Assembly (NCBI GenBank): GCA_964403125.1
Contig: CAYOEO010000002.1
Coordinates: 632-64,631, forward strand
Length of the DNA stretch: 64,000 bases
Direction: 5' to 3'
From: an uncultured Pseudomonadales bacterium
GTDB lineage: Bacteria > Pseudomonadota > Gammaproteobacteria > Pseudomonadales > UBA7239
The translations under genes and the position numbers were made by a program. Positions within the stretch are counted from its first letter, which is position 1. Every line of letters starts with the position of its first letter. The notes under the pieces are model-generated. The model made no database searches. It worked only from the letters and a program-made list of their open reading frames with translations, and was not told where the DNA came from. Positions 1-64,000 of this stretch are shown here, in pieces.

Positions 1-372
1 GAGCAGCAAGCGGCATTAGTGCGCGATGTTTGTGGTGATGCTTTGAATGCTAAAGCGAGCAACTTCGTTCACGTATTGGCGACGAACAAGCGCTTGAGTT
101 TGCTGCCTGAAATTGCGGCGCAATTTGCTGAATTGAAAGCACAAAAAGAAAAAGTGGTTGGCGTGGAAGTGGTTTCTGCGTTTCCGTTACAGACGAAAGA
201 GGCAGATGCCTTATCTGCGGCGTTATCAAAAAAATGGCAGTGCAATGTTTCATTGCAAACCAGTGTTGATGCTGCGCTGTTGGGTGGTGTAGTGATTAAA
301 GCAGAAGATGTCGTCATTGATGCATCCGTTCGCGGTCGTATCGCGAAGTTAGCTGATGCTTTGATTGCATAA
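1..372 (+). CDS. atpH: F0F1 ATP synthase subunit delta (5' end lies outside the window)
   Basis: Frame open from base 1 (EQQAALVRDVCGD...); C-terminal VDAALLGGVVIKAEDVVIDASVRGRI delta motif; directly upstream of atpA. Confidence 0.95.
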   Translation, partial: EQQAALVRDVCGDALNAKASNFVHVLATNKRLSLLPEIAAQFAELKAQKEKVVGVEVVSAFPLQTKEADALSAALSKKWQCNVSLQTSVDAALLGGVVIKAEDVVIDASVRGRIAKLADALIA

Positions 373-454
373 AAATTGGTAACACAAAGATTTTCATAGT
401 GAACATAACTGGAAGCGCAGTCAGACGCGACTTCTAAAACGAGGACTGGCAAAC

Positions 455-1999
455 ATGCAGCAACTGAATCCTTCAGAAATCAGTGAAGTCATCAAGAGCA
501 GAATTGAGAAGCTTGATGTTTCTAAGCAGGCGCGCAACGAAGGCACTATCGTTTCAGTGTCTGACGGTATCGTGCGTATTCACGGTCTCGCTGATGTTAT
601 GTACGGTGAAATGATTGAGTTCACTGGCGGCGTATTCGGTATGGCGTTGAACTTGGAGCGCGATTCTGTTGGTGCGGTGGTTCTTGGTGATTATCAAAAG
701 TTGGCCGAAGGCCAAACTTGCCACACCACAGGTCGCATTCTCGAAGTGCCAGTCGGCCCTGAATTGGAAGGTCGCGTTGTCGATGCGCTGGGTAACCCTA
801 TTGACGGCAAAGGCGCTATCAACGCCAAACAATTAGACCCTATCGAAAAAGTGGCGCCAGGTGTTATTGCGCGTAAATCGGTCGATCAGCCAGTACAAAC
901 GGGCTATAAAGCAGTTGATGCGATGGTGCCCATCGGTCGCGGTCAGCGTGAGTTGATCATCGGCGACCGTCAGGTCGGTAAAACTGCGTTCGCGGTCGAT
1001 GCCATCATTAACCAAAAAGGTACGGGCATTAAATGTATTTATGTAGCGATCGGCCAGAAGCAATCGACCGTTGCTAACGTAGTAAGAAAGTTAGAAGAGC
1101 ACGGCGCAATGGCGCACACCACGGTTGTGGTGGCTGGCGCGTCTGATCCAGCGGCGATGTTGTTCTTGGCTCCGTTTGCTGGCTGTTCGATGGGTGAGTA
1201 CTACCGTGATCGCGGGCAAGATGCACTGATTATTTATGACGACTTGACCAAGCAAGCTTGGGCGTATCGCCAAATTTCTCTGTTGCTGCGTCGTCCACCA
1301 GGTCGTGAAGCGTATCCTGGCGATGTGTTCTATTTGCACTCACGTCTGCTGGAGCGTGCTGCGCGTGTTAATGAAGAATATGTTGAGAAATTCACTAACG
1401 GCGCCGTGAAAGGCAAAACTGGTTCTTTGACAGCGTTGCCTGTTATCGAAACACAAGCGGGCGATGTTTCTGCGTTTGTTCCTACCAACGTAATTTCTAT
1501 CACAGATGGTCAGATTTTCCTGGAAAGCTCGTTGTTTAACGCGGGCATTCGCCCTGCAATGAATGCAGGTATTTCGGTGTCGCGTGTAGGTGGTGCTGCG
1601 CAAACCAAAATTGTGAAAAAACTCGGTGGCGGCGTGCGTTTGGCATTGGCGCAGTATCGTGAATTGCAAGCGTTTGCTCAGTTTGCTTCTGATTTGGATG
1701 AAGCGACACGCTCGCAGTTGCAACACGGTCAGCGCGTGACTGAATTGATGAAACAGAAACAATACGCGCCATTGTCCGTTGCTGAAATGGGTGTGTTGTT
1801 GTACGCAGTAGACAACAAATTCTTGGATGATGTCGCTGTTAACAAAATTGGCAGCTTTGAAGCGTCTTTGTTGTCTTACTTGCACGCTGAGCACGGCGCG
1901 TTGTTGGCAAAAATCAACGAGGCTGGTGACTACAACGCGGATATCGAAGCGGGTATTCGCGCAGTGCTGGAACAATTCAAAGCGACACAAACTTGGTAA
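455..1999 (+). CDS. atpA: F0F1 ATP synthase subunit alpha
   Basis: GDRQVGKT P-loop, [24 protein letters not shown]; 514 aa. Confidence 0.99.
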
Positions 2000-2028
2000 G
2001 CCCCACTCGACGCTAAGGTAGAGAATCT

Positions 2029-4307
<2,279 letters not shown>

Positions 4308-4325
4308 TTGCCAGCGGAAGCACTC

Positions 4326-4754
4326 ATGGTTATGACAGTACATTGCGACATCGTCAGTGCAGAAAAAGCAGTCTTTTCTGGCTTGGTCGAGCAATTAATC
4401 GCTCACGGCTCTTTGGGCGATCTCGGCGTTCAGTACGGTCACGCGCCGCTGCTGACTGCGTTGAGCCCAGGTCCAGTGCGCGTGCGTAAACAAGGCGGTG
4501 AGGAGGAGATTTACTACGTCTCCGGCGGCTATCTTGAAGTGCAGCCCAACACCGTCACCATCTTGGCTGATGTTGCCGTGCGCGCTGATGACGTCGATGA
4601 AGCGGCGGCGGAAACGGCACGTCAGCAAGCAGCACAAGTGTTTACCAATCAATCGGGTGAATTAGATTACTCGCGTGCCACGGCGCAGTTGGCAGAAGCG
4701 GCAGCGCAATTGCGCACATTGCAACAACTGCGCAAAAAACTCGGTAAGAGTTAA
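4326..4754 (+). CDS. atpC: F0F1 ATP synthase subunit epsilon
   Basis: [25 protein letters not shown]; last gene of atp operon; start 4326 or 4332. Confidence 0.97.
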
Positions 4755-4780
4755 TTTTTAGCGGATAAGGCACGCAAAAG

Positions 4781-4804
4781 AGGCGACAGTGGTCGCCTTT
4801 TTTT
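4781..4804 (+). terminator. Rho-independent terminator of atp operon
   Basis: AGGCGAC-agtg-GTCGCCT followed by T-tract. Confidence 0.85.
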
Positions 4805-4853
4805 ATGGTTTAATGCAGCGAAATTATTGTCAGCGGAGTAGGGAATTCACGCT

Positions 4854-6218
4854 ATGTCACTCGATATTGTCATACTCGCCGCCGGTCAGGGGACGCGCAT
4901 GAATTCGGCGCTACCGAAAGTGTTGCATCCCATTGCGGGCAAGCCCATGTTGCAACATGTGATTGATGCCACGCACGCGTTTGACGATGCCAAAGTGCAT
5001 GTCGTGATTGGTCACGGCGCTGAACAAGTGCGCAATACGATTCAAGGCGATATTCATTGGGTGGTGCAGGAACAGCAGTTAGGAACTGGGCATGCCGTAC
5101 TGCAAGCGCTGCCGAAATTGCGCAAAGACGCCACGGTGTTGGTGCTGTACGGTGACGTGCCTTTAGTGAATCCGGCAACGTTGAAACAAATGGTGTTGGC
5201 GGTGACGGAGCGCAGCATGGCGTTGTTGACTGTCGAGCTGGAAAATCCATCCGGTTATGGGCGCATCGTGCGCGATCAACAAGATTGTGTCGCAAAAATT
5301 GTCGAGCAAAAAGATGCCGATGAAGAACAACTGCGTATTCGCGAAGTGAATACCGGCATCATGGCTGCCGCCGCCAATGATTTAGCGCGCTGGCTGCCAT
5401 CTCTCAATAATCAAAATGCACAAAATGAGTTTTATCTGACCGATATTATCGCGATGGCGAATGCCGATGGCATTGCGATTAACACGCACGTCGCGCAAAG
5501 TGAAGCAGAAGTGTTGGGCGTGAACGATCGTCACCAGCAGGCGCGTCTTGAGCGCATTTATCAGGATAAACAAGCGCGCGCATTAATGGCGCAGGGCGTA
5601 ACACTGATGGATCAGCAGCGTTTTGATTGTCGCGGTGAACTGCATGTGGGACGCGATGTCGTGATTGACATCAATGTGGTTTTTCACGGTGTAGTTGAGC
5701 TGGGTGACAATGTAGTGATTGAGCCTAATTGCGTGATTAGTGATACAAAAATTGGCAACGGCTCAAGAGTGAAAGCAAATTCTGTGATTGAAAATGCAGT
5801 AATTGGTGAGCAAGTGGATGTGGGGCCGTTCGCGCGTTTACGCCCAGGCACCGTGTTAAACGACAACGCACGCATCGGCAATTTTGTTGAAACCAAAAAT
5901 GCAATTTTTGGTGAAAGCAGTAAAGCCAATCACTTGGCGTATGTTGGTGATAGCGAGATTGGCGCGCAGTGCAATATCGGTGCAGGCACGATTACTTGCA
6001 ATTACGATGGCGTGAATAAACATAAAACTATTATGGGTGATCGCGTGTTTGTCGGCTCCAACAGCACTTTGGTGGCGCCGTTGACAATCGAATCGGGTGG
6101 TTTTGTCGGCGCTGGTTCAACGGTCACTAAAACTGTGCCGGCAGATACGCTGGCAGTTGCGCGTGGTCAGCAACGCAATATTTCTGGGTGGCAGCGCCCT
6201 AGTAAGAAAAAAGATTAA
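4854..6218 (+). CDS. glmU: Bifunctional UDP-GlcNAc pyrophosphorylase / glucosamine-1-P N-acetyltransferase
   Basis: LAAGQGTRM motif, hexapeptide repeats, [11 protein letters not shown]. Confidence 0.98.
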
Positions 6219-6234
6219 TTGAGGTTATTGGATT

Positions 6235-8067
6235 ATGTGCGGCATTGTCGGCGCGATTGCAGAAAGAAATATTACGGATATTTTGGTAGAAGGTTTAAAA
6301 CGATTGGAATATCGCGGCTATGATTCTGCTGGCGTTGCTGTACTAGAAAAAAATGGTGCGATTCGCGCCTGCAAGCGCGTGGGCAAAGTAGTGAATGTGC
6401 AAGAAGGTTTGCGCGAAGATCCAATCGCCGGTGTGTTGGGTATCGCGCACACGCGTTGGGCAACACACGGAAAACCTAGCGAAGCTAACGCGCATCCGCA
6501 TTTCTCCGGCGATCACGGTTTGGCGGTGGTGCACAATGGCATCATCGAAAATCATCAACAATTGCGTGAAAGATTATCAGCGAAGGGTTATCAATTTCTG
6601 AGTCAAACTGATACAGAAACCATCGTGCATTTGATTGATGATTGTTGGAAGTCTGGAGGCGATTTATTGTCGGCGGTGCGCTGTGCTATTTCACAACTGG
6701 AGGGCGCATATGCTTTGGCTGTGATTGCCGCGAGTGAGCCCAATAAAATGATTGCCGCGCGCGAAGGCAGTCCGCTGGTGATAGGCGTCGGTTATGGTGA
6801 GAATTTTGTCGCATCCGACCCACTCGCGCTGCGCATGATCACGGATCAATTTATTTATTTGGCGGAGGGTGATGTCGCGGTTGTTTCTCTCAATGCTGTC
6901 ACAGTGTTGGATAAAAATGGTGTGCAGCAACAAAGAAAAATTGAGCAAGTGGATGAAACGCACGATAGCGTCGACAAAGGTGAATATCGTCACTTTATGC
7001 TCAAAGAGATTTTTGAACAGCCCGCCGTTTTTGAGCAAACTTTGCAGGGAAGAATCACTAAAGATCATTTGGTTGAAGAATGCTTTGGTGTAGAAGCGCG
7101 CGAAAAATTAGACGCAGCGAAGGCAATACAAATTGTTGCCTGTGGTACCAGCTATCACGCGGGCATGGTGGCGCGTTATTGGATAGAGCAATATGCAGGG
7201 CTGCCCTGCCAAGTGGAAGTGGCGAGTGAGTTTCGTTATCGCCAGTGCAAACCGCTACCAGATACTTTGTTTGTGGCAATTTCACAGTCTGGAGAAACAG
7301 CAGATACTTTAGCCGCATTAAAAAACTTGGATCGTACTAACTACATTGGTAGTTTAGCGGTGTGCAATGTGGCAAATAGTGCTTTGGTGCGTGAAAGCGA
7401 TTTCTCGTTAATGACATTGGCGGGCACAGAAATTGGTGTCGCATCGACAAAAGCATTCACCAGTCAGTTGGTTGCGTTGCAGTTGTTGACGTTGGCGTTG
7501 GCGCGTCGCAATCAAGTCAATCCAGAACAAGAAAAGGCGTGGGTGGAAGCTCTGCATCGGCTGCCCGCGTTGTGCCGTGAAGTATTGAAATTGGAAAATG
7601 ATATTAAAAAAGTGGCGAAGAATTTTGATGAGCGCCAGAGCGCATTATTTTTAGGGCGCGGTGAGCAGTTTCCTGTGGCACTGGAAGGTGCGTTGAAGTT
7701 GAAAGAAATTTCTTACATACACGCTGAAGCGTATCCGGCAGGTGAATTAAAACACGGTCCTTTGGCGTTGGTAGATAAACACATGCCCGTTGTCGCGCTG
7801 CTGCCCGATAACGCATTGACCGACAAAATGATGTCGAATTTGGAAGAAGTGCGCGCACGCGGTGGGCAGTTGATTGTGTTGCGCGAACAAAATCATGTGA
7901 TGGATGAAACGGGGATTTGCTGTATTCGTCTGCCAGAAATGCCAGCTAGCTTAGTGCCCATTTTGTACAGCATTCCGTTACAGCTTTTGGCTTACCATGT
8001 TGCGGTGATGCGCGGAACAGATGTTGATCAACCGCGCAATTTGGCAAAAAGCGTTACCGTGGAGTGA
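6235..8067 (+). CDS. glmS: Glutamine--fructose-6-phosphate aminotransferase
   Basis: MCGIVG N-terminal Cys, LEYRGYDSAG, C-terminal PRNLAKSVTVE. Confidence 0.99.
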   Translation: MCGIVGAIAERNITDILVEGLKRLEYRGYDSAGVAVLEKNGAIRACKRVGKVVNVQEGLREDPIAGVLGIAHTRWATHGKPSEANAHPHFSGDHGLAVVHNGIIENHQQLRERLSAKGYQFLSQTDTETIVHLIDDCWKSGGDLLSAVRCAISQLEGAYALAVIAASEPNKMIAAREGSPLVIGVGYGENFVASDPLALRMITDQFIYLAEGDVAVVSLNAVTVLDKNGVQQQRKIEQVDETHDSVDKGEYRHFMLKEIFEQPAVFEQTLQGRITKDHLVEECFGVEAREKLDAAKAIQIVACGTSYHAGMVARYWIEQYAGLPCQVEVASEFRYRQCKPLPDTLFVAISQSGETADTLAALKNLDRTNYIGSLAVCNVANSALVRESDFSLMTLAGTEIGVASTKAFTSQLVALQLLTLALARRNQVNPEQEKAWVEALHRLPALCREVLKLENDIKKVAKNFDERQSALFLGRGEQFPVALEGALKLKEISYIHAEAYPAGELKHGPLALVDKHMPVVALLPDNALTDKMMSNLEEVRARGGQLIVLREQNHVMDETGICCIRLPEMPASLVPILYSIPLQLLAYHVAVMRGTDVDQPRNLAKSVTVE

Positions 8068-8075
8068 TCGGCTTT

Positions 8076-8435
8076 TTAGCGCCGATCGCCCGCTGTGTAA
8101 TTGACTTTGAGTGCGCGCTCGCGAATAAGTTGTAGGATTTCTTCGCGGTCGCTGGCAATCAATGTAGGGTGTGATGCTGCTTCTGGATACTCAACAAAAA
8201 ATTTTTCCAGTGATATTAGATCTTTGTAAACATCTTCAGGAAATCCTTGACGGTTTTCACGTCCTCTTTCTACCAGCATTAACGTATCCATGTAGTTAAA
8301 AAAAGCAGGGAAGCCCCATAGTTTTTTTACTTTCTCGAAAACGTGCGGCAATTTTTTGAGCGCTTCACAGCTTTCCAGTAATGCCAATCCATCAGCGTTA
8401 GTCATGGGTTTTAGTACGGGGATGTCGTCAGCCAT
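8076..8435 (-). CDS. Hypothetical protein (119 aa) with LWG...RQGFP motif
   Basis: Fills the gap between trmB and glmS; LWGFPAFFNYMDTLMLVERGRENRQGFPEDV resembles a small uncharacterised proteobacterial domain (from memory). Confidence 0.7.
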   Translation of the reverse strand: MADDIPVLKPMTNADGLALLESCEALKKLPHVFEKVKKLWGFPAFFNYMDTLMLVERGRENRQGFPEDVYKDLISLEKFFVEYPEAASHPTLIASDREEILQLIRERALKVNYTAGDRR

Positions 8436-8495
8436 GGTTGTGACCTTTGATGTTTGTCGCTGAGTGGGAGTCTAGCACGCTTTATTTTCGGCGCA

Positions 8496-9200
8496 TCAGA
8501 CCGTTTTTTGAAACAGTAAATCGTTGACCTTGTGCCCTAGGCGCTCTCCGCGCCGTTCAAATTTGGTTTCTGGGCGATAGTCGGGGCGCGTGCCGTACCG
8601 TCCTTCGCCAGCTAAGTTGTGCAAAGCGGAGTTTGCTGACACTACTTCGAGCATCACTTCTGCGTAAGGTTCCCAATCGGTCGCCATGTGTAACACGCCA
8701 CCAGTTTTTAATTTCTGTGTGACTAATGAGGCAAACTCCGGTTGCACAATGCGGCGTTTATGGTGACGGCTTTTGTGCCAAGGATCAGGAAAATAAAGCT
8801 GCACGCGTGTCAGGCTGTTATCGGTGATGCAGTCACGCAAAACATCCAACGCATCCGCACAAAAAATGCGCAAGTTTTGTAAATTGCGTTTGCGCGCTTC
8901 GCTCATCAATCGACCGACACCTGGCACATGCACTTCGATGCCGATAAAGTTTTGTGTTGGATTTTTTTCTGCCATTTCTAGCAGCGAATCGCCCATGCCG
9001 AAACCGATTTCCAAAACACATTCAGCGACCGGGTTGGGAAATGCGTTGTCGAGGGCTTGCGTGCCGTGTGTTAAATCCAAACCAAAAGTGAGCCAATCTT
9101 CCGCGATGGCTTTTTCTTGCGCCGGTGTGATACGCCCGCTGCGAATGACATAGGAGCGAATATCTTTGCGATTGAATTGCGGTTGTAGTGCGCGTGTCAT
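8496..9200 (-). CDS. trmB: tRNA (guanine-N7)-methyltransferase
   Basis: IRSYVIRSGR, LEIGFGMG, YFPDPWHKSRHHKRR, TKFERRG. Confidence 0.97.
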   Translation of the reverse strand: MTRALQPQFNRKDIRSYVIRSGRITPAQEKAIAEDWLTFGLDLTHGTQALDNAFPNPVAECVLEIGFGMGDSLLEMAEKNPTQNFIGIEVHVPGVGRLMSEARKRNLQNLRIFCADALDVLRDCITDNSLTRVQLYFPDPWHKSRHHKRRIVQPEFASLVTQKLKTGGVLHMATDWEPYAEVMLEVVSANSALHNLAGEGRYGTRPDYRPETKFERRGERLGHKVNDLLFQKTV

Positions 9201-9221
9201 GTTGTGCGGTATTGCTGGTGT

Positions 9222-10013
9222 TCAGCGGTGAATCAGGCCGTCGAGCGGTGAGGAGGCGCTGGCGTACAATTTGCGCGGCATACGACCGGCGAGAAAGGCT
9301 TCGCGCCCCGCTTCCACTGCTTTTTTCATCGCACTCGCCATCAATACAGGATTTTGTGCATGGGCAATGGCGCTGTTCATCAGCACTCCATCGCAGCCTA
9401 ATTCCATAGCAATCGAGGCGTCCGATGCCGTGCCGACACCGGCATCAACGATGATGGGTACGCTCGCGTTTTCTAAAATCATCATCAAGTTGTAAGGATT
9501 GCGTATGCCGAGACCGGAACCGATCGGCGCGCCCAGCGGCATCACCGCGCAGCAACCGATTTCTTCGAGGCGTTTGGCGACCAGTGGGTCATCGCTGGTG
9601 TACACCATCACATCAAAACCGTCTTTCACCAATTCTTCAGCGGCGATTAGCGTTTCGGTGACGTTGGGGAATAAAGTTTTTTGATCGCCCAACACTTCGA
9701 GTTTTACCAGCTTGTGACCGTCCAACAATTCGCGCGCCAGCTTGCAAGTGCGCACCGCTTCCACTGCGGTATAGCAGCCGGCGGTGTTGGGCAGAATGGT
9801 GTAGCGCGAGGGCGGCACTACATCCAACAAATTAGGTTCATTGGGGTTTTGACCGATATTGGTGCGGCGCACGGCGACGGTAATCATCTCTGCGCCAGAT
9901 GCTTCGGTGGCGGCAGCGGTTTCCGCGAGATCTTTGTATTTGCCGCTGCCGACAATCAAGCGCGAGCCGTAAGTTTTCCCCGCGATAACAAGAGGTTTGT
10001 CTGTTGTGCTCAT
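9222..10013 (-). CDS. thiG: Thiazole synthase
   Basis: [34 protein letters not shown]. Confidence 0.98.
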
Positions 10014-10015
10014 GG

Positions 10016-10216
10016 TTAGCCTCCGCCGATGGCATGCACAATTTCCACGCGATCACTGTTATGCAAAACGGTGCTGGCGTGTGTGCTGCGCGGCACGATG
10101 GTTTCATTGATTTCGATGGCAACGCGTTTGCCTGCCAAGCCTAGTTGTTCAAGTAGTTGCGCGGTGGTGGTACCGTCTGGCACAGAAGTGCTTTCACCGT
10201 TCAGAACAATTTGCAC
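10016..10216 (-). CDS. thiS: Sulfur carrier protein ThiS
   Basis: GTG start at 10216 gives 66 aa ending EIVHAIGGG; immediately upstream of thiG. Confidence 0.95.
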
Positions 10217-10218
10217 GT

Positions 10219-10602
10219 TTACTGCCCTTTGAAGCCGGCGTAAACCAAGCAAGCCCACGCCGCCAGCCACAACACACCGCCGATTGGGGTAATGGCACCG
10301 AGCCAGCGGATGCCACTCAAACTCAGCACATAGAGGCTGCCGCTAAACAGCACAATGCCCGCAAGAAACAGCCATCCGCTGATAGTCAGTGCGCGTGTAT
10401 TGAAACCTTGCGCCATCAAAATGCCTACGCCGAATAAAGCCAGTGTGTGCCAGAACTGGTACTGCACGGCGGTGTGCCAAACGGCGAGCAAATCTGCGGA
10501 TAGGCGATTTTTCAAACCGTGCGCGCCAAAGGCACCTAAGGCAACGGCGAGAAAGCCGCTCAGGGAAGCCAGAGCAATAAACAGAGAGGGCGGAAAAGGC
10601 AT
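10219..10602 (-). CDS. DUF423 (YgdD/TMEM256) membrane protein
   Basis: GAFGAHGL, TAVQYQFWH, FSGSLY, GAITPIGG; usual Pseudomonas-type position upstream of thiS. Confidence 0.9.
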   Translation of the reverse strand: MPFPPSLFIALASLSGFLAVALGAFGAHGLKNRLSADLLAVWHTAVQYQFWHTLALFGVGILMAQGFNTRALTISGWLFLAGIVLFSGSLYVLSLSGIRWLGAITPIGGVLWLAAWACLVYAGFKGQ

Positions 10603-10762
10603 GGAAAACTCAAAAATGGACAGCGGCGGCATTGTAGCAGTTTGCATTGTTAGGATAGTGGCGCGGTGGAATTTCACCTGCGTCAAGCATTCAGCGCGTA
10701 TCGCCGGAATGGTAGAATGCCCGCCCTTTTCCGTTTCGTTAAAGCCTTCAGAGGAGTCCGTT

Positions 10763-11890
10763 GTGGATCTCGATTTCAGCGAAGAACAAGTGATGCTGCG
10801 CGATACCGCGCGCGGTATTTGTGAAGAATTGTCGCCGTCTGCCGTGGTGCGGGCGATGGAGCAGGATGAGGCTGGTTACTCCGCCCCGTTCTGGCAGCAG
10901 TTGGCGGAATTGGGTATTACCAGTTTGGGTATTCCGGAAGCGCACGGCGGTATGGCCTGGGGCGCGCTGGAAATGGCGATTGTGTACGAAGAGTTCGGTC
11001 GCTCACTCGCGCCCAGCCCGCATTGGGCGAGCTGTGTGTTGTCGGCGAAATTGTTGGAGTTGGCCGGCACGGCGCAACAGCAGGAAAGCTTTTTGTCTGG
11101 CATTGCCAGCGGTGAAGTCATCATTGTGCCAGCGCATTTGGAGCCAAAAAATGGTTTTGGTGCCGAAGGTGTGCAACTGCGCGCGGTAAAACAAGGTGAT
11201 GGCTATGTATTGAATGGCACAAAATTGATGGTGCCGTTTGCCGCTTCAGCCACACGCTTGCTGGTGTTGGCGCGCGCCGGCGAAGGTGTGCAAGATGTGA
11301 TCGGCGTGTTGGTGGATCCCAAAGCCGCTGGCGTTACGCTGACACGCGAACGCAATCACGCTGACGACACTGTATTTCAAGTTGATTTCAAAAATGTTTC
11401 CGTCAATGCAAGCGATGTGTTGAACACAGCCGGTTTTTGGGCGGCGTGGGAAAATGCAATGACGCATTCCATCGTTGCATTAGCGGCGCGCTCGATTGGC
11501 GCCGCAGAAGCGATTCATGCGATGACAGTCGATTACGCCAAGCAGCGCGTGCAGTTCGGTAAGCCCATTGGTTCTTTTCAAGCGATCGCACATTATCTGG
11601 CAGATTTAATCGTCAAAATCGAAGGTGCAAAAGTGTTGGTGTATCAAGCGGCATGGGCGATTGATAACAACAAACCTTTCGAAAAAATTGCCCTGCAAGC
11701 GAAACTGCAAGCCTGCAATGTGTTGCGCGATGCTTCAGCAATCGGCGTACAAGTACACGGCGGTTTTGGTTTTACTTCCGAAGGTGATCCGCAGTTGTAT
11801 TTCCGTCGCGCCAAACATTGGCAGTTGACCAACTGGGACAGTGCTTATTTAGAAAAACGCATCGCAGCGTTAATTCTCGACGCGGCGTAA
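10763..11890 (+). CDS. Acyl-CoA dehydrogenase family protein, probable non-catalytic subunit of a heterotetramer
   Basis: GTG after GAGGAG; FSEEQVMLRD, RVQFGKPIGSFQAI, QVHGGFGFT; C-terminal YEG(T) motif absent. Confidence 0.88.
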   Translation: MDLDFSEEQVMLRDTARGICEELSPSAVVRAMEQDEAGYSAPFWQQLAELGITSLGIPEAHGGMAWGALEMAIVYEEFGRSLAPSPHWASCVLSAKLLELAGTAQQQESFLSGIASGEVIIVPAHLEPKNGFGAEGVQLRAVKQGDGYVLNGTKLMVPFAASATRLLVLARAGEGVQDVIGVLVDPKAAGVTLTRERNHADDTVFQVDFKNVSVNASDVLNTAGFWAAWENAMTHSIVALAARSIGAAEAIHAMTVDYAKQRVQFGKPIGSFQAIAHYLADLIVKIEGAKVLVYQAAWAIDNNKPFEKIALQAKLQACNVLRDASAIGVQVHGGFGFTSEGDPQLYFRRAKHWQLTNWDSAYLEKRIAALILDAA

Positions 11891-11903
11891 TGAGGTAAAT
11901 GCG

Positions 11904-12785
11904 ATGAAACTTCTTGAAGGAAAAGCAGCAATTGTGACCGGCAGCGGTCGCGGTGTGGGGCGCGGTCACTGTCTGCATTTGGCAAAAAACGGTGCGAAAG
12001 TTGTCGTCAACGACATTCTGTTGGAAGAAGCGCAAAAAGTGGCCGATGAAATTAAAGCGGAGGGCGGTGAAGCGATTGCCAGCAATGCAGACATCGGCTC
12101 ACGCGCCGGCTGTGAATTGCTCGTGCAGCAGTGTGTGGATGCCTTTGGCGGTATTGATATTGCCATCAACAACGCCGGTATTGTGCGTGATAAAACCTTG
12201 TTGAAATTGGAAGATGCCGATTTCGATATCGTGTGGCGTATTCACGTCATGGGCACATTCTGGATTGCACAAACTGCCGCGAAAAAAATGATCGAACAGG
12301 GTCGCGGCGGCTCCATCATCAACACCACTTCGGGCGCACATTTCGGCAGCTTTGGTCAAACCAATTACTCTGCCGCCAAAGGCGCAATCGCTTCCATGAC
12401 CTACACTTGGGCGATGGAATTGGCAAAACACGGCATACGCGTGAATGCGATTGGTCCACTCGCCACTACACATATGTCGGCGACTTTTTCTGATGCAGAC
12501 AAAATGCCGTTTTTTCCACCTGAAAATAACGGCCCTATCGTTTGCTGGTTGTGCAGCGATGAAGCGAATTATGTGTCCGGCCAAATTTTTGGCACGGGCG
12601 GCGATCGCATTTCACACATGGTGCAACCGCATTACGGTAAAACTTTGATCAAGCCGGGCGGTTGGGAAATCGACGATATTCGTCAGCATTTCAAACAACA
12701 TATTCCGCCAGAATTTGGCGCGTTTGGTATGTTGGGTAAACCGTATCCATTTCATGCCGGCGTGAAACCGCCAGTGAAGGAGTAA
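11904..12785 (+). CDS. SDR family oxidoreductase (3-hydroxyacyl-CoA dehydrogenase-like, C-terminally extended)
   Basis: TGSGRGVG, NNAGIVRD, NYSAAK (YxxxK). Confidence 0.92.
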   Translation: MKLLEGKAAIVTGSGRGVGRGHCLHLAKNGAKVVVNDILLEEAQKVADEIKAEGGEAIASNADIGSRAGCELLVQQCVDAFGGIDIAINNAGIVRDKTLLKLEDADFDIVWRIHVMGTFWIAQTAAKKMIEQGRGGSIINTTSGAHFGSFGQTNYSAAKGAIASMTYTWAMELAKHGIRVNAIGPLATTHMSATFSDADKMPFFPPENNGPIVCWLCSDEANYVSGQIFGTGGDRISHMVQPHYGKTLIKPGGWEIDDIRQHFKQHIPPEFGAFGMLGKPYPFHAGVKPPVKE

Positions 12786-12790
12786 ACAAT

Positions 12791-14242
12791 ATGGCAGGCA
12801 TTATTTCTCACGGCGCGTACATTCCGCGCATGCGTTTGCCTTTATCTGTGATTGCAGGCAAAGCGCCGAAAGAAGGCGGGCCAGAAAAAGCCGTCGCGTG
12901 GATGGATGAAGATAGTGTGACCATGGCGGTCGCCGCTGCACAAAATTGTTTGCAAGGTTTTGATCGTGCGCGCGTGGACGCGGTGTTGTTTGCTACCACG
13001 ACTTACGCGTTTGCAGAAAAACAAGGCGCGGCGATTATTGCCAAAGCCTTAAATCTGAAAGGCGATGTGCGCACGGCGGATATTTCGCACAGCACACGCG
13101 CTGGCACGATTGCACTGCAATCAGCTATTGACGCTGTGAAAGCGGGCAGCGCGCAACGCGTGTTGGTGATTGCGGCGGATTGCCGCATGGGCGCGCCGGG
13201 CTCTGGCTTCGAAGCCAATACTGGCGATGCCGCCGCCGCATTTTTAGTCGGCGCAGAAGGCGCGATTGCGACACTGGATTGCGCTTGCGCACACACCACA
13301 GAAATCATCGACATCTGGCGTAAACAGGGCGACCGTTTTGTGCACGGCTGGGAAGATCGTTTCGTCAATGTGCACGGTTATATCGAAAACACTGTCGCAG
13401 CAATTCAGGGTTTGGTGGCAAAAAGCGGTGCCGCTTTATCTTCCATCAACAAAGCCGTTTTATACGCGCCGGAAGCGCGCTTACTCGGTGAAATGAGCAA
13501 AGCGGCGGGTGTTGCCAAAGAGCAAATCCAAGATCCGTTGTTTGGCAAAGTGGGCAATGCCGGTACCGCGTTTGCGCCCTTGTTGTTGATTGCGGCATTG
13601 GAACAAGCGCAAGCGGGTGAAAAAATTCTGGTCGCCAATTACGGTGACGGTGCCGACGCTTTATTGGTTTCTGTCAACGGTGCGCGTGTAAAAGCAGAAG
13701 GGCATCGCAGCGTGAGTGCATTGTTGGCGCGTCGCAAAGTCGTCGACGCTTACGGCAAATACATGAAAGCGCGCGGTTTGACGATCACGGAATATCCCGA
13801 AGTAGACGATCAAGGTATTTCTGCCACTGTGCATTTCCGTGAGCGCGATGAAGATTTGTCGCTCGAAGGGCAGCAGTGTTCGCATTGCGGCACGCATCAA
13901 TTTCCGAAAGGTCGTGTGTGCGTGCGCTGTCACAGCAAAGATCAGTGGACACCCGCTTGCTACAGCGATTTAACGGGTAGTGTTGTGACTTACACACTGG
14001 ATGCATTTTTTCCTTCGCCAGAGCCGCCAACAGCAGTGGGCATTATCGAAGTGAAAAATGCAGACGGCTCGGCTGGAGCGCGCATCCACATGCAAATTTG
14101 CGAAACTTTTGCCAAAGATATTGCGGTAGATTTGCCAGTGGAATTTACTTTCCGCTGCATCCACCGCGTGGGTCAACGCCCCAATTATTTCTGGAAATGT
14201 ACGCCGATTGTTTCTGCCTCTGTTGAAGGAGTTGCCGCATGA
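12791..14242 (+). CDS. HMG-CoA-synthase/KAS-III-like fold fused to DUF35 Zn-ribbon/OB-fold domain
   Basis: N-terminal YIPRMRL, DEDSVTMAVAAA, VGNAGTA; C-terminal CSHC-x10-CVRC and GSVVTYT...ARIHMQI OB-fold. Confidence 0.85.
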   Translation: MAGIISHGAYIPRMRLPLSVIAGKAPKEGGPEKAVAWMDEDSVTMAVAAAQNCLQGFDRARVDAVLFATTTYAFAEKQGAAIIAKALNLKGDVRTADISHSTRAGTIALQSAIDAVKAGSAQRVLVIAADCRMGAPGSGFEANTGDAAAAFLVGAEGAIATLDCACAHTTEIIDIWRKQGDRFVHGWEDRFVNVHGYIENTVAAIQGLVAKSGAALSSINKAVLYAPEARLLGEMSKAAGVAKEQIQDPLFGKVGNAGTAFAPLLLIAALEQAQAGEKILVANYGDGADALLVSVNGARVKAEGHRSVSALLARRKVVDAYGKYMKARGLTITEYPEVDDQGISATVHFRERDEDLSLEGQQCSHCGTHQFPKGRVCVRCHSKDQWTPACYSDLTGSVVTYTLDAFFPSPEPPTAVGIIEVKNADGSAGARIHMQICETFAKDIAVDLPVEFTFRCIHRVGQRPNYFWKCTPIVSASVEGVAA

Positions 14243-15402
14243 GCATTAAAGACAAAGTGGCAATCGTCGGCGTGGGTTGCTGTAAGTTCGGTGAGAACTG
14301 GGATAAATCTGAAGAAGACATGATTGTCGATGCGGCGTACGAAGCGTATGCCGATGCCGGCATCACTGAACCCGCTAAACAAATTGATGCGATTTATTGC
14401 GGCTCTTTGTACACCAAAAACGGCCCCGTGGAAGTCAGTGAAGCGCTCAAATTGTATAAACCGCTCACCGCTGTTTCCAATTATTGCGCCACAGGAACGG
14501 AAGCGTTTCGCGCGGGCGTGATGGCGATTGCAGCGGGTGTGTACGACACGGTGTTGGTCGTCGGTTACGACAAACCGAAAGATCGCGGTGTGTCCGGCCC
14601 CAGCGTCAACATCAAAGGTGTGCGCGATTTGCCTGCGACGCCTGCGGGTTGGTTTGCCATGTGCGCCGCGCCCTACTTCAAAAAATTTGGCGCAGGCCGT
14701 GAAGATTTGGCAAAAATTGCGGTAAAAAATCACTACAACGGCACGCTGTCACCGAAATCTTTTTTGAAAAAAGTGATTACAGAAGACGACGCGCTCAATG
14801 GCCGCATGATTTCTTGGCCTTTTGGTTTGTACGATTGCGCCGCGCAATCAGACGGCGCTGCCGTTGCAGTAATTACCAAGGCTTCATTAGCAAAAAATTT
14901 TCGCGATGATCCCGTGTATGTCAAAGCCGTGGCGAGTGGCTCGGCGGCGAATCCGCACACCGACCCTGATCACGATTTCTTGCGTTGGAAGCCGACAGAA
15001 AATGCGGCGGCAGAAGCGTACAAAATCGCTGGCATCAGCAATCCGTTCAAAGAAATTCATATCGCGCAAGTGCACGATTGCTTCACTCTCACCGAATTGT
15101 TGGCGTATGAAGATTTAGGGTTTATCCCAAAAGGCTCCGCGAAAGAGCACATCGCCAACGGCACGTTCACCTTGAAAGGTGAGTTGCCGGTGAATACCGA
15201 CGGCGGCTTGAAAACCTTCGGTCACCCCACTGGTGCAACCGGTGTGCGCATGATTGTGGAAAATGTGTTGCAGTTGCAGGGGCGTGCGGACAAACGCCAA
15301 TTGTCGCAGCACAACGGCAAACAACCGACGATGGCGCTGACACATAATATCGGTGGTTTCCCAACAGGGTGCGCCGTGAGCATTATCGGCATTGATAAAT
15401 AA
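14239..15402 (+). CDS. SCP2/SCPx-type thiolase-like acetyl-CoA acyltransferase
   Basis: VAIVGVG..KFGE, NYCATG, HDCF, GHPTGATG; start overlaps previous stop (ATGA coupling). Confidence 0.9.
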   Translation: MSIKDKVAIVGVGCCKFGENWDKSEEDMIVDAAYEAYADAGITEPAKQIDAIYCGSLYTKNGPVEVSEALKLYKPLTAVSNYCATGTEAFRAGVMAIAAGVYDTVLVVGYDKPKDRGVSGPSVNIKGVRDLPATPAGWFAMCAAPYFKKFGAGREDLAKIAVKNHYNGTLSPKSFLKKVITEDDALNGRMISWPFGLYDCAAQSDGAAVAVITKASLAKNFRDDPVYVKAVASGSAANPHTDPDHDFLRWKPTENAAAEAYKIAGISNPFKEIHIAQVHDCFTLTELLAYEDLGFIPKGSAKEHIANGTFTLKGELPVNTDGGLKTFGHPTGATGVRMIVENVLQLQGRADKRQLSQHNGKQPTMALTHNIGGFPTGCAVSIIGIDK

Positions 15403-15421
15403 GTGCAGCGAGGTGATCGCG

Positions 15422-15967
15422 ATGAACGCAAGGATGTGTAAAGTTTTTCTGATTCTGTTGGCAATGGGGCTGGCAGGCTGTGTTGCGATGACAGAACCGA
15501 AAGAGCGTGCAGCGCCGGAGACAGTGTCTTTGGCGCTCAACCAACAAGATGTGCAATACATGTGTGCATCGCCCATTTATTTGAGCGATGTAACAAAAAG
15601 TTTTTCATTGCCTTTGGGCAGTAATGATCGCACGGTGGCGATGGGTGCTTTGCTCAATCAAGCCGTACAAAAAATGTTTTGGAAAGAAACCAAAGCGGGT
15701 AATGTCGTCGCACCGGTGGTGACTTTGGGTTTTGATGGTGGCACAGGTGCTTATCGCGATAGCACGCTGTATGTGCGCATCAGTTTGCAATTTCAAATTT
15801 TCAAACCGACCGGACAGTCGTACATGGATATTGCTGTTGGTGAATCGTCCTCTGATTCCGCGCCAGATTCTAGTGATGGCGCCGTGGTCAATGCTGCGTT
15901 GCAGCAAGCGCTGGGACGATTGGCTGGCGTGTTAAAAAGCGCGGGCATTTGCCGTGCCATGCGTTAA
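15422..15967 (+). CDS. Hypothetical lipoprotein
   Basis: ATG after GAGGTG; signal peptide ending in LAGC lipobox. Confidence 0.75.
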   Translation: MNARMCKVFLILLAMGLAGCVAMTEPKERAAPETVSLALNQQDVQYMCASPIYLSDVTKSFSLPLGSNDRTVAMGALLNQAVQKMFWKETKAGNVVAPVVTLGFDGGTGAYRDSTLYVRISLQFQIFKPTGQSYMDIAVGESSSDSAPDSSDGAVVNAALQQALGRLAGVLKSAGICRAMR

Positions 15968-16022
15968 AAAACGCGTTAAAAAAGATGAGAAAAAACAAGA
16001 GAAAACATAAAAAGGTTTTGTT

Positions 16023-16838
16023 ATGAATTTTGAAACACTCACCTATGCCGTTACCGATGGTGTCGCTGTTATCTCGTTGAATCGCCCGCAACAGCGCAAC
16101 GCGGTGAATTCAGTGATGAGTCGTGAATTGCCGCAAGTGTGGCAATACTTTAATCAGGACAAATCGGCGGTGGTTGCAATTCTCACGGGCGCTGGTGATA
16201 AAGCACTGTGCACGGGCGCAGATTTAGCCGATCTGCCAGAAACCGATGGCGAAGTTGACGATCAAGGTCGCAAGTTTGGCACGCTGGCTTCTATCAAGTG
16301 GACATCGCTACAAAATCGCATTTGGAAACCAGTGATTTGTGTTGTCAATGGCATGGTGGTGGGCGGTGGTCTGCATTTTGTGGCAGATTCCGACATTGTG
16401 ATTGCCGCAGATTCGGCCACATTTTTTGATACGCATGTGAAAGTGGGATTGGTTGCCGGTTTAGAGCCTGTCAGCTTAGTGCGCAAAATGCCGTTTGATG
16501 CGGTGATGCGCATGGCATTGACCGGTGGCAACGAACGCATGACGGCGCAGCGTGCATATGAACTGGGCATGATCAGTGAAGTGGTACCAGCGGCAGAATT
16601 GATGCAACGCGCGCACGCTTTAGCGGATTTAATCAAAACCAATTCACCTGTTGCTTTGGCGCGTACAAAAAAAGCAGTGTGGGAAGCGAAAGAAGTGGGA
16701 CTGCACGCCGGTTTGGAAAACGCGTGGCAATACATCATGGCGCAAAACACGCACCCTGATATTGCGGAGGGCGGCAAAGCATTTATGGAGCGCCGCGCGC
16801 CGCAGTGGCAGCCGTATGCAGGTGAATGTGACGATTGA
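16023..16838 (+). CDS. Crotonase-superfamily protein (enoyl-CoA hydratase/isomerase-like)
   Basis: ISLNRPQQRNA, CTGADL, VNGMVVGGG, TAQRAYELGMISEVVP. Confidence 0.92.
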   Translation: MNFETLTYAVTDGVAVISLNRPQQRNAVNSVMSRELPQVWQYFNQDKSAVVAILTGAGDKALCTGADLADLPETDGEVDDQGRKFGTLASIKWTSLQNRIWKPVICVVNGMVVGGGLHFVADSDIVIAADSATFFDTHVKVGLVAGLEPVSLVRKMPFDAVMRMALTGGNERMTAQRAYELGMISEVVPAAELMQRAHALADLIKTNSPVALARTKKAVWEAKEVGLHAGLENAWQYIMAQNTHPDIAEGGKAFMERRAPQWQPYAGECDD

Positions 16839-16850
16839 TGTGACTGCGCA

Positions 16851-17192
16851 ATGAATGAAGCGGCGGAACAACCGTTTTGCGTAGTGCTGATAACAGCAGT
16901 GCATCGCGCAGAAGCGGAATGCCTCGCGCATTTGTTAGTAGAACAACAGTTAGCAGCCTGTGTGCAATTGCTGCCGATAGATAGCGTTTATGTTTGGGAA
17001 AATACGGTAAAAAAGGATTCTGAAGTGTTGATGCTAATCAAAACTTCAAAAGCCAATTTCGTCAGCATTGAGGTTTTAATTAAACAGCATCACAGTTATC
17101 AGGTACCTGAAATCATTCAGTTACCGATTGAGCAAGGCTCTGCCGCGTATTTGCAATGGCTTGCAGATGCTGTGGGCGAAAAAAAACATTAA
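16851..17192 (+). CDS. cutA: Divalent-cation tolerance protein CutA
   Basis: LAACVQL, SVYVWE, HSYQVPEII, YLQWL. Confidence 0.93.
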   Translation: MNEAAEQPFCVVLITAVHRAEAECLAHLLVEQQLAACVQLLPIDSVYVWENTVKKDSEVLMLIKTSKANFVSIEVLIKQHHSYQVPEIIQLPIEQGSAAYLQWLADAVGEKKH

Positions 17193-17206
17193 CTTGAGGT
17201 GAAAAA

Positions 17207-18358
17207 ATGTCAGACCCTATCATCATCGTTGGCACAGGATTATCTGGTTATACATTGGGTAAAGAGTTTCGTCGTCACGACAAAGAAACGCCTTTGTTGT
17301 TTATCACTACGGATGATGGTCGCAATTATTCCAAGCCGATGTTGTCAACGGGGTATACAAAGAAAAAAACGGCAGATGAATTGGCAGTGGCTGATGCCGG
17401 TGCAATGGCAGAGCAATTACAAGCGTCGATTCGCACTTTCGCTAAAGTTACGGCAATTGATCCAGCCAATCACGAAATCAGTATTGGTGATGAAAAATTG
17501 CGTTACAGCAAACTGGTTCTTGCTTGGGGTGCGGAATGTATTCGCGCACCACTGCAAGGTGACGGTCAAGATTTCGTGTATTCCGTGAATGATTTGTTGG
17601 ATTACGCAGAGTTTCGCAAAGCGGCTGTCGGCAAGAAAAAAGTTTTGATTATTGGTGCGGGTTTGATTGGCAGTGAGTACGCCAATGATTTAGCGGCAGG
17701 CGGATACGAAATCGTTGCAGTGGATCCTTTGTCTGGTCCGCTGGGTTCTTTGCTGCCGCCGAAAGCCTCGGCGGCTGTGCAGCACGCGTTAGAGCGTGAT
17801 TGCAAAGTGCATTACCACTTTGGCACGGTCGTTGAAACGATCGACAAAAAAGATGCTGGCATTGTGGCAACGCTGGCCGATGGTTCAAAAGTGGAAGCAG
17901 ATATCGTGCTGTCCGCTGTCGGCATGCGCCCGCGTATCGGCTTGGCGCGTCAATCCGGTATCGCGGTCAATCGCGGCATCACCGTTAATCGTTACTTGGA
18001 AACTTCTGTGCCTGATGTGTATGCCATGGGTGATTGTGCAGAAGTGGAAGGTCATGTGCGTTTTTATGTGCTGCCGTTGATGGCTTGTGCGCGCACACTG
18101 GCAAAAACTTTATCAGGCGAGCGCACGGCTGTGGTTTACGGTCCAATGCCGGTTGGCGTAAAAGTGACCGTGTGTCCGATTCAGTTATCGCCACCGTTGC
18201 ACGGTGCAGTGGGTGAGTGGCAGGAAGAAGTGGATGGTGACAATGTGCGCTCACTGTTCCGAGGTCCAGAAGGTGATTTGTTGGGCTTTGCTTTGACTGG
18301 CAAGTGCACAGAACAAAAAACAGAATTGGCGAAAGAATTGCCCAATATTCTCGCGTAA
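17207..18358 (+). CDS. rubB: Rubredoxin--NAD(+) reductase
   Basis: IIIVGTGLSGY, YSKPMLST, GAGLIGSEYANDL, GDCAE, YVLPLM; 383 aa like pseudomonad RubB/AlkT. Confidence 0.85.
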   Translation: MSDPIIIVGTGLSGYTLGKEFRRHDKETPLLFITTDDGRNYSKPMLSTGYTKKKTADELAVADAGAMAEQLQASIRTFAKVTAIDPANHEISIGDEKLRYSKLVLAWGAECIRAPLQGDGQDFVYSVNDLLDYAEFRKAAVGKKKVLIIGAGLIGSEYANDLAAGGYEIVAVDPLSGPLGSLLPPKASAAVQHALERDCKVHYHFGTVVETIDKKDAGIVATLADGSKVEADIVLSAVGMRPRIGLARQSGIAVNRGITVNRYLETSVPDVYAMGDCAEVEGHVRFYVLPLMACARTLAKTLSGERTAVVYGPMPVGVKVTVCPIQLSPPLHGAVGEWQEEVDGDNVRSLFRGPEGDLLGFALTGKCTEQKTELAKELPNILA

Positions 18359-18376
18359 TTTTTGTTCGGAAAACAT

Positions 18377-18408
18377 AAGGCAGGCTTGCAAACAAGTCTG
18401 CCTTTTTT
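18377..18408 (+). terminator. Rho-independent terminator after rubB
   Basis: AAGGCAGGCTTG-caaa-CAAGTCTGCCTT plus T-tract. Confidence 0.85.
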
Positions 18409-18450
18409 ATTGTGTCTTACCGATAATGCGCACAGATTTTTGGAGGCAAT

Positions 18451-20778
18451 ATGAACAGTATTGAACAAACTATCGCGCAAAAAATTGCCAAAGAATTATC
18501 AGTACAAGCGGTGCAAGTGATTGCTGCTGTGCAGCTCTTGGATGATGGCGCTACCGTGCCGTTTATCGCGCGATATCGCAAAGAAGTGACAGGTGCTTTG
18601 GATGATACGCAGTTGCGTACACTGGAAGATCGTTTGGCATATTTGCGTGAATTGGAAGAACGACGAAAGTCAGTGATCGCTAGTATTACTGAGCAGGGAA
18701 AATTAACGCCAGTATTAGAAAAAGATATTCTGGAGGCGGAAACCAAAAATCAATTGGAAGATTTATACCTTCCGTACAAACCCAAACGCCGAACCAAAGC
18801 ACAAATTGCGCGCGAGGCGGGATTAGAGCCGCTAGCGCACGCATTGTTGGAGAACCCCCAATTAACTCCCATTGAAGAAGCCAATAAGTATTTGAATGCC
18901 GATCATGCTGTAAATGACGCACAGGCAGCATTGGATGGCGCGAAGCAAATCCTCATGGAGCAGTTCAGTGAAGATGCAAAACTGGTTGGTGATTTGCGCG
19001 AACTGCTGACGGATAGCGGTTTCGTGAAGTCACAGGTAGTCGATGGCAAGCAGAGCGAAGGTGAAAAATTTCGCGATTATTTTGATTTCAGTGAGAAAGT
19101 GTCTGTTATGCCTTCGCATCGCGCGTTAGCGGTCTTTCGCGGACGCAAAGAAGGTATATTGAATGCATCTTTGGTGTTGCCCGAAGAATTGACTACGCCG
19201 GATCATGTCTGCGAAAGAAGAATCGCCGCACGTTTTGTTATTAAAAATGAAGGGCGTGCGGCGGATGCGTGGTTGGCGGAAGTGGTGCGCTGGACTTGGC
19301 GCATCAAACTGCTGACGCATCTGGAAACCGATTTGCTGGGGCAGTTGCGCGAGCGTGCCGAAGAGGAAGCGATTCGCGTTTTTGCCAGTAACCTCAAAGA
19401 TTTGTTATTGGCGGCTCCTGCAGGGCAAAAAGTGACGCTGGGTTTAGATCCAGGCTTGCGTACCGGTGTGAAAGTAGCCTTGGTGGATAACACGGGTAAA
19501 GTGTTGCAGCACGGCGCAATGTTTCCGCATCCGCCACAGAATAAATTACCGGAAGCAGAGAAAATTCTGTTTGCATTGTGCAAGCAATACAACGTTGACC
19601 TCATCAGTATTGGCAATGGCACAGCGTCGAGAGAGACTGAAAGATTTGTCGCGGATGTGTTGAAAAAACACAGTGAGCTCACAGCTAAGAAAGTGGTGGT
19701 GAGTGAAGCGGGCGCTTCGGTGTATTCGGCATCGGAGTTGGCGGCAAAGGAGTTTCCGGATTTAGATGTCACCATTCGTGGTGCAGTGTCGATTGCGCGG
19801 CGCTTGCAAGATCCATTGGCGGAGTTGGTGAAAATTGAGCCGAAGTCAATCGGTGTCGGTCAGTATCAACACGATGTCAACCAAGTGCAGTTGGCGAAAA
19901 CACTGGATGCGGTGGTGGAAGATTGCGTAAACGGTGTCGGTGTGGATGTGAACACGGCATCGGTGGCGCTGCTCAAACGCGTATCTGGCCTTAATCAAAC
20001 ATTGGCTGCGAATATCGTTGAGTTTCGCGATAAACATGGCGCATTCCACAATCGTGAATCCTTAAAAGCTGTACCGCGTATGGGAGATAAAACTTTTGAA
20101 CAGGCGGCAGGTTTTTTGCGTATCAACGACGGTGAAAATCCATTGGATAAATCCGCTGTGCATCCAGAGTCGTACAGCGTTGTGCAGCGCATCGCAGAAA
20201 AAAATCAGCGTTCAGTGGGTAGCTTGATTGGCGACAGCGCATTTTTGCGCACCGTGCAAGCAAAAGATTATGTGTGTGAAAAGTTTGGTGTATTGACGGT
20301 GCAAGACATCATTCGCGAATTGGATAAGCCAGGACGTGATCCGCGTCCTGAATTTAAAACAGCCAGTTTCCGCGACGGCGTTGAAAAAATTTCTGATTTG
20401 CAAATTGGCATGGTGTTAGAAGGTGTTGTCACCAATGTGGCGAACTTCGGTGCGTTTGTGGATGTCGGTGTGCATCAAGATGGTTTAGTGCATATTTCTG
20501 CTATCACGAATCGTTTTATTAAAGATCCGCGTGAAGCCGTGAAAACAGGTGATATTGTTAAAGTAAAAGTGCTGGAAGTGGATGCTGCACGTAAGCGTAT
20601 TGCATTGACGATGCGTTTAGATGATGAAGTGATTGCCAAAACAGATAGCAGTAAAGCACCCAAAGTGGATCGCAAAACCAGCGAGCGTTACCTCAATGGT
20701 GGGCAGGCTAAACCGGCTGCCACAGGGTCAATGGGCGATCTTCTGCGCAAGGCGATGGAGAAACAAGGTGGTCGCTAA
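18451..20778 (+). CDS. tex: Tex family RNA-binding transcriptional accessory protein
   Basis: [32 protein letters not shown]-terminal S1 domain ([18 protein letters not shown]). Confidence 0.97.
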
Positions 20779-20867
20779 AAAATATATTTTTCGCAGCATC
20801 TTGTGGGTTTGCCTCTCACACTGCTAGTGTAAATGCGCGTATTTATTTCATGCTCCAGGAGGGCAAT

Positions 20868-21836
20868 ATGCGCGCATTGATCGGTATTTTATTGGCAACT
20901 TTTTTCTTGGCGGGCTGTTCCAGCTATGAGCAGGATTATCGCCAAGTGGGTCGTTATTCCGACGGCTACTACGGTGGTGGTAGCAGCTCGACGACCACCT
21001 ATTACAGCAACGATGGCGGCTATTACGGCGGCGGTAGTACTACGGTGTACGCCACCAATAATTACGGCTACTACTATCCGTTTGGCAACATGTACTACCC
21101 GCGTGATCGCATTTGGATCATCGGCACGTACGGTGGCTGTAACTATTACACCTATCGCGGCTACTGCTACCGCTATCGTGACGATTTTGATCGCGTCATC
21201 ATCTGGGATCGCCAACACGGTTATGACGACAACTGGTATCGCCAGCGCGAGAACTGGTGCCGTTACCACGACTGCCATCACGACAACATTGTGCGCGACA
21301 GCAAAGGTCGCCCCATCGCGCCGCCGCGCGTAGAGCGCGACAGAATGCAGGTAGCGCCGTCTCCATCGCGCTCGCCGTATCCCACTTACCAACCTAATCG
21401 CAACAACTCATCACATTGGGATCGCGATGATGACGATGATCGCCATGACAACAATGGGAGAGGTAACAGCGGGCGTTCGTGGGATAACCGTCAACCGTAC
21501 ACCACGCCACAGCCGGTAATTCGCAACACGGGCAGCGGCTGGCAGGTGGACAACAGCACTTCCGGCCAGCCGGTGAATCAGCACACGCGCCCTGTGATGG
21601 TGCCAAGAAGCACAAACAGCGGTTGGGCTGGCTCGACAGGAAATAGCGATAACTCTAGCCGCTCAGGCATGGTGACGCGCAGTGCACCACAGACTTCAAG
21701 CGGCAGCAGCGATGCGTCAAACTCTGCTCACACGAACGGTGGGCACAGCCAAAACAACAACAGTAACGGTGGAGGCAATGGGCATCAGCGACAGTGGAAT
21801 AACCGTCGTGGTGGCGGCTCTGGCGATGATCAATAA
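20868..21836 (+). CDS. Hypothetical low-complexity lipoprotein (Tyr/Gly-rich then Ser/Asn/Gly/Arg-rich)
   Basis: ATG after AGGAGG; LAGC lipobox; GYYGGGS twice; disordered-looking tail. Confidence 0.8.
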   Translation: MRALIGILLATFFLAGCSSYEQDYRQVGRYSDGYYGGGSSSTTTYYSNDGGYYGGGSTTVYATNNYGYYYPFGNMYYPRDRIWIIGTYGGCNYYTYRGYCYRYRDDFDRVIIWDRQHGYDDNWYRQRENWCRYHDCHHDNIVRDSKGRPIAPPRVERDRMQVAPSPSRSPYPTYQPNRNNSSHWDRDDDDDRHDNNGRGNSGRSWDNRQPYTTPQPVIRNTGSGWQVDNSTSGQPVNQHTRPVMVPRSTNSGWAGSTGNSDNSSRSGMVTRSAPQTSSGSSDASNSAHTNGGHSQNNNSNGGGNGHQRQWNNRRGGGSGDDQ

Positions 21837-21920
21837 GTACGAGATACTGTAAAAAAACACAGCTCGCGCTGGAACGGCTCAGGATTCCCCGTAGAATAGC
21901 CAGCTTCTACGGGGGGTCTC

Positions 21921-23819
21921 ATGAGTTCTGCACCATCTAGCTATAACGCCGACGCGATTGAAGTTCTGACAGGCCTCGACCCAGTGCGTAAGCGCCCAGG
22001 GATGTACACCGATACCACGCGTCCCAACCACCTCGCCCAAGAAATTATCGACAACTCGGTTGATGAAGCCCTTGCCGGTTATGCCAAGCAAATTGATGTG
22101 ATCCTGCACAAAGACGGCTCACTGTCTTGCGCCGATGACGGTCGCGGTATGCCGGTGGATTTGCACCCCGAACAGAAAAAGCCAGGGGTGGAAGTCATCC
22201 TCACTACCCTGCACGCGGGCGGCAAGTTCTCTAACAAAAATTACCAATTTTCCGGTGGCTTGCACGGCGTGGGTGTGTCGGTAGTGAATGCGCTGTCGAC
22301 CGATTTGGAAGTGCTGATTAAACGCGACGGTCAGAAATACCGGATGGCGTTCAAAGACGGCAATCGCGCCAGCGAATTGGAAGTGATCGACAGTGTGTCG
22401 AAAAAGCAAACCGGCACCAGCGTGCGTTTTTATCCTGACGCACAGTATTTTGATTCGGTCAATTTTTCTGTGCCGCGTCTGCGCCATGTGCTGCGTGCCA
22501 AAGCAGTACTGTGCCCTGGCTTGCGCGTGACTTTTTTGGAAGAAAAAACGGGCGAGCGCGATGAGTGGTACTACGAAGATGGCTTGAAAGATTATCTCGC
22601 TTCGGCGTGCGCGGGTTGGGAATTACTGCCGGCAGAGCCGTTTATCGGCAGCTTTACTGGTACAACCGAAGCAGTCGATTGGGCGGTGTTGTGGTTGCCA
22701 GAAGGCGGCGAGCTGTTGGCGGAATCCTATGTCAATTTGATTCCCACGCCGCAGGGCGGTACGCACGTCAATGGTTTGCGCACCGGCTTGTTAGAAGCGT
22801 TGCGCGAGTTTTGCGAATTCCGCAATTTATTGCCGCGCGGTATTAAATTGGCGCCGGAAGATTTGTGGGAGCGCTGCGCGTATGTGCTGTCATCCAAATT
22901 GGCAGACCCGCAATTTTCTGGTCAAACCAAAGAGCGCTTGTCGTCGCGTGAAGCGGCGGCGTTTGTCTCCGGTGTGGCGAAAGATGCCTTCAGTTTGTGG
23001 CTGAATCAACATATTGAAGATGCAGAAAAACTCGCGCAGTTTTGTATTAGCAATGCGGGAAAACGCCTGCGTGCTGGCAAAAAAATCGAACGCAAAAAAA
23101 TCACTTCAGGCCCCGCGTTGCCTGGCAAGTTGGCAGATTGTTCCGGCAGCGATGTCACGCGCGGCGAATTGTTTTTAGTGGAAGGGGATTCGGCCGGTGG
23201 CTCGGCCAAGCAGGCGCGCGACCGCGAGTATCAAGCCATCATGCCGCTGCGCGGAAAAATTCTAAACGCGTGGGAAGTGGATGTGAACGAAGTGCTGGGC
23301 AGCGCGGAAATTCACGATATTTCTGTTGCGGTGGGTGTCGATCCAGGTTCCGACGACATCAGTGGTTTGCGCTACCACAAAATTTGTATTTTGGCGGATG
23401 CGGATTCTGACGGCGCACACATCGCCACATTATTGTGTGCCTTGTTTTTGCGGCACTTCCGTCCACTGGTAAAGGCTGGGCACGTGTATGTCGCGATGCC
23501 GCCGCTGTACCGCATCGACATCGGCAAAGAAGTTTTTTACGCGCTGGATGAAAGTGAAAAGCAGGGCGTGTTGGATCGCATCGCCGCCGAAAATAAGCGC
23601 GGCAAACCCAATGTACAGCGTTTCAAAGGTTTAGGTGAAATGAATCCTATGCAATTGCGTGAAACGGTGATGAACCCTGACACGCGCCGCTTGGTGCAGC
23701 TCACTGTGGAAGCGGCTGACAATACGGATGAAATGATGGATATGCTGCTCGCCAAAAAACGCGCCAGTGATCGCAAAGAGTGGTTGGAGAGCAAGGGTAA
23801 TTTGGCGGAAGTAAGCTGA
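21921..23819 (+). CDS. parE: DNA topoisomerase IV subunit B
   Basis: EIIDNSVDE, GGLHGVG, PTPQGGTH, VEGDSAGG, RFKGLGEM; 632 aa without the gyrB insertion. Confidence 0.95.
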   Translation: MSSAPSSYNADAIEVLTGLDPVRKRPGMYTDTTRPNHLAQEIIDNSVDEALAGYAKQIDVILHKDGSLSCADDGRGMPVDLHPEQKKPGVEVILTTLHAGGKFSNKNYQFSGGLHGVGVSVVNALSTDLEVLIKRDGQKYRMAFKDGNRASELEVIDSVSKKQTGTSVRFYPDAQYFDSVNFSVPRLRHVLRAKAVLCPGLRVTFLEEKTGERDEWYYEDGLKDYLASACAGWELLPAEPFIGSFTGTTEAVDWAVLWLPEGGELLAESYVNLIPTPQGGTHVNGLRTGLLEALREFCEFRNLLPRGIKLAPEDLWERCAYVLSSKLADPQFSGQTKERLSSREAAAFVSGVAKDAFSLWLNQHIEDAEKLAQFCISNAGKRLRAGKKIERKKITSGPALPGKLADCSGSDVTRGELFLVEGDSAGGSAKQARDREYQAIMPLRGKILNAWEVDVNEVLGSAEIHDISVAVGVDPGSDDISGLRYHKICILADADSDGAHIATLLCALFLRHFRPLVKAGHVYVAMPPLYRIDIGKEVFYALDESEKQGVLDRIAAENKRGKPNVQRFKGLGEMNPMQLRETVMNPDTRRLVQLTVEAADNTDEMMDMLLAKKRASDRKEWLESKGNLAEVS

Positions 23820-23850
23820 ATGTGTCAATTTTACTAGAACATTATAAATT

Positions 23851-23960
23851 TGTAGTGGCTTAATAATTCCGGACACTTTTATGGGCAGTAAACTCCTGCC
23901 TGCAACAGAGGTGTTCAATGATAGAGAGAGGAAGTTTTTCCATTCCGTTCAAACGCGAGG
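23851..23960 (+). mobile_element. IS3-family remnant: left end plus first ~15 codons of OrfA
   Basis: TGTAGTGG...TCCGGACAC terminus, GAGGTG RBS, ATG 23918 encoding MIERGSFSIPFKREA, resembling IS3 OrfA (RR.FS.EFKREA); truncated. Confidence 0.6.
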
Positions 23961-24225
23961 CGGTGGGTTCAATCGGTCATTGCAACAATTTCGTTCAGTT
24001 TCTTCAAAGGTGATTGGTACTTCAGTGTTTGCCTGGGTCGTTGGTTCTGTTTATGAGTGACTTCATTTAACTGCGCTTGTGTCCAGCTCGATAGATCGGT
24101 GTCTTTGGGGAAGTGCTGACGAAGTAGACGGTTTGTATTTTATTACTACCTCTCTGCCACGGACTGTGTGGATCGCAAAAATAAACTTGCACATTGGCCA
24201 CGATAGTAAATTTTTTGTGGGCACC
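23961..24225 (-). mobile_element. IS30-family transposase 3' fragment (frameshifted) with terminal repeat
   Basis: HKKFTIVANVQVYFCDPHSPWQRGSN, frameshift, then NTNRLLRQHFPKDTDLS...NQRPRQTLKYQSPLKKLNEIVAMTD*; end resembles IS30 IR (CGGTGGGTTCAATCGGTCATTGCAAC). Confidence 0.88.
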
Positions 24226-24363
24226 CAGTGGTAAAAAACGATTTATAAACTTTTGGTAAAAATGAACTGCAAAGTATGTATCAAGCCCCATCTTTTATAA
24301 GCTTTTCATAAAAACGACAGAACTCATTGATTGTGATGCAGATCATGTTTGAACTTCTACAGG

Positions 24364-25071
24364 TTATACCCCTTCCTCCACCAACGCCGCTATCGCCGCC
24401 AATGCTTCCGGATCTTGCTCTTTCAATTTGTTGGCGATGGTGTGCTGGAAGAAATAACGGAAATCGTCATTTTCCTGCGCGCTGTACAAATTATCGGAGC
24501 CAGGGAGCACAGGCGTTTGATGCGGCTTGCTGCTATCGACCAACATGGCGTGAATTTCGCCGTTGCACTGCAACTGCCAACTAATTACTTCAGTGAGCAA
24601 TAAGGTGTTGGGCATTTTTGATGCCAGCACTGCGTGCGTGCCGATGGTGTCGGGAATTTCCTGTATCACTTCGCGTGCGTGATTGCAGTGAAATTGGTAA
24701 TAGCTGGCGCTGGTTTCCAGTTCGATAATTTTGTGTTCGGGTGCGTCGAAAAAAATCTCGTCGATACCTGGATCGTAATAGCCTTCGAAATGCCCTTCGA
24801 GCGGGTCTTCGATATCGGGGCAAGGCACGATGTTTTTCATCCAAGGCACCAAGCCCACTACTTCGCCGTTCTCGCGCAGCGCCCAGCAGAGAACACGCAG
24901 CGAGAAAAATTTCCCCGGATGCGAGCTGTTGCTGTACAGCATTTCCAAGCCGTCGAGTTCGGGTGCAAGGCGGATAAAGTGCGAGGGAGAAGGCTGGTGC
25001 CGCGCTTTGCGCGCGAGAAAGTCGATCACATTGCTGGTCGTGCCGGTGTCAGGATGGTCAGGCTTACGCAT
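24364..25071 (-). CDS. Conserved-looking hypothetical protein (235 aa) with internal two-fold repeat
   Basis: ATG at 25071 after GGAGG; SLRVLCWALRENGEVVGLV vs LTEVISWQLQCNGEIHAML. Confidence 0.8.
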   Translation of the reverse strand: MRKPDHPDTGTTSNVIDFLARKARHQPSPSHFIRLAPELDGLEMLYSNSSHPGKFFSLRVLCWALRENGEVVGLVPWMKNIVPCPDIEDPLEGHFEGYYDPGIDEIFFDAPEHKIIELETSASYYQFHCNHAREVIQEIPDTIGTHAVLASKMPNTLLLTEVISWQLQCNGEIHAMLVDSSKPHQTPVLPGSDNLYSAQENDDFRYFFQHTIANKLKEQDPEALAAIAALVEEGV

Positions 25072-25212
25072 GGCTACCTCCGGAGGTGGAATAAGCGCGT
25101 GGCGACTGCGCGACGGAGTGCAGCCCTGTAAACTGTGTTCCACTGGCTTCACACTACCGATAATTGCAGCAAACCACAATACTTGCCGTTACAGAATCAC
25201 ATAAACCACTTC

Positions 25213-25773
25213 ATGTTGTCTTTTTCCCAAAATTCAAGCCCGCCGATGGCTGCGGATATTGAGCGTATTTTTAATGCGGTGTTTGCCGAGCGTTGGAATA
25301 CTGTGTTGCTCGGCGGTGCGGCCGAGCCGTTTTATCGCCCGGCGGATGCAGACGATGCGCGCCACCGTATTTTTTATCGTGAGAACTTCGTCTCCAGCAG
25401 CTTGCATGAAGTGGCGCACTGGATGGTGGCGGGTGACGCGCGCCGCCTGCTGCCAGATTGGGGCTATTGGTACGCGCCGGATGGCCGCAATGCTGAACAA
25501 CAACGGGCTTTTGAACAGATGGAAGTGAAGCCGCAGGCACTGGAGTGGTTGTTGCACGCGGCGTGCGGGCTGCGCTTTCGTGTGAGCTTGGATAATTTGA
25601 GTGAGGCGGCGGGCGATGGCGCGGTTTTTAAAGATCGCGTGTATGCACAAGCCTGCCAATATTTGTGTGATGGCGTGTATCAGCGCATGCAAATTTTTTA
25701 CGATGCCTTGGTGCATAATTTTGGCGGATTGCCGCTGTCATCGCTGTCCTTATCGCGTCAATCGTTGGATTAA
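25213..25773 (+). CDS. epmC: Elongation factor P hydroxylase (YfcM/EpmC family)
   Basis: EPFYRPA, SSSLHEVAHW, DWGYWYAPDGR, QRAFEQMEVKPQALEW; start 25213 or 25246. Confidence 0.88.
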   Translation: MLSFSQNSSPPMAADIERIFNAVFAERWNTVLLGGAAEPFYRPADADDARHRIFYRENFVSSSLHEVAHWMVAGDARRLLPDWGYWYAPDGRNAEQQRAFEQMEVKPQALEWLLHAACGLRFRVSLDNLSEAAGDGAVFKDRVYAQACQYLCDGVYQRMQIFYDALVHNFGGLPLSSLSLSRQSLD

Positions 25774-25788
25774 ACAATCGAGAAATTT

Positions 25789-26766
25789 ATGAAAATTGTT
25801 GTCGATGAAAATATCGCCTACGCCAAGCATTTTTTTTCTGGTTTTGGTGAATTGGTGTTATTGCCTGGGCGTAGTATTGCGCCGCAAGATGTGCGTGATG
25901 CTGATGTGTTGTTGGTGCGATCAGTGACGAATGTGAATCGCGATTTGTTGGCAGGTAGTTCCGTAAAGTTTGTTGGCAGTTGCACGATAGGCACAGACCA
26001 TGTCGATCTGGAATATCTCAAACAAGCGGGTATTCATTTTGCTTTTGCGCCAGGCTGCAATGCACAAGCGGTGGTGGAATATGTGTTGGCGGCGTTGGCA
26101 GGCTTGCAAGTGGATTTGCAGTCGGCGCTTGTCGGCGTAGTCGGTTGCGGCAATGTCGGCGGGCGTTTATTGCGCTATTTGCACAAGCTGGGTGTGAATG
26201 CAGTAGGTAACGATCCTTTTCTGTTTGATACAGATTTTCCTCTGGTGGATTTCGATACGGTTTTGCAGTGCGATGTAATTTGCTTGCACACCCCGTTGAC
26301 AAAAACGGGTGAACATCCTACGCATCATCTGTTTAATGCTGAGCGTATCAATCAGTTAAAAGTGGGAACGGTTTTGTTGAATGCAGGTCGCGGTGCGGTG
26401 ATTGATAACGCTGCATTATTGCAGCGATTAGAGCAGCAACAAGATCTGCAAGTGGCGTTGGATGTGTGGGAAAACGAGCCAAAAATTAACGGTGATTTGT
26501 TGGCGCAAGTGGCGATAGGTACACCGCATATCGCAGGTTACAGCGCGGAAGGAAAATTGCGTGGCACAGAAATGGTGTACGAGGCACTTTGTGCTTTTTT
26601 GCAGCAGCAGCCAAGCGTTGTCCCCGTTGTGCTGGAAGGTGAAATAAAGCCCTGCGCCATTTTTGAAGACGATGAAGCGCTGCGTGAACAATATCCCATT
26701 GATGGCGCTTTAGCTTTTGATCGTTTACGCAAATTGTATCGCCCGCGCCGCGAATATGGCCTTTAG
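25789..26766 (+). CDS. pdxB: 4-phosphoerythronate dehydrogenase
   Basis: DENI, LLVRSVT, TIGTDH, APGCNA, LDVWENEP, TPHIAGYS. Confidence 0.93.
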   Translation: MKIVVDENIAYAKHFFSGFGELVLLPGRSIAPQDVRDADVLLVRSVTNVNRDLLAGSSVKFVGSCTIGTDHVDLEYLKQAGIHFAFAPGCNAQAVVEYVLAALAGLQVDLQSALVGVVGCGNVGGRLLRYLHKLGVNAVGNDPFLFDTDFPLVDFDTVLQCDVICLHTPLTKTGEHPTHHLFNAERINQLKVGTVLLNAGRGAVIDNAALLQRLEQQQDLQVALDVWENEPKINGDLLAQVAIGTPHIAGYSAEGKLRGTEMVYEALCAFLQQQPSVVPVVLEGEIKPCAIFEDDEALREQYPIDGALAFDRLRKLYRPRREYGL

Positions 26767-26833
26767 TTTTTAGATTGCCAAACCTAAAAGGTCTAGCTAG
26801 AGTGCCTGCGCTTTTATTGATGTCTACCTTGCT

Positions 26834-27916
26834 ATGACTCCTTTGCAACGCTACCAACAGGATTTGCTGCGACCGGATTTTGTCGCCGATGCTGCCCAAA
26901 AAATTGCGGTGGGGCATTTGCAGCGTCTGTACGACGAGCTGATGGCATCGCGCAATGACGGCAATGTGTTTGCGCGTTTGTTGCGCCGCCATAACAAACC
27001 CTGTCGCGGTTTGTATTTTTGGGGTGGTGTCGGTCGCGGCAAGACTTATTTGATGGACACTTTTTTTGAGGCGCTGCCGTTTTCGCAAAAAATGCGCTTG
27101 CACTTCCATCGTTTTATGCGCCGCGTGCATCAAGAGCTGCGCACACTGAAAGATCAGAAAAATCCACTGGATATCGTGGCGGATCGGTTAGCCAAAGAAA
27201 CGCGCGTGCTGTGCTTCGATGAATTTTTTGTCTCTGATATCGCCGACGCGATGATATTGGGCAGCTTGATGGAAAAGCTGTTTGCGCGCGGTGTGAGTTT
27301 GGTGGCGACCTCCAATATCGTGCCTGATCGTCTGTACGAAAATGGCTTGCAACGCGAACGCTTTTTGCCTGCGATTGCCGTGTTAAAAGCCAGTGTCGAT
27401 GTGGTGAATGTGGACAGCGGTACGGATTACCGTTTGCGCACGCTGGAACAGGCAGAGCTGTACCACTGGCCATTAAGTTCTACTGTTGATGCCACGCTTG
27501 TGAATAGCTTTGCTGCACTATCGAATAGTGCAGGGCGTGAGCAAGTCGAACTGGAAGTAGAAGGACGCATTATTCGTGCGCGGCGTGAAGCGGAAGGCAT
27601 CGTCTGGTTTGATTTTGCCGCACTCTGTGATGGCCCGCGTTCGCAGAATGATTACATCGATTTGGCGAGCGAGTACCACACTGTGCTGCTGTCCAATGTG
27701 CCGGCGCTGCACAAAGGAATTGACGATCAAGTGCGCCGCTTCATCAACTTGGTTGATGAGTTTTACGACCGCAATGTGAAGCTGGTGATTTCTGCTGAGA
27801 AACCACTGGAATCGCTCTACAGCGGCGGTCGTCTGACTTTTGAATTTCAGCGCACGCAGAGTCGCTTGCTGGAGATGCAATCTCACGAATATCTGGCGCG
27901 CGAGCATCATCCTTAG
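26834..27916 (+). CDS. zapE: Cell division ATPase ZapE (AFG1 family)
   Basis: GLYFWGGVGRGKT, CFDEF, ATSN, RTQSRLLEMQ. Confidence 0.95.
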   Translation: MTPLQRYQQDLLRPDFVADAAQKIAVGHLQRLYDELMASRNDGNVFARLLRRHNKPCRGLYFWGGVGRGKTYLMDTFFEALPFSQKMRLHFHRFMRRVHQELRTLKDQKNPLDIVADRLAKETRVLCFDEFFVSDIADAMILGSLMEKLFARGVSLVATSNIVPDRLYENGLQRERFLPAIAVLKASVDVVNVDSGTDYRLRTLEQAELYHWPLSSTVDATLVNSFAALSNSAGREQVELEVEGRIIRARREAEGIVWFDFAALCDGPRSQNDYIDLASEYHTVLLSNVPALHKGIDDQVRRFINLVDEFYDRNVKLVISAEKPLESLYSGGRLTFEFQRTQSRLLEMQSHEYLAREHHP

Positions 27917-28064
27917 CCATTGATTTCATTGTCTGAAATACCCCTTTCTGGTAGGCTGACTTCCCGTCTTTGAGGTGATTTGCGCCGCTGTTTTTCCTCT
28001 ACCGCGCAGCACCCAGTCAAAACAATTTATCAGCGATTAATGCGTCTAGTTGCTCTGTAAGTAA

Positions 28065-30574
<2,510 letters not shown>

Positions 30575-30604
30575 ACAAAGTCAAAAACTGAAAACAAAAA
30601 TTGA

Positions 30605-31906
<1,302 letters not shown>

Positions 31907-31923
31907 TCGCGGTCTGACCCACA

Positions 31924-32226
31924 ATGAAATGGGTCGTTTTAGTTTTAGTTGTGTTGCTGGGCTTCTTGCAGTATCGCCTGTGGGTGGGCGAGGGAAGCTT
32001 GGCGCAAATTGCAGAATTGAAGCACGATATCCAACAACAGCAATTAGAAAACGCACATTTGCGTTCGCGCAATCAAGCATTGTCTTCCGAAATTGATGCG
32101 CTAAAAAACGGCAGCAGCGTGGAAGATCGCGCGCGGCGCGACATGGGCATGATCCATAAAGATGAAACTTTTGTGTTGATTGTTGACGAGCAGGAAAAAG
32201 CGCGCAATGGCAATAAACAGCGTTGA
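31924..32226 (+). CDS. ftsB: Cell division protein FtsB
   Basis: LQYRLWVGEGS, coiled coil, ARRDMGMI; follows eno. Confidence 0.93.
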   Translation: MKWVVLVLVVLLGFLQYRLWVGEGSLAQIAELKHDIQQQQLENAHLRSRNQALSSEIDALKNGSSVEDRARRDMGMIHKDETFVLIVDEQEKARNGNKQR

Positions 32227-32920
32227 GCCGCGTTTGTTTGCCGTGATTCCTGCAGCGGGTTCAGGCAGTCGTTTTGATGCGCGAGAACAAAAACAGTATG
32301 CCGCTTTGCAGAGCGCCACCGTGTTGGAGCACAGCGCAGCAGCCTTGCTCAAATTGCCCGCGCTAAAAAAACTGGTGATCGCAATTCACGCCAATGACAC
32401 GCGCGCTGAAAATTTAACGGGATTGCGCGATGCGCGCGTGCAATTTGTTACAGGTGGTGAAGAACGCTCAGATTCTGTGTTGGCGGCGTTGACAGCGTTA
32501 CAAAATATCGCAGCAGAAAATGATTGGGTTTTAGTACACGATGCCGCGCGTCCTTGTCTCGCGGAGACAAATTTGCAGCAGTTGATTGATAAGCTGTCAC
32601 AAGACGCGGTGGGCGGTATTTTGGCAACGCCAGCAACGGATACCTTGAAGCAAGTGGCAGAAGGTGCTGTTGTAAAAACGGTAGATCGCAGCGCGATCTG
32701 GCAGGCGCAAACACCGCAGATGTTTCGGTTCAAATTATTGTTTGATGCACTACAGCGAGCAAGAATTGAGAAAAAAAATGTTACGGACGAAGCCTCGGCG
32801 ATGGAGTTGGTGGGTCATGCAGTGAAAATCGTAGAAGGTGCGCGCAGCAATATCAAAATCACTTACCTAGAAGATTTGGCATTGGCGGCGTTTTATCTTG
32901 CGCGTGGAGAGTCAGTATGA
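32207..32920 (+). CDS. ispD: 2-C-methyl-D-erythritol 4-phosphate cytidylyltransferase
   Basis: [30 protein letters not shown]. Confidence 0.96.
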
Positions 32921-33402
32921 AAATACGCATCGGTCAGGGCTATGATGTTCATCGTTTTGGTGAAGGCGATCATGTGATGTTGTGCGGCGTTGCCGTGCCG
33001 CACGAACAGGGTTTGATTGCGCATTCCGATGGTGATGTTGCGCTGCACGCTTTATGTGATGCGCTGCTTGGCGCATTGGCGCTGGGCGATATCGGCCAGT
33101 ATTTTCCCGATACGGATGCAGTGTATAAAGGCGCAGATAGTTGCGCTTTGTTGCAGCGTGTTTATCAGTTGATTTGTGAAAAAGGTTGGCGTTTGGGCAA
33201 TGCGGATATCACGATTATCGCGCAAGCACCAAAAGTGTTGCTGTATCGCGAGCAAATGCAGCAGCGCGTTGCGCAAGTGCTGGGTGTGGCACACGATCAA
33301 ATCAGTGTCAAAGCCACCACCACGGAAAAGTTGGGCTTTACGGGGCGCAAAGAAGGCATCGCAGCGCAAGCGGTAGTGTTGCTTGAAGCGATCTCTGCAT
33401 AA
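32917..33402 (+). CDS. ispF: 2-C-methyl-D-erythritol 2,4-cyclodiphosphate synthase
   Basis: GQGYDVH, HSDGDV, GDIG, KATTTE. Confidence 0.98.
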
Positions 33403-33410
33403 ATCTCATT

Positions 33411-34397
33411 ATGCAAAAGCCGTTGTTTGATTTGGATTTTCCGCGCGCGTTTCCGTTATTGGATATTTGCGCGACTTTTCGTCAGCAGCCTAGCGATTTT
33501 TTTGTCGATGAACAGCTCGGTTTTGAACTCTCTGGCGCAGGTGAACACTTGTGCGTGCGCATCGAAAAAACAGAACAAAATACCGTGTATGTTGCGAAAC
33601 AATTGGCGGAGTGGGCGGGCATCAAATTGATGGATGTCGGCTACTGCGGTTTAAAAGATCGCCGCGCGATTACACGGCAGTGGTTCAGTTTGTATGTTGG
33701 TAAACGCGTGCTGGATGTGTCGCAGTTGCAACTGGAGGGCTGTACGGTTTTGGCAGTGGCGCAACACCACTGCAAGTTGCGCCGAGGCATGCACGCAGGC
33801 AATGCGTTTGTGATTCGCCTGCGTGATGTGCAGGGTGATGTAGACGCATTGAGGCAGCGTTGGCAACAAGTCGTGGTGCAAGGTGTGCCAAATTATTTTG
33901 GTGAGCAGCGCTTTGGGCGCGGCGGCAGCAACTTGCAGCAGGCGGAAGCGATGTTAGACATACACGCCAAACAGTGGCGTGATCGCAAACATCAATTTGC
34001 GGTTTCTGCCTTACGTGCGTGGTTGTTCAATCACGTGTTGGCAGATCGTGTGCGGGTAGGCGACTGGCGGCAATGCGTGGAAGGCGATCCCGATACTGTC
34101 GCCACAGCACCTTTATGGGGACGCGGGCGCGGAAAAAGCCAAGGCGCGTTGGCAGTGCGTGAGCAAAACTTGTTAGCGCCGTACGCGCTGTTTTGTGAAA
34201 AGTTAGAGCACGTGGGTTTGCAGCAAGAGCGACGCGCGCTGTTGCTGCCAATTGCGGCAGCGCACTTCCAGCGTGAACAAAATGATGTGGTATTGCGTTT
34301 TGCATTGCCTGTCGGTACTTATGCAACGGCTGTGTTGCGTGAGTGTGTGCAATTGCAAAATGCACAGACCGCTAGCGACGAAACCCCTGTGATATAG
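33411..34397 (+). CDS. truD: tRNA pseudouridine(13) synthase
   Basis: DFFVDE, GLKDRRA, GNAF, PNYFGEQRFG, GTYAT. Confidence 0.95.
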   Translation: MQKPLFDLDFPRAFPLLDICATFRQQPSDFFVDEQLGFELSGAGEHLCVRIEKTEQNTVYVAKQLAEWAGIKLMDVGYCGLKDRRAITRQWFSLYVGKRVLDVSQLQLEGCTVLAVAQHHCKLRRGMHAGNAFVIRLRDVQGDVDALRQRWQQVVVQGVPNYFGEQRFGRGGSNLQQAEAMLDIHAKQWRDRKHQFAVSALRAWLFNHVLADRVRVGDWRQCVEGDPDTVATAPLWGRGRGKSQGALAVREQNLLAPYALFCEKLEHVGLQQERRALLLPIAAAHFQREQNDVVLRFALPVGTYATAVLRECVQLQNAQTASDETPVI

Positions 34398-34426
34398 TTC
34401 GACGATGATGGTAAAGGTAGTTTGGT

Positions 34427-35098
34427 GTGAACGATTTCAATTTTGATGGTCGAGGCATGACATCGCGACGCACGCGCGATCGTTTGATTGAGCGTCTGAT
34501 GGATCAAGGCATCAGTAATTTTGAAGTCATCAATGCGATTCGCGAAACGCCGCGCCATATTTTTGTCGATGATGCATTGGCGCATCGTGCTTACGAAGAT
34601 GATGCTCTGCCTATCGGCTACAACCAAACACTATCGCAACCGTATACTGTGGCGCGCATGACGGAATTGTTGTTGTCGCGTGGCCCACTCAACCGTGTGT
34701 TGGAAATTGGTACAGGTTCTGGATACCAAACATCTGTGCTCGCGCACTTGGCGAAAAAAGTTTACAGCATGGAGCGCATCGAACCGCTGTTAGAAAAAGC
34801 AAAACAGCGTATGCGTTTGTTAAAACACGACAATGTTTTTTTGCGTCATGCCGATGGCGCAATTGGCTGGGAAGAAGCCGGGCCGTTTGACGGTATTTTG
34901 TCGGCAGCAGCGCCGTTGGAAATTCCACAGCGGTTATTGCAGCAGTTAGCACCGGATGGCGTTTTAATTTCACCGGTGGGTGGTGATGAGCAGCATTTGG
35001 TGATGGTGCATCGCCATGCAGAGACGGGTGAGTACGAACACTTTCCGATTGAGCCAGCGCGTTTTGTGCCTTTCGTGCGCGGCGTGGTGCGCAGCTAA
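34427..35098 (+). CDS. pcm: Protein-L-isoaspartate O-methyltransferase
   Basis: PRHIFV, QTLSQPY, VLEIGTGSGYQ, FVPFV. Confidence 0.96.
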   Translation: MNDFNFDGRGMTSRRTRDRLIERLMDQGISNFEVINAIRETPRHIFVDDALAHRAYEDDALPIGYNQTLSQPYTVARMTELLLSRGPLNRVLEIGTGSGYQTSVLAHLAKKVYSMERIEPLLEKAKQRMRLLKHDNVFLRHADGAIGWEEAGPFDGILSAAAPLEIPQRLLQQLAPDGVLISPVGGDEQHLVMVHRHAETGEYEHFPIEPARFVPFVRGVVRS

Positions 35099-35138
35099 AT
35101 TCTGAAAAAAATGTAAAACAGAAATGGAGTGAACAACA

Positions 35139-36014
35139 GTGAAACGCCATACCATCACAATGTCACTTTTGTTGGTGTTATCGTCGGCTTTGCTGGCGGC
35201 TTGCAAAAGTACGGCGCAACTGCCACCGATAGAACAAATGGCACAGCCTCCCAGCATTCGTTTGAATTATCTCATCGCGTCACGTGATGATTCGCTGTAC
35301 ACCATTGCTTGGCGATACGGCGTGGATGTGCAGGAATTGGCGCGACGCAACAATATTGCGCCGCCGTATCACCTGCGTGCTGGACAAAAAATTATGTTGT
35401 CTGATGGCGATGCTGCTACGCGCTTAGCAGAGTCGCGCAGCGTTGCTACACCGCGCGGTGTGAAAATTGCAGCTGTGCAAGAAGATCAGCCAGTCGTAGA
35501 AGTGGTTTCTACAACGCCTGCGCACACAACACCAACAACACACAGCGCGGTGAGCGAGCAGAGACCCTCTCACACGGCGACACCCGTGTCGGAGTCTGCT
35601 GCATCAACTGTCGCGGCATCGTCTGCTGTGGGGTCAGGCACGAGTGGTCGATGGCTGTGGCCCACCAGTGGTCGCGTGATTACGCTGTACTCAGCCACTG
35701 ACCCGCTGCGTAAAGGCATCGACTTGGAAGGTAAATTGGGCGACCCCGTGAAAGCAGCGAGCTCTGGCTCTGTGGTGTACGCGGGCAGCGGTTTAGCGGG
35801 CTATGGGCAACTCATTATCATCAAACACGATGACCAATTTCTCAGCGCTTACGGACACAATAGCAAGTTGCTAGTTGCTGAAGGTGACACGGTGAAAAAA
35901 GGGCAAGTGATTGCGCAAGTGGGTTCGAGTGGCACGGATAAAAACAAACTGCATTTTGAAATTCGTAAAGCGGGTAAACCTGTCGATCCACTGCTGTATT
36001 TGCCGCGCAGATAA
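35139..36014 (+). CDS. nlpD: LysM/M23 lipoprotein NlpD
   Basis: LAAC lipobox, LysM (SLYTIAWRYG...N), M23-like KGIDL, YGHN, LHFEIR. Confidence 0.93.
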   Translation: MKRHTITMSLLLVLSSALLAACKSTAQLPPIEQMAQPPSIRLNYLIASRDDSLYTIAWRYGVDVQELARRNNIAPPYHLRAGQKIMLSDGDAATRLAESRSVATPRGVKIAAVQEDQPVVEVVSTTPAHTTPTTHSAVSEQRPSHTATPVSESAASTVAASSAVGSGTSGRWLWPTSGRVITLYSATDPLRKGIDLEGKLGDPVKAASSGSVVYAGSGLAGYGQLIIIKHDDQFLSAYGHNSKLLVAEGDTVKKGQVIAQVGSSGTDKNKLHFEIRKAGKPVDPLLYLPRR

Positions 36015-36018
36015 CTTT

Positions 36019-37122
36019 TTACAAGCGCTGAGTGCGCAGTTGTTGTAAACCTTCGCTGGATGCAGCAAAAATACCGTACTCGGTGATTAAACCGCTGATC
36101 AAACGCGCAGGCGTTACATCAAATGCGTAATTGGCAGCGTGTACGTGTTCTGGTGTGATGCGGACGTGTTGCACCGCATGAGTGTTGGGATGCACACCTT
36201 GCACATGCGTCAATTCAAAACTGTCGCGTTCTTCGATAGGAATTTCACGCAGACCATCGCGCACGGTCCAATCAATGGTTGAAGTTGGCAGCGCAACATA
36301 AAACGGCACGCCGTTATCTTTTGCTGCCAGCGCTTTGAGATAAGTGCCAATTTTGTTGCACACATCGCCTTGCGCGGTGGTGCGATCGGTGCCGACGATG
36401 CACAAATCTACCAGATGATGCTGCATCAAATGACCGCCAGTGTTGTCGGTAATATAAGTGTGCGGCACACCCGCTTGCTGCAGTTCCCATGCCGTGAGCG
36501 CGCCTTGTAAACGTGGACGTGTTTCGTCAACCCACACATGCACGGGTATGCCTGCCAAATGTGCTTTGTAAATAGGTGCGAGCGCGGTTCCCCAATCGAC
36601 AGTGGCTATCCATCCCGCGTTGCAATGTGTCAGCATATTGACGGTCGGTGATTGTTGCAGCGCTAATTTTTTTTGATGAATCGCTTCAATTAACGCCAAG
36701 CCGTGATCGCCAATGGCCGAACAAACACTGACATCTTCCTCGCAAATTTTTTGTGCTTCAATTTTTGCGGATTCTGCCTTTTTTCCGAGCGGCGCAGAAG
36801 CAATGGCTGCACGCACGCGTTCCACTGCCCAACGCAAATTAATCGCCGTGGGGCGTGTGGCAATGAGTTGTAGTGCAGAGGATTCTTCGTGTTCAGGTGA
36901 ATCATCCGCGCGCAGCGCAAAATATAAACCAAAGGCGGCACAGGCGCCGATTAAAGGTGCGCCGCGCACTTGCATACTGGCGATAGCGTGGCAGACATCA
37001 CCCAAACTGTTCAGTTGCAAATGTTTGATTTCGTGCGGCAGCAGGGTTTGGTCAAAAATGATGGCGCTGTCGGTACTCGCATCGTGCCAAATGCTGCGGT
37101 AATAAGTGTCTTGGATGAACAT
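36019..37122 (-). CDS. mtnA: S-methyl-5-thioribose-1-phosphate isomerase
   Basis: DQTLLP, VRGAPLIG, TRPTAINL, THCNAG, DETRP, NKIGTY, FDVTP. Confidence 0.95.
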   Translation of the reverse strand: MFIQDTYYRSIWHDASTDSAIIFDQTLLPHEIKHLQLNSLGDVCHAIASMQVRGAPLIGACAAFGLYFALRADDSPEHEESSALQLIATRPTAINLRWAVERVRAAIASAPLGKKAESAKIEAQKICEEDVSVCSAIGDHGLALIEAIHQKKLALQQSPTVNMLTHCNAGWIATVDWGTALAPIYKAHLAGIPVHVWVDETRPRLQGALTAWELQQAGVPHTYITDNTGGHLMQHHLVDLCIVGTDRTTAQGDVCNKIGTYLKALAAKDNGVPFYVALPTSTIDWTVRDGLREIPIEERDSFELTHVQGVHPNTHAVQHVRITPEHVHAANYAFDVTPARLISGLITEYGIFAASSEGLQQLRTQRL

Positions 37123-37141
37123 GGCGTTGCCTAATGAAATA

Positions 37142-37585
37142 TCAGTAGCGGTCGAGGTCTTCTTCCACAACGGGAATGCTTTTTTGTGGCGTAGTGTTTT
37201 TAGCTGGCGCTGTGCCTTTGTTGGTAATCGGCGTGTTAGATGTCGCATCAACCTTGGCGTTTTTGTCGGCTTCGCACATTAAATAAAGGCGCACGTCCGT
37301 AATCGATTTACCGTGGCGAAATGAAAAAGCCGTTGTTTTTTCTGGTGCAATTGGTGTGTCTTTTCCTTTACTGGTTTCTTGTCGATTGGTAATCATCTTG
37401 GCATCGCAAATGACCGGTACGCGGTCGTGATTGATGGCGTACAACGTGGTTTCTATGTTGGTGCTTTCCACGTAGTAGCTGATGGTCATGCCTTCGAGCT
37501 GCGTAAATACTTGGTAGCGCGGGCCATCGGCAAAGACCGTGGTGCTGGCAAAAAAAACAAGGAGGGCAAGGAGAGTTTTGCGCAT
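37142..37585 (-). CDS. Hypothetical secreted protein (147 aa)
   Basis: Signal peptide MRKTLLALLVFFASTTVFA; two Cys; fills the gap. Confidence 0.75.
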   Translation of the reverse strand: MRKTLLALLVFFASTTVFADGPRYQVFTQLEGMTISYYVESTNIETTLYAINHDRVPVICDAKMITNRQETSKGKDTPIAPEKTTAFSFRHGKSITDVRLYLMCEADKNAKVDATSNTPITNKGTAPAKNTTPQKSIPVVEEDLDRY

Positions 37586-37791
37586 GGCGAGCGATCCTTG
37601 AGAGGGAAAATTACAGGGCGCTCAGTGTAAAGGTGAATGAAGTATTGACAAAGGTCAGTGTGTCGCGGGCTTTGCTGCTTACAATGGCAACTGGCACGGC
37701 AGTGCAGCGGATTGTCGCAGTGAGTATCGGTTGGCAATCTGTTTATAATGCGGCGCTTTGCCGGTTTCGAGATATTTTGCGTGGAGGCCTT

Positions 37792-37965
37792 ATGGCGTAC
37801 AGAAAGTTTGAATGTGTAATCTGTGGATTCATCTACGATGAAGAAAAAGGTCTGCCAGAAGAAGGTATTGCGCCTGGCACAAAATGGGAAGACGTGCCCG
37901 ATGATTGGGAATGCCCAGAGTGCGGCGTGAGCAAATACGATTTTGAAATGGTGCAAACTGCTTAA
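37792..37965 (+). CDS. rubA: Rubredoxin
   Basis: ATG after GGAGG; CVICGFIYD...WECPECG; 57 aa. Confidence 0.95.
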   Translation: MAYRKFECVICGFIYDEEKGLPEEGIAPGTKWEDVPDDWECPECGVSKYDFEMVQTA

Positions 37966-38015
37966 TCCCATTAGTAGGGCGTCAGTTTCTTGAGCGTCCT
38001 AATCGTACCGTGATG

Positions 38016-38044
38016 AGGGTCGCCGAGGGCGGCCTTTATTTTTT
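38016..38044 (+). terminator. Probable Rho-independent terminator after rubredoxin
   Basis: GGTCGCC-gag-GGCGGCC then TTTATTTTTT. Confidence 0.65.
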
Positions 38045-38082
38045 GTGCGTTGTTTAACGCATCAGCCCAGTAGGTTTCTTTA

Positions 38083-39315
38083 GTGCTATCCCTCAAAAGC
38101 CCTACCTCGCGCTGCCCTAATCCGCTGTCTTACTGGGTGCTGTTGCTGACGGTAACTTCGTACGGTGTCGTCAACAATGTGGTGTTCAGCCTGCTGCCAT
38201 TAATAGGCACCAGTCTTGGACTCACCACGCGCCAAATCACGTTGATTGGCAGTTGCGCGGCTCTGCTCGTGTTTTTGGTCAGCCCGTGGTGGGGCAGAAA
38301 AAGCGATCAGTGGGGACGCCGCACCTCTATTTTGATTGGAGTCGGTGGCTACTGTTTCTCTGCCCTGCTGTTAGTGTTGTTTTTTACGCTGAGCCAGATG
38401 CGTTTGATCGCGGTGGATATGCTGTACTACGGCGTTTTTGCCAGTCGCTTGCTGCAAGCCTTTTTGATTGCGGCGATGTTACCTGCCATCACCGCGTATG
38501 TCATTGACATCACCTTGCCTGACGAGCGCGCCGTGGGCTTGAGCCAGACGGGTGCTGCGCACGGTGTCGGTGCAATCGTGGGGCCTTCACTGGTGATGTT
38601 GGCGACATGGTCGCTGCTGTTGCCTTTGTACGCGGCGGTTGTGCTGGCGTTGTTCGTCGCCATTTTGGTGGCGAAATTTTTGGTCGAGCCATATCGCCAT
38701 ACCGCAGCAGCGAAGAGCAGTACGCCGTTGAAGAAGCTGAGTTATTTTGATGCGCGCTACCGAAACTTATTGTTGGTGGGTGTCATTGTGTATTTAGGTA
38801 TGGCGGTATCGACGCAGATGATGGGTTTTTATCTGCCCTATGTGATTCAAAAAGACGCCTTGGGTTCAGCGACAATGTTGGGTGTCGCGCAGGCATTGAT
38901 GGCAGGCGCGACGGTGTTTGGGCAATTGGTGTTGGTGCAGCGTTTGGGGTGGTCACCCGCACGCTTGCTGCAAGTAGGTATCCCCATGATGGCGATAGGT
39001 TTTGTGTGTTTGGCTGCTGCAACTGGCGCGATGCTTTTGTGTGTGGGCGTTGCGCTGCTGGGCTTGGGCTTGGGTGTCACGGGCCCTGGATTTTCTGCTG
39101 CTGTTTCGCTGAGCGTGGACGCCAACGAGCAAGGAGCGATTGCTGGTTTCCTCGCCGCCTGTCCTGCTTTGGGCTATGTAATCGGCCCTTTTGGGGCTGG
39201 CGTACTTTACGAGTGGTATCCCAGAGCGCCTTTTATTGTAGTAGTGATTTTGCTAGTTGGCGCTTGGGTGGCTCTGCAGTGGGATGTGCGCAGTAAAAAG
39301 TTATTAGAGGTTTAG
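38083..39315 (+). CDS. MFS transporter (DHA1/TetA-like)
   Basis: Motif A WGRKSDQWGRR; about 12 hydrophobic segments. Confidence 0.9.
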   Translation: MLSLKSPTSRCPNPLSYWVLLLTVTSYGVVNNVVFSLLPLIGTSLGLTTRQITLIGSCAALLVFLVSPWWGRKSDQWGRRTSILIGVGGYCFSALLLVLFFTLSQMRLIAVDMLYYGVFASRLLQAFLIAAMLPAITAYVIDITLPDERAVGLSQTGAAHGVGAIVGPSLVMLATWSLLLPLYAAVVLALFVAILVAKFLVEPYRHTAAAKSSTPLKKLSYFDARYRNLLLVGVIVYLGMAVSTQMMGFYLPYVIQKDALGSATMLGVAQALMAGATVFGQLVLVQRLGWSPARLLQVGIPMMAIGFVCLAAATGAMLLCVGVALLGLGLGVTGPGFSAAVSLSVDANEQGAIAGFLAACPALGYVIGPFGAGVLYEWYPRAPFIVVVILLVGAWVALQWDVRSKKLLEV

Positions 39316-39375
39316 CTGGTCTGTAATCGTCGCTGCGCGGTTTACCTATAGGATAGGTGCGGGTAAGATTCGTCA

Positions 39376-39408
39376 GTCTTGTTTTCGGAGGAAGGCTGAA
39401 AACAAGGC
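39376..39408. other. 13-bp stem-loop with AGGAAGG loop in a 240-bp intergenic region
   Basis: GTCTTGTTTTCGG-aggaagg-CTGAAAACAAGGC, with two G-U pairs. Confidence 0.55.
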
Positions 39409-39557
39409 GGTACCACCTTAGTAAGCTACGAAGATTGAGTTCCTCGCAAGTAGAAAGCCTCGCTAATAAAAAGCCCGTTTAAGGCTTTGTAGTGCCTGCT
39501 TCTGCTGGCACAGCTTTATGGTATGCCGTATTCGCTAGTTGTTGAGCGAGTGTAGGC

Positions 39558-40883
39558 ATGTTTTACGTAGATGATTCAGGGCACATCAGAATGAATAAAA
39601 AAATCACGTCCCTTGGACTGCTCGCAACATCTTTGCGCAGCGTAGCCATGGTCACTGTATTGCTGGCGACAGCCGTTTCTGCTTCAGCACAAGAAACGGC
39701 GGTGTCTGCACAAAATGCATCAACCAATAGCCAAGAACCTGCTATCAAAAGCGCCAAAGTGGCGCAGTCGTTGCTGCAAGACATCACGCGCATTGGTGAC
39801 CGCCTCGTGGTAGTGGGTGAGCGCGGACATATCGCCACCTCTGACGACAATGGCAAAACATGGCAGCAAGCCGAAGTGCCGACACGCGCCATGATGAATG
39901 CAGTATTTTTTATCTCGCCAACCCAAGGCTGGGCCGTGGGTCACGATGAATTGGTTCTGCACACGATCGATGCCGGTAGAACGTGGACGATTCAATTAGA
40001 CGGTTTGAAATTTACGCGCAAACGTATGGCGGACAGCATTCCTACACTGGAAGCTAAACTCAAAGAATTAGAAGCCAATAAAAAAGCAGCGGAAGATCAA
40101 TTGGATGGCTTGAAACCTGCTGATGATGGCGCGGCTGCCAGTGGCGGCGATGAAGATGGTGAGGCGGCTGATGGCGCGCACGATCAAGTTGAAAATATGG
40201 TGACAGAGCTGGATGACAAAATTGCCACCGCAGAAACAGATTTATCCGATGCCAAAGAAGCGTTGAGCAACACGGTAGCGAATCCTTTGATGGATGTGTG
40301 GTTCCGCGATGAACACACTGGCTACGCGGTTGGTGCTTTCGGCGAATTTATTATGACGACGGACGGCGGTACCACGTGGACCAGCATCGCTGATCGTTTG
40401 AATAATCCCGATAAAAACCATCTCAACGCTATCGTAGGTGACGCAAACGGTTTGATGTATATCGCTGGTGAAGCAGGGCATGTTTACCGCAGCACTAATG
40501 GCGGCACGAGCTGGACACAGTTGGAGTCGCCAGATCCAGAAAACGGCTCTTTCTTTGCTATCAATATCGTTTCTGCCAATGAAGTATTTATTGCTGGTTT
40601 GCGCGGCGTGATGTACCGCTCGTTAGATCGCGGCGAAAGCTGGAAGCAAATTACCGAAGAGATGCATAAAAACATTAATACTGTGTACTTCGTCGATAAA
40701 GACACGGTACTTGCGGTAGGCAATGACGGCTCATTTTTGAGAAGTCGCGACGGTGGACGCACCTTCCAACAATATTCTCGCAAAGACAGATTAACCGTTG
40801 CGTCGGTAACGGTTGCCGCAGACGGTAATTACATTCTTGTTGGCGCTGGCGGTGTAGAAATCGTGTCGCCTGCTAGTTTGTAA
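39558..40883 (+). CDS. YCF48-like/BNR beta-propeller periplasmic protein with helical insertion
   Basis: Signal peptide; repeated S/T-D-x-G-x-T-W (SDDNGKTW, TIDAGRTW, TTDGGTTW, STNGGTSW, SLDRGESW, SRDGGRTF); start 39558 or 39591. Confidence 0.88.
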   Translation: MFYVDDSGHIRMNKKITSLGLLATSLRSVAMVTVLLATAVSASAQETAVSAQNASTNSQEPAIKSAKVAQSLLQDITRIGDRLVVVGERGHIATSDDNGKTWQQAEVPTRAMMNAVFFISPTQGWAVGHDELVLHTIDAGRTWTIQLDGLKFTRKRMADSIPTLEAKLKELEANKKAAEDQLDGLKPADDGAAASGGDEDGEAADGAHDQVENMVTELDDKIATAETDLSDAKEALSNTVANPLMDVWFRDEHTGYAVGAFGEFIMTTDGGTTWTSIADRLNNPDKNHLNAIVGDANGLMYIAGEAGHVYRSTNGGTSWTQLESPDPENGSFFAINIVSANEVFIAGLRGVMYRSLDRGESWKQITEEMHKNINTVYFVDKDTVLAVGNDGSFLRSRDGGRTFQQYSRKDRLTVASVTVAADGNYILVGAGGVEIVSPASL

Positions 40884-40942
40884 ACAGTGTTTCCATTTTG
40901 AAATCAAACAGAACAATAACTTTAAGCTAGAGGTTGAGCAGT

Positions 40943-43402
40943 ATGGCTGGAGCAGCGCGTCAATACGGTGAGCCGTACCGTTACGGTGACGAAGAAAAAA
41001 GAATGGAGAAGTTGATTTTTAATCATCGCCCCATTTGGCTGGTGATTATTGCAGTGTTGACGCTGTATTTTGGTTATGAAATGACCAAAATTAAGATTGA
41101 TGCGCGCTTTGAGAAAATGCTGCCCATGCAGCATGAGTATCTGAAAAATATGTTCAGTCGTCTTGATGATTTAACGCAGAAAGGCCTGTCTTTTAAAATC
41201 GCTATCGAAAACACGCAGGGCGATATTTTTGATAAAGAGTATTTGCAAGTTGTGCAAAACGTGCACGACAAAGTATTCAATATCAACGGCGTTGACCGCA
41301 CCTCATTGCGCTCTATGTGGGCACCTTCAGTGCGTTGGCAGGCGGTAACGCCGCAAGGTTTTGATGGGGATCGTCTCATTCCTGGTGAATACGATGGCAG
41401 TCCAGAAAGTTTAGAGCGCGTTAAATTAAACGTGTTTCGTTCAACAGAAATTGGACGTTTGATTTCAGATAATTTCAAATCGTCTATAGTTGAGGCGTAT
41501 GTTTTCTCAACGTATCCCAATGATGATGATCGCGGTCATAAAGCCGGCGACACGATTGATTTCCAAGATCTAGGTAATATTTTAGAAGACATTCGCGCGG
41601 ATGTTAACAAGAAATACAACGGTAAATATCGCGTTTACATCATTGGCGAACCCAAAATGATCGGTGATTTCATCACCGGCTCTAGCCAGATAGTTTTGTT
41701 CGGCGGTATCGCGCTCGTTATTACCATCATTCTTTTGTATTTGTATGCGCGTTGCTGGCGTGCAGCTTTGATGCCGTTGTTTACATCAGTCATTGCTGTG
41801 GTTTGGATGCTCGGTATTTTGAGTGTGATGTCACATTTCAACGTGCCCTACGGCAACGTGCCGGTGAAAGTGAACGGCGTTATGGAAAACGTCGAAGTGT
41901 TTTCCGGTATTGGTTTGTTCTCCATGTTGGTGCCATTTTTGTTGGTAGCAATCGGCGTAAGTCACAGCGTGCAGTACGTGAATGCCATGGCGGTGGAAAT
42001 GGCGCATGGACACAACAAACTGCAAGCAAGCCGTCGCGCTTTCCGAACCAACTATTTGCCAGGCATCACCGCGTTGCTGACTAACGCTTTTAGCTTTTTG
42101 ACCATGGTGTTGATTCCTATTTCAGCGATTAAAGAATTGGCGTTTACCGCGTGTATTGGTACGGCTGTATTGATCGTATTGAAACTGATGTTGCTGCCGA
42201 TACTGCTGTCTTATTCCGGTATTACTCCATCGGGCATCAGGCACATGCAGTTGAGTGAAGAAAAGGATTCACCCATCTGGCTTTTCTTGGCGAGGTTCAC
42301 GGAATCGCGCTGGGCAATTGTTGCTTTGATTTTTGCTGGCGCACTGGCGGTCTACAGTGTGTATGAAAGACAATTTCTCAAAATTGGTGATATCGCTGAA
42401 GGTTCGCCAGAGTTGCGCCCTGATTCCACCTACAACAAGGATGTGAAATTTATTACATCAAACTATGCCACGAGTTCTGATTTGTTTGTGGTGATGGTGA
42501 CCACAGTGCCGGGTGAGTGCTTCAAGCAAAAAAACATGGAAGCGATGGATGATTTGGAGTGGGCGCTTAACAACACCGAAGGTGTGCAAGCAACAGCATC
42601 AGCAGCATTTGTGGCAAAAAACTTTATCGCTGGTTTGACGGAGGGTCATATCAAATGGATGACGCTGGGGCGCAACCAAGAAGCGATTGATGGCTCATTC
42701 AATATCACCGCAGATATGGGCTTGGTGAACGAGAAATGCAGCTTTGCTCCGGTGGTTGCGTTCTTGAAAGATCACAAAGCAGAAACGCTTGATCGTGTTG
42801 CTAAAGTTGTAAAAGCTTTTGCGGATCAGCACAACACGGCGGATATTAAATTCCTTTTAGCGACAGGTAATGCAGGTATTGCTGCGGCGGTCAACCAAGA
42901 AATTCATTCAGCGCAGAACAAAATGTTGTGGTTGGTGTACGCCGTAGTTGCCGCGTTGGTGTTCTTCACTTTCCCCTCTATCAAAGCGATGCTTTGTATT
43001 TTGGGTCCATTGGCACTGACATCTATTTTGTGTGAAGCCTTGATGGCGAAGCTGGGCATCGGTGTCAAAGTGGCAACATTGCCCGTTATTACTTTGGGTG
43101 TTGGTGTCGGTGTGGATTACGGGATTTATATTTACAGTCGCATGGAAAGTTATTTCAAAGAAGGCAAATCACTGCGCGACTCTTATTTGTTGACACTAAA
43201 AACGACAGGCAAAGCGGTGAGCTTCACTGGTTTGACTTTGGCGTTTGGTGTAGCAACGTGGTATTGGTCCGCTATTCAATTCCAAAAAGACATGGGTATT
43301 TTGTTGGTGTTCATGTTCCTTTGGAACATGGCCGGTGCATTGACACTACTCCCTGCCTTGGCGCATTTCTTATTGCCCAAAGGCGGGAAAGCTGCGACCT
43401 AA
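40943..43402 (+). CDS. RND superfamily (MMPL/HAE-like) transporter
   Basis: Two periplasmic loops with two TM bundles; AIGVSHSVQ and GVGVDYGIY motifs; start 40943 or 41003. Confidence 0.9.
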   Translation: MAGAARQYGEPYRYGDEEKRMEKLIFNHRPIWLVIIAVLTLYFGYEMTKIKIDARFEKMLPMQHEYLKNMFSRLDDLTQKGLSFKIAIENTQGDIFDKEYLQVVQNVHDKVFNINGVDRTSLRSMWAPSVRWQAVTPQGFDGDRLIPGEYDGSPESLERVKLNVFRSTEIGRLISDNFKSSIVEAYVFSTYPNDDDRGHKAGDTIDFQDLGNILEDIRADVNKKYNGKYRVYIIGEPKMIGDFITGSSQIVLFGGIALVITIILLYLYARCWRAALMPLFTSVIAVVWMLGILSVMSHFNVPYGNVPVKVNGVMENVEVFSGIGLFSMLVPFLLVAIGVSHSVQYVNAMAVEMAHGHNKLQASRRAFRTNYLPGITALLTNAFSFLTMVLIPISAIKELAFTACIGTAVLIVLKLMLLPILLSYSGITPSGIRHMQLSEEKDSPIWLFLARFTESRWAIVALIFAGALAVYSVYERQFLKIGDIAEGSPELRPDSTYNKDVKFITSNYATSSDLFVVMVTTVPGECFKQKNMEAMDDLEWALNNTEGVQATASAAFVAKNFIAGLTEGHIKWMTLGRNQEAIDGSFNITADMGLVNEKCSFAPVVAFLKDHKAETLDRVAKVVKAFADQHNTADIKFLLATGNAGIAAAVNQEIHSAQNKMLWLVYAVVAALVFFTFPSIKAMLCILGPLALTSILCEALMAKLGIGVKVATLPVITLGVGVGVDYGIYIYSRMESYFKEGKSLRDSYLLTLKTTGKAVSFTGLTLAFGVATWYWSAIQFQKDMGILLVFMFLWNMAGALTLLPALAHFLLPKGGKAAT

Positions 43403-43431
43403 TGCTGTTTTGATGCCGTGTAAAAATGACT

Positions 43432-43459
43432 AAAGCCCGTGGTTTGCACGGGCTTTTTA
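43432..43459 (+). terminator. Rho-independent terminator after RND gene
   Basis: AAAGCCCGTG-gtttg-CACGGGCTTT-TT. Confidence 0.85.
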
Positions 43460-43502
43460 TTTGCAACGATTTTTAATTTTGCTTGAGAAAAAAGGAGTCA
43501 TT

Positions 43503-45107
43503 ATGTTTGACTATATTGTGATTGGTGCCGGGTCGGCGGGTTGTGTGTTGGCGGCGCGTTTATCTGAAAACGCACAACATTCTGTGCTGTTGTTAGAAGC
43601 GGGCCCTAAAGACAATAACCCGATGGTGCATATGCCAGGTGGTGCAGCGGAAGTATTAAAAAGTAACAAAATGAATTGGCAGATGTACACCGTGCCGCAA
43701 AAAGCGTTGAACAATCGAAAAATTTATGTGCCTCGCGGCAAATTATTGGGCGGCTCTAGCAGCTTGAATGGCATGGTTTACATTCGCGGACACCAATGGG
43801 ATTACGATCATTGGAGTGAACTGGGTAATGCCGGTTGGTCTTATAACGAAGTGCTGCCTTACTTCAAACGCTCAGAAGACAATGTGCGCGGCGAATCGCG
43901 TTATCACGGCGTTGGCGGTGGCTTAAAAGTTTCTGACGCACCTTGCGACAATATTTTGTATGACAAATTTATTGCAGCCGGTTTGGAATTGGGTTATTCC
44001 CCTACAGATGATTTTAATGGTGCACAGCAAGAAGGTTTTGCACGCTATCAAGCAACTTTGCGCAACGGGAAACGCTCTAGCTCGGCGGTGGCGTTTCTTA
44101 CGCCAGAAGTCCGTAAACGCCCCAACTTAACTATCGTCACCGGCGCACACGTCACACGTATTTTGCTGGATGGCAGTCGCGCAACAGGTGTGGAATACAA
44201 GCAGGGCAGCAAATCGCGTTTGGTGGAGGCAAAACTGGAAATCGTGCTGTCAGCCGGCGCCATCAAATCTCCGCATATTTTGCAAACTTCAGGTATTGGG
44301 CGAAAAGAAGATTTGGAGCGCGCTGGTATTAAGGTACTGAAAGACTTGCCCGGTGTCGGTCACAACTTGCAAGAGCATTTGGATATTTTGGTCAACTACA
44401 CTTGCACCAAGCCGATCACTATGAATGCTGCCGCAACACAAATTCCACTGCAAATTAAAACAGCATTTGAATATTTTGTGCTCGGCAAAGGTATCGCTGC
44501 TTGCAACATGATTGAAGCGGGCGGCTTCGTAAAATCATCTGCTGATTTGGCGATTCCCGATATTCAGTTGCACTTTATTCCTATTTTGATGCACGGCTTG
44601 ATTGATCCGATTCCGAAGCAGCACGGCATGTCTATTCACGCCTGTCAGTTGCGCCCACAAAGCCGTGGTTCTGTTACACCCGCTAGCGCCGATCCATTTG
44701 CATCGCCGTTGGTGGATTTTAATTTTCTCGATAACGAGCACGATTGGAAAGTCATCCAGCGCAGCTATGAAATTGTGCGTGATATTGCACAGGCTAAAGC
44801 CTGGGATGGTTTGATGGGTGAGCCGTCGCGCCCTGATAAACATTTAACGGATGAAGGCAGAATTCGTGAATTTTTGCGTCAGGTGTGTGAAACGGTTTAT
44901 CACCCCGTTGGTACCTGCAAAATGGGTTCTGATGAACAGGCTGTTGTCGATAATGAATTGCGTGTTCACGGCATTGAAGGTTTGCGCGTTGCCGATGCTT
45001 CCATCATGCCAACATTAATTGGCGGCAACACTAATGCACCTTGCATGATGATCGGTGAAAAATGTTCCGATCTCCTCCTTGGTCGCAAATTACCTGCTGA
45101 GGCTTAA
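43503..45107 (+). CDS. GMC family FAD oxidoreductase (AlkJ/choline dehydrogenase-like)
   Basis: DYIVIGAGSAGC, RGKLLGGSSSLNGMVYIRG, YHPVGTCKMG, GNTNAP. Confidence 0.93.
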   Translation: MFDYIVIGAGSAGCVLAARLSENAQHSVLLLEAGPKDNNPMVHMPGGAAEVLKSNKMNWQMYTVPQKALNNRKIYVPRGKLLGGSSSLNGMVYIRGHQWDYDHWSELGNAGWSYNEVLPYFKRSEDNVRGESRYHGVGGGLKVSDAPCDNILYDKFIAAGLELGYSPTDDFNGAQQEGFARYQATLRNGKRSSSAVAFLTPEVRKRPNLTIVTGAHVTRILLDGSRATGVEYKQGSKSRLVEAKLEIVLSAGAIKSPHILQTSGIGRKEDLERAGIKVLKDLPGVGHNLQEHLDILVNYTCTKPITMNAAATQIPLQIKTAFEYFVLGKGIAACNMIEAGGFVKSSADLAIPDIQLHFIPILMHGLIDPIPKQHGMSIHACQLRPQSRGSVTPASADPFASPLVDFNFLDNEHDWKVIQRSYEIVRDIAQAKAWDGLMGEPSRPDKHLTDEGRIREFLRQVCETVYHPVGTCKMGSDEQAVVDNELRVHGIEGLRVADASIMPTLIGGNTNAPCMMIGEKCSDLLLGRKLPAEA

Positions 45108-45125
45108 TGCGCTAGGTATTGATGT

Positions 45126-46991
45126 GTGGATGCCCATGAAAACAAACCGCCGGTTGCGCTCAAAGAGTTAATCGAGTTTGCTCAGGGGTTCATGCCGCCT
45201 GACGAGGCAACAATCAAGTTTCGACAAGCATATGCTGATCAAGGAAAAGAATTTAGCAGTGAGCTAGCTGTTTCTGTATTTGATATTGATGTCGCTGAAG
45301 AAATTATTTGCCATTCAGTAGGCAATACCGAATCCGTTGCCATTGGCAATATGGTGCGTGCTTTTGTCGGTCGCGGCGCTGTACAAATTGCAGATGTGTT
45401 GAGCATCATCAGTGGCGCGCGTTTCTTTTTTGAATTCATGCAGGAGTTGGTTCAATCTTCGATTGAACATATTTCGCAAGGTATCAGTGTTGTCGATCAG
45501 CAGATGCGCATGGTGGCGTGGAATAAACGCTATTTGGAATTTTTTGAATATCCTGATGAATATGTAAGAACCGGCAGACCTGTTGCTGATTTGATTCGAT
45601 TTAATCTCGAAAAAATTGGCTGTCAGACAGAAGAGTTGGAGGCGGAGGTTGAAAAACGTATTCGCTATCTGAAAGAAGGTAATCCGCATAATTTCGAGCG
45701 CTATCGCCCTGAAGGTCGCGTACTGGAAGTCAGTGGCAATCCCATGCCGGGCGGTGGCTTTGTCACAAGCTACACGGATATTACGGCACACAAAGAATTA
45801 GAACGTCAATTGCGTGCAGCCAATGAAACATTGGAGTTGCGTGTACAACAACGTACACAAGAATTAGAGTTGGCAAAGTCTGAAGCGGAACAGGCAAACT
45901 TATCTAAAACACGATTTCTGGCAGCGGCAAGTCACGATTTGATGCAGCCGCTCAATGCAGCATCGCTGTTTGCCTCTGCGTTGGCGCAAAAAACACAGGA
46001 TAGCGAACAGCAAACGCTTTCTGAAAATATTGTGCTGTCGCTGCAAGCGGCTGATGCGCTCATCAACAGCATGTTAGAAGCATCGCGTTTAGATGCCGGC
46101 GTCGTAGAGCCTAAACGTGAAGTGTTTTATTTACAGGATTTATTTGATCGTTTAGGGCGAGAATTTACTGCGCTAGCCGATGCGCGTGGGCTAAAGTTTC
46201 GCATGGTGCAAACGCGGCAGGCAGTGTGGAGTGATCCGCATTTATTGCGCCGCATTTTGCAGAATTTTTTATCTAATGCCGTGCGTTATACAGGGTCGGG
46301 GCGTGTTGTATTGGGCTGTCGTCGGCTGGGAAATATTTTACGCATTGAAGTGTGGGATACCGGCCCTGGTATTCCATCGGATAAATGCAGTGAAATTTTT
46401 TTGGAGTTCCGCCGCTTAAAAACACCGGAACATGACAAAGGCGAACGAGGTTTGGGCTTGGGTTTGGCAATTGCTGATCGTATTTCACGCCTGCTGGATC
46501 ATCCCATTAGTTTGCGTTCGTGGCCGCAGCGCGGCTCCGTTTTTGCTGTTGATGTGCCTGTGGCGCGGTCGCAGCCGGTTGTGCCTGTGATGGCGCAGAC
46601 GACACTGGTGCATTCTGGTGGCAGTCTCGCACTCACGGTGTTGTGTATTGATAACGAACGCAGCGTTTTGGCGGGTATGAGAGCTCTGTTAGAAGGATGG
46701 GGGTGCACGGTGGCAACCGCGCACGACCACGCTTCCGCTATACAGGCTTTGCATCAATTTCCGCTGGATTTAGTGATTGCGGATTACCAACTGGATGATG
46801 GCGTGACCGGCTTGGGCGTGGCGGGTGATTTAGTTAGCGCAGCAGAGCGCGAATTGCCTGTTTTAGTGATTACTGCCAATAACACCGAAGATATTCGGCG
46901 CTTGGTGGAAGATCACGGCTACGCGTTTATGGCAAAGCCAGTGAAGCCAGCGAAGCTGCGTGCGTTGTTGTCGTCGCTGCAAAACCGATAG
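45126..46991 (+). CDS. Hybrid sensor histidine kinase (STAC-like, PAS, HisKA, HATPase, receiver), CrbS/MxtR-like without membrane domain
   Basis: QGISVVD..VAWNKRY PAS, SHDLMQPLNA H-box, NFLSNA, DTGPGI, GLGL, DYQLD receiver; no TM segment. Confidence 0.9.
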   Translation: MDAHENKPPVALKELIEFAQGFMPPDEATIKFRQAYADQGKEFSSELAVSVFDIDVAEEIICHSVGNTESVAIGNMVRAFVGRGAVQIADVLSIISGARFFFEFMQELVQSSIEHISQGISVVDQQMRMVAWNKRYLEFFEYPDEYVRTGRPVADLIRFNLEKIGCQTEELEAEVEKRIRYLKEGNPHNFERYRPEGRVLEVSGNPMPGGGFVTSYTDITAHKELERQLRAANETLELRVQQRTQELELAKSEAEQANLSKTRFLAAASHDLMQPLNAASLFASALAQKTQDSEQQTLSENIVLSLQAADALINSMLEASRLDAGVVEPKREVFYLQDLFDRLGREFTALADARGLKFRMVQTRQAVWSDPHLLRRILQNFLSNAVRYTGSGRVVLGCRRLGNILRIEVWDTGPGIPSDKCSEIFLEFRRLKTPEHDKGERGLGLGLAIADRISRLLDHPISLRSWPQRGSVFAVDVPVARSQPVVPVMAQTTLVHSGGSLALTVLCIDNERSVLAGMRALLEGWGCTVATAHDHASAIQALHQFPLDLVIADYQLDDGVTGLGVAGDLVSAAERELPVLVITANNTEDIRRLVEDHGYAFMAKPVKPAKLRALLSSLQNR

Positions 46992-47001
46992 TTGTGATTG
47001 T

Positions 47002-47640
47002 TTAGCTCGGTTCTTCGATGTTGAGGTAGCCGGCAGCCAGCACGGCTTGTGTGCGGTTCCTGACGCCTAGTTTGCGAAAGATGGCCGTCATGTGTGTGCG
47101 GACAGTGGCTTCCGAAACATTCACTTCGCCAGCAATTTGTTTGTTCAGCAATCCTTTCGTTAGCATCATAAATACGCGCAGTTGCTGCGGTGTCAGTGTC
47201 TTGAGGCGTTGCGCAAATTCGCGTTCGGCGTTATCAGCCCTCTGTGGCAAATGAGTCGGTAGCCATAGCGATCCATCCAAAATACTTTGTAGCGCTGTGG
47301 CTATTTGGCTCAAGTCAGACGCTTTAGGGATAAAACCAGAAATACCGTATTCGATGGCGCGCTGTACGATGCTGTAATCGTCACTGGCAGAAATGACCAC
47401 CACAGGAATATCAGGGTATTGCCCGCGGATGAGTACTAAGCCGGAAAAGCCATTCGCTCCTGGCATGCGCAAGTCCAGCAAAATCAGATCCACCTCGCTT
47501 TGCTGTGCAAGCAGGCTTTCTAGGGAGTCAATGCTGTCGCATTCCAAAATGTTGGCATCTTTCACTACCTGTTTGACAGCTTGGCAGAGCGCGTTGCGAA
47601 AAAGAGGGTGATCATCGGCAATAACAATATTGGTGCTCAT
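47002..47640 (-). CDS. LuxR/NarL family response regulator (CrbR/ErdR-like)
   Basis: IADDHPLFR, LLDLRMPG, GFIPK, LTPQQ...NKQIA...TVRTHMTAIFRKLGVRNRTQA. Confidence 0.92.
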   Translation of the reverse strand: MSTNIVIADDHPLFRNALCQAVKQVVKDANILECDSIDSLESLLAQQSEVDLILLDLRMPGANGFSGLVLIRGQYPDIPVVVISASDDYSIVQRAIEYGISGFIPKASDLSQIATALQSILDGSLWLPTHLPQRADNAEREFAQRLKTLTPQQLRVFMMLTKGLLNKQIAGEVNVSEATVRTHMTAIFRKLGVRNRTQAVLAAGYLNIEEPS

Positions 47641-47958
47641 GGCGCTTACGGCTGCTTTTCGGAAAGGTGGCTATCATAAACAAAAAAAGCCGCTGGAAGC
47701 CTGAATGACAGATTGTTCCCAGTGAACTATCGATAAAAAACCGTTTTTTTGTAACCATGGGTAACATTTCTATCTCTGATGGATGCTATTTCACACTTCA
47801 GCCGAGCATTGTGTGCTGAGTGGCTAAAAAATAAGGAAATTTTACTTTGCACTTTACGGTTTTTTCTGGCTTAATCCTGCACCGTGAGTCTTTCTGTATG
47901 CCGTAAAACTGATGCGGTCTACATGGGAATAACAAATAACACCAACACGGGCGGAGCA

Positions 47959-49758
47959 ATGATGAAAATAAGAAGTCGATTGGGCTGGGCGATTAAAGCA
48001 ATCGCAATCGCAGGATTACTGCCTCTTTCACTGCAAGTGCATGCGCTGGAGTTTGAAGTGTCTGATGACTTAAAAGTCGATGTAGACACTACCATTACCT
48101 ATGGTCGCCAGTGGCGCGTTGAGGGGCGCGATAAAAATTTGATGTCGGGGCATCTTGGTGAGGGTGCGCGTACAGACGCGTTCTCATCAGCTTTTAAAGA
48201 TTATGTACAACGCGTTAACTCTGATGATGGCACGCGTAACTATGATAAATGGGATACTGTTTCAAATCGTGTTGGCATCCTTTCCGATATTAATATCTCA
48301 TACCAGAATTTGGGTCTCTTTTTGCGCCCTCAGATTTTTTATGACTCAGTACCGTTTGGAAGACCGCATTGGTCGGATAAATACCTTGCTGGCTTGAACA
48401 CACCTGCCACAGGCAGCAATAACCAGCTTAATGCTGACCTGAATAATGAGGGTGGTATTAACTCTGTAAATCATTGGGATGACGAATATAAGCACACTAT
48501 GGGCTATAAAGCTCGTTTCTTAGATGCCTATGCTTATGGTTCCTTTGATATTGGTGGTCATAACTTGGATGTTCGCGTGGGCCGCCAAGTCATTACTTGG
48601 GGTGAAGCTTTGATGTTACAAGGCGGTATTGCTTTTGCACAAAACCGCATTGATTCTTCCGCATCAACTGTTCCCGGTGTTGAGTTGAAAGAAGTGTTCT
48701 TGCCGACTGGCGCGGTTTACGGCTCTTTTGCTGCAACGGACAGTACGACGATTGAAGCCTATTGGCAGTATGAGTGGATTAAGTCCACGCTATTTCCAAC
48801 GGGGTCTTTCTTTGAGATGCAAGATTTTATTGATGGAGACAGATTTATTACAGTGCCTTCATTTAGCGGTACTGCTGGTATTGGGATGAGTCGCGTCGAA
48901 CACAATCCCAACAATAATAAGCAGTTTGGTTTTGCTGTAAGGCAAACAGTTGGAGAGGGCACGGAGCTCGGTGCATTTATAGTTAACTACACTGACAAGT
49001 ATCCAATGTTTTGGGCTGCTAATAATTATGGTGAAACTCTGCCTACTAGTGCTCCTGGATATGATCGTGATACTTACAGTATTAACTATTTTGATAATAT
49101 TCGCCTGTATGGTCTTTCGCTGAACACTGTTATTGGTGGGGTTCAAGTGGGGGCAGAGTATGCTTATCGAGCCAACGCGCCGCTGGTTCCTGTGTGTGGT
49201 GCTAAAGATATAGCGCGCGCTCACTGTAAAGATGCGAGCTATTACGCATTTAACGGATTGACTTGGCCTACTAATTCGACAGATGCACAAATCTTAGCCA
49301 ATACAGGTGCGTTTAGTTGGCCACGCAGGGCTGAAATTCATACAGCCAACTTAGGTGGGACTTATATTTTCCAACCTAATGCATTCTGGGATACGGCAAC
49401 ATTGGTGGGTGAATTGGGCACTTGGTATGTCGGTGGTTTCGAGGATGATGATTTGCAGTTTGCTCACTTGGGCGCGTTTACAAAAACCGGCTATGGTATG
49501 AGTGCGCAATTTATGCCGGAGTACAAAAACGTATTCGAAGGCGTAGATCTGACGATTCCGTTCTTCGTGAACTACGGCATCGACGGCAGCTTCTCAACAT
49601 TCAACTACAACGAACACAACTTGTGGTGGAGCGTGGGCGCAGAGTTTACCTACTTGGAGCATTGGAAATTCTCTGGCTATTACAGTGATTTCAGTGGTCC
49701 AAACAACTTGTGGGTAGACCGCGACAACGTTTCTTTGAACGTGAAATACACTTTCTAA
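47959..49758 (+). CDS. DUF1302 family outer-membrane protein
   Basis: ATG after GGAG; signal peptide; DDGTRNY, LDAYAYG, RVGRQVITWGE, ELKEVFLP, DRDNVSLNVKYTF with terminal Phe. Confidence 0.85.
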   Translation: MMKIRSRLGWAIKAIAIAGLLPLSLQVHALEFEVSDDLKVDVDTTITYGRQWRVEGRDKNLMSGHLGEGARTDAFSSAFKDYVQRVNSDDGTRNYDKWDTVSNRVGILSDINISYQNLGLFLRPQIFYDSVPFGRPHWSDKYLAGLNTPATGSNNQLNADLNNEGGINSVNHWDDEYKHTMGYKARFLDAYAYGSFDIGGHNLDVRVGRQVITWGEALMLQGGIAFAQNRIDSSASTVPGVELKEVFLPTGAVYGSFAATDSTTIEAYWQYEWIKSTLFPTGSFFEMQDFIDGDRFITVPSFSGTAGIGMSRVEHNPNNNKQFGFAVRQTVGEGTELGAFIVNYTDKYPMFWAANNYGETLPTSAPGYDRDTYSINYFDNIRLYGLSLNTVIGGVQVGAEYAYRANAPLVPVCGAKDIARAHCKDASYYAFNGLTWPTNSTDAQILANTGAFSWPRRAEIHTANLGGTYIFQPNAFWDTATLVGELGTWYVGGFEDDDLQFAHLGAFTKTGYGMSAQFMPEYKNVFEGVDLTIPFFVNYGIDGSFSTFNYNEHNLWWSVGAEFTYLEHWKFSGYYSDFSGPNNLWVDRDNVSLNVKYTF

Positions 49759-49779
49759 GCTTGAAGGTGTATTGCTAAT

Positions 49780-49808
49780 AAAAAAAGGAGACTTCGGTCT
49801 CCTTTTTT
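49780..49808. terminator. Bidirectional terminator between DUF1302 gene and guaA
   Basis: AAAAAAAGGAGAC-ttcg-GTCTCCTTTTTT. Confidence 0.9.
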
Positions 49809-49912
49809 GTAGTTGGGTTTTTATCAAACTGACTGCTTTTTTGAATGTGATAAGTGTGTAACTTGTCTACTTTCTGGGCAAAAGTACATTGATAAGTTTT
49901 TTGAAGGAGTAT

Positions 49913-51484
49913 CTATTCCCACTCGATGGTGGCAGGGGGCTTAGAGGAGACATCATAGACAACGCGAGAAATGCCGCTGATTTCGTTGATGATTCGGCTC
50001 GACACCTTTTCCAGCAAGTCATAAGGCAGGTGCGCCCAACGTGCCGTCATGAAGTCGATGGTTTCAACAGCGCGCAGAGCAACAACGTATTCATAGCGTC
50101 TTCCGTCACCGACTACGCCGACAGATTTTACGGGCAAAAAAACTGCAAACGCTTGGCTGACTTTGTGATACCAATTTGCACTGTGCAATTCCTCGATAAA
50201 AATTGCATCAGCCTCACGCAAAATATCGGCGTAAGATTTTTTGACTTCTCCCAGTATGCGTACGCCGAGACCAGGGCCTGGAAATGGATGGCGGTACACC
50301 ATGTCGTAGGGCAACCCCAATTCCAATCCAATTTTGCGCACTTCATCTTTGAACAATTCGCGCAGTGGTTCGATGAGGGAGAATGCCATGTCTTCAGGCA
50401 GACCGCCAACATTGTGATGCGATTTAATTACGTGCGCTTTGCCGTGCTTGCTGGCGGCGGATTCAATGACATCGGGATAAATAGTGCCCTGTGCCAGCCA
50501 TTTCACGCCGTCGAGCTTTGCTGCTTCTGAATCAAAAATTTCAATAAATGTGCTGCCAATAATTTTTCGTTTTTGCTCAGGGTCTGCAACGCCAGTTAAT
50601 TTGTTGAGAAAAATATCTTCGGCATTGGCACGAATTACTTTGATGCCCATGTGCTGGGCAAACATCGCCATGACTTGGTCGCCCTCGTTTTTACGCAATA
50701 AACCGTTGTCGACAAACACACAGGTTAATTGATCGCCAATAGCGCGGTGCAATAGAGCGGCAACAACAGAAGAATCCACGCCGCCAGATAAGCCCAGTAG
50801 CACTTTGTCCTTGCCCACTTTTTTGCGCACGGTTTCTATTGCGTCATCGACGATATTGCTGGCATTCCACAGAGGTTCGCATTGACAAATCTCCAATGCA
50901 AATTTAGAAAAAATTTGCTGCCCCTGTTTGGTGTGTGTCACCTCTGGGTGAAACTGTAGCGCGTAAAAACGTTTCTCATCGGAGTAGATGCCGGCAATGG
51001 GGCAACTGGGTGTTGATGCCATTAACTGAAAGCCGGCGGGCATAGTGACTACCTTGTCGCCGTGACTCATCCACACATCCAGCAAACGCTGGTTGTCTTT
51101 TTCAATATCAGCAATCCCTTGTAGCAGTGCAGCATTGCCATGCACTGCCACTTGCGCGTAGCCAAATTCATGCACGGGAGAGTTTTCTACTTTGCCGCCC
51201 AGTTGTTCGGCCATGGTCTGCATGCCGTAGCAAATACCCAGTACCGGAATGCCTAGATCAAAAATAATAGCAGCGGCGCGTGGACCTTGATTGGCGGTAA
51301 CGGACTCCGGTCCGCCCGATAAAATAATGCCGCGCGGCGCAAAGTTTTTGATTGCTTCCGGCGGGCAATCCCAAGCGTAGATTTCGCAATAGACTCCAGC
51401 TTCCCGAATGCGGCGGGCGATGAGTTGTGTGTACTGCGAACCAAAATCCACAATCAAAATTTTGTGGGCGTGAATATTTTGCAT
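49913..51484 (-). CDS. guaA: GMP synthase (glutamine-hydrolysing)
   Basis: [41 protein letters not shown]. Confidence 0.99.
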
Positions 51485-51499
51485 GGGCGAAAAATCTAT

Positions 51500-53005
<1,506 letters not shown>

Positions 53006-53067
53006 TTATAAAGCTGCCCCTCTGGTGGGTAAACCGAGAGGTCGCATGATGGGTAAGGCAAGAAAAA

Positions 53068-53250
53068 TTAGCGGCAACTGACTTTGCACTGCTTTAACTT
53101 ATCTTCGCAGGCGCTCTTGGCGGTAGTTGATTCAGCGACATTTTTGCAGGCGCGATAGTTGGATTCGCAAGTCTCGGTGCATTCGTCTGCCAGTACAGCC
53201 GATGTAAACAGAGTAACAAGCGCAATAGCAATCAATTGGCGAATTTGCAT
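53068..53250 (-). CDS. Small secreted six-cysteine protein (60 aa)
   Basis: GAGG RBS; signal peptide ending AVLA; mature 39 aa with C-x3-C-x6-C-x12-C-x6-C-x3-C. Confidence 0.75.
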   Translation of the reverse strand: MQIRQLIAIALVTLFTSAVLADECTETCESNYRACKNVAESTTAKSACEDKLKQCKVSCR

Positions 53251-53283
53251 GGTAGAGACCTCTTGTTGTTGTGTGATGCAAAT

Positions 53284-54117
53284 TTATTGTATAGGGATCG
53301 CGTTGCTCTGCGCGCGATCTTGTTTCAATTTATTGAGATCGCTGTTCACGCTGCGGCGGAAGCTATCAATGCTACGCAGTGTTTCTTCTTGGTCGGCAAT
53401 GCGTTTGTTCAAGCTATCCAGTTTTTTCTGTATTTGGTCATTTTGTTCAAGTGCCATAGTGGCTTGTCGCCCAGCATCACGCGCTGTGGGGTCGCCCTGT
53501 ACAACGCGTTGTTGTAATGCAGTCATGGCGTTGCTCAGCTCGGCAAGAGAGGCGGCTGTGCGCTCAGCCGTTTGTTTGCCATCGTTGGCTGTTTTGATGG
53601 TTTCACTATTTTGTTTATCTGTTTGTGCTAAGGATTTTTTTAGCTCGGCTACATTTGCCTGCAAGGTAGCAAGAGTTTTGTCTTGAGCGTCCAACGTTTT
53701 TTTGGTTTTGTCATTGAGTGTCGCCGTCAACTTAGTGATGTCGGCGTTGACTGCATCCAAACGCGTATCTAATTTTTTGATTTTGTCATCCATGGTGTCG
53801 CCTGATTTTTTGCTATCGGTGATGGTGATGCCAAGCTGTGATTCCAAGGCTTCAAGGCGTGCCTGCAATTTATTGTTGGCATCCATTTGCTGTGTGATGC
53901 GGTAATGCAAAAAACTACTGATGAGTAGCATTGCGCCCAGCAGCAGCAATAAAAAAAGATGCGTGATGCGGTTGTTGATGCCATGGGCAGTCGCTACTTT
54001 TTTGTCACTGCTGCGCGGAATCGCTGTGGGCTTAGCGGGCGGGATACGCGCCAAACGATCCTCTGTGTCGGGGATGATGGCGTTGCTGTCAAAAATATCG
54101 TCTTCGCGTCTTGGCAT
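53284..54117 (-). CDS. Bitopic membrane protein with long coiled coil
   Basis: One TM (LFLLLLLGAMLLISSFL) then ~200 aa of heptad-like sequence. Confidence 0.8.
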   Translation of the reverse strand: MPRREDDIFDSNAIIPDTEDRLARIPPAKPTAIPRSSDKKVATAHGINNRITHLFLLLLLGAMLLISSFLHYRITQQMDANNKLQARLEALESQLGITITDSKKSGDTMDDKIKKLDTRLDAVNADITKLTATLNDKTKKTLDAQDKTLATLQANVAELKKSLAQTDKQNSETIKTANDGKQTAERTAASLAELSNAMTALQQRVVQGDPTARDAGRQATMALEQNDQIQKKLDSLNKRIADQEETLRSIDSFRRSVNSDLNKLKQDRAQSNAIPIQ

Positions 54118-54213
54118 ACAAAATCAGGATCGTTGAGGGAGAAGGGTGTTAGCGCATTGGCTTTGTATAGCACAAGACTGCTGATGTGCGCAGAGGTTCC
54201 CGATTGTAAGCGT

Positions 54214-55353
54214 CTAGCGCACGCGATCAACCCATGCGCCGAGCGGTGTTGTTATTTTTTGCAGCAGCCAGCCTAGCCCGATAAATACGGCTATGTAGAT
54301 GATGGTGGCTGCCCACGCCGGTAAATGATGAAAAAAAATATCGTAGCGATACATGAGTGGCCAGTGCAGCAAATAGGTTTCGTAGGAGTAAACACCTTGC
54401 AGGTGGAGGAAACGATTGTCTAAGTGCTTGAGTGAGAAGCAAAGACTGATGGCAAGCATCGCCAGTAAACTGGTTGCTTGCCCGATAGAAAATTTCGCAT
54501 CCAAACTCATTGCAGTCAGTGCATTGGCAAGCGTAGGCCATTGATCCGAAGAATTGTGGCTCGCCATAAAACCAGCAAATAACAGTGAAGCAATGACAAG
54601 GCATATGCGAAGTTGGCTGGAAGATTGATTGCGAAAACTTGCTAACTGCAGTGTTTTTTGTGGATGGTTATTCATCCACCACGCAAGCAACATTCCTAAG
54701 GAAAAAGCATTCGTATGCAAGCGATGCAGCCAATTCACGGGCAAATGCAGCGGGTCTAGCAGTGCAAAGGCATTGGCAATCAGTGATAAAAGAATGGCGG
54801 TGAGCCATGGATGTTTGCGCATAAATAAGAGTGGAAATAAGGCATAGAACATCAGCATCCAACTGATATACCAAAACGGTGAATTCACATCTTTGTAGGC
54901 ATTAGCGACGGGAAACCAACCCAGAAATGAACGCAACACGTAGCTGGGTGAATAGTGAATGCCAAGAAAAAAGTGATCACTAAAAAATAAAATTGCTAGC
55001 ACTATCCAAAAAGGAATAAAGACTTTAATCAGTCGACGGTGATAAAAAGTGGCGGCAGGCAGTGGTTTTTTTAACATCCCTACAGTCAAGCCGTAGCCTG
55101 ACATAAAAAGAAATAAATCAACCCCGACACCGGCCGCTAAAGAAAGTGGGTAGAGAAAGGCGCTGTCTGAAACCAGCATGTAGCTGATATGGGCAAAGAC
55201 TATCGTCAGTATGCCGAGGCCTTTTAACTCTTGTGTTACTGCAACGGGAAACAGTTCGCTGTGTTGTGTTTTGCGAAAGCTGAGACAGATCGCCGCAATG
55301 AGTGCGACGGCAACAACGGCAGTGGAGAAAAAAGTGTCTGTGACAGTAATCAA
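54214..55353 (-). CDS. Acyltransferase-3 (OafA-like) membrane O-acyltransferase
   Basis: LKGLGILTIVFAH, GVDLFLFMSGYGL, RRLIKV, WYIS, SYETYLLHWP. Confidence 0.88.
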   Translation of the reverse strand: MITVTDTFFSTAVVAVALIAAICLSFRKTQHSELFPVAVTQELKGLGILTIVFAHISYMLVSDSAFLYPLSLAAGVGVDLFLFMSGYGLTVGMLKKPLPAATFYHRRLIKVFIPFWIVLAILFFSDHFFLGIHYSPSYVLRSFLGWFPVANAYKDVNSPFWYISWMLMFYALFPLLFMRKHPWLTAILLSLIANAFALLDPLHLPVNWLHRLHTNAFSLGMLLAWWMNNHPQKTLQLASFRNQSSSQLRICLVIASLLFAGFMASHNSSDQWPTLANALTAMSLDAKFSIGQATSLLAMLAISLCFSLKHLDNRFLHLQGVYSYETYLLHWPLMYRYDIFFHHLPAWAATIIYIAVFIGLGWLLQKITTPLGAWVDRVR

Positions 55354-55409
55354 GGCGGATCACTCCGGTGTGCTACGCAGCAATCTTACCTTGATTATTG
55401 GTGCAAACG

Positions 55410-55535
55410 TTACAGAACGAGGCCGATGCCGATGGCTACGCCTGTCATCACAACGGCAATCATGACCATCACCATGATCACTTTAGTGGCGGCAGATTTG
55501 TCGTCGGCTTGCCAATAGGAATTTGCGTTTTCCAT
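55410..55535 (-). CDS. Small single-pass membrane protein (41 aa), absent from the ORF track
   Basis: GGAGAG RBS, ATG..TAA, MENANSYWQADDKSAATKVIMVMVMIAVVMTGVAIGIGLVL; occupies an otherwise empty gap on the strand of its neighbours. Confidence 0.65.
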   Translation of the reverse strand: MENANSYWQADDKSAATKVIMVMVMIAVVMTGVAIGIGLVL

Positions 55536-55592
55536 GATTCTCTCCCAGCGAGTAAAAAGACGGGGAAAGGGTACGCCGCGATGCGCTATGCG

Positions 55593-56945
55593 TTATTGAT
55601 TGTGATCAACACTATTGGAATGAATATGTTGGATAGCGGCGCGCAGCCTGCCTTCTTGCAGTTGTAAATTCAATGTCATACCGATGCGCGCTTGCCGGAT
55701 ATGAGAGAGCACTTGCCCGTCATCCGTTGTGGCAATGGCATAGCCGCGTTTCAGCGTATTGAGAGGGCTGAGATTGTCCAGCGTTGCTGCGTATTGCGAC
55801 AACGTTTGATGGCTTTGCGTGAGGTGCGAACGCATGGTGCTGAGCAATCGTGTTTGCAAACGTTCTAATTGAAAGTGCGATGTTTGTACGCGTTGCGTCG
55901 GATTGTGTTGTTGCAGGGTTTGCGCAATATAGTGGAGTCGTTGCGCGAGTTTGTTTTGTTGCGAAAGCGGAGCTTGCAGCAGTCGCCACTCTAAATGATC
56001 CAATTTTTGTTGCTGCTCACGCAGGATTTGTCCTGGATGACGCAGGCGTTTAACCAAATGTAGTAATTGTTGACGCTGTTGTGCAATCGCTTGCTGTAGT
56101 TGTTTTTGAAATAGTGAGGAGTAGTGCGATAACAGCGCAAAAAAATCGTTAATGTCAGGCGACAGCATTTCTGCCGCCGCTGAAGGAGTCGGTGCGCGCA
56201 CAGCGGCAACGAAATCACAAATCGTAAAATCGGTTTCATGCCCCACGGCGCTGACGATAGGAATTTCGCTAGAAAAAATAGCACGCGCTACGATTTCTTC
56301 GTTAAATGCCCATAAATCTTCTAATGATCCGCCGCCTCTCGCAATGATGATGGCTTCAATATCGTGTTGCGTGTTCGCGAGTTGTATGGCATTCACAATC
56401 GCCGGTGCAGCATCCGCGCCTTGTACCGGCACGGGGAAAATACTCAATAACGCGGCTGGAAAGCGGCGCTTAAAAACAGAAACAATGTCTTGAATTGCTG
56501 CGCCAGTGGGTGAAGTGATGATGGCGATGTGCTGCGGAATATCGGGCAGTACTTGTTTGAAATCCTCATCAAACAAACCCTCTGCTTCTAATTTGCTTTT
56601 GAGTTGTTCAAACGCCAATTGTAAATTGCCAGCGCCTTCTAGTTGTAGGTTTTCTATGACTAATTGATAGTCGCCACGGCCTTCATACAAACCGACGCGA
56701 CCGCGTGCAATCACTTGCATGCCGTGTTCTGGCTTGAAACGCAGCAGTGCATTCTGACCGCGAAACATGGCGCAGCGAATTTGCGCTTTGTCATCTTTGA
56801 GTGTGAAGTACCAATGACCAGAGGATGGTATGGCGAGATTGGAAATTTCTCCGCGCACCCAAACAGTAGCTAAATGCGTTTCCAGTAATTGTCGCGCGCG
56901 GCGATTTAGCTCGGTGACGTTGAAAATATGCTCCGCGCTAGTCAC
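55593..56945 (-). CDS. xseA: Exodeoxyribonuclease VII large subunit
   Basis: VRGEISN, HWYFTLKD, RGGGSLEDLWAFN, GHETDFT, PTPSAAAE, RGY. Confidence 0.97.
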   Translation of the reverse strand: MTSAEHIFNVTELNRRARQLLETHLATVWVRGEISNLAIPSSGHWYFTLKDDKAQIRCAMFRGQNALLRFKPEHGMQVIARGRVGLYEGRGDYQLVIENLQLEGAGNLQLAFEQLKSKLEAEGLFDEDFKQVLPDIPQHIAIITSPTGAAIQDIVSVFKRRFPAALLSIFPVPVQGADAAPAIVNAIQLANTQHDIEAIIIARGGGSLEDLWAFNEEIVARAIFSSEIPIVSAVGHETDFTICDFVAAVRAPTPSAAAEMLSPDINDFFALLSHYSSLFQKQLQQAIAQQRQQLLHLVKRLRHPGQILREQQQKLDHLEWRLLQAPLSQQNKLAQRLHYIAQTLQQHNPTQRVQTSHFQLERLQTRLLSTMRSHLTQSHQTLSQYAATLDNLSPLNTLKRGYAIATTDDGQVLSHIRQARIGMTLNLQLQEGRLRAAIQHIHSNSVDHNQ

Positions 56946-57158
56946 TTAAGCCTCGTGTAAAAACGTAAAACGCGGGACGGATTTTCCGTCGATCTCAATC
57001 GATTCAAAGAACATATCAAGTGGGCGTACCCACACACTGTAGTCGTCGTATAAACAGCGATACACCACCAGCGCTTCGCGTGTTTCAGAGTGGTGAGCTA
57101 TCTCCATCACGAGATAATCTTTGCCTTTGTAGTGCCGATAAACGCCGCGTTTAATCAT
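56946..57158 (-). CDS. DUF1653 domain protein
   Basis: GVYRHYKGKDY, HSETREALVVYRCLY, WVRPLDMFFE. Confidence 0.9.
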   Translation of the reverse strand: MIKRGVYRHYKGKDYLVMEIAHHSETREALVVYRCLYDDYSVWVRPLDMFFESIEIDGKSVPRFTFLHEA

Positions 57159-58239
57159 GAGTATTTGTCGTAGAAGTGGAGGTGGGTAATTGCGGCGCTA
57201 ATTTGTCGTCTATCAATACGGCAGCTAATTGAAAACCTTTGTAGCCCCAATGCGTGTCATTGGGCAAGTAAACATCTTGATCGCCAGATGCAATCAATGT
57301 GCGGATAGCTGGCAGCATATTGATGCCTTCTTTGGTGAGTGTGTTGATGTGCAAGCGATCAATTAAAGAGGGTAATTGGCGAATTTTTTGATCAGCCAGA
57401 TAAGGTTGATATGCCGTGGTTTTATCCGGTAGCGTGAGAATTACAAAAGATATTTTTGCGGCAGTAAAAGTTTGCGCTATGGCTTGTAATGTACAGCGTA
57501 CAGTAGTGAGATTTGCCTTATCGATGCTGTCATACAGCAAAAAATCTTTACTGAGGGACAGTAGTTTGTTGCTGCGAGTGCTGCTAAAAAGCTGATCAGA
57601 TGTTAGTGATAAAACTTTTGCTTTGCGTTTTTTTGGCTTTAGCAGTGCGTTAAAGTTGAGCTTAAAAATATGAAATCCTTCAGAAATGTTATTGCCAGAA
57701 GTTGGCCATAGCTTGCGTTGTTGCAGAGGAAAATTAGGAAGTTGTGCAATACGTGTATGAAGTGCATCAGCATTGGCTTGTGCGTCGTTTACAGCGGTAG
57801 GCAACTGACAGTGTTCAGTGGGTTTGGTAAATGTGGTGGCTTTGCCGTACATATCAGGAATAGCGCGTTCACCTGTTTCAATCACGATGGCATCCGGTTT
57901 TTTATCGCCGGTGAGTGACAGAATATCAGTTAAGGTTGTTTTGCCGCTGTGAATAAAAGAAAAAGTGTATTTGTTACTGAGTAGCGACTGCCAGTGCCCA
58001 GCTTCAGAAAAAGAATCACCGATAACAAGAATGTGCGCTTTGCCGGTTTGGCGTGATGAATTAACAATGGGAGGTATTTCTTGCTGCGGTGCGTTCCAGC
58101 CAAACCAACGCTCTGGATATCCGCTGATGCGAGTGAGATCGCCGGTGATGGGTTGGGACCACAGCATAATGGCAGCGCTGATGCTGACCACCAAAAAAAC
58201 TAAAGCTAAAAAAATCGCGTTATAAGTTTTCATCATCAA
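57151..58239 (-). CDS. SGNH/AlgJ-AlgX-like periplasmic O-acyltransferase partner, copy 1
   Basis: N-terminal TM, GDLTR, GDSFS, VIETGER, PNDTHW; coupled to MBOAT gene. Confidence 0.75.
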   Translation of the reverse strand: MMMKTYNAIFLALVFLVVSISAAIMLWSQPITGDLTRISGYPERWFGWNAPQQEIPPIVNSSRQTGKAHILVIGDSFSEAGHWQSLLSNKYTFSFIHSGKTTLTDILSLTGDKKPDAIVIETGERAIPDMYGKATTFTKPTEHCQLPTAVNDAQANADALHTRIAQLPNFPLQQRKLWPTSGNNISEGFHIFKLNFNALLKPKKRKAKVLSLTSDQLFSSTRSNKLLSLSKDFLLYDSIDKANLTTVRCTLQAIAQTFTAAKISFVILTLPDKTTAYQPYLADQKIRQLPSLIDRLHINTLTKEGINMLPAIRTLIASGDQDVYLPNDTHWGYKGFQLAAVLIDDKLAPQLPTSTSTTNTHD

Positions 58240-59729
58240 AATTGAAAATAAAGAAATTCGCTGACTTGACCGATATTGACGATGCTAATTGCCAAAGCAA
58301 GACCGCCAATCACAGCGAGCATAGGGCTAGGTCGCCATTGCCAGCGCGTTTGGCTGTCTACGGTATCGGATGTCGGTTGAAAACGATTCATGATTTCTTG
58401 TGTGTTGGGTGCAAATAACGCGAATAGAGCAACCCACAGCACAAGATTCCAGCCGTCATCGGCGTGACCAACAATGTCAGAGAGTGGTTGATGATTGCTG
58501 GAGGCGATACCGACCATGGCTTTCAAAATCAAAACAGCATCATGCATGGAAGTAGCACGGAAAATAACCATCGTGACGGTGACGGCAAGCATGGTAAAAA
58601 ACCATCCCAACAAGGTGCGAATGCGTGAAGCCCAGAGATTATTTTCTGTACGTGATAGAGGAAAAACTTCACGAAATAAATGGTTCATCACCAAGAAAAT
58701 GCCGTGCAATCCACCCCAAATCACAAAAGTCCAACCGGCGCCGTGCCATAAGCCGCCGAGTAGCATCGTCAACATCATGTTGATATAACGGCGTGTTTTG
58801 CCGAGGCGATTACCGCCAAGCGCAAAGTACAAATATTGGCGCAGAAATTGTGAGAGTGTGATGTGCCAGCGATTCCAAAAATCAATCATGCTGGTCGATT
58901 TGTACGGCGAATTGAAGTTGAGTGGCAATTTGATGCCGAACAGGCGCGACAAGCCAATCGCCATATCTGAATAAGCAGAAAAATCAAAATACAGTTGCAA
59001 GGTGTAGGACAGGCAGCCCAGCCATGCATCCTGCCATGACAATGCGCCAGTGTGTTTACTCACCGCAAATACGGGGTTGGCATATTCAGGAAATGCGTCT
59101 GCAATGATGACTTTTTTGAACATGCCGATAGCAAAAATAGTCAGACCAACGGCAATATTTTCTTGGCTGATGCGATACGTTTCTTTGCGTGCAAACTGAG
59201 GCATCATTTGTTTGTGATGCAAGATGGGACCGGCAATCAAGTGCGGGAAGTAAGTGATAAACAATAAGTAATGAATGGGATTGCGCTCTTTCACAATGCC
59301 TTTGTGGCAATCTGCTAAATAAGCAATTTGTGTGAACGTAAAAAAGGAAATGCCCAGTGGCAGGATGATGTTGGGAAAAGAGATATTGGATCCTGTGAGC
59401 GCGACCCAGTTATCTAAAAAGAAGTTGGTGTACTTATAGTGTCCGAGTAAACCAAGATCAAACACCAAACCTGCGATAAACCAAATTTTTGCGCGGTGCA
59501 GTAATTGCTTCTCAAAATTGTTGCTAATTTGTTTGCCGATTTGATAGTTGACAGTGACAGAGAGTAGCAGCAGCGGCACATAAGAAATATCCCAATAGCC
59601 GTAAAAAAATAATGAGCTCAGCGCCAGCCAGAGCGCGGCAGCTTCTTGGCGGAAACGCGCAGCAATAAAAAAGCCAGCTAAGGCAAGCGGCAGATAGAGC
59701 CAAATAAAAACATAGGAATTAAATAGCAT
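58236..59729 (-). CDS. MBOAT family O-acyltransferase (AlgI/DltB/PatA-like), copy 1
   Basis: MLFNS, LPLGISFFTF, GPI, YFDFSAYSDMAIG, NFNSPY, FWNRWHITLS, GLWHGA. Confidence 0.95.
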   Translation of the reverse strand: MLFNSYVFIWLYLPLALAGFFIAARFRQEAAALWLALSSLFFYGYWDISYVPLLLLSVTVNYQIGKQISNNFEKQLLHRAKIWFIAGLVFDLGLLGHYKYTNFFLDNWVALTGSNISFPNIILPLGISFFTFTQIAYLADCHKGIVKERNPIHYLLFITYFPHLIAGPILHHKQMMPQFARKETYRISQENIAVGLTIFAIGMFKKVIIADAFPEYANPVFAVSKHTGALSWQDAWLGCLSYTLQLYFDFSAYSDMAIGLSRLFGIKLPLNFNSPYKSTSMIDFWNRWHITLSQFLRQYLYFALGGNRLGKTRRYINMMLTMLLGGLWHGAGWTFVIWGGLHGIFLVMNHLFREVFPLSRTENNLWASRIRTLLGWFFTMLAVTVTMVIFRATSMHDAVLILKAMVGIASSNHQPLSDIVGHADDGWNLVLWVALFALFAPNTQEIMNRFQPTSDTVDSQTRWQWRPSPMLAVIGGLALAISIVNIGQVSEFLYFQF

Positions 59730-60785
59730 TTATGGCTGCTCCGCCTGCCATTGTGGTTGTAGAGCCGCTTCGATTTTTTGCGCGGCGAGATAAAAGCCCT
59801 TGTAGCCCCAATGTGTGTCATTGGGTAGGTAGAAGTCGATTTCATTTTGTGCCAAAGCAGTGCGGATATCCGGTAGTAAATCCAAAGTGTGCGGGATGCC
59901 AAGATGGCTCAGCAGTTGTGTAATAACCGAGTTTTTATTGCGCACTGCTGTATTGACAATATAGGGTTGATAGGCTGTTGTTTTGTCGGGCACGATCATA
60001 AACACATAAGGTTTTTTGAGCTGTTCCAGTGCATGAGCCATGGTGCGCATAGAGCACTGCATAGACGGTATAGCTTTGTCGGGCAGCGGCGGTAATAGTA
60101 AGAGATCACTTTTGAGTGTGAGTAGTTTGCCGTGTTTTATATCGCTAAACAGTTGATCGTTGGTAAGGTCGAATAATTTAGCCTGTTGTTTTTTGGGTTT
60201 GATAGCAAAAAATGCGTGTTGTTTGACTAAATAGAAACCTTGAGAAATTTCTTTGGCAGAGCTGGGAAACGTTTTACGGTTGTATATAGGGTATGAAAGT
60301 GTGATGGGATGATTGAGTGTTGCGCTTGTTGCTTGTGTATCCGATATGGAGTCACAGTTTTTAGCGGTATTTCCCATAAACTCAGACGTGTCGCCAAACA
60401 TGGCGTAGGAGAATCGCTCAACACTTTCGATCACTACGCCATCTGGATTTTCTTGGCGAATTTTATCAAGAATTTTGTGATAGCTGGTGTTGCGTGTGTG
60501 CACAAAGGTAAAGCTGTAACGATCATCCAAATAAGCCTGCCAGTGTCCAATCTCTGAAAAAGAATCGCCTAGCACTAATAAATGTTTTTTGAATGCGCTG
60601 CGCGGCGAGTTGGAAAGGTCGGGAATTTTTTGCTGCGGCGCATTCCAGCCGTACCAGCGCTCTGGGTGCGCGCCGATACGCGTTAAATCACCGCTCAGGG
60701 GTTGCGCCCAGATAATCAAACCGGCACAAGAACCGACCAAAAGGCAGACAAAAATAATGACGATGCTGTTATAGGTTTTCATCAT
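59730..60785 (-). CDS. SGNH/AlgJ-AlgX-like periplasmic O-acyltransferase partner, copy 2
   Basis: N-terminal TM, GDLTR, GDSFS, VIESVER, PNDTHW. Confidence 0.75.
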   Translation of the reverse strand: MMKTYNSIVIIFVCLLVGSCAGLIIWAQPLSGDLTRIGAHPERWYGWNAPQQKIPDLSNSPRSAFKKHLLVLGDSFSEIGHWQAYLDDRYSFTFVHTRNTSYHKILDKIRQENPDGVVIESVERFSYAMFGDTSEFMGNTAKNCDSISDTQATSATLNHPITLSYPIYNRKTFPSSAKEISQGFYLVKQHAFFAIKPKKQQAKLFDLTNDQLFSDIKHGKLLTLKSDLLLLPPLPDKAIPSMQCSMRTMAHALEQLKKPYVFMIVPDKTTAYQPYIVNTAVRNKNSVITQLLSHLGIPHTLDLLPDIRTALAQNEIDFYLPNDTHWGYKGFYLAAQKIEAALQPQWQAEQP

Positions 60786-60787
60786 CG

Positions 60788-62281
60788 TTAAAACTGAAAG
60801 TAAAGAAATTCACTGACCTGACCGATATTCACAATGCTATAGCTCAGTACAACAGCAGTGAGCAACGCCAGCAGCGGGTGAGGTCGCCATTGCCAGCGGG
60901 TATTGTTAGGCGTGGCATCGGATGCGGGTTGAAATTTACTCATGATTTCTTGCGTGTTAGGTGCAAACAGTGCAATCAGGCCTGCGAGCCACACATAGTT
61001 CCAGCCGTCGTCGGCGTGCTCAAGAATGGGAATAACCACGTCGCCATTTGCAGCAGTGAGTGTGCCCGTCATGGCGTGCAAAATAACAAATGCATCTTGA
61101 ATCGTACTCGCTCGAAAAACGACAAACGCAGCTACTACGCAGAGTGTTGTGAGCAGCCAACTTAACGCTGTACGTATACGAGCAGCGGGCGATGCCGTGT
61201 TGGTGGGTGCGGGGAAGAACTCGCGAAACATATGATTGATGGTGAGATAAATGCCGTGCATTGCACCCCAGATGACAAAAGTCCAGCCTGCGCCGTGCCA
61301 CAGACCGCCAAGCAGCATCGTCGCCATTAAATTGATGTAACGCCGTGTTTTTCCTAAACGGTTGCCGCCTAAAGCAATGTATAGATAGTCGCGCAAAAAT
61401 TGTGACAGCGTCATGTGCCAGCGGCGCCAAAAATCAATGATGTTGGTGGATTTGTAGGGCGAATTAAAATTGAGTGGCAACTTGATACCGAATAAACGCG
61501 AGAGCCCAATTGCCATGTCGGAGTAGCCAGAAAAATCAAAATACAGTTGTAAGCAATACGCCAACGCACCCAACCATGCTTCTTCGGTGGAGAGCAACCC
61601 CGGATGTTTACTGACAGCGAATATTGGATTGACAAAACTGGCTAATGGATCGGCAATCGCCATTTTTTTGAACATGCCGATGGCAAAAATGGTGAGTCCT
61701 ACTGAAATGTTTTCTTGGCTGAGGCGGTACGTTTCTGCGCGTGCAAATTGCGGCATCATTTGTTTGTGATGCAAGATTGGGCCGGCAATCAAATGTGGAA
61801 AGTAAGTGATAAATAATAAGTAGTGAATCGGGTTTCTTTCTTTCACAATGCCTTTGTGACAGTCTGCTAAATAGGCAATTTGAGTGAACGTAAAAAATGA
61901 AATACCGAGTGGCAGGATAATATTCGGCAAAGATAAATTAGAGCCGGTGAGTGCGATCCAGTTATCCAAAAAGAAATTGGTGTACTTGTAGTGCGCTAGC
62001 AAACCGAGATCAAACACTAAGCCGGCGACAAACCAAATTTTTGCGCGGTGCAGTAATTGTTTTTCAATATGGCTGCTGACTTGTTTGCCAATTTGATAGT
62101 TGACAGTGACAGAGAGCAACAGCAGCGGTACATAAGAAATATCCCAGTAACCGTAAAAAAATAGCGAGCTCAGTGCTAGCCACAGTGCTGCCGCTTCTTG
62201 GCGGAAACGCGCAGCAAGAAAAAAACCTGCCAGTACCACTGGCAGGAACAGCCAAATAAATTGATACGAATTGAACAGCAT
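60788..62281 (-). CDS. MBOAT family O-acyltransferase (AlgI/DltB/PatA-like), copy 2
   Basis: Same motifs and same 497-aa length as copy 1; GLWHGA. Confidence 0.95.
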   Translation of the reverse strand: MLFNSYQFIWLFLPVVLAGFFLAARFRQEAAALWLALSSLFFYGYWDISYVPLLLLSVTVNYQIGKQVSSHIEKQLLHRAKIWFVAGLVFDLGLLAHYKYTNFFLDNWIALTGSNLSLPNIILPLGISFFTFTQIAYLADCHKGIVKERNPIHYLLFITYFPHLIAGPILHHKQMMPQFARAETYRLSQENISVGLTIFAIGMFKKMAIADPLASFVNPIFAVSKHPGLLSTEEAWLGALAYCLQLYFDFSGYSDMAIGLSRLFGIKLPLNFNSPYKSTNIIDFWRRWHMTLSQFLRDYLYIALGGNRLGKTRRYINLMATMLLGGLWHGAGWTFVIWGAMHGIYLTINHMFREFFPAPTNTASPAARIRTALSWLLTTLCVVAAFVVFRASTIQDAFVILHAMTGTLTAANGDVVIPILEHADDGWNYVWLAGLIALFAPNTQEIMSKFQPASDATPNNTRWQWRPHPLLALLTAVVLSYSIVNIGQVSEFLYFQF

Positions 62282-62287
62282 GCAGCG

Positions 62288-63805
62288 TTAAACAACCTGC
62301 AAGTGTTCGGTGCGAATTTTTTGTTCCCAGATTTGTGGGCCAGTGTTGTGAATCGAAATGCCATTGACATCGACGGCAACCGTCACAGGCATGTCTTTCA
62401 CTTCAAATTCGTAAATCGCTTCCATGCCCAATTCGGGGAATGCCAACACTTTGGCGGCAGTGATGGCTTTGGACACGAGATACGCTGCGCCGCCCACCGC
62501 CATTAAATACACTGCTTTGTTGTCTTTGATGGCTTCAATCGCAGTTGGGCCGCGCTCAGATTTGCCAATCATGCCGATTAAGCCTGTTTTCTCCAGCATG
62601 GTGCGCGTGAATTTATCCATGCGTGTGGCGGTGGTTGGACCAGCGGGACCGACGACTTCGTCGCGCACAGGATCAACAGGGCCCACATAGTAGATAAAGC
62701 GATTGGTGAGATCGACGGGTAGCTCTTCGCCTTTTGCCATCATGTCGATCATTTTTTTGTGTGCAGCATCGCGACCAGTGAGCATTTTGCCGGAGAGCAG
62801 TAGCGTGTCGCCGGATTTCCATTCCGCGATGTCGGCTTTAGTGAGATTGTCGAGATTCACGCGGCGCGAGTTGCCCGTTTCCCAAGCGATTTCTGGCCAT
62901 TCTTCGAGCGCGGGCGGTGTTTGCAGCGAAGGCCCCGATCCATCTAAAACAAAGTGGGCGTGGCGTGTGGCGGCGCAGTTGGGAATCATGCATACAGGCA
63001 GCGAAGCTGCGTGCGTGGGGTAGTCTTTGATTTTGACATCCAACACGGTGGTCAAACCGCCGAGCCCTTGCGCGCCGATGCCGAGCTGGTTCACTTTCTC
63101 AAACAACTCCAAACGCAATTCTTCGATTCGATTTTGTGGCCCACGCGCCATTAAATCGTAAATATCGATTTCATCCATCAACACTTCTTTCGCTAATACA
63201 GCCGCTTTTTCTGCTGTGCCGCCAATGCCGATACCGAGCATCCCAGGCGGACACCAGCCTGCGCCCATGGTCGGCAGTGTCTTCAGCACCCAATCCACGA
63301 TGGAGTCGGACGGATTCAGCATCACCATTTTGGATTTGTTTTCCGAGCCGCCACCTTTGGCTGCCACATCCACCTCGACGGTGTTGCCTGGGACAACTTG
63401 GTAATGGATCACCGCCGGCGTGTTGTCCTTGGTGTTTTGGCGCTTGCCAGCAGGGTCAGCCAAAATAGAGGCACGCAAAATGTTGTCGGGTTGCAAATAA
63501 GCGCGGCGCACGCCTTCGTTGATCATGTCATCCACGCTCATGGTCGCGCCATCCCAGCGCACATCCATGCCGATTTTGATGAACACTGTCACGATGCCGG
63601 TGTCTTGGCAGATAGGACGATGCCCTGTGGCACACATGCGCGAGTTGATCAAAATTTGCGCGATAGCGTCTTTGGCAGCGGGATTTTGCTCGCGATCGTA
63701 GGCTTTATGCATCGCCTGTATGAAATCTACAGGGTGAAAGTAGGAGATAAATTGCAGGGCATCGGCGACGCTGGCGATCAAGTCGTCTTGGCGAATAACA
63801 GTCAT
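62288..63805 (-). CDS. Class I (Fe-S) fumarate hydratase
   Basis: [37 protein letters not shown]. Confidence 0.95.
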
Positions 63806-63903
63806 GGCAAACTCCGTGGATAGTGCTAAAACGAGGCGCTTATTCTAGCAGTAGGCGCGTATATAATGCCGACCTTTCGTTTTCGACCGATAGGGAAGGC
63901 TGC

Positions 63904-64000
63904 ATGATCATCCAACCAAAAGTTCGCGGTTTTATTTGCACCAATGCGCATCCCAAGGGTTGTGCCGCCAATGTGCGCCAGCAAATTGATTATGTGCGCC
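63904..64000 (+). CDS. fabV: Enoyl-ACP reductase FabV / trans-2-enoyl-CoA reductase (5' part, runs off window)
   Basis: [32 protein letters not shown] after GGGAAGG RBS. Confidence 0.9.

Follow-up and report, generated by a model that had tools for sequence, protein, structure and literature searches.

A conserved CoA-dependent gene cluster of an uncultured Pseudomonadales bacterium resembles part of the estrogen-degradation operon edc OpA

Layout of the locus

The DNA analyzed here is a 64-kb stretch from an uncultured Pseudomonadales genome, hereafter the window, in which six closely spaced genes on the + strand are followed by two further genes and a hairpin:

10763-11890, + strand: ACAD gene; GTG start with AGAGGAG just upstream
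11904-12785, + strand: SDR gene
12791-14242, + strand: HMGS-like/DUF35 fusion gene
14239-15402, + strand: SCP2/archaeal-type thiolase gene; start overlaps the fusion stop (ATGA)
15422-15967, + strand: small lipoprotein gene; ORF 15392-15967 with ATG at 15422 the likely start; lipobox LAGC
16023-16838, + strand: crotonase gene
16851-17192, + strand: cutA; Pfam CutA1
17207-18358, + strand: NorW/rubredoxin-reductase-like flavoprotein gene; Pfam Pyr_redox_2 and Rbx_binding
18377-18404, + strand: terminator-like hairpin; 12-bp stem and T run

The intergenic gaps from the ACAD gene to the crotonase gene are 13, 5, -4 (the ATGA overlap), 19, and 55 bp, and cutA and the rubredoxin-reductase-like gene follow the crotonase gene after gaps of 12 and 14 bp. 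The hairpin at 18377-18404 was the sole long-stem candidate in 10200-18600 in a terminator scan that, overall, gave no enrichment over shuffled sequences, and it likely marks the end of the transcription unit. As the gaps to cutA and the reductase gene are short and the only strong hairpin lies at 18377-18404, the unit may comprise eight genes, with these two probably co-transcribed with the cluster. Only some close relatives have both genes, and their linkage elsewhere is inconsistent. The surroundings of the cluster in the window are housekeeping genes. Two runs gave assemblies with a break at about 15250-15277, and a cluster for hydrophobic-substrate uptake and oxidation lies 22 kb from the operon.

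Intact and altered enzymes

An initial annotation had described six tightly packed genes at 10763-16838, all of which are present, and had taken the thiolase and the SDR to be catalytically intact, which their residues bear out. In the thiolase, which scores above the NCBIfam PRK06157 cut-off (412 vs 403 bits) and has the archaeal ACAT 6ESQ_A (E 1.8e-43) and BbsB (7PXP_C) as solved relatives, C83, HDCF 279-282, N319, and GHP 328-330 are invariant among 71 orthologs; it is predicted to be the catalytic, C-C cleaving subunit. The SDR matches Pfam adh_short, and its best solved relatives are the Candida tropicalis (3R)-hydroxyacyl-CoA dehydrogenase 2ET6, 17beta-HSD4, and BbsD. With S143, Y155, and K159 invariant in 44 orthologs, it is predicted to be a (3R)-hydroxyacyl-CoA dehydrogenase of the MFE-2/17beta-HSD4/BbsD kind. 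That annotation further held the canonical catalytic residues to be missing from the ACAD, the HMGS-like domain, and the crotonase. This is borne out for all three proteins, but the replacements are conserved rather than random losses, and N256 of the HMGS tetrad is retained.

All three ACAD Pfam domains were found in the ACAD, and its best NCBIfam matches, all far under the cut-offs, include the PimD small subunit (over its full length) and IpdE2. Its structure matches include the solved steroid-ACAD chains Tcur3481 (6WY8_A) and 4X28_D, the latter presumably from the ChsE4-ChsE5 entry. The position of the MCAD-type base is N357 in an alignment with the 'IYE' of CarC, that of the IVD-type base is H235/S236, and the FAD motif (S/T)EPxAGSD is degenerate (LEPKNGFG). 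An alpha ACAD that bears the glutamate co-occurs with the window-type ACAD in loci L013, L023, L065, L070, L080, L081, L082, and L083; in loci outside the window clade, this partner has an ER-type Glu and the SEPxAGSD motif and is encoded in the same operon in L013, L081, and L082 and in a divergent operon in L083. No alpha ACAD gene was found in the 64-kb window. The co-occurrence fits the alpha2beta2 steroid ACADs, in which the catalytic base is carried by one subunit only (PMC8399759), and by sequence the window ACAD resembles the non-catalytic beta subunit of such heterotetrameric steroid-type enzymes (PimD-small/IpdE2-like).

The fusion protein combines an HMG-CoA-synthase-like domain (residues 1-330) with a DUF35 zinc ribbon and OB fold (residues 350-473), and it matches Pfam zf-ChsH2. 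A search of solved structures returned the archaeal HMGCS 6ESQ_I (E 4e-38), PhlA, and the DUF35 chain 6ESQ_E (E 3.6e-5), and the AlphaFold model (pLDDT 76, pTM 0.83) is closest in fold to 6ET9_I, PhlA, and MucA. The tetrad E82/C114/H238/N270 of the 6ESQ HMGS corresponds to T70/T102/Y225/N256, a loss of three out of four that PhlA shares. In all 81 homologs compared, position 70 is T; position 102 varies among T, L, and V and position 225 among Y, F, S, and Q, while the zinc-ribbon cysteines 363/366/377/380 are invariant. We take the fusion to be catalytically inert for HMG-CoA synthesis and predict that it acts as a scaffold of the thiolase.

The closeness of the fusion in fold and sequence to archaeal HMGCS, PhlA, and MucA, and the translational coupling of the adjacent thiolase gene, would also suit a biosynthetic, C-C forming complex, making HMG-CoA as the archaeal thiolase/HMGCS/DUF35 complex does or performing a Friedel-Crafts C-acylation like PhlACB and MucABC. 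We regard this as highly improbable: E, C, and H of the tetrad are absent across the family, the thiolase retains the HDCF motif that PhlC and MucB are without (PMC12960953), a fused complex of P. fluorescens forms neither acetoacetyl-CoA nor HMG-CoA (PMC12960953), the window holds no mevalonate, PKS, or NRPS genes, and the neighboring genes are catabolic.

The crotonase matches Pfam ECH_1 but falls under every NCBIfam cut-off. The catalytic Glu pair of 3R0O ('GGGSEL', 'LPEV') aligns to H118 and H138; in 49 orthologs these two residues, D136, and E148 do not vary. The nearest solved structure is that of an uncharacterized protein, 3TLF, with D and H at the two positions. BadI was not among the 25 best NCBIfam matches, and the ortholog in L018 scores 125 bits against the BadI model (cut-off 468). 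As the protein fails this model, it is the logic of the pathway that leads us to predict a ring-opening (retro-Claisen) hydrolase.

The lipoprotein has a signal peptide with the lipobox LAGC and matched no Pfam family. Among the loci compared, its gene is restricted to the closest Pseudomonadales MAGs (32-72% identity), and it was not found in edc clusters; it is a clade-specific insertion between the thiolase and crotonase genes.

Synteny with estrogen-degradation clusters

A tblastn search of plasmids matched the fusion at 48.5% identity to plasmid p3 of Novosphingobium sp. ES2-1, an estradiol degrader (PMC12507874). The order on p3 is ACAD-SDR-'OB-fold' fusion-thiolase-ECH-ECH-hyp-lipid-transfer protein-OB-fold-P450, with the divergent genes VOC dioxygenase-VOC-IOR-ACAD-MaoC-MaoC and a FadD3 ligase gene nearby. 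The ACAD, SDR, fusion, thiolase, and crotonase of the window lie in the same order as their ES2-1 equivalents and are 38% (against the OpA ACAD), 64%, 49% (against an 'OB-fold domain-containing protein'), 71%, and 54% identical to them, and the ES2-1 crotonase retains GGGIHF, IDTHV, and GLEP. The edc OpA of N. tardaugens (EGO55_13565 to EGO55_13545) has this gene order as well, and the order of its OpA and OpB equals that of the ES2-1 p3 region (PMC7793797); we take the two regions as equivalent on gene order and annotation, not on sequence comparison. By gene order, the window ACAD would be the counterpart of the first OpA gene, EGO55_13565, and the counterpart of the crotonase in the edc cluster is annotated as a BadI-like ring-B hydrolase.

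The core is conserved in 80 loci, 27 of which have an EdcC-like IOR adjacent, and the sdr-fusion-thiolase-crotonase arrangement recurs in most of the 80, across several phyla, and chance does not account for the cluster. In two loci from Pseudomonadales MAGs, L011 and L012, an edcB-like extradiol dioxygenase gene lies directly upstream of the same ACAD, and L012 has an EdcC-like IOR (55% identity) downstream. The fusion is nearer (about 55%) to Myxococcota clusters that contain a luciferase-like oxidoreductase together with another ACAD pair; given this, and identities to ES2-1 of just 38-71%, the substrates may differ.

The smaller gene set of the cluster, compared with full edc clusters, and its inserted lineage-specific lipoprotein gene could indicate a decaying, non-functional edc-like remnant in which the three altered enzymes are simply inactive. 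Such decay is scarcely credible, as every reading frame is intact, the proteins are 82-98% identical within the clade and, the ACAD excepted, 50-73% across phyla, and the 'missing' residues are replaced by ones that do not vary in 49-81 orthologs, some of which come from a proven estradiol degrader. The three are better read as conserved, specialized subunits: a beta-type ACAD, a thiolase scaffold, and a His/His crotonase.

Proposed role

We suggest that the cluster is probably a reduced version of the CoA-dependent module, similar to beta-oxidation, with which estrogen degraders continue once the phenolic A ring is open (edc OpA/oec cluster II), a reading built on homology, synteny, and residue patterns, from which the individual roles and the substrate are inferred. 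In the edc pathway, EdcC, of the indolepyruvate-oxidoreductase type, converts the meta-cleavage product to an acyl-CoA, a single thiolytic round of beta-oxidation releases C2-C3 as acetyl-CoA, ring B is opened by hydrolysis, and an aldolase then gives HIP, the C/D-ring intermediate that steroid-degradation pathways share (PMC7264893). By analogy, the window ACAD would join, as the non-catalytic beta partner, an alpha subunit from another locus in an alpha2beta2 dehydrogenase. The (3R)-hydroxyacyl-CoA would come from a pair of MaoC-type hydratases, whose genes would likewise lie outside the cluster, and would be oxidized by the MFE-2-type SDR to the 3-oxoacyl-CoA. The SCP2-type thiolase (Cys83, His279/Cys281, His329), held and stabilized by the inert HMGS-like/DUF35 fusion, would cleave this product, and a retro-Claisen hydrolysis catalyzed by the His118/His138 crotonase would open the adjacent 2-oxo-cycloalkane-carboxyl-CoA ring. 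No substrate other than estrogens is documented, and this lineage could equally well use a related fused-ring phenolic.

A role without ring opening, as a bacterial analogue of peroxisomal MFE-2/SCPx acting on 2-methyl-branched (isoprenoid) or dicarboxylic acyl-CoAs, with the crotonase as an isomerase, thioesterase, or acyl-CoA carrier, seems to us unlikely though worth keeping in mind. The SDR is indeed closest to MFE-2 (3R)-hydroxyacyl-CoA dehydrogenases, the thiolase belongs to the SCP2 type, the ACAD is similar to the small subunit (PimD) of pimeloyl-CoA dehydrogenase, and the housekeeping surroundings, which hold no oxygenase genes, and the uptake/oxidation cluster 22 kb away would fit such a role. 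Gene order and content, however, fit edc OpA and not any fatty-acid cluster, L011 and L012 place these genes with one for an extradiol dioxygenase and, in L012, one for an IOR, and the strict invariance of His/His/Asp/Glu in the crotonase points to a catalytic function of its own.

For the estrogen-type module that we favor, the 64-kb window contains neither edcA (P450), edcB (dioxygenase), and edcC (IOR) nor an alpha ACAD, the OpB ACAD, the two MaoC hydratases, the second crotonase, the lipid-transfer-protein/ChsH2-like aldolase pair, or the TetR regulator of edc clusters. Estrogen is hence no more than a candidate substrate for this lineage and, given the housekeeping surroundings as well, a complete pathway in this organism is likewise conjectural. 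The edc operons are needed for growth on estradiol; the cluster was defined by genetics and transcriptomics, which gave the 'HMG-CoA synthase' no role, EdcA is the only OpA enzyme assayed, and deletion of OpA also removes edcA, which confounds its phenotype (PMC7793797).

These comparisons agree with the initial annotation in that the genes are co-conserved in other genomes, that such a set of enzymes belongs with steroid ring/side-chain and Bbs pathways rather than with ordinary beta-oxidation, and that a system of several subunits acting on a bulky cyclic acyl-CoA is a supported reading. The 'undescribed pathway' that it proposed is not supported, as five of the six genes match part of edc OpA in the same order, a largely gene-for-gene correspondence.

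Comparison with known systems

The window ACAD is like the alpha2beta2 steroid ACADs (ChsE4-ChsE5, IpdE1-IpdE2, Tcur3481-3483) and PimCD in that the catalytic Glu and the FAD motif are gone, but unlike them it has no alpha gene within 64 kb, scores far under the family cut-offs, keeps a full-length middle domain, and has a conserved Asp359 two residues past the usual base position.

The archaeal thiolase/HMGCS/DUF35 complex has the same three modules and is the best match, in sequence and in fold, to the fusion, its DUF35 part, and the thiolase. It consists, however, of three separate proteins, has an active HMGS (E82, C114, H238, N270) where the fusion has three of four residues replaced, and is anabolic (mevalonate pathway). 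The ACAT/HMGS-DUF35 complex of P. fluorescens, like the window, has HMGS fused to DUF35, a likeness by description, not sequence; its ACAT, like the window thiolase, keeps Cys, HDxF, and GHx, and no PKS/NRPS genes lie nearby (PMC12960953). That complex, which lacks the HMGS tetrad, cleaves acetoacetyl-CoA in vitro and does not condense acetyl-CoA; thiolysis without condensation, shown there, is what we propose for the window complex (PMC12960953). Whereas the P. fluorescens complex is viewed as a pathway-less evolutionary intermediate (PMC12960953), the window fusion sits in a conserved catabolic operon. PhlACB of P. protegens and MucABC of Streptococcus likewise combine an HMGS-like subunit without the tetrad (PhlA has T/G/F at E/C/H) with a catalytic thiolase-like subunit, but PhlC and MucB have lost HDxF and use phenolic or tetramic acceptors, whereas in the window HDCF is invariant and the context catabolic.

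The Bbs enzymes of anaerobic toluene degradation (BbsG, BbsH, BbsCD, BbsAB) share with the window an ACAD, a crotonase, a BbsD-like SDR, and a DUF35-associated SCP2 thiolase, with BbsD and BbsB among the best solved relatives, and some related loci have fused family III CoA-transferases resembling BbsEF. A corresponding beta-oxidation of aryl- or alkyl-succinyl-CoA is nevertheless very unlikely here. The two sets of proteins are not orthologs, the window thiolase reaching 150 bits with the BbsB equivalog model, whose cut-off is 750. Bbs also lacks an HMGS-like subunit and has another type of ACAD, and the 64-kb window holds neither a CoA-transferase nor a second SDR subunit.

The edc OpA of Novosphingobium (Caenibius) tardaugens NBRC 16725, which is equivalent to oec gene cluster II of Sphingomonas sp. 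KC8, shares with the window the order ACAD - 3-hydroxyacyl-CoA dehydrogenase - 'HMG-CoA synthase' - thiolase - 'BadI-like' crotonase (PMC7793797). It differs in being without the lipoprotein gene and in lying on a catabolic island or plasmid rather than in a housekeeping region, but in ES2-1 the OpA proteins show the same absence of HMGS E/C/H, the same His/His crotonase, and the same base-less ACAD. The window cluster would thus add a new member to a known pathway that is biochemically little resolved, rather than define a new one.

Gene layout and genomic setting

The cluster at 10763-16838 belongs, as a new member with fewer genes, to an already known type, that of the edc estrogen-degradation genes of Novosphingobium tardaugens. 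The initial annotation had described it as six co-oriented, tightly packed genes, and this is confirmed: the intergenic gaps are 13, 5, -4, 19, and 55 bp, with the genes for the HMGS-like/DUF35 fusion protein (the fusion) and the thiolase overlapping by four nucleotides (ATGA).

Genes of the cluster and features on its 3' side
10763-11890, + strand: ACAD with all three ACAD Pfam domains; GTG start, with AGAGGAG before it
11904-12785, + strand: SDR
12791-14242, + strand: fusion, 483 aa; residues 1-330 match HMG-CoA synthases and 350-473 match DUF35 (ChsH2-type zinc ribbon and OB fold)
14239-15402, + strand: thiolase of the SCP2/archaeal type, passing the NCBIfam PRK06157 cut-off
15422-15967, + strand: lipoprotein with lipobox LAGC, of no family
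16023-16838, + strand: crotonase (Pfam ECH_1)
16851-18404 (span including the hairpin), + strand: cutA and a gene for a NorW/rubredoxin-reductase-like flavoprotein with an Rbx_binding domain, following the crotonase gene with gaps of 12-14 bp
18377-18404, + strand: strong terminator-like hairpin, the sole one found, 3' of the rubredoxin-reductase-like gene

The cluster lies in a housekeeping region, as it is flanked upstream by atp genes, glmU, glmS, trmB, thiG, a likely thiS, and a DUF423 gene, and downstream by tex, parE, pdxB, pyrG, kdsA, and eno. None of the six genes has a paralog in the 64-kb window, and a promoter scan gave a signal no higher than the shuffled expectation. Among the annotated neighbors of the cluster (annotated genes only, small ORFs left out), no rubredoxin or P450 gene was noticed. 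Linkage of the cutA and rubredoxin-reductase-like pair with the cluster is limited to some close relatives (homologous loci L001, L002, L005, L008, and L010). A 328-aa ORF of no Pfam or NCBIfam family lies between tex and parE at 20850-21836, and about 22 kb downstream, at 39558-49758, there is a gene set typical of hydrophobic-substrate uptake and oxidation.

Gene set at 39558-49758
39558-40883: BNR/Ycf48-like protein
40934-43402: MMPL/RND transporter with a weak sterol-sensing-domain match
43461-45107: GMC oxidoreductase
45126-46991: hybrid PAS histidine kinase
47884-49758: DUF1302 protein

DNA of the window was found at a depth of about 7-11-fold in wetland and soil metagenomes (runs X1-X4) and also in wastewater runs, placing the module in uncultured Pseudomonadales from all three settings; the listed runs that contain it are DNA only, with no RNA runs among them. 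The assemblies of two runs (X1 and X3) break at 13182-13240, inside the fusion gene, and at 15238-15277, at the thiolase/lipoprotein junction, and the loose ends are unrelated, which suggests co-existing strain variants and fits the varying position of the lipoprotein gene among relatives. A glycosyltransferase-41/TPR gene is inserted between the lipoprotein and crotonase genes in L009, and the lipoprotein has no significant similarity to the DUF2846 protein encoded at the same position in L012.

Catalytic residues

The claims of the initial annotation that the ACAD, the HMGS-like domain, and the crotonase lack their standard catalytic residues, and that the thiolase and SDR are intact, were borne out by alignments and by a census of orthologs taken from the fetched loci (71 thiolases, 44 SDRs, 81 fusions, and 49 crotonases). 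The thiolase keeps C83, H279-D-C-F282, N319, and G328-H-P330, and the SDR keeps S143, Y155, and K159, all invariant in the respective orthologs. The nearest relatives of the SDR are BbsD and the dehydrogenases of MFE-2, which are (3R)-specific.

The HMGS tetrad E82/C114/H238/N270 of the archaeal structure 6ESQ aligns with T70/T102/Y225/N256 of the fusion. Across its 81 homologs T70 is invariant, position 102 is T, L, or V, and position 225 is Y, F, S, or Q, and Glu, Cys, and His are absent from the respective tetrad positions in every one; PhlA has T, G, and F at the first three. The four zinc-ribbon cysteines are invariant, as are the pocket residues E76, K77, Q78, R103, D130, R132, H185, E188, and R190. 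A reading as a functional HMG-CoA synthase of the mevalonate pathway is rejected on the tetrad replacements and on the NCBIfam HMGS models, where the fusion stays under the cut-off (215 vs 244 bits).

In the crotonase, H118 and H138 align with the glutamates of 'GGGSEL' and 'LPEV' in the canonical structure 3R0O, and the two catalytic glutamates of enoyl-CoA hydratase (Glu144 and Glu164, rat numbering) are missing. The closest solved structure, the uncharacterized 3TLF, has D and H at these two positions; H118, D136, H138, and E148 are invariant in the 49 orthologs. A single-sequence AlphaFold model of this protein (pLDDT 35) was unusable.

The ACAD has N357 at the MCAD-type base position and H235/S236 at the IVD-type position, thus lacking the catalytic Glu at both known sites, and its FAD motifs are degenerate, with LEPKNGFG for (S/T)EPxAGSD and KLMVPFA for KxFITNG. 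Two residues past the usual MCAD base lies Asp359 (11837-11839), which is conserved among orthologs (16 of 18) and replaced by Glu in the protein of Novosphingobium sp. ES2-1; it may act as a shifted base or be of structural importance. As the ortholog census finds the residue replacements conserved, we regard them as fixed features rather than as decay.

The module matches part of the edc estrogen-degradation cluster

When plasmids were searched with the fusion by tblastn, 47 records matched, mostly from Sphingobium, Rhodococcus, and Novosphingobium, with the best match (48.5% identity) on plasmid p3 of ES2-1, an estradiol degrader out of activated sludge (PMC12507874). The matching region encodes an ACAD, an SDR, an 'OB-fold domain protein' that is the fusion, an acetyl-CoA acetyltransferase, two crotonases, a hypothetical protein, a lipid-transfer protein, an OB-fold protein, and a P450. 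Its divergent side encodes two VOC proteins, an IOR-family protein (an indolepyruvate-oxidoreductase-type 2-oxoacid enzyme), an ACAD, and two MaoC proteins, with a gene for a FadD3-family ligase nearby. The window proteins occur in the same order, with identities of 38% (ACAD), 64% (SDR), 49% (fusion), 71% (thiolase), and 54% (crotonase), and each is the best mutual match of its ES2-1 counterpart (38-71%); the ES2-1 crotonase keeps GGGIHF, IDTHV, and GLEP.

The order ACAD, hydroxyacyl-CoA dehydrogenase, HMGS-like protein, thiolase, 'BadI-like' crotonase is common to the window, ES2-1, and operon OpA of N. tardaugens (PMC7793797). OpA comprises EGO55_13525 (edcA, a P450), genes for a ChsH2-like hydratase, a lipid-transfer protein, and an enoyl-CoA hydratase/isomerase, and those for the 'BadI-like' hydrolase (13545), the thiolase (13550), an 'HMG-CoA synthase' (13555), a 3-hydroxyacyl-CoA dehydrogenase (13560), and an ACAD (13565); OpB comprises edcB, a VOC gene, edcC, an ACAD gene (13585), two MaoC genes, and a TonB-dependent receptor gene (PMC7793797). 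Deletion of OpA or OpB abolished growth on estradiol and left growth on testosterone intact; single deletions were made for edcA, edcB, edcC, and edcT only, and the edc 'HMG-CoA synthase' was not placed in the pathway scheme by its authors (PMC7793797). In the 4,5-seco pathway of estrogen A/B-ring degradation, to which the edc and oec-II clusters belong, C2 and C3 are lost in one thiolytic beta-oxidation cycle, ring B is then opened hydrolytically, and C1 and C10 are removed aldolytically, giving HIP (PMC7264893, PMC12507874). The initial annotation had proposed a multi-subunit system of the steroid-ring type and a candidate undescribed pathway; the former stands, and the latter does not, since gene order and sequences match the OpA-type region. 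A benzylsuccinate (Bbs) pathway is rejected: the BbsB model scores 150.5 vs 750 bits, and the 64-kb window has a single SDR and no CoA-transferase.

The window ACAD resembles the non-catalytic beta subunit of alpha2beta2 heterotetramers. The alpha and alpha' ACADs of related loci carry SEPxAGSD and a Glu at the IVD position ('DLER', 'RFER'), and window-type ACADs have neither, the same pattern as in the steroid alpha2beta2 ACADs, where the base is in one subunit only and FAD lies at the dimer interface (PMC8399759). The 64-kb window encodes no further ACAD that could serve as alpha partner; in L013, L023, L065, L070, L080, L081, L082, and L083 such a partner is encoded in the same locus as the window-type ACAD. 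When an alpha partner for the clade of the window was sought among 5.8 billion proteins with the L013 alpha ACAD, the matches listed, at 75% identity or more, were filled by Aromatoleum and Steroidobacter proteins; the one Pseudomonadales match among those listed, P0167, lies in a complete alpha-CoAT-MaoC-MaoC-beta operon of another organism.

Other parts of the edc set were sought in the 64-kb window. Neither the 4-hydroxyestrone 4,5-dioxygenase (EdcB/OecC, tblastn) nor an EdcC-type IOR had a match there, nor was there an estrone 4-hydroxylase (the EdcA P450 or OecB), an alpha ACAD, a MaoC pair, or a lipid-transfer-protein/ChsH2-like aldolase. The alpha ACAD, MaoC pair, aldolase, and ring-activating enzymes are therefore encoded elsewhere, or the module serves another substrate. 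An edcB-like extradiol dioxygenase gene (44-45% identity) lies directly upstream of the ACAD gene in two Pseudomonadales MAG loci, L011 and L012, and an EdcC-like IOR gene adjoins the cluster in L012 (downstream, 55% identity) and in 26 other related loci among the best 80 of 171. In some gammaproteobacterial genomes the genes of the pathway may lie apart from one another. Homologs about 70% identical to the L012 IOR occur in non-edc contexts on contigs L084 and L085, which have no gene overlap with the window. These EdcC-like IOR genes stand in housekeeping contexts (L085 5373-13952 and L084 10001-13964), and in both a PNPOx-like gene comes next; near the one in L085 are genes for a crotonase-2 ortholog, an OYE reductase, and an MDR dehydrogenase.

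Distribution of the module

Genes for the fusion turned up at 171 loci in a pattern scan that took one genome per species, and the best 80 were retrieved. Their sources are Pseudomonadales/Cellvibrionales MAGs, Myxococcota, 'Deltaproteobacteria', and Candidatus Binatia. Co-conservation in other genomes, on which the operon reading of the initial annotation depended, was found: the closest relatives (L001-L010, fusion identity 85-93%) share the gene order of the window including the lipoprotein (32-72% identity), and the core arrangement recurs across phyla.

In other phyla the commonest order is a divergent IOR, a luciferase-like (F420/LLM-class) oxidoreductase, ACAD-alpha, ACAD-beta, SDR, fusion, thiolase, crotonase 1, and crotonase 2. 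This nine-gene cluster occurs among L015-L080 (e.g. L018 5146-14269; L078), in MAGs labeled Myxococcota, Deltaproteobacteria, and Binatia. Its IOR is 50-60% identical to the ES2-1 protein, and no edcB-like dioxygenase gene lies within 10 kb of it. Crotonase 2, the counterpart of the edc 'enoyl-CoA hydratase/isomerase', is missing from the clade of the window; it lacks both catalytic glutamates and has Thr and Phe there in 55 of 57 sequences (L018 13529-14269 and 56 other loci). Several loci carry, near the cluster, a second module of an alpha' ACAD, a family III CoA-transferase, two MaoC-type hot-dog proteins, and a window-type ACAD.

In the literature EdcC is viewed as specific to estrogen-degrading Pseudomonadota. 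Among the best 80 of 171 loci, the IOR was detected only in loci labeled Myxococcota or Deltaproteobacteria and in L012, and such EdcC-like genes beside the module are of relevance where edcC serves to track estrogen removal as a marker specific to Pseudomonadota. The module is probably older and broader than estrogen catabolism, because the fusion is nearer to Myxococcota proteins (about 55% identity), whose clusters lack edcB, than to the ES2-1 protein (49%).

In five loci (L046, L058, L064, L065, and L070) the crotonase gene directly follows that of the fusion, with no adjacent thiolase gene; L046 has a second SCP2 thiolase gene and a separate DUF35 gene upstream, and the fusion in loci of this type may pair with a different thiolase. 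Among the best 80 of 171 loci, just one is from a cultured organism, Pseudomaricurvus alkylphenolicus KCTC 32386 (L013); it would be a convenient experimental handle, with nearly the whole gene set lying within 15 kb.

Gene set of L013
616-14899: alpha' ACAD, CoA-transferase, two MaoC-type proteins, and beta' ACAD; thiolase and DUF35; two crotonases and a LuxR regulator; fusion, thiolase, SDR, and acyl-CoA synthetase

Proposed function and comparison with known systems

We suggest that the SDR would oxidize the hydroxyacyl-CoA made by the MaoC pair, and that C-C cleavage would be catalyzed by the thiolase subunit. The window ACAD would join, as beta subunit, with an OpB-type alpha ACAD, which leads to the prediction that the two edc ACADs form an alpha2beta2 pair.

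The His/His crotonase is flagged as a candidate ring-B hydrolase. Such a hydrolase role would follow from pathway logic and from the invariant non-hydratase residues, and is a prediction from sequence. BadI was not among the best 25 NCBIfam matches of the window crotonase, and the L018 ortholog falls under the BadI cut-off (125 vs 467.6 bits). The 6-oxocamphor hydrolase has a crotonase fold with a His/Asp active site; it was not among the 60 best solved-structure matches of the crotonase, also when the active-site segment alone was used.

A wider, joint reading, which we consider unlikely, combines a new hydrolase class, a second functional site in the HMGS-like domain, and a broader pathway for fused-ring phenolics. 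With its His118/Asp136/His138/Glu148 set, the crotonase would represent a class, so far undescribed, of hydrolases that cleave rings of CoA esters (retro-Claisen), and the strongly conserved HMGS-like pocket would bind or channel a bulky acyl-CoA, making the complex more than a scaffolded thiolase. Estrogen degradation would be the sole known instance of a widespread pathway running from a 2-oxoacid oxidoreductase through modified beta-oxidation to ring hydrolysis. This pathway would extend over Pseudomonadales, Myxococcota, and Binatia, the fusion being encoded in at least 171 species-level genomes.

For the fusion and thiolase themselves, the solved-structure matches are 6ESQ_I (E 4e-38), 6ESQ_E (E 3.6e-5), and 6ESQ_A (E 1.8e-43), and the best Foldseek match of the fusion is 6ET9_I (TM-score 0.79 relative to the target). 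As in these complexes, an HMGS-fold subunit, a DUF35 zinc ribbon with OB fold, and an archaeal/SCP2-type thiolase are encoded together. The fusion would be an HMGS-like and DUF35 scaffold of the thiolase, because it matches the archaeal, Phl, and Muc complexes best in both sequence and fold, and the ATGA overlap fits co-translation. A Friedel-Crafts activity of the PhlACB/MucABC kind is rejected, given that all 71 thiolase orthologs keep, as HDCF at 279-282, the HDxF motif missing from PhlC and MucB, and given the distance of PhlC (E 5e-24); the genes near the cluster are catabolic or housekeeping, with no PKS/NRPS linkage of the PhlACB/MucABC kind.

A 2026 study reported about a thousand orphan HMGS-ACAT-DUF35 loci (PMC12960953). 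The ACAT/HMGS-DUF35 fusion complex of P. fluorescens has an HMGS domain without the tetrad and a thiolase that keeps Cys, HDxF, and GHx; it cleaves acetoacetyl-CoA and condenses nothing, and was viewed as an evolutionary intermediate without a pathway, with no mention of estrogen degradation or steroid catabolism (PMC12960953). By description, this complex and the window pair are alike, both having the thiolase motifs and no intact tetrad. Our analysis suggests that, in at least one family, HMGS-DUF35 fusions scaffold the thiolase by which an edc-type pathway shortens the opened A ring, and it links the edc 'HMG-CoA synthase' (PMC7793797) with the orphan HMGS-ACAT-DUF35 thiolase complexes (PMC12960953).

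Follow-up and report, generated by a model that had tools for sequence, protein, structure and literature searches.

We identified, in a 64-kb stretch of DNA from an uncultured Pseudomonadales bacterium (the window), a 483-aa fusion protein that is probably the non-catalytic subunit of a thiolase complex performing the last step of a dedicated β-oxidation turn. The protein has an HMG-CoA synthase (HMGS)-like domain that lacks the Glu, Cys and His on which Claisen condensation depends. A zinc-ribbon/OB (DUF35) module at the C-terminus of the protein would clamp this domain to the SCP2-type thiolase encoded immediately downstream, a role modelled on the archaeal thiolase/HMGS/DUF35 complex and on the PhlABC and MucABC complexes. 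Unlike in those complexes, the two accessory parts would here be a single chain.

Chemistry would take place in the thiolase only, with Cys83 becoming acylated and the HDCF and GH histidines assisting; cleavage of a 3-oxoacyl-CoA would release acetyl-CoA and a shorter acyl-CoA. The HMGS-like domain, itself dead, may stabilise the thiolase and would probably supply half of a shared CoA/acyl chamber. In the proposed turn, an acyl-CoA dehydrogenase would act first, followed by an enoyl-CoA hydratase, an MFE-2-type dehydrogenase and the thiolase complex. The sequence data show the architecture, the lost residues, the intact thiolase and the conserved synteny; from these we infer the association of fusion and thiolase, the direction of the reaction and the class of substrate. 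A bulky substrate, attached to a ring or branched at C3 or C2, is likely by analogy with BbsAB and with the orthologous module in the oestrogen 4,5-seco cluster. The analogy is weak for this organism because the upstream oestrogen-pathway genes (IOR, dioxygenase, P450) are absent from the window.

Architecture and residue substitutions of the fusion

The fusion consists of an archaeal-type HMGS fold, a four-Cys zinc ribbon and a probable OB fold in one chain (Table 1). Archaeal HMGS 6esq_I aligns with residues 3-329 (phmmer, E = 4.4e-38), a match nearly equalled by PhlA (1.3e-33). The original prediction proposed a structural comparison with archaeal HMGS and PhlA. An AlphaFold model of the fusion (pLDDT 78, pTM 0.82, with pLDDT <50 at linker residues 332-352) resembles both in Foldseek searches, with TM (target) 0.85 and E = 7e-27 for archaeal HMGS 6et9_I and TM 0.82 for PhlA 5mg5_A. 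The C-terminal part had been read as carrying a CSHC-x10-CVRC motif and an OB fold; the motif is upheld and the OB fold is probable. The motif (residues 363-380) lies in a zf-ChsH2 match (Pfam accession PF12172, residues 357-383) that scores 32 bits against a cutoff of 23.2, and the archaeal DUF35 chain 6esq_E aligns with residues 350-473 (E = 3.6e-5). The OB_ChsH2_C match (Pfam accession PF01796, residues 395-455) is weak, at 19 bits and under the cutoff of 27.1; residues 386-472 form β-strands in the model, which is all-β in this part.

Table 1. Coordinates of the fusion, its parts and the neighbouring features in the window.
Feature	Coordinates	Strand	Details
Acyl-CoA dehydrogenase	10763..11890	+	375 aa; Pfam Acyl-CoA_dh N, M and C domains
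SDR, MFE-2 / 17β-HSD4 type, putative (3R)-hydroxyacyl-CoA dehydrogenase	11904..12785	+	Pfam adh_short
HMGS-like/DUF35 fusion ORF	12791..14242	+	483 aa
HMGS-like (KAS-III fold) domain	12791..13780	+	Residues 1-330; alignment to 6esq_I and PhlA, Foldseek, residue counts
Linker	13781..13846	+	Residues 331-352; low model confidence
Rubredoxin-like zinc ribbon (zf-ChsH2)	13859..13939	+	Cys363, Cys366, Cys377, Cys380; PF12172
Probable OB-fold part of DUF35 module	13946..14206	+	~Residues 386-472; ends in family motif RPNYFWK
SCP2/archaeal-ACAT-type thiolase	14239..15402	+	387 aa; NCBIfam NF004810, PDB relatives, motifs
Small predicted lipoprotein	15422..15967	+	Lipobox LAGC; between thiolase and hydratase
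Crotonase-family enoyl-CoA hydratase	16023..16838	+	Pfam ECH_1; PDB 3tlf_A 2.5e-53
Strongest terminator-like hairpin after the gene run	18377..18404	+	12 pairs, then TTTTATT

Of the four catalytic residues of HMGS, the fusion retains one. The phmmer alignment with 6esq_I places Thr70 (12998-13000) at the catalytic Glu position (ATTTYAFA opposite GSESHPYA), Thr102 (13094-13096) at the catalytic Cys position (ADISHSTRAGT opposite ADLEFACKAGT) and Tyr225 (13463-13465) at the catalytic His position (AVLYAPEA opposite CVFHQPNG), in agreement with the substitutions first read from the motifs DISHSTRAGT, ATTTYAF and LYAPE. Asn256 (13556-13558), the remaining residue of the tetrad, is kept (VGNAG opposite LGNTY). 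These substitutions are a property of the family and not a matter of chance. Among 120 full-length fusion homologues, all have Thr at the Glu position and none has His at the His position; at the Cys position, 104 have Leu, 14 have Thr and 2 have Val. The four zinc cysteines are kept in all 120. Ser101 was considered as an alternative nucleophile, as in DpsC-type Ser enzymes, and was rejected: the alignment is ungapped between the AD and AGT anchors, which puts Ser101 one residue ahead of the elbow, a site that in the family is occupied variably by Leu, Thr or Val.

Sequence constraint extends over the whole protein. Conservation of at least 97% is found at 115 of the 483 positions, including positions in the low-confidence loop 171-191 and in the linker, which is nearly invariant at E334, G342, S344, A345, T346, R350 and R352. 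Conservation values are similar in the HMGS-like domain (0.575), the linker (0.577), the zinc ribbon (0.579) and the OB fold (0.543). This strong constraint, in the loop and linker as elsewhere, is in keeping with a subunit that makes specific contacts.

That the dead domain is so highly conserved could also mean that it binds a ligand or catalyses a reaction itself, perhaps acting in hydrolysis, decarboxylation or substrate delivery. Such a function would draw on other conserved residues, among them E76-K77-Q78, D130/R132 and D174-W176-R177...H185-W187-E188. Conservation equal to that of the DUF35 part is unusually high for a scaffold, and "other activities" have been speculated on for a related protein (PMC7793797). 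We nevertheless consider a non-silent domain unlikely. First, the elbow carries no conserved nucleophile. Second, many of the conserved motifs (DED, DxR..PG, DxWR) also occur in genuine HMGS and may serve the structure or the binding of CoA. Finally, a single mutation in the thiolase of a related complex from Pseudomonas fluorescens nearly abolished activity (PMC12960953).

Probable partner thiolase and β-oxidation module

The TGA stop codon of the fusion overlaps the ATG of the thiolase gene by 4 nt (ATGA). This overlap is read from the window alone, since ORF calls in related loci were extended to the most upstream start and give unreliable intergenic distances there. Translational coupling of the two genes and their synteny support a complex. 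The thiolase scores 412 bits against NCBIfam NF004810 (cutoff 403), and its solved relatives in the PDB include 7yvy, 4yzo, 6esq_A and 7pxp_C. Its catalytic set is intact, comprising Cys83 (14485-14487), His279-Asp-Cys-Phe282 (15073-15084) and Gly328-His329 (15220-15225), and the Cys83, HDCF and GH residues are invariant in 72 of 72 orthologues. With its dead residues, its fold and the adjoining thiolase, the fusion conforms to the original prediction of a one-chain silent HMGS-like/DUF35 protein paired with a thiolase-fold enzyme.

In the large majority of about 80 related loci, the gene directly 3' of the fusion encodes an orthologous thiolase (64-98% identical); a matching thiolase ORF was clustered in 67 loci. 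Five Myxococcota loci (L049, L061, L067, L068 and L073) have no cognate thiolase within 10 kb of the fusion, and there the hydratase gene follows the fusion directly. The pairing of fusion and thiolase is thus not obligatory in cis.

The fusion and thiolase genes are embedded in a module of genes for an acyl-CoA dehydrogenase, a (3R)-type SDR, the fusion, the thiolase and an enoyl-CoA hydratase that is conserved in about 80 loci. Most loci, which range from Pseudomonadales to Myxococcota and Binatia, have the SDR directly upstream of the fusion and one or two hydratases downstream. In the window, the likely start of the dehydrogenase is a GTG at 10763 preceded by GAGGAG, as also inferred from an orthologue (locus L011) that begins MDLDFNEEQ; the 511-aa ORF that starts at 10355 is over-extended. 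The best solved relatives of the SDR are (3R)-hydroxyacyl-CoA dehydrogenase 2et6_A (2.8e-82) and 17β-HSD4 (1gz6/1zbq). The best partial NCBIfam match of the hydratase is EchA19. Crotonase hydratases usually yield (3S) products. Judged by its relatives, the SDR looks (3R)-specific, and this stereochemical mismatch counts against a β-oxidation turn.

The lipoprotein gene between the thiolase and hydratase genes is an uncertain member of the module. Its product has no Pfam match and no assigned family, and it is kept only in close relatives (31-69% identity in L004-L011). Other neighbours of the fusion/thiolase pair encode CutA and a rubredoxin reductase, and the rest of the window is housekeeping. 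From its sequence, the hairpin listed in Table 1 possibly ends a transcription unit from 10763 to 18358; in a promoter/terminator scan of the region, counts were at the level of chance, and so was the total of terminator-like sites.

The (3R)-type SDR also bears on whether the pair could instead be biosynthetic, catalysing a non-decarboxylative Claisen condensation for reversed β-oxidation or for ACP-independent fatty-acid-type synthesis. A (3R)-specific SDR of MFE-2 type has the stereochemistry used in synthesis, and fatty-acid synthesis is the function assigned to KT/DUF35 pairs of archaea (bioRxiv 10.1101/2024.07.05.601840). A biosynthetic role is quite improbable, however, on four counts. 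The first enzyme of the operon is an FAD acyl-CoA dehydrogenase and not an enoyl reductase using NAD(P)H. Related loci belong to catabolic clusters that also encode dioxygenases, IOR and CoA ligases. In the archaeal complex, an active HMGS pushes the unfavourable condensation forward, and the HMGS-like domain is dead here. Finally, the P. fluorescens complex made no acetoacetyl-CoA (PMC12960953). An isoleucine-type (2-methylacetoacetyl-CoA) role was also considered, given the content of IOR, acyl-CoA dehydrogenase, hydratase, SDR and thiolase genes; nothing specific supports it.

Comparison with related thiolase complexes

All three parts of the window system find their best matches, in sequence and in fold, in the archaeal thiolase/HMGS/DUF35 complex, and the archaeal thiolase likewise carries an HDxF motif. 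It differs in having an active HMGS that pulls condensation forward, in being built of three separate chains and in serving the anabolic mevalonate pathway. The catabolic SCP2-type benzoylsuccinyl-CoA thiolase BbsAB (7PXP) is among the SCP2-type thiolases assisted by DUF35. It resembles the window pair in its HDxF motif and in its zinc-ribbon DUF35 partner, on which it depends, and its operon, like the window module, includes genes for an acyl-CoA dehydrogenase, a hydratase and an SDR (BbsD against the window SDR, 1.3e-40). BbsA is a stand-alone DUF35 protein without an HMGS-like domain, unlike the window fusion.

Like the window pair, PhlABC (PpATase) and MucABC (SmaATase) join a catalytic subunit of thiolase fold to two accessory parts, one HMGS-like and silent, the other a zinc ribbon with an OB fold. 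Their subunits are separate chains encoded in PKS or NRPS-PKS clusters, whereas in the window the two accessory parts are fused and no PKS is present. A fused complex from P. fluorescens, ACAT/HMGS-DUF35, has been expressed and assayed (Liao et al., Nat Commun 2026; PMC12960953). It synthesised neither HMG-CoA nor acetoacetyl-CoA and thiolysed acetoacetyl-CoA, an activity that was nearly abolished by mutation of the HDxF histidine in the thiolase and that was absent in the two acylases, PhlABC and MucABC (PMC12960953). Judged on shared features and not on direct alignment, the window pair closely parallels this complex: both have HMGS-like and DUF35 parts in one chain, a lost tetrad, a partner ACAT-type thiolase with Cys, HDxF and GHx, and no PKS or NRPS genes nearby. 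The Asn of the tetrad is kept in the window protein, unlike in the P. fluorescens complex, a minor difference.

The class had therefore already been described in 2026, and a "HMG-CoA synthase" of an oestrogen cluster was noted in 2020 (PMC7793797), so that the novelty implied by the original prediction does not hold. The window protein adds a member to the class, and the addition lies in its genomic context. Fused loci have been called "minimal" and described as an "evolutionary intermediate" that no pathway has recruited (PMC12960953); the window pair, by comparison, is embedded in a tightly conserved module with acyl-CoA dehydrogenase, SDR and hydratase genes. Conservation of this surrounding β-oxidation module across phyla argues against the view of an intermediate without a pathway.

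The original prediction left open whether the complex is a PhlABC-like acyltransferase or a retro-Claisen enzyme; the evidence fits thiolysis and turns against acyl transfer. In the latter case, the fusion would correspond to PhlA plus PhlB in a Friedel-Crafts C-acyltransferase of the PhlABC/MucABC type, which would transfer acetyl to a small aromatic or enolic acceptor, either from acetyl-CoA or between phenolics. The near-equal sequence match and high TM score of PhlA, the dead HMGS-like subunit shared with PhlA and MucA, and a DAPG-hydrolase-family gene located three genes downstream in one related locus (L001) point in this direction. Several observations make such an acyltransferase very unlikely. 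First, PhlC and MucB lack the HDxF motif (PMC12960953), and the thiolase keeps as HDCF the motif whose loss marks those two proteins. Second, the thiolase is far closer to archaeal ACAT 6esq_A (1.8e-43) and BbsB 7pxp_C (6.7e-43) than to PhlC (5e-24). Third, PKS and NRPS genes are absent from the window and from the approximately 80 related loci, where the conserved neighbours are acyl-CoA dehydrogenase, SDR and hydratase genes. Finally, the complex assayed from P. fluorescens, also a fused one, acted as a thiolase.

It is still less probable that the partner is a retro-aldolase like Ltp2 or Sal with a DUF35 partner, cleaving a 3-hydroxyacyl-CoA and not a 3-oxoacyl-CoA. DUF35-dependent thiolase-fold aldolases are found in steroid side-chain degradation (PMC12329534, PMC8913865), and Ltp2 6ok1_A is a detectable relative of the window thiolase (7e-29). 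The nucleophilic Cys83 is invariant, however, a 3-hydroxyacyl-CoA dehydrogenase-type SDR is conserved directly upstream, and Novosphingobium sp. ES2-1 and several related loci carry a separate Ltp2-like and DUF35 pair in addition.

There is next to no chance that the fusion is a divergent but working HMG-CoA synthase, which is what many database names (including those given by JGI to many homologues) and its best family matches, which are HMGS models, would have it be: throughout the family, other residues stand in place of the Glu, Cys and His, the scores fall under the cutoffs (NF003274, 214.8 against 244; TIGR00748, 157.8 against 353.35), neither an archaeal HMGS quadruple tetrad mutant nor the P. 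fluorescens complex makes HMG-CoA (PMC12960953), and at the level of sequence this function is refuted. Thousands of such genes are annotated as "HMG-CoA synthase", "OB-fold domain-containing protein" or "zinc ribbon protein", names that invite the false inference of a bacterial mevalonate pathway. Recognition of the proteins as the silent half of a catabolic thiolase would correct the "HMG-CoA synthase" annotation. For enzymology, the fusion would be a further example of a pseudoenzyme retained because its partner requires it, and it may offer a way into thiolases with a tolerance for bulky 3-oxoacyl-CoAs.

Oestrogen-degradation clusters and distribution of the module

A "HMG-CoA synthase" without an assigned role was reported in 2020 in the edc oestrogen cluster of N. 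tardaugens, where the published gene list (EGO55_13555 being the "HMG-CoA synthase") has the same order as the window (PMC7793797). The order acyl-CoA dehydrogenase, SDR, fusion, thiolase and hydratase is also common to the window and plasmid p3 of Novosphingobium sp. ES2-1, in which the dehydrogenase is WP_193829058 and the SDR gene lies directly upstream of the fusion gene. Identities between the window and ES2-1 proteins are 38% for the dehydrogenase, 64% for the SDR, 48.5% for the fusion, 71% for the thiolase and 54% for the hydratase. The ES2-1 protein (WP_193829060, 467 aa) is likewise fused and has lost the same residues. An identity of 48.5% does not justify assuming a common substrate for the two fusions.

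The sphingomonad module is flanked by genes for EdcA (P450), EdcB (extradiol dioxygenase) and EdcC (IOR-type 2-oxoacid oxidoreductase), no homologues of which occur in the window, and also by an Ltp2-like aldolase with DUF35 and HIP-pathway genes, neither of which is in the window. Among the related loci, EdcC-like (IOR-type) oxidoreductases flank the module in 28, and an EdcB-like VOC dioxygenase is encoded near it in three (L003, L014 and L015).

We tentatively raise the possibility that the fusion and thiolase serve, as its dedicated thiolase, a catabolic route that is widespread but unrecognised. The route would begin with meta-cleavage of an alkyl-substituted phenol or catechol to a 2-oxoacid product, which an EdcC-like IOR enzyme would oxidatively decarboxylate to a CoA ester. 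The module of acyl-CoA dehydrogenase, hydratase, (3R)-SDR and thiolase would then shorten the ring remnant, and the dead HMGS chamber would have been kept for binding a bulky ring-attached acyl group, setting substrate specificity. If so, the "HMG-CoA synthase" of oestrogen edc/oec clusters would have a role, a question since 2020, and modules for oestrogen- or alkylphenol-type degradation would be present in uncultured Myxococcota, Binatia and wetland or wastewater Pseudomonadales. The reading of the fusion as the silent half of a thiolase would in itself give a concrete role to this unassigned oestrogen-degradation gene.

A scan of genome contigs returned matches only from the closer subfamily, with P. 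fluorescens absent. The fusion gene was found in no RNA runs; DNA runs place the organism in wetland, soil and wastewater metagenomes. Plasmids of Azoarcus, Rhodococcus and Sphingomonas encode distant fused homologues (31-36% identity) that also lack the Glu and Cys. In these plasmids, a thiolase gene again comes after the fusion gene, within β-oxidation-type clusters.

The HMGS–DUF35 fusion

The best solved match of the fusion in phmmer searches is archaeal HMGS (6esq_I, 4.4e-38, residues 3-329), with PhlA next (9skh_A, 1.3e-33; 5m3k_A, 1.8e-32). Residues 350-473 are matched by the DUF35 chain 6esq_E (3.6e-5). The alignments place Thr70, Thr102 and Tyr225 opposite the HMGS Glu, Cys and His, respectively, and the fourth tetrad residue is kept as Asn256. 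The four cysteines of the CSHC-x10-CVRC motif lie inside a Pfam zf-ChsH2 match above cutoff. The sequence readings of the original prediction are all correct. The fusion scores under both curated HMGS equivalog cutoffs. Its AlphaFold model (pLDDT 78, pTM 0.82), which drew on 23 homologues, was superposed on known structures, a comparison that had been proposed for archaeal HMGS and PhlA; TM scores were 0.85 for archaeal HMGS, 0.82 for PhlA and 0.79 for MucA.

Across 120 full-length homologues, Thr always replaces the Glu (120/120), the Cys site holds Leu, Thr or Val, no sequence keeps the His (0/120) and all four zinc cysteines are invariant. These residue losses are a property of the family. 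Conservation reaches at least 97% at 115 of the 483 positions, and the fusion is under strong constraint. Model confidence is low for the linker (331-352) and a loop (171-191), but both match the folded domains in conservation. We infer that these segments become ordered only against the partner.

The probable partner thiolase and the fused thiolytic class

The thiolase directly downstream is of the SCP2/archaeal-ACAT type (NF004810 match above cutoff). Its best solved relatives are 7yvy, 4yzo, 6esq_A from the archaeal complex (1.8e-43) and the benzoylsuccinyl-CoA thiolase BbsB (6.7e-43). The catalytic set is intact, and across 72 orthologues Cys83, His279-Asp-Cys-Phe282 and Gly328-His329 never vary.

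Co-localised HMGS, ACAT and DUF35 genes have been described at 1,030 bacterial loci, 1,001 of them without PKS or NRPS (Liao et al., Nat Commun 2026; PMC12960953). The expressed Pseudomonas fluorescens complex has a fused HMGS-DUF35 with no E-C-H-N tetrad in its HMGS part, and an ACAT that retains Cys, HDxF and GHx. It formed neither HMG-CoA nor acetoacetyl-CoA but thiolysed acetoacetyl-CoA, an activity abolished by an HDxF His→Tyr mutation (PMC12960953). The Friedel-Crafts enzymes PhlC and MucB are without HDxF and show no thiolysis (PMC12960953). The authors regard such fused complexes as evolutionary intermediates whose pathway recruitment is still to come, and do not discuss catabolism (PMC12960953).

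Judged from the described features, the window pair belongs to this fused thiolytic class by every sequence criterion of that study, and not to the Phl/Muc class. It differs from the P. fluorescens complex in keeping the tetrad Asn, and from PhlC and MucB in carrying HDxF. The original prediction saw the fusion as the silent scaffold of a PhlABC-like acyltransferase or retro-Claisen enzyme of new specificity. The silent scaffold and the retro-Claisen chemistry are supported; the acyltransferase is disfavoured by the HDCF motif of the thiolase and its distant match to PhlC (5e-24). Nor does the proposed novelty hold, as the window pair adds another case to an already described class.

We propose that the thiolase would perform the chemistry, thiolysis of a 3-oxoacyl-CoA supplied by the acyl-CoA dehydrogenase (ACAD), hydratase and SDR encoded alongside it in the operon, with the fusion as its silent, obligate partner. 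The DUF35 part would clamp the two proteins together, and the dead HMGS part would contribute to a CoA/acyl chamber common to both, on the model of the archaeal and Phl/Muc complexes. By analogy with the oestrogen-cluster (edc) module and BbsAB, the favoured substrate is a 3-oxoacyl-CoA carrying a ring or branch beside the keto group. Small substrates would also be accepted, since the P. fluorescens enzyme is active on acetoacetyl-CoA.

Gene neighbourhood and distribution

The window genes around the fusion form a tight run on one strand.

Genes of the fusion–thiolase run
Feature	Position	Strand	Remarks
Acyl-CoA dehydrogenase	GTG start 10763 (probable)	+	preceded by GAGGAG
SDR	11904-12785	+	
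Fusion ORF	12791-14242	+	483 aa
Thiolase	14239-15402	+	ATG overlaps TGA of fusion
Small lipoprotein-like ORF	15392-15967	+	signal …LLAMGLAGC…; between thiolase and hydratase
Enoyl-CoA hydratase	16023-16838	+	
CutA and rubredoxin-reductase-like flavoprotein	within 16851-18404	+	after hydratase; flavoprotein with Rbx_binding domain

The 511-aa acyl-CoA dehydrogenase ORF is too long, and its extension (10355-10762) overlaps an opposite-strand DUF423 gene (10219-10686); the GTG is most likely the true start. The SDR belongs to the MFE-2/17beta-HSD4 type, and its solved relatives include (3R)-hydroxyacyl-CoA dehydrogenase 2et6 (the best, 2.8e-82) and BbsD. The hydratase belongs to the crotonase family and partly resembles EchA19; crotonases usually give (3S) products, a possible stereochemical mismatch with the (3R)-type SDR. 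The lipoprotein-like ORF matched no Pfam family and is kept in the closest relatives only (31-69%); a DUF2846 protein takes its position in the related locus L003. Downstream of the hydratase, we found no strong terminator before a hairpin at 18377-18404. The flavoprotein has no adjoining rubredoxin gene, and CutA/flavoprotein linkage to the module is limited to the closest relatives (L004, L005, L008, L011).

The comparison covered 80 related loci, taken from species-representative genomes, plus a few metagenome loci. The fusion is found in uncultured Pseudomonadales/Cellvibrionales (the window's own clade, 85-93% identical), Pseudomaricurvus alkylphenolicus (58%) and many Myxococcota, Binatia and "Deltaproteobacteria" MAGs (50-57%). 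In the large majority of loci, the gene directly 3' of the fusion encodes an orthologous thiolase (64-98% identical), with a clustered thiolase ORF match in 67 loci. About 45 loci have an SDR directly 5', and about 45 have one or two hydratases directly downstream. De novo clustering identified further neighbours: a two-subunit acyl-CoA dehydrogenase, a luciferase-like oxidoreductase, acyl-CoA synthetases and a ~1,170-aa indolepyruvate-ferredoxin-oxidoreductase-family protein. In five Myxococcota loci (L049, L061, L067, L068, L073), a hydratase comes straight after the fusion (at ~10001-11400) and no cognate thiolase was found within 10 kb; the sole nearby thiolase in L049 is 27% identical and on the opposite strand. 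These fusions may pair in trans or act with something else.

The remainder of the window holds housekeeping genes and, 25 kb off, a cluster (39558-49758) encoding a BNR/Ycf48-like protein, an MMPL/RND-type transporter, a GMC oxidoreductase, a PAS hybrid histidine kinase and a DUF1302 outer-membrane protein. Genes for DUF1302 or DUF1329 proteins recur beside the fusion–thiolase pairs of L085 (Azoarcus KH32C) and L001, a recurrence that may reflect a link to hydrophobic-substrate uptake. In L001, a DAPG-hydrolase-family gene (PF18089, 12687-13517) is third 3' of the pair, beside the DUF1329 gene; it may echo the phl system, because the pair is related to PhlA/PhlB/PhlC.

Oestrogen clusters and plasmid homologues

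The best plasmid match of the fusion (tblastn, 48.5% over 98% of the query) is on p3 of the oestradiol degrader Novosphingobium sp. ES2-1. This plasmid is annotated ACAD–SDR–"OB-fold domain-containing protein" (the 467-aa fusion)–acetyl-CoA acetyltransferase–ECH–ECH. Genes for an Ltp2-like protein, a DUF35 protein and a P450 come next, and a divergent operon encodes two VOC dioxygenase-family proteins and an EdcC-like 2-oxoacid oxidoreductase (IOR). Window and ES2-1 proteins are 38% (ACAD), 64% (SDR), 48.5% (fusion), 71% (thiolase) and 54% (ECH) identical. The edc cluster of N. tardaugens is ordered ACAD, 3-hydroxyacyl-CoA dehydrogenase, "HMG-CoA synthase" (EGO55_13555), thiolase, BadI-like protein, hydratase (Ibero et al., 2020; PMC7793797).

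The window contains no IOR, EdcB-like dioxygenase, P450 of the oestrogen pathway or Ltp2-like/DUF35 pair. Among related loci, 28 have an IOR (50-63% identical to that of ES2-1) no more than 10 kb from the fusion, and five, P. alkylphenolicus among them, have Ltp2-like/DUF35 pairs. An EdcB-like extradiol dioxygenase (43-45%) is encoded 5' of the module in L003, L014 and L015, all three of them gammaproteobacterial. EdcB- and EdcC-like genes in uncultured Pseudomonadales and Myxococcota hint at edc-like pathways well beyond known oestrogen degraders. Conservation of the beta-oxidation module, together with its occurrence in oestrogen clusters, offers a testable physiological role for a class so far called pathway-less.

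An exhaustive HMMER search with the linker and DUF35 part alone (E ≤ 1e-10) matched 325 cluster representatives (50% identity level); by length, 83 of the best 150 are fused (445-560 aa, C-terminal match, counted by eye). Plasmids of Azoarcus sp. KH32C, Rhodococcus qingshengii and Sphingomonas paeninsulae encode fused homologues (31-36% identity) that all lack the Glu and Cys. Each is followed by a thiolase and sits among ACAD, SDR, MaoC or ECH, ETF, and CoA-ligase or -transferase genes. The R. qingshengii plasmid pdjl-6-4 (L086:4100-12580) encodes an AMP-binding CoA ligase and ring-hydroxylating dioxygenase alpha and beta subunits, then the fused homologue and thiolase, then hydratase and ACAD. 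This layout resembles that of the ibuprofen ipf cluster, with its dioxygenase, SCPx thiolase, DUF35 and CoA ligase. The S. paeninsulae homologue (L087:7986-9440) has lost three of four zinc-ribbon cysteines (CTKTG…SDISVNPNDHA) and retains the OB part and YFWK motif, so the zinc site is dispensable in some lineages.

What the first reader, a model, noticed from the sequence alone, without database searches (positions are those of the whole stretch)
38083..49758. Candidate uptake-oxidise-sense module for a hydrophobic substrate, lacking the usual DUF1329 component
Seen: MFS, YCF48-like propeller, RND, GMC oxidoreductase and hybrid kinase on the plus strand, a convergent LuxR regulator, then a divergent DUF1302 outer-membrane protein ending at a strong terminator. 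Known: DUF1302-DUF1329-YCF48-RND recurs as an uncharacterised four-gene set in lipid, hydrocarbon and steroid degraders. Here the order is broken, DUF1329 is absent, and an oxidase plus two-component system lie between the parts. Inference: a self-contained system importing a long-chain alcohol or lipid, oxidising it, and sensing the product intracellularly.
Basis: partly seen in the sequence, partly recalled or inferred. Interest (0 to 1): 0.68.

Follow-up and report, generated by a model that had tools for sequence, protein, structure and literature searches.

The report
Hydrophobe transport cluster lacking DUF1329
An uncultured soil/wetland gammaproteobacterium carries a conserved cluster with an outer-membrane barrel, a periplasmic propeller, an inner-membrane RND pump, a flavin dehydrogenase and a two-component sensor; it is a rearranged, separately regulated version of a known but poorly understood four-protein hydrocarbon/lipid transport system, and one of the four usual parts is not encoded nearby.

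Summary
All seven genes are present and DUF1329 is absent from the whole 64-kb window. BNR-RND-GMC-kinase-regulator-DUF1302 recurs in all 7 related species with enough flank. An eighth informative relative, L016, has the barrel next to a P450 instead. The MFS gene is present in 6 of the 7.

- **Prior knowledge:** the four-gene set is not uncharacterised. It is AmeABCD of Castellaniella, reported as an efflux/tolerance system, and it is cofit in RB-TnSeq screens.
- **Transport direction:** the nearest characterised relatives of both transporters are exporters, so import is not supported by precedent.
- **Transcription:** the cluster reads as several units, not one operon. A conserved terminator separates RND from GMC.
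- **Deepest conserved unit:** kinase-regulator-DUF1302. In more distant relatives it sits beside CYP51/CYP120-like P450 and aldehyde dehydrogenase genes.
- **DUF1302 clade:** the barrel is divergent (about 25-33% identity to canonical ones) and never has an adjacent DUF1329.
- **BNR hairpin:** the propeller carries an 82-97-residue helical hairpin that is missing from a canonical DUF1329-containing cluster.
- **New RNA element:** a covarying 5' hairpin with an invariant RGGAAGG loop precedes BNR.

Genome-wide absence of DUF1329 could not be tested. Verdict: a new variant of a known kind, of moderate interest.

The parts
37792..37965 (+). Rubredoxin gene (57 aa). It is a conserved upstream neighbour; whether it belongs to the module is uncertain.
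   Evidence: Translation. The orthologous 57-aa genes in L003 and L033 carry PF00301. Its own terminator lies at 38015-38044.
38083..39315 (+). MFS transporter with about 11-12 TM segments, of the DHA1 / NorA-Tet-like type.
   Evidence: Pfam MFS_1 2e-38. Weak Tet-family hits only. Nearest solved structure is NorA at 7e-7. Present next to BNR in L003, L011, L017, L019, L021, L033 and L034, but absent in L005 and L035.
39341..39369 (+). Conserved sigma-70-like promoter of the BNR-RND unit: TTTACC, 17-nt spacer, TAAGAT. The arms also form an inverted repeat, TTACC...GGTAA.
   Evidence: GGTTTACCT-N16-TAAKAT is invariant in 7 relatives, including L005, which has no MFS upstream. That this is a promoter is inferred from sequence only.
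39373..39411 (+). 5' leader hairpin. The stem is 39376-39388 paired with 39396-39408; the invariant loop AGGAAGG is at 39389-39395.
   Evidence: 9 of 13 pairs change on both sides. 91% of cells are paired against 68-70% in shuffles and 27-47% when the partner is slid. The covariance model finds one hit per clade locus and none elsewhere. No Rfam match.
39412..39590 (+). Remainder of the conserved leader. It holds a second hairpin with one covarying pair, the 9-mer TATGCCGTA at 39522-39530, and a stem that encloses the start codon.
39591..40883 (+). Periplasmic YCF48/BNR seven-blade propeller (AmeC-like) with a long helical hairpin insert.
   Evidence: Pfam. AlphaFold model with pLDDT 90.6, helices 138-173 and 192-224. 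Foldseek top hits are YCF48. Insert lengths compared.
40934..43402 (+). RND transporter of the HAE3/MMPL type (AmeD-like).
   Evidence: Pfam MMPL. TIGR00921 HAE3 is the best NCBIfam hit but falls below its cut-off. TM pattern. 75-96% identical in relatives with the full arrangement.
43432..43456 (+). Intrinsic terminator that ends the BNR-RND unit.
   Evidence: 10-bp GC-rich stem followed by a T run. It is conserved in all 7 relatives examined, with compensatory changes (GCCCGTG/CACGGGC versus ACCCGTG/CACGGGT).
43503..45107 (+). GMC flavoprotein dehydrogenase of the choline-dehydrogenase subfamily. It is not BetA and has no signal peptide.
45126..46991 (+). Soluble PAS_7 hybrid histidine kinase of the NahK/ErcS' family. 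It starts 18 nt after the GMC stop codon.
47002..47640 (-). NarL-type response regulator (REC + GerE); ErdR is its best match.
   Evidence: The identical protein occurs on two metagenome contigs.
47751..47766 (+). GTAACC-N4-GGTAACA repeat upstream of the DUF1302 promoter; a candidate regulator site.
   Evidence: Conserved in the four closest relatives. Other relatives carry AGATATATGTCGTA at the same place. The motif is not enriched in the window. Speculative.
47847..47875 (+). Conserved extended -10 promoter of DUF1302: TTGCAC, 17-nt spacer, TG-n-CTTAAT.
   Evidence: The same layout is kept down to relatives whose DUF1302 is only 36% identical. Coordinates. Inferred from sequence.
47962..49758 (+). 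DUF1302 outer-membrane beta-barrel (AmeA-like), from a divergent clade.
   Evidence: Pfam 6e-124. Clade structure. Barrel model with pLDDT 64.5 and porin/AlgE/OccK fold matches.
49780..49808 (.). Bidirectional intrinsic terminator shared with guaA.

Best explanation
This is an inducible envelope system that handles a hydrophobic, alcohol-type compound. It is a rearranged variant of the AmeABCD / DUF1302-DUF1329-BNR-RND system.

Shown here:
- gene content;
- conservation of the arrangement;
- separate transcription signals: a BNR-RND unit with its own promoter, structured leader and terminator, a GMC-kinase unit, the regulator, and DUF1302 with its own promoter and terminator;
- no DUF1329 nearby.

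Inferred mechanism:
1. The soluble PAS hybrid kinase, co-transcribed with the GMC dehydrogenase, senses the compound, or a product or redox consequence of its oxidation, in the cytoplasm.
2. The kinase phosphorylates the NarL/ErdR-like regulator.
3. The regulator switches on the DUF1302 barrel gene, and probably the BNR-RND unit as well. Kinase-regulator-barrel is the deepest conserved unit.
4. The barrel gives the compound a path through the outer membrane.
5. The BNR propeller and the HAE3 RND pump use the proton gradient to move the compound between the outer leaflet of the inner membrane and the barrel.
6. The 50-Angstrom-scale helical hairpin of the propeller may provide the periplasmic link that DUF1329 is predicted to provide in canonical systems.
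7. The GMC flavoprotein oxidises the alcohol at the cytoplasmic face.

Direction: by family precedent I take the pump and the MFS to work outward. They would limit the membrane load of a toxic growth substrate while entry is passive. Net import is the main rival.
For: - **Domains and topology:**
- **Arrangement conserved:** 7 of 8 informative relatives.
- **Trio conserved in other contexts:** next to CYP51-like P450 with ferredoxin, and aldehyde dehydrogenase. In L016 the barrel sits next to a CYP120-like P450 and an aldehyde dehydrogenase.
- **Functional link between barrel and pump:** DUF1302 is cofit with BNR-RND in other bacteria (10.1101/072470; 10.1101/2020.07.04.188060).
- **Export precedent:** AmeABCD deletion lowers monoterpene tolerance and raises Nile Red accumulation (PMC6394551). 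The nearest characterised relatives of the RND and the MFS are exporters.
- **Role of DUF1329 in canonical systems:** it is predicted to link the barrel to BNR-RND (PMC10866462; PMC13499233).
- **Hairpin length:** 82-97 residues in BNR from loci without DUF1329, against 10-14 in canonical Moraxellaceae and Atopomonas proteins.
- **Transcription units:** conserved terminator and promoters.
Against: - No expression, binding or transport data exist for this locus, and no RNA runs hold it.
- Synteny within this lineage is partly uninformative, because the housekeeping neighbours guaA and guaB are conserved alongside the cluster.
- The link between BNR-RND and the trio is seen in one lineage only. 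In MAG GCA_028280345.1 the two lie on different contigs.
- No regulator-binding motif shared by the BNR and DUF1302 promoters is conserved across species. Only a within-genome 9-mer is shared.
- The hairpin correlation rests on few loci. A medium hairpin of 61 residues co-occurs with DUF1329 in Mangrovitalea.
- DUF1329 may be encoded elsewhere in the genome.
- P. putida mutants fail on Tween 20 and butyl stearate as carbon sources, which fits uptake as well as efflux.
Confidence: 0.4

Rival explanations
1. Net uptake for catabolism. The barrel, BNR-RND and MFS bring a hydrophobic alcohol, ester or lipid into the cell. GMC oxidises it and the kinase senses the product.
For: - PP_0765/0766 and PP_2018/2019 are needed for growth on Tween 20 and butyl stearate but not on free fatty acids (10.1101/2020.07.04.188060).
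- The Foldy authors propose a substrate transport system (PMC10866462).
- The cytoplasmic GMC enzyme and the cytoplasmic sensor both need the compound inside the cell.
- Oxidative enzymes are recurrent neighbours.
Against: - Every characterised bacterial relative of the RND (HpnN, MmpL, AmeD) and of this type of MFS exports its substrate (PMC6394551).
- Hydrophobic compounds can reach a membrane-associated enzyme without a pump.
Confidence: 0.25
2. Export or placement of an endogenous envelope lipid or glycolipid, as HpnN does for hopanoids. GMC would act as a biosynthetic or modifying enzyme.
For: - In relatives a polytopic membrane protein of 573-581 aa with no Pfam match sits directly upstream of GMC (L033, L034).
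- In L034, B12-radical-SAM and GT2/nucleotidyl-transferase genes lie between RND and GMC.
- Price et al. proposed export of a cell-wall component, and the mutant phenotypes were pleiotropic (10.1101/072470).
Against: - Those extra genes are absent from the window.
- The two-component control resembles catabolic ErdR/ErcS' circuits (PMC9927353).
- The trio sits next to P450 and aldehyde dehydrogenase genes elsewhere.
Confidence: 0.15
3. This is an ordinary four-part system whose DUF1329 gene simply lies elsewhere in the genome, as the parts are split between loci in Pseudomonas. This is independent of transport direction.
For: - Split arrangements exist: P. stutzeri and P. putida (10.1101/072470), MAG GCA_028280345.1, and Mangrovitalea, which has DUF1329-BNR-RND without DUF1302.
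- Only about 20-64 kb per genome could be examined.
Against: - Where DUF1329 was seen, it was adjacent to DUF1302 (7 loci) or to BNR-RND (1 locus).
- In this clade neither partner has it in about 14 loci.
- In GCA_028280345.1 both the barrel locus and the pump locus lack it.
Confidence: 0.35
4. The units are neighbours by descent only and have no common function.
For: - guaA and guaB are conserved next to the cluster just as well.
- Terminators separate the units.
- No promoter motif is shared across species.
Against: - The sub-modules recur in other contexts (trio; MFS-BNR-RND with GMC nearby).
- DUF1302 and BNR-RND are cofit in several other bacteria.
Confidence: 0.1

Closest known systems
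AmeABCD of Castellaniella defragrans (tetrapartite HAE3 RND system; PMC6394551)
   Same: It has a DUF1302 outer-membrane protein (AmeA), a COG4447 BNR propeller (AmeC) and an HAE3-type RND (AmeD). It is linked to the metabolism of hydrophobic substrates.
   Different: - AmeB (DUF1329) has no counterpart nearby.
- The order is not A-B-C-D.
- The barrel shares only about 25-33% identity with canonical DUF1302 proteins.
- AmeC is 316 aa, whereas this BNR is 430 aa with a 97-residue hairpin.
- A GMC enzyme and a two-component system lie between the parts.
PP_0765/PP_0766 with PP_2018/PP_2019 of P. putida, and Sama_1588-1591 of Shewanella (RB-TnSeq cofit sets)
   Same: The same protein families are involved, the parts can be split between loci, and a GerE-type regulator sits next to the barrel gene.
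   Different: - In a Pseudomonas locus examined here the neighbouring LuxR is an 870-aa MalT-type protein, not a response regulator.
- In Pseudomonas, DUF1329 follows DUF1302.
- There is no GMC enzyme and no hybrid kinase.
HpnN and MmpL lipid exporters
   Same: The RND fold type and the MMPL Pfam domain are shared, and the substrates are hydrophobic.
   Different: Similarity is very distant (1e-8 to MmpL3; HpnN model 54 bits against a cut-off of 752). Those pumps work without a BNR propeller or a DUF1302 barrel.
ErcS'/NahK and ErdR circuits of Pseudomonas aeruginosa (control of ethanol and acetate use; PMC9927353)
   Same: A soluble PAS hybrid kinase whose NahK/ErcS-type C-terminal region passes its cut-off, paired with a NarL-type regulator whose best match is ErdR.
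   Different: Neither protein is an orthologue: NahK 397 bits against 1500, and ErdR 256 bits against 390. The targets differ.
AlkJ and BetA-type membrane-associated GMC dehydrogenases
   Same: Choline-dehydrogenase subfamily (660 bits against a cut-off of 605) with an N-terminal FAD motif and no signal peptide.
   Different: It fails the BetA equivalog (564 bits against 732). Identity to AlkJ was not measured. The substrate is unknown.

Membership tests
AmeABCD-type four-part HAE3 RND system | DUF1302 outer-membrane beta-barrel with a signal peptide | tested here: met
   PF06980 at 415 bits. The model is a barrel. An N-terminal hydrophobic segment is present.
AmeABCD-type four-part HAE3 RND system | DUF1329 (LolA-like) periplasmic protein encoded with the set | tested here: not met
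   No PF07044 hit in the Pfam scans of window ORFs. A custom HMM found nothing in the window or in about 14 clade loci, while it did find all 9 positive controls. The rest of the genome could not be searched.
AmeABCD-type four-part HAE3 RND system | COG4447 / YCF48-like BNR propeller, periplasmic | tested here: met
   It carries an added helical hairpin.
AmeABCD-type four-part HAE3 RND system | HAE3-family RND with 12 TM segments and two periplasmic loops | tested here: inconclusive
   The MMPL Pfam domain passes its cut-off. TIGR00921 HAE3 is the best NCBIfam hit at 150 bits, below its cut-off of 352. 11 hydrophobic segments and two large loops are predicted. Identity to the RND of a canonical cluster is 43%.
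AmeABCD-type four-part HAE3 RND system | Contiguous gene order A-B-C-D in one cassette | tested here: not met
   The order is BNR-RND | GMC-HK | RR | DUF1302, with a terminator after RND.
AmeABCD-type four-part HAE3 RND system | Confers tolerance to, or transport of, hydrophobic compounds | not testable with these tools
   This needs genetics or transport assays.
NahK/ErcS' hybrid kinases | NahK/ErcS-type HisKA-HATPase-REC region | tested here: met
   NF041832 at 446 bits against a cut-off of 400.
NahK/ErcS' hybrid kinases | Full-length NahK architecture | tested here: not met
   NF041831 at 397 bits against a cut-off of 1500. This protein is 621 aa; the model is 854 positions long.
ErdR response regulators | Score above the ErdR model cut-off | tested here: not met
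   NF041830 at 256 bits against a cut-off of 390. It is the best hit, so the protein is a paralogue of NarL type.
Choline dehydrogenase BetA | Score above the BetA equivalog cut-off | tested here: not met
   TIGR01810 at 564 bits against 732. The broader PRK02106 subfamily is met at 660 bits against 605.
CsrA/RsmA-bound leader hairpins (considered for the RNA element) | GGA motif in the loop of a hairpin, with a second GGA site at the ribosome-binding site | tested here: inconclusive
   The AGGAAGG loop on a covarying stem is present. No clear GGA lies at the ribosome-binding site. Binding was not testable.

The most novel reading that the evidence does not exclude
A three-part HAE3 RND system that works without DUF1329. 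The long coiled-coil hairpin inserted in the BNR propeller reaches the divergent DUF1302 barrel, as the alpha-hairpin of a membrane-fusion protein reaches TolC. The system would be controlled at two levels: by a kinase-regulator pair dedicated to the barrel gene, and by a new GGA-loop leader RNA on the pump mRNA.
Probability: 0.2. Interest if true: 0.7.

Novelty: new variant of a known kind. Interest (0 to 1): 0.5.

Why it matters
The DUF1302/DUF1329/BNR/RND set is widespread in bacteria that degrade hydrocarbons, terpenes, steroids and lipids, yet its mechanism and its transport direction are unknown.

- **A natural experiment:** a conserved variant without DUF1329, with a longer propeller hairpin, shows which parts may be dispensable and how the periplasm might be bridged.
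- **A route to the substrate:** the dedicated sensor kinase, regulator and dehydrogenase offer a way to find the substrate, through reporter induction and enzyme assay. The canonical systems lack such a handle.
- **A new regulatory RNA:** the leader hairpin is a candidate regulatory RNA specific to this pump.

Tried and rejected
1. **Alkane uptake with CYP153.** I expected the P450s next to the trio to be alkane hydroxylases. They are CYP51-like (3e-130 to Methylococcus CYP51) and CYP120/CYP51-clan, so the idea was dropped.
2. **Unannotated 455-456-aa proteins as divergent DUF1329.** The proteins in L008 and L009 are unrelated to each other and to the window.
3. **The regulator as the counterpart of the Pseudomonas 'LuxR' next to DUF1302.** That protein is MalT-type and 870 aa long, so only the GerE domain is shared.
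4. **Sigma-54 promoters at the TGGCAC strings in the leaders.** The -12 element does not fit.
5. **GTAACC-N4-GGTAAC as a repeated operator.** It is not enriched in the window.
6. **Exact 8-mers shared by the BNR and DUF1302 upstream regions.** None is conserved across species.
7. **RNAalifold on the plain MAFFT alignment.** It missed the leader hairpin because the stems were out of register. Anchoring on the loop and a covariance model recovered it.
8. **Rfam.** No match.
9. **RNA-seq runs.** None available.
10. **Context of the Marinobacter BNR (P0227).** Not on record.
11. **Genome-wide search for DUF1329.** No tool could read whole MAGs, and a protein search would not have ranked the right genomes, so I did not spend one on it.
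12. **Identity to AlkJ.** No AlkJ sequence was at hand. The plasmid search gave only about 47-49% hits annotated as 'choline dehydrogenase'.

Full report
**What is there.**
- An MFS transporter at 38083-39315.
- A YCF48-like BNR propeller with a signal peptide at 39591-40883.
- An MMPL/HAE3-type RND at 40934/41003-43402.
- A GMC flavoprotein at 43503-45107. It passes the choline-dehydrogenase subfamily model but fails the BetA equivalog.
- A PAS_7 hybrid histidine kinase at 45126-46991. Its C-terminal region passes the NahK/ErcS' family model.
- A convergent REC-GerE regulator at 47002-47640 on the minus strand. ErdR is its best match, but below the cut-off.
- A divergent DUF1302 protein at 47962-49758.

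Hydropathy shows that the kinase and the GMC enzyme have no membrane segment or signal peptide. The RND has about 11-12 TM segments and two large loops. A clean bidirectional terminator follows DUF1302. The flanks are housekeeping genes: pcm, nlpD and mtnA upstream, and guaA, guaB and xseA downstream.

**DUF1329.** Pfam scans of 50 window ORFs, covering every non-nested ORF of at least 150 aa, gave no PF07044 hit. I then took confirmed DUF1329 proteins from canonical clusters found during the work. One was verified at 518 bits and others carried precomputed annotation. An HMM built from them recovered all nine positive controls. It found nothing in the window or in any locus of the window's clade. 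Whether the gene lies elsewhere in the genome could not be tested. The window is 64 kb of a 73.6-kb contig, and the tools cannot read whole MAGs.

**Conservation.** The DUF1302 protein belongs to a distinct clade. Identity runs continuously from 100% down to about 36%, all in uncultured 'Pseudomonadales/Cellvibrionales' MAGs. It then drops to 34% and below, and is only about 24-25% to Pseudomonas proteins. The organism is found in wetland, soil and wastewater metagenomes.
- All six species representatives with enough flank (L011, L012, L015, L017, L019, L021) have BNR-RND-GMC-HK-RR-DUF1302 in the same order, as does L033. All but L033, whose contig ends within DUF1302, also show guaA next, and guaB where the locus extends that far.
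- Three short contigs (L010, L013, L014) show the RR-DUF1302 end of the arrangement.
- MFS is present in all but L005/L015.
- L016 is the one exception. Its barrel, 61% identical, lies next to a P450, with ATP sulfurylase and aldehyde dehydrogenase genes beyond it.
- RND and GMC are the most conserved proteins (75-96%). BNR and the barrel diverge faster.

**Sub-modules.** In more distant relatives (barrel 36-48% identical; L007=L020, L008, L009, L018) only kinase-regulator-barrel stays together, with the kinase 57-61% and the regulator 66-68% identical.
- In three of these four loci an aldehyde dehydrogenase follows the barrel. The fourth, L018, is a contig that ends within the barrel gene.
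- In two of them a P450-ferredoxin pair precedes the kinase. That P450 is CYP51-like (3e-130 to Methylococcus CYP51). The P450 in L016 is CYP120/CYP51-clan.
- MFS-BNR-RND also occurs without the trio within reach (L034). There a GMC enzyme 67% identical lies a few genes downstream.
- In MAG GCA_028280345.1 the BNR-RND pair and the trio sit on different contigs, and neither has a DUF1329 gene next to it.

The cluster in the window is therefore a lineage-specific union of at least two older modules.

**Canonical comparison.**
- Moraxellaceae MAG loci show the textbook order DUF1302-DUF1329-BNR-RND.
- A Pseudomonas genome has DUF1302-DUF1329 followed by an 870-aa MalT-type LuxR. The 'LuxR next to DUF1302' reported for Pseudomonas (10.1101/2020.07.04.188060; PMC13499233) is thus a different kind of regulator from the one here.
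- Mangrovitalea has DUF1329-BNR-RND without a barrel gene.

**Transcription signals.**
- A 10-bp GC-rich hairpin with a T run lies between RND and GMC (43432-43456). It is kept in all seven relatives examined, with compensatory changes. BNR-RND therefore reads as its own unit.
- GMC and the kinase are 18 nt apart.
- Upstream of BNR, the sequence GGTTTACCT-N16-TAAGAT, read as a -35/-10 pair, is invariant. This holds even where no MFS precedes it.
- Upstream of DUF1302, an extended -10 promoter layout is kept down to the 36% relatives.
- A 9-mer, TATGCCGTA, occurs only twice in the window, once in each of these two leaders, 62-69 nt before the start codons. No exact 8-mer is shared by the two regions across species, so common regulation remains unproven.

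**A new RNA element.** Right after the BNR promoter lies a hairpin (39376-39408) whose loop, RGGAAGG, is invariant while the stem changes freely.
- On five ungapped sequences, 9 of 13 pairs change on both sides and 90.8% of cells pair. Shuffles give 68% and slid partners give 29-46%.
- On ten distinct sequences aligned by a covariance model the figures are 91.3% against 70%.
- The model finds exactly one hit per clade locus and none in canonical or trio-only loci.
- A scan of metagenome contigs found six true instances, all in front of BNR in the same cluster.
- Rfam has no match.

I chose the structure by eye from these same sequences, so the slide control is somewhat flattering. The loop resembles the GGA loops bound by CsrA/RsmA proteins. 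That comparison rests on my own knowledge and was not tested.

**Structures.**
- The BNR model is confident (pLDDT 90.6). It is a seven-blade propeller whose nearest fold is YCF48. Two helices of about 35 residues each (138-173 and 192-224) form a hairpin with a disordered acidic tip.
- The insert is 82-97 residues in loci without DUF1329 (window, L005, L033, L034, L035). It is 61 residues in Mangrovitalea and other marine proteins, and 10-14 residues in the canonical Moraxellaceae and Atopomonas proteins.
- The correlation is suggestive, but it is based on few loci and is not strict.
- The barrel model is weak (pLDDT 64.5). It is a beta-barrel that matches porins, AlgE and OccK, in line with PMC13499233.

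**What is known.**
- Price et al. found the four families cofit and proposed export of a cell-wall component (10.1101/072470).
- Thompson et al. found them needed on Tween 20 and butyl stearate (10.1101/2020.07.04.188060).
- The Foldy paper predicted that DUF1329 contacts both the barrel and the BNR-RND complex (PMC10866462).
- Puentes-Cala and Harder named the set AmeABCD. They showed lower monoterpene tolerance and more Nile Red accumulation in a deletion mutant (PMC6394551).
- The RND here is only distantly like solved MmpL pumps, and the MFS is distantly like NorA. All of these are exporters.
- ErdR and ErcS' control ethanol and acetate use in P. aeruginosa (PMC9927353).

**Reading.** The best-supported account is a regulated envelope system for a hydrophobic alcohol-type compound, coupled to the compound's oxidation. 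I take the pump direction to be outward, on precedent. Import is the main rival. A role in placing an endogenous lipid is possible, because relatives carry a polytopic membrane protein with no Pfam match next to GMC, and one of them (L034) also has radical-SAM and glycosyl-transferase genes nearby. The substrate class is open. The P450 neighbours point to isoprenoid or sterol-like molecules. The rubredoxin gene upstream and a rubredoxin reductase at 17207-18358 point to alkane-type oxidation.

**Verdict.** The system is a new variant of a known kind. Its most interesting unproven feature is that it may work without DUF1329.

Noticed in passing
window 39373-39411 (leader continues to 39590): A 5' hairpin upstream of BNR with an invariant RGGAAGG loop and a strongly covarying 13-bp stem. 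There is one copy per related locus and no Rfam match. It is a candidate new cis-regulatory RNA, and its loop resembles CsrA/RsmA-bound GGA loops.
   Followed up: yes
window 43432-43456: An intrinsic terminator between RND and GMC, conserved with compensatory changes in all seven relatives examined. It splits the cluster into separate transcription units.
   Followed up: yes
window 39522-39530 and 47897-47905: The 9-mer TATGCCGTA occurs only twice in 64 kb. Both copies are on the + strand, in the leaders of BNR and DUF1302, 62-69 nt before the start codons. In L011 a different 11-mer (TGGCACGGCTT) is shared by the same two leaders.
   Followed up: partly
window 37792-37965 and 17207-18358: A rubredoxin gene with its own terminator sits just upstream of MFS and is conserved there in L003 and L033. 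A rubredoxin reductase lies 20 kb away. No AlkB-type hydroxylase is present in the window.
   Followed up: partly
L007 3496-5033 and L009 5624-7158; L016 3092-4636: A CYP51-like P450 with a ferredoxin lies next to the kinase-regulator-DUF1302 trio in uncultured Pseudomonadales, and in L007 a 3beta-HSD-like SDR follows them. A CYP120-like P450 lies next to the barrel in L016. This is an unexpected sterol/isoprenoid flavour.
   Followed up: partly
L033 13629-15350; L034 18806-20551; L008 90-1835: A recurring polytopic membrane protein of 573-581 aa (8-10 TM segments plus a soluble C-terminal part) with no Pfam match. It lies directly upstream of GMC in two relatives and is absent from the window.
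   Followed up: partly
L044 8416-13597 (Mangrovitalea sediminis): DUF1329-BNR-RND sits next to pepN without any DUF1302 gene. This is the mirror image of the window's variant.
   Followed up: partly
window 10355-16838: A run of beta-oxidation-type genes: a long acyl-CoA dehydrogenase, an SDR, a 483-aa protein with a ChsH2-type zinc ribbon, an SCP2-type thiolase-like protein and an enoyl-CoA hydratase. The set is reminiscent of side-chain degradation of steroids or branched lipids.
   Followed up: no
window 54214-55353 and 57151-62281: Two tandem pairs of an MBOAT (AlgI-like) gene with an AlgX-like SGNH protein gene, plus an Acyl_transf_3 gene. These look like polysaccharide or envelope O-acylation genes. 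MBOAT, AlgX-like and Acyl_transf_3 genes are also annotated downstream of guaB in L003, and MBOAT and Acyl_transf_3 genes in L005.
   Followed up: no
window 35139-37585: nlpD is not followed by rpoS. Instead mtnA lies on the opposite strand, followed by a small secreted 147-aa protein (37142-37585) that has a 34% identical homologue at the same place in L033.
   Followed up: no
L022 (MAG labelled Pedobacter sp.): This contig carries a gammaproteobacterial-type DUF1302-DUF1329 pair, with the DUF1302 30% identical to the window's. It may be a binning error.
   Followed up: no
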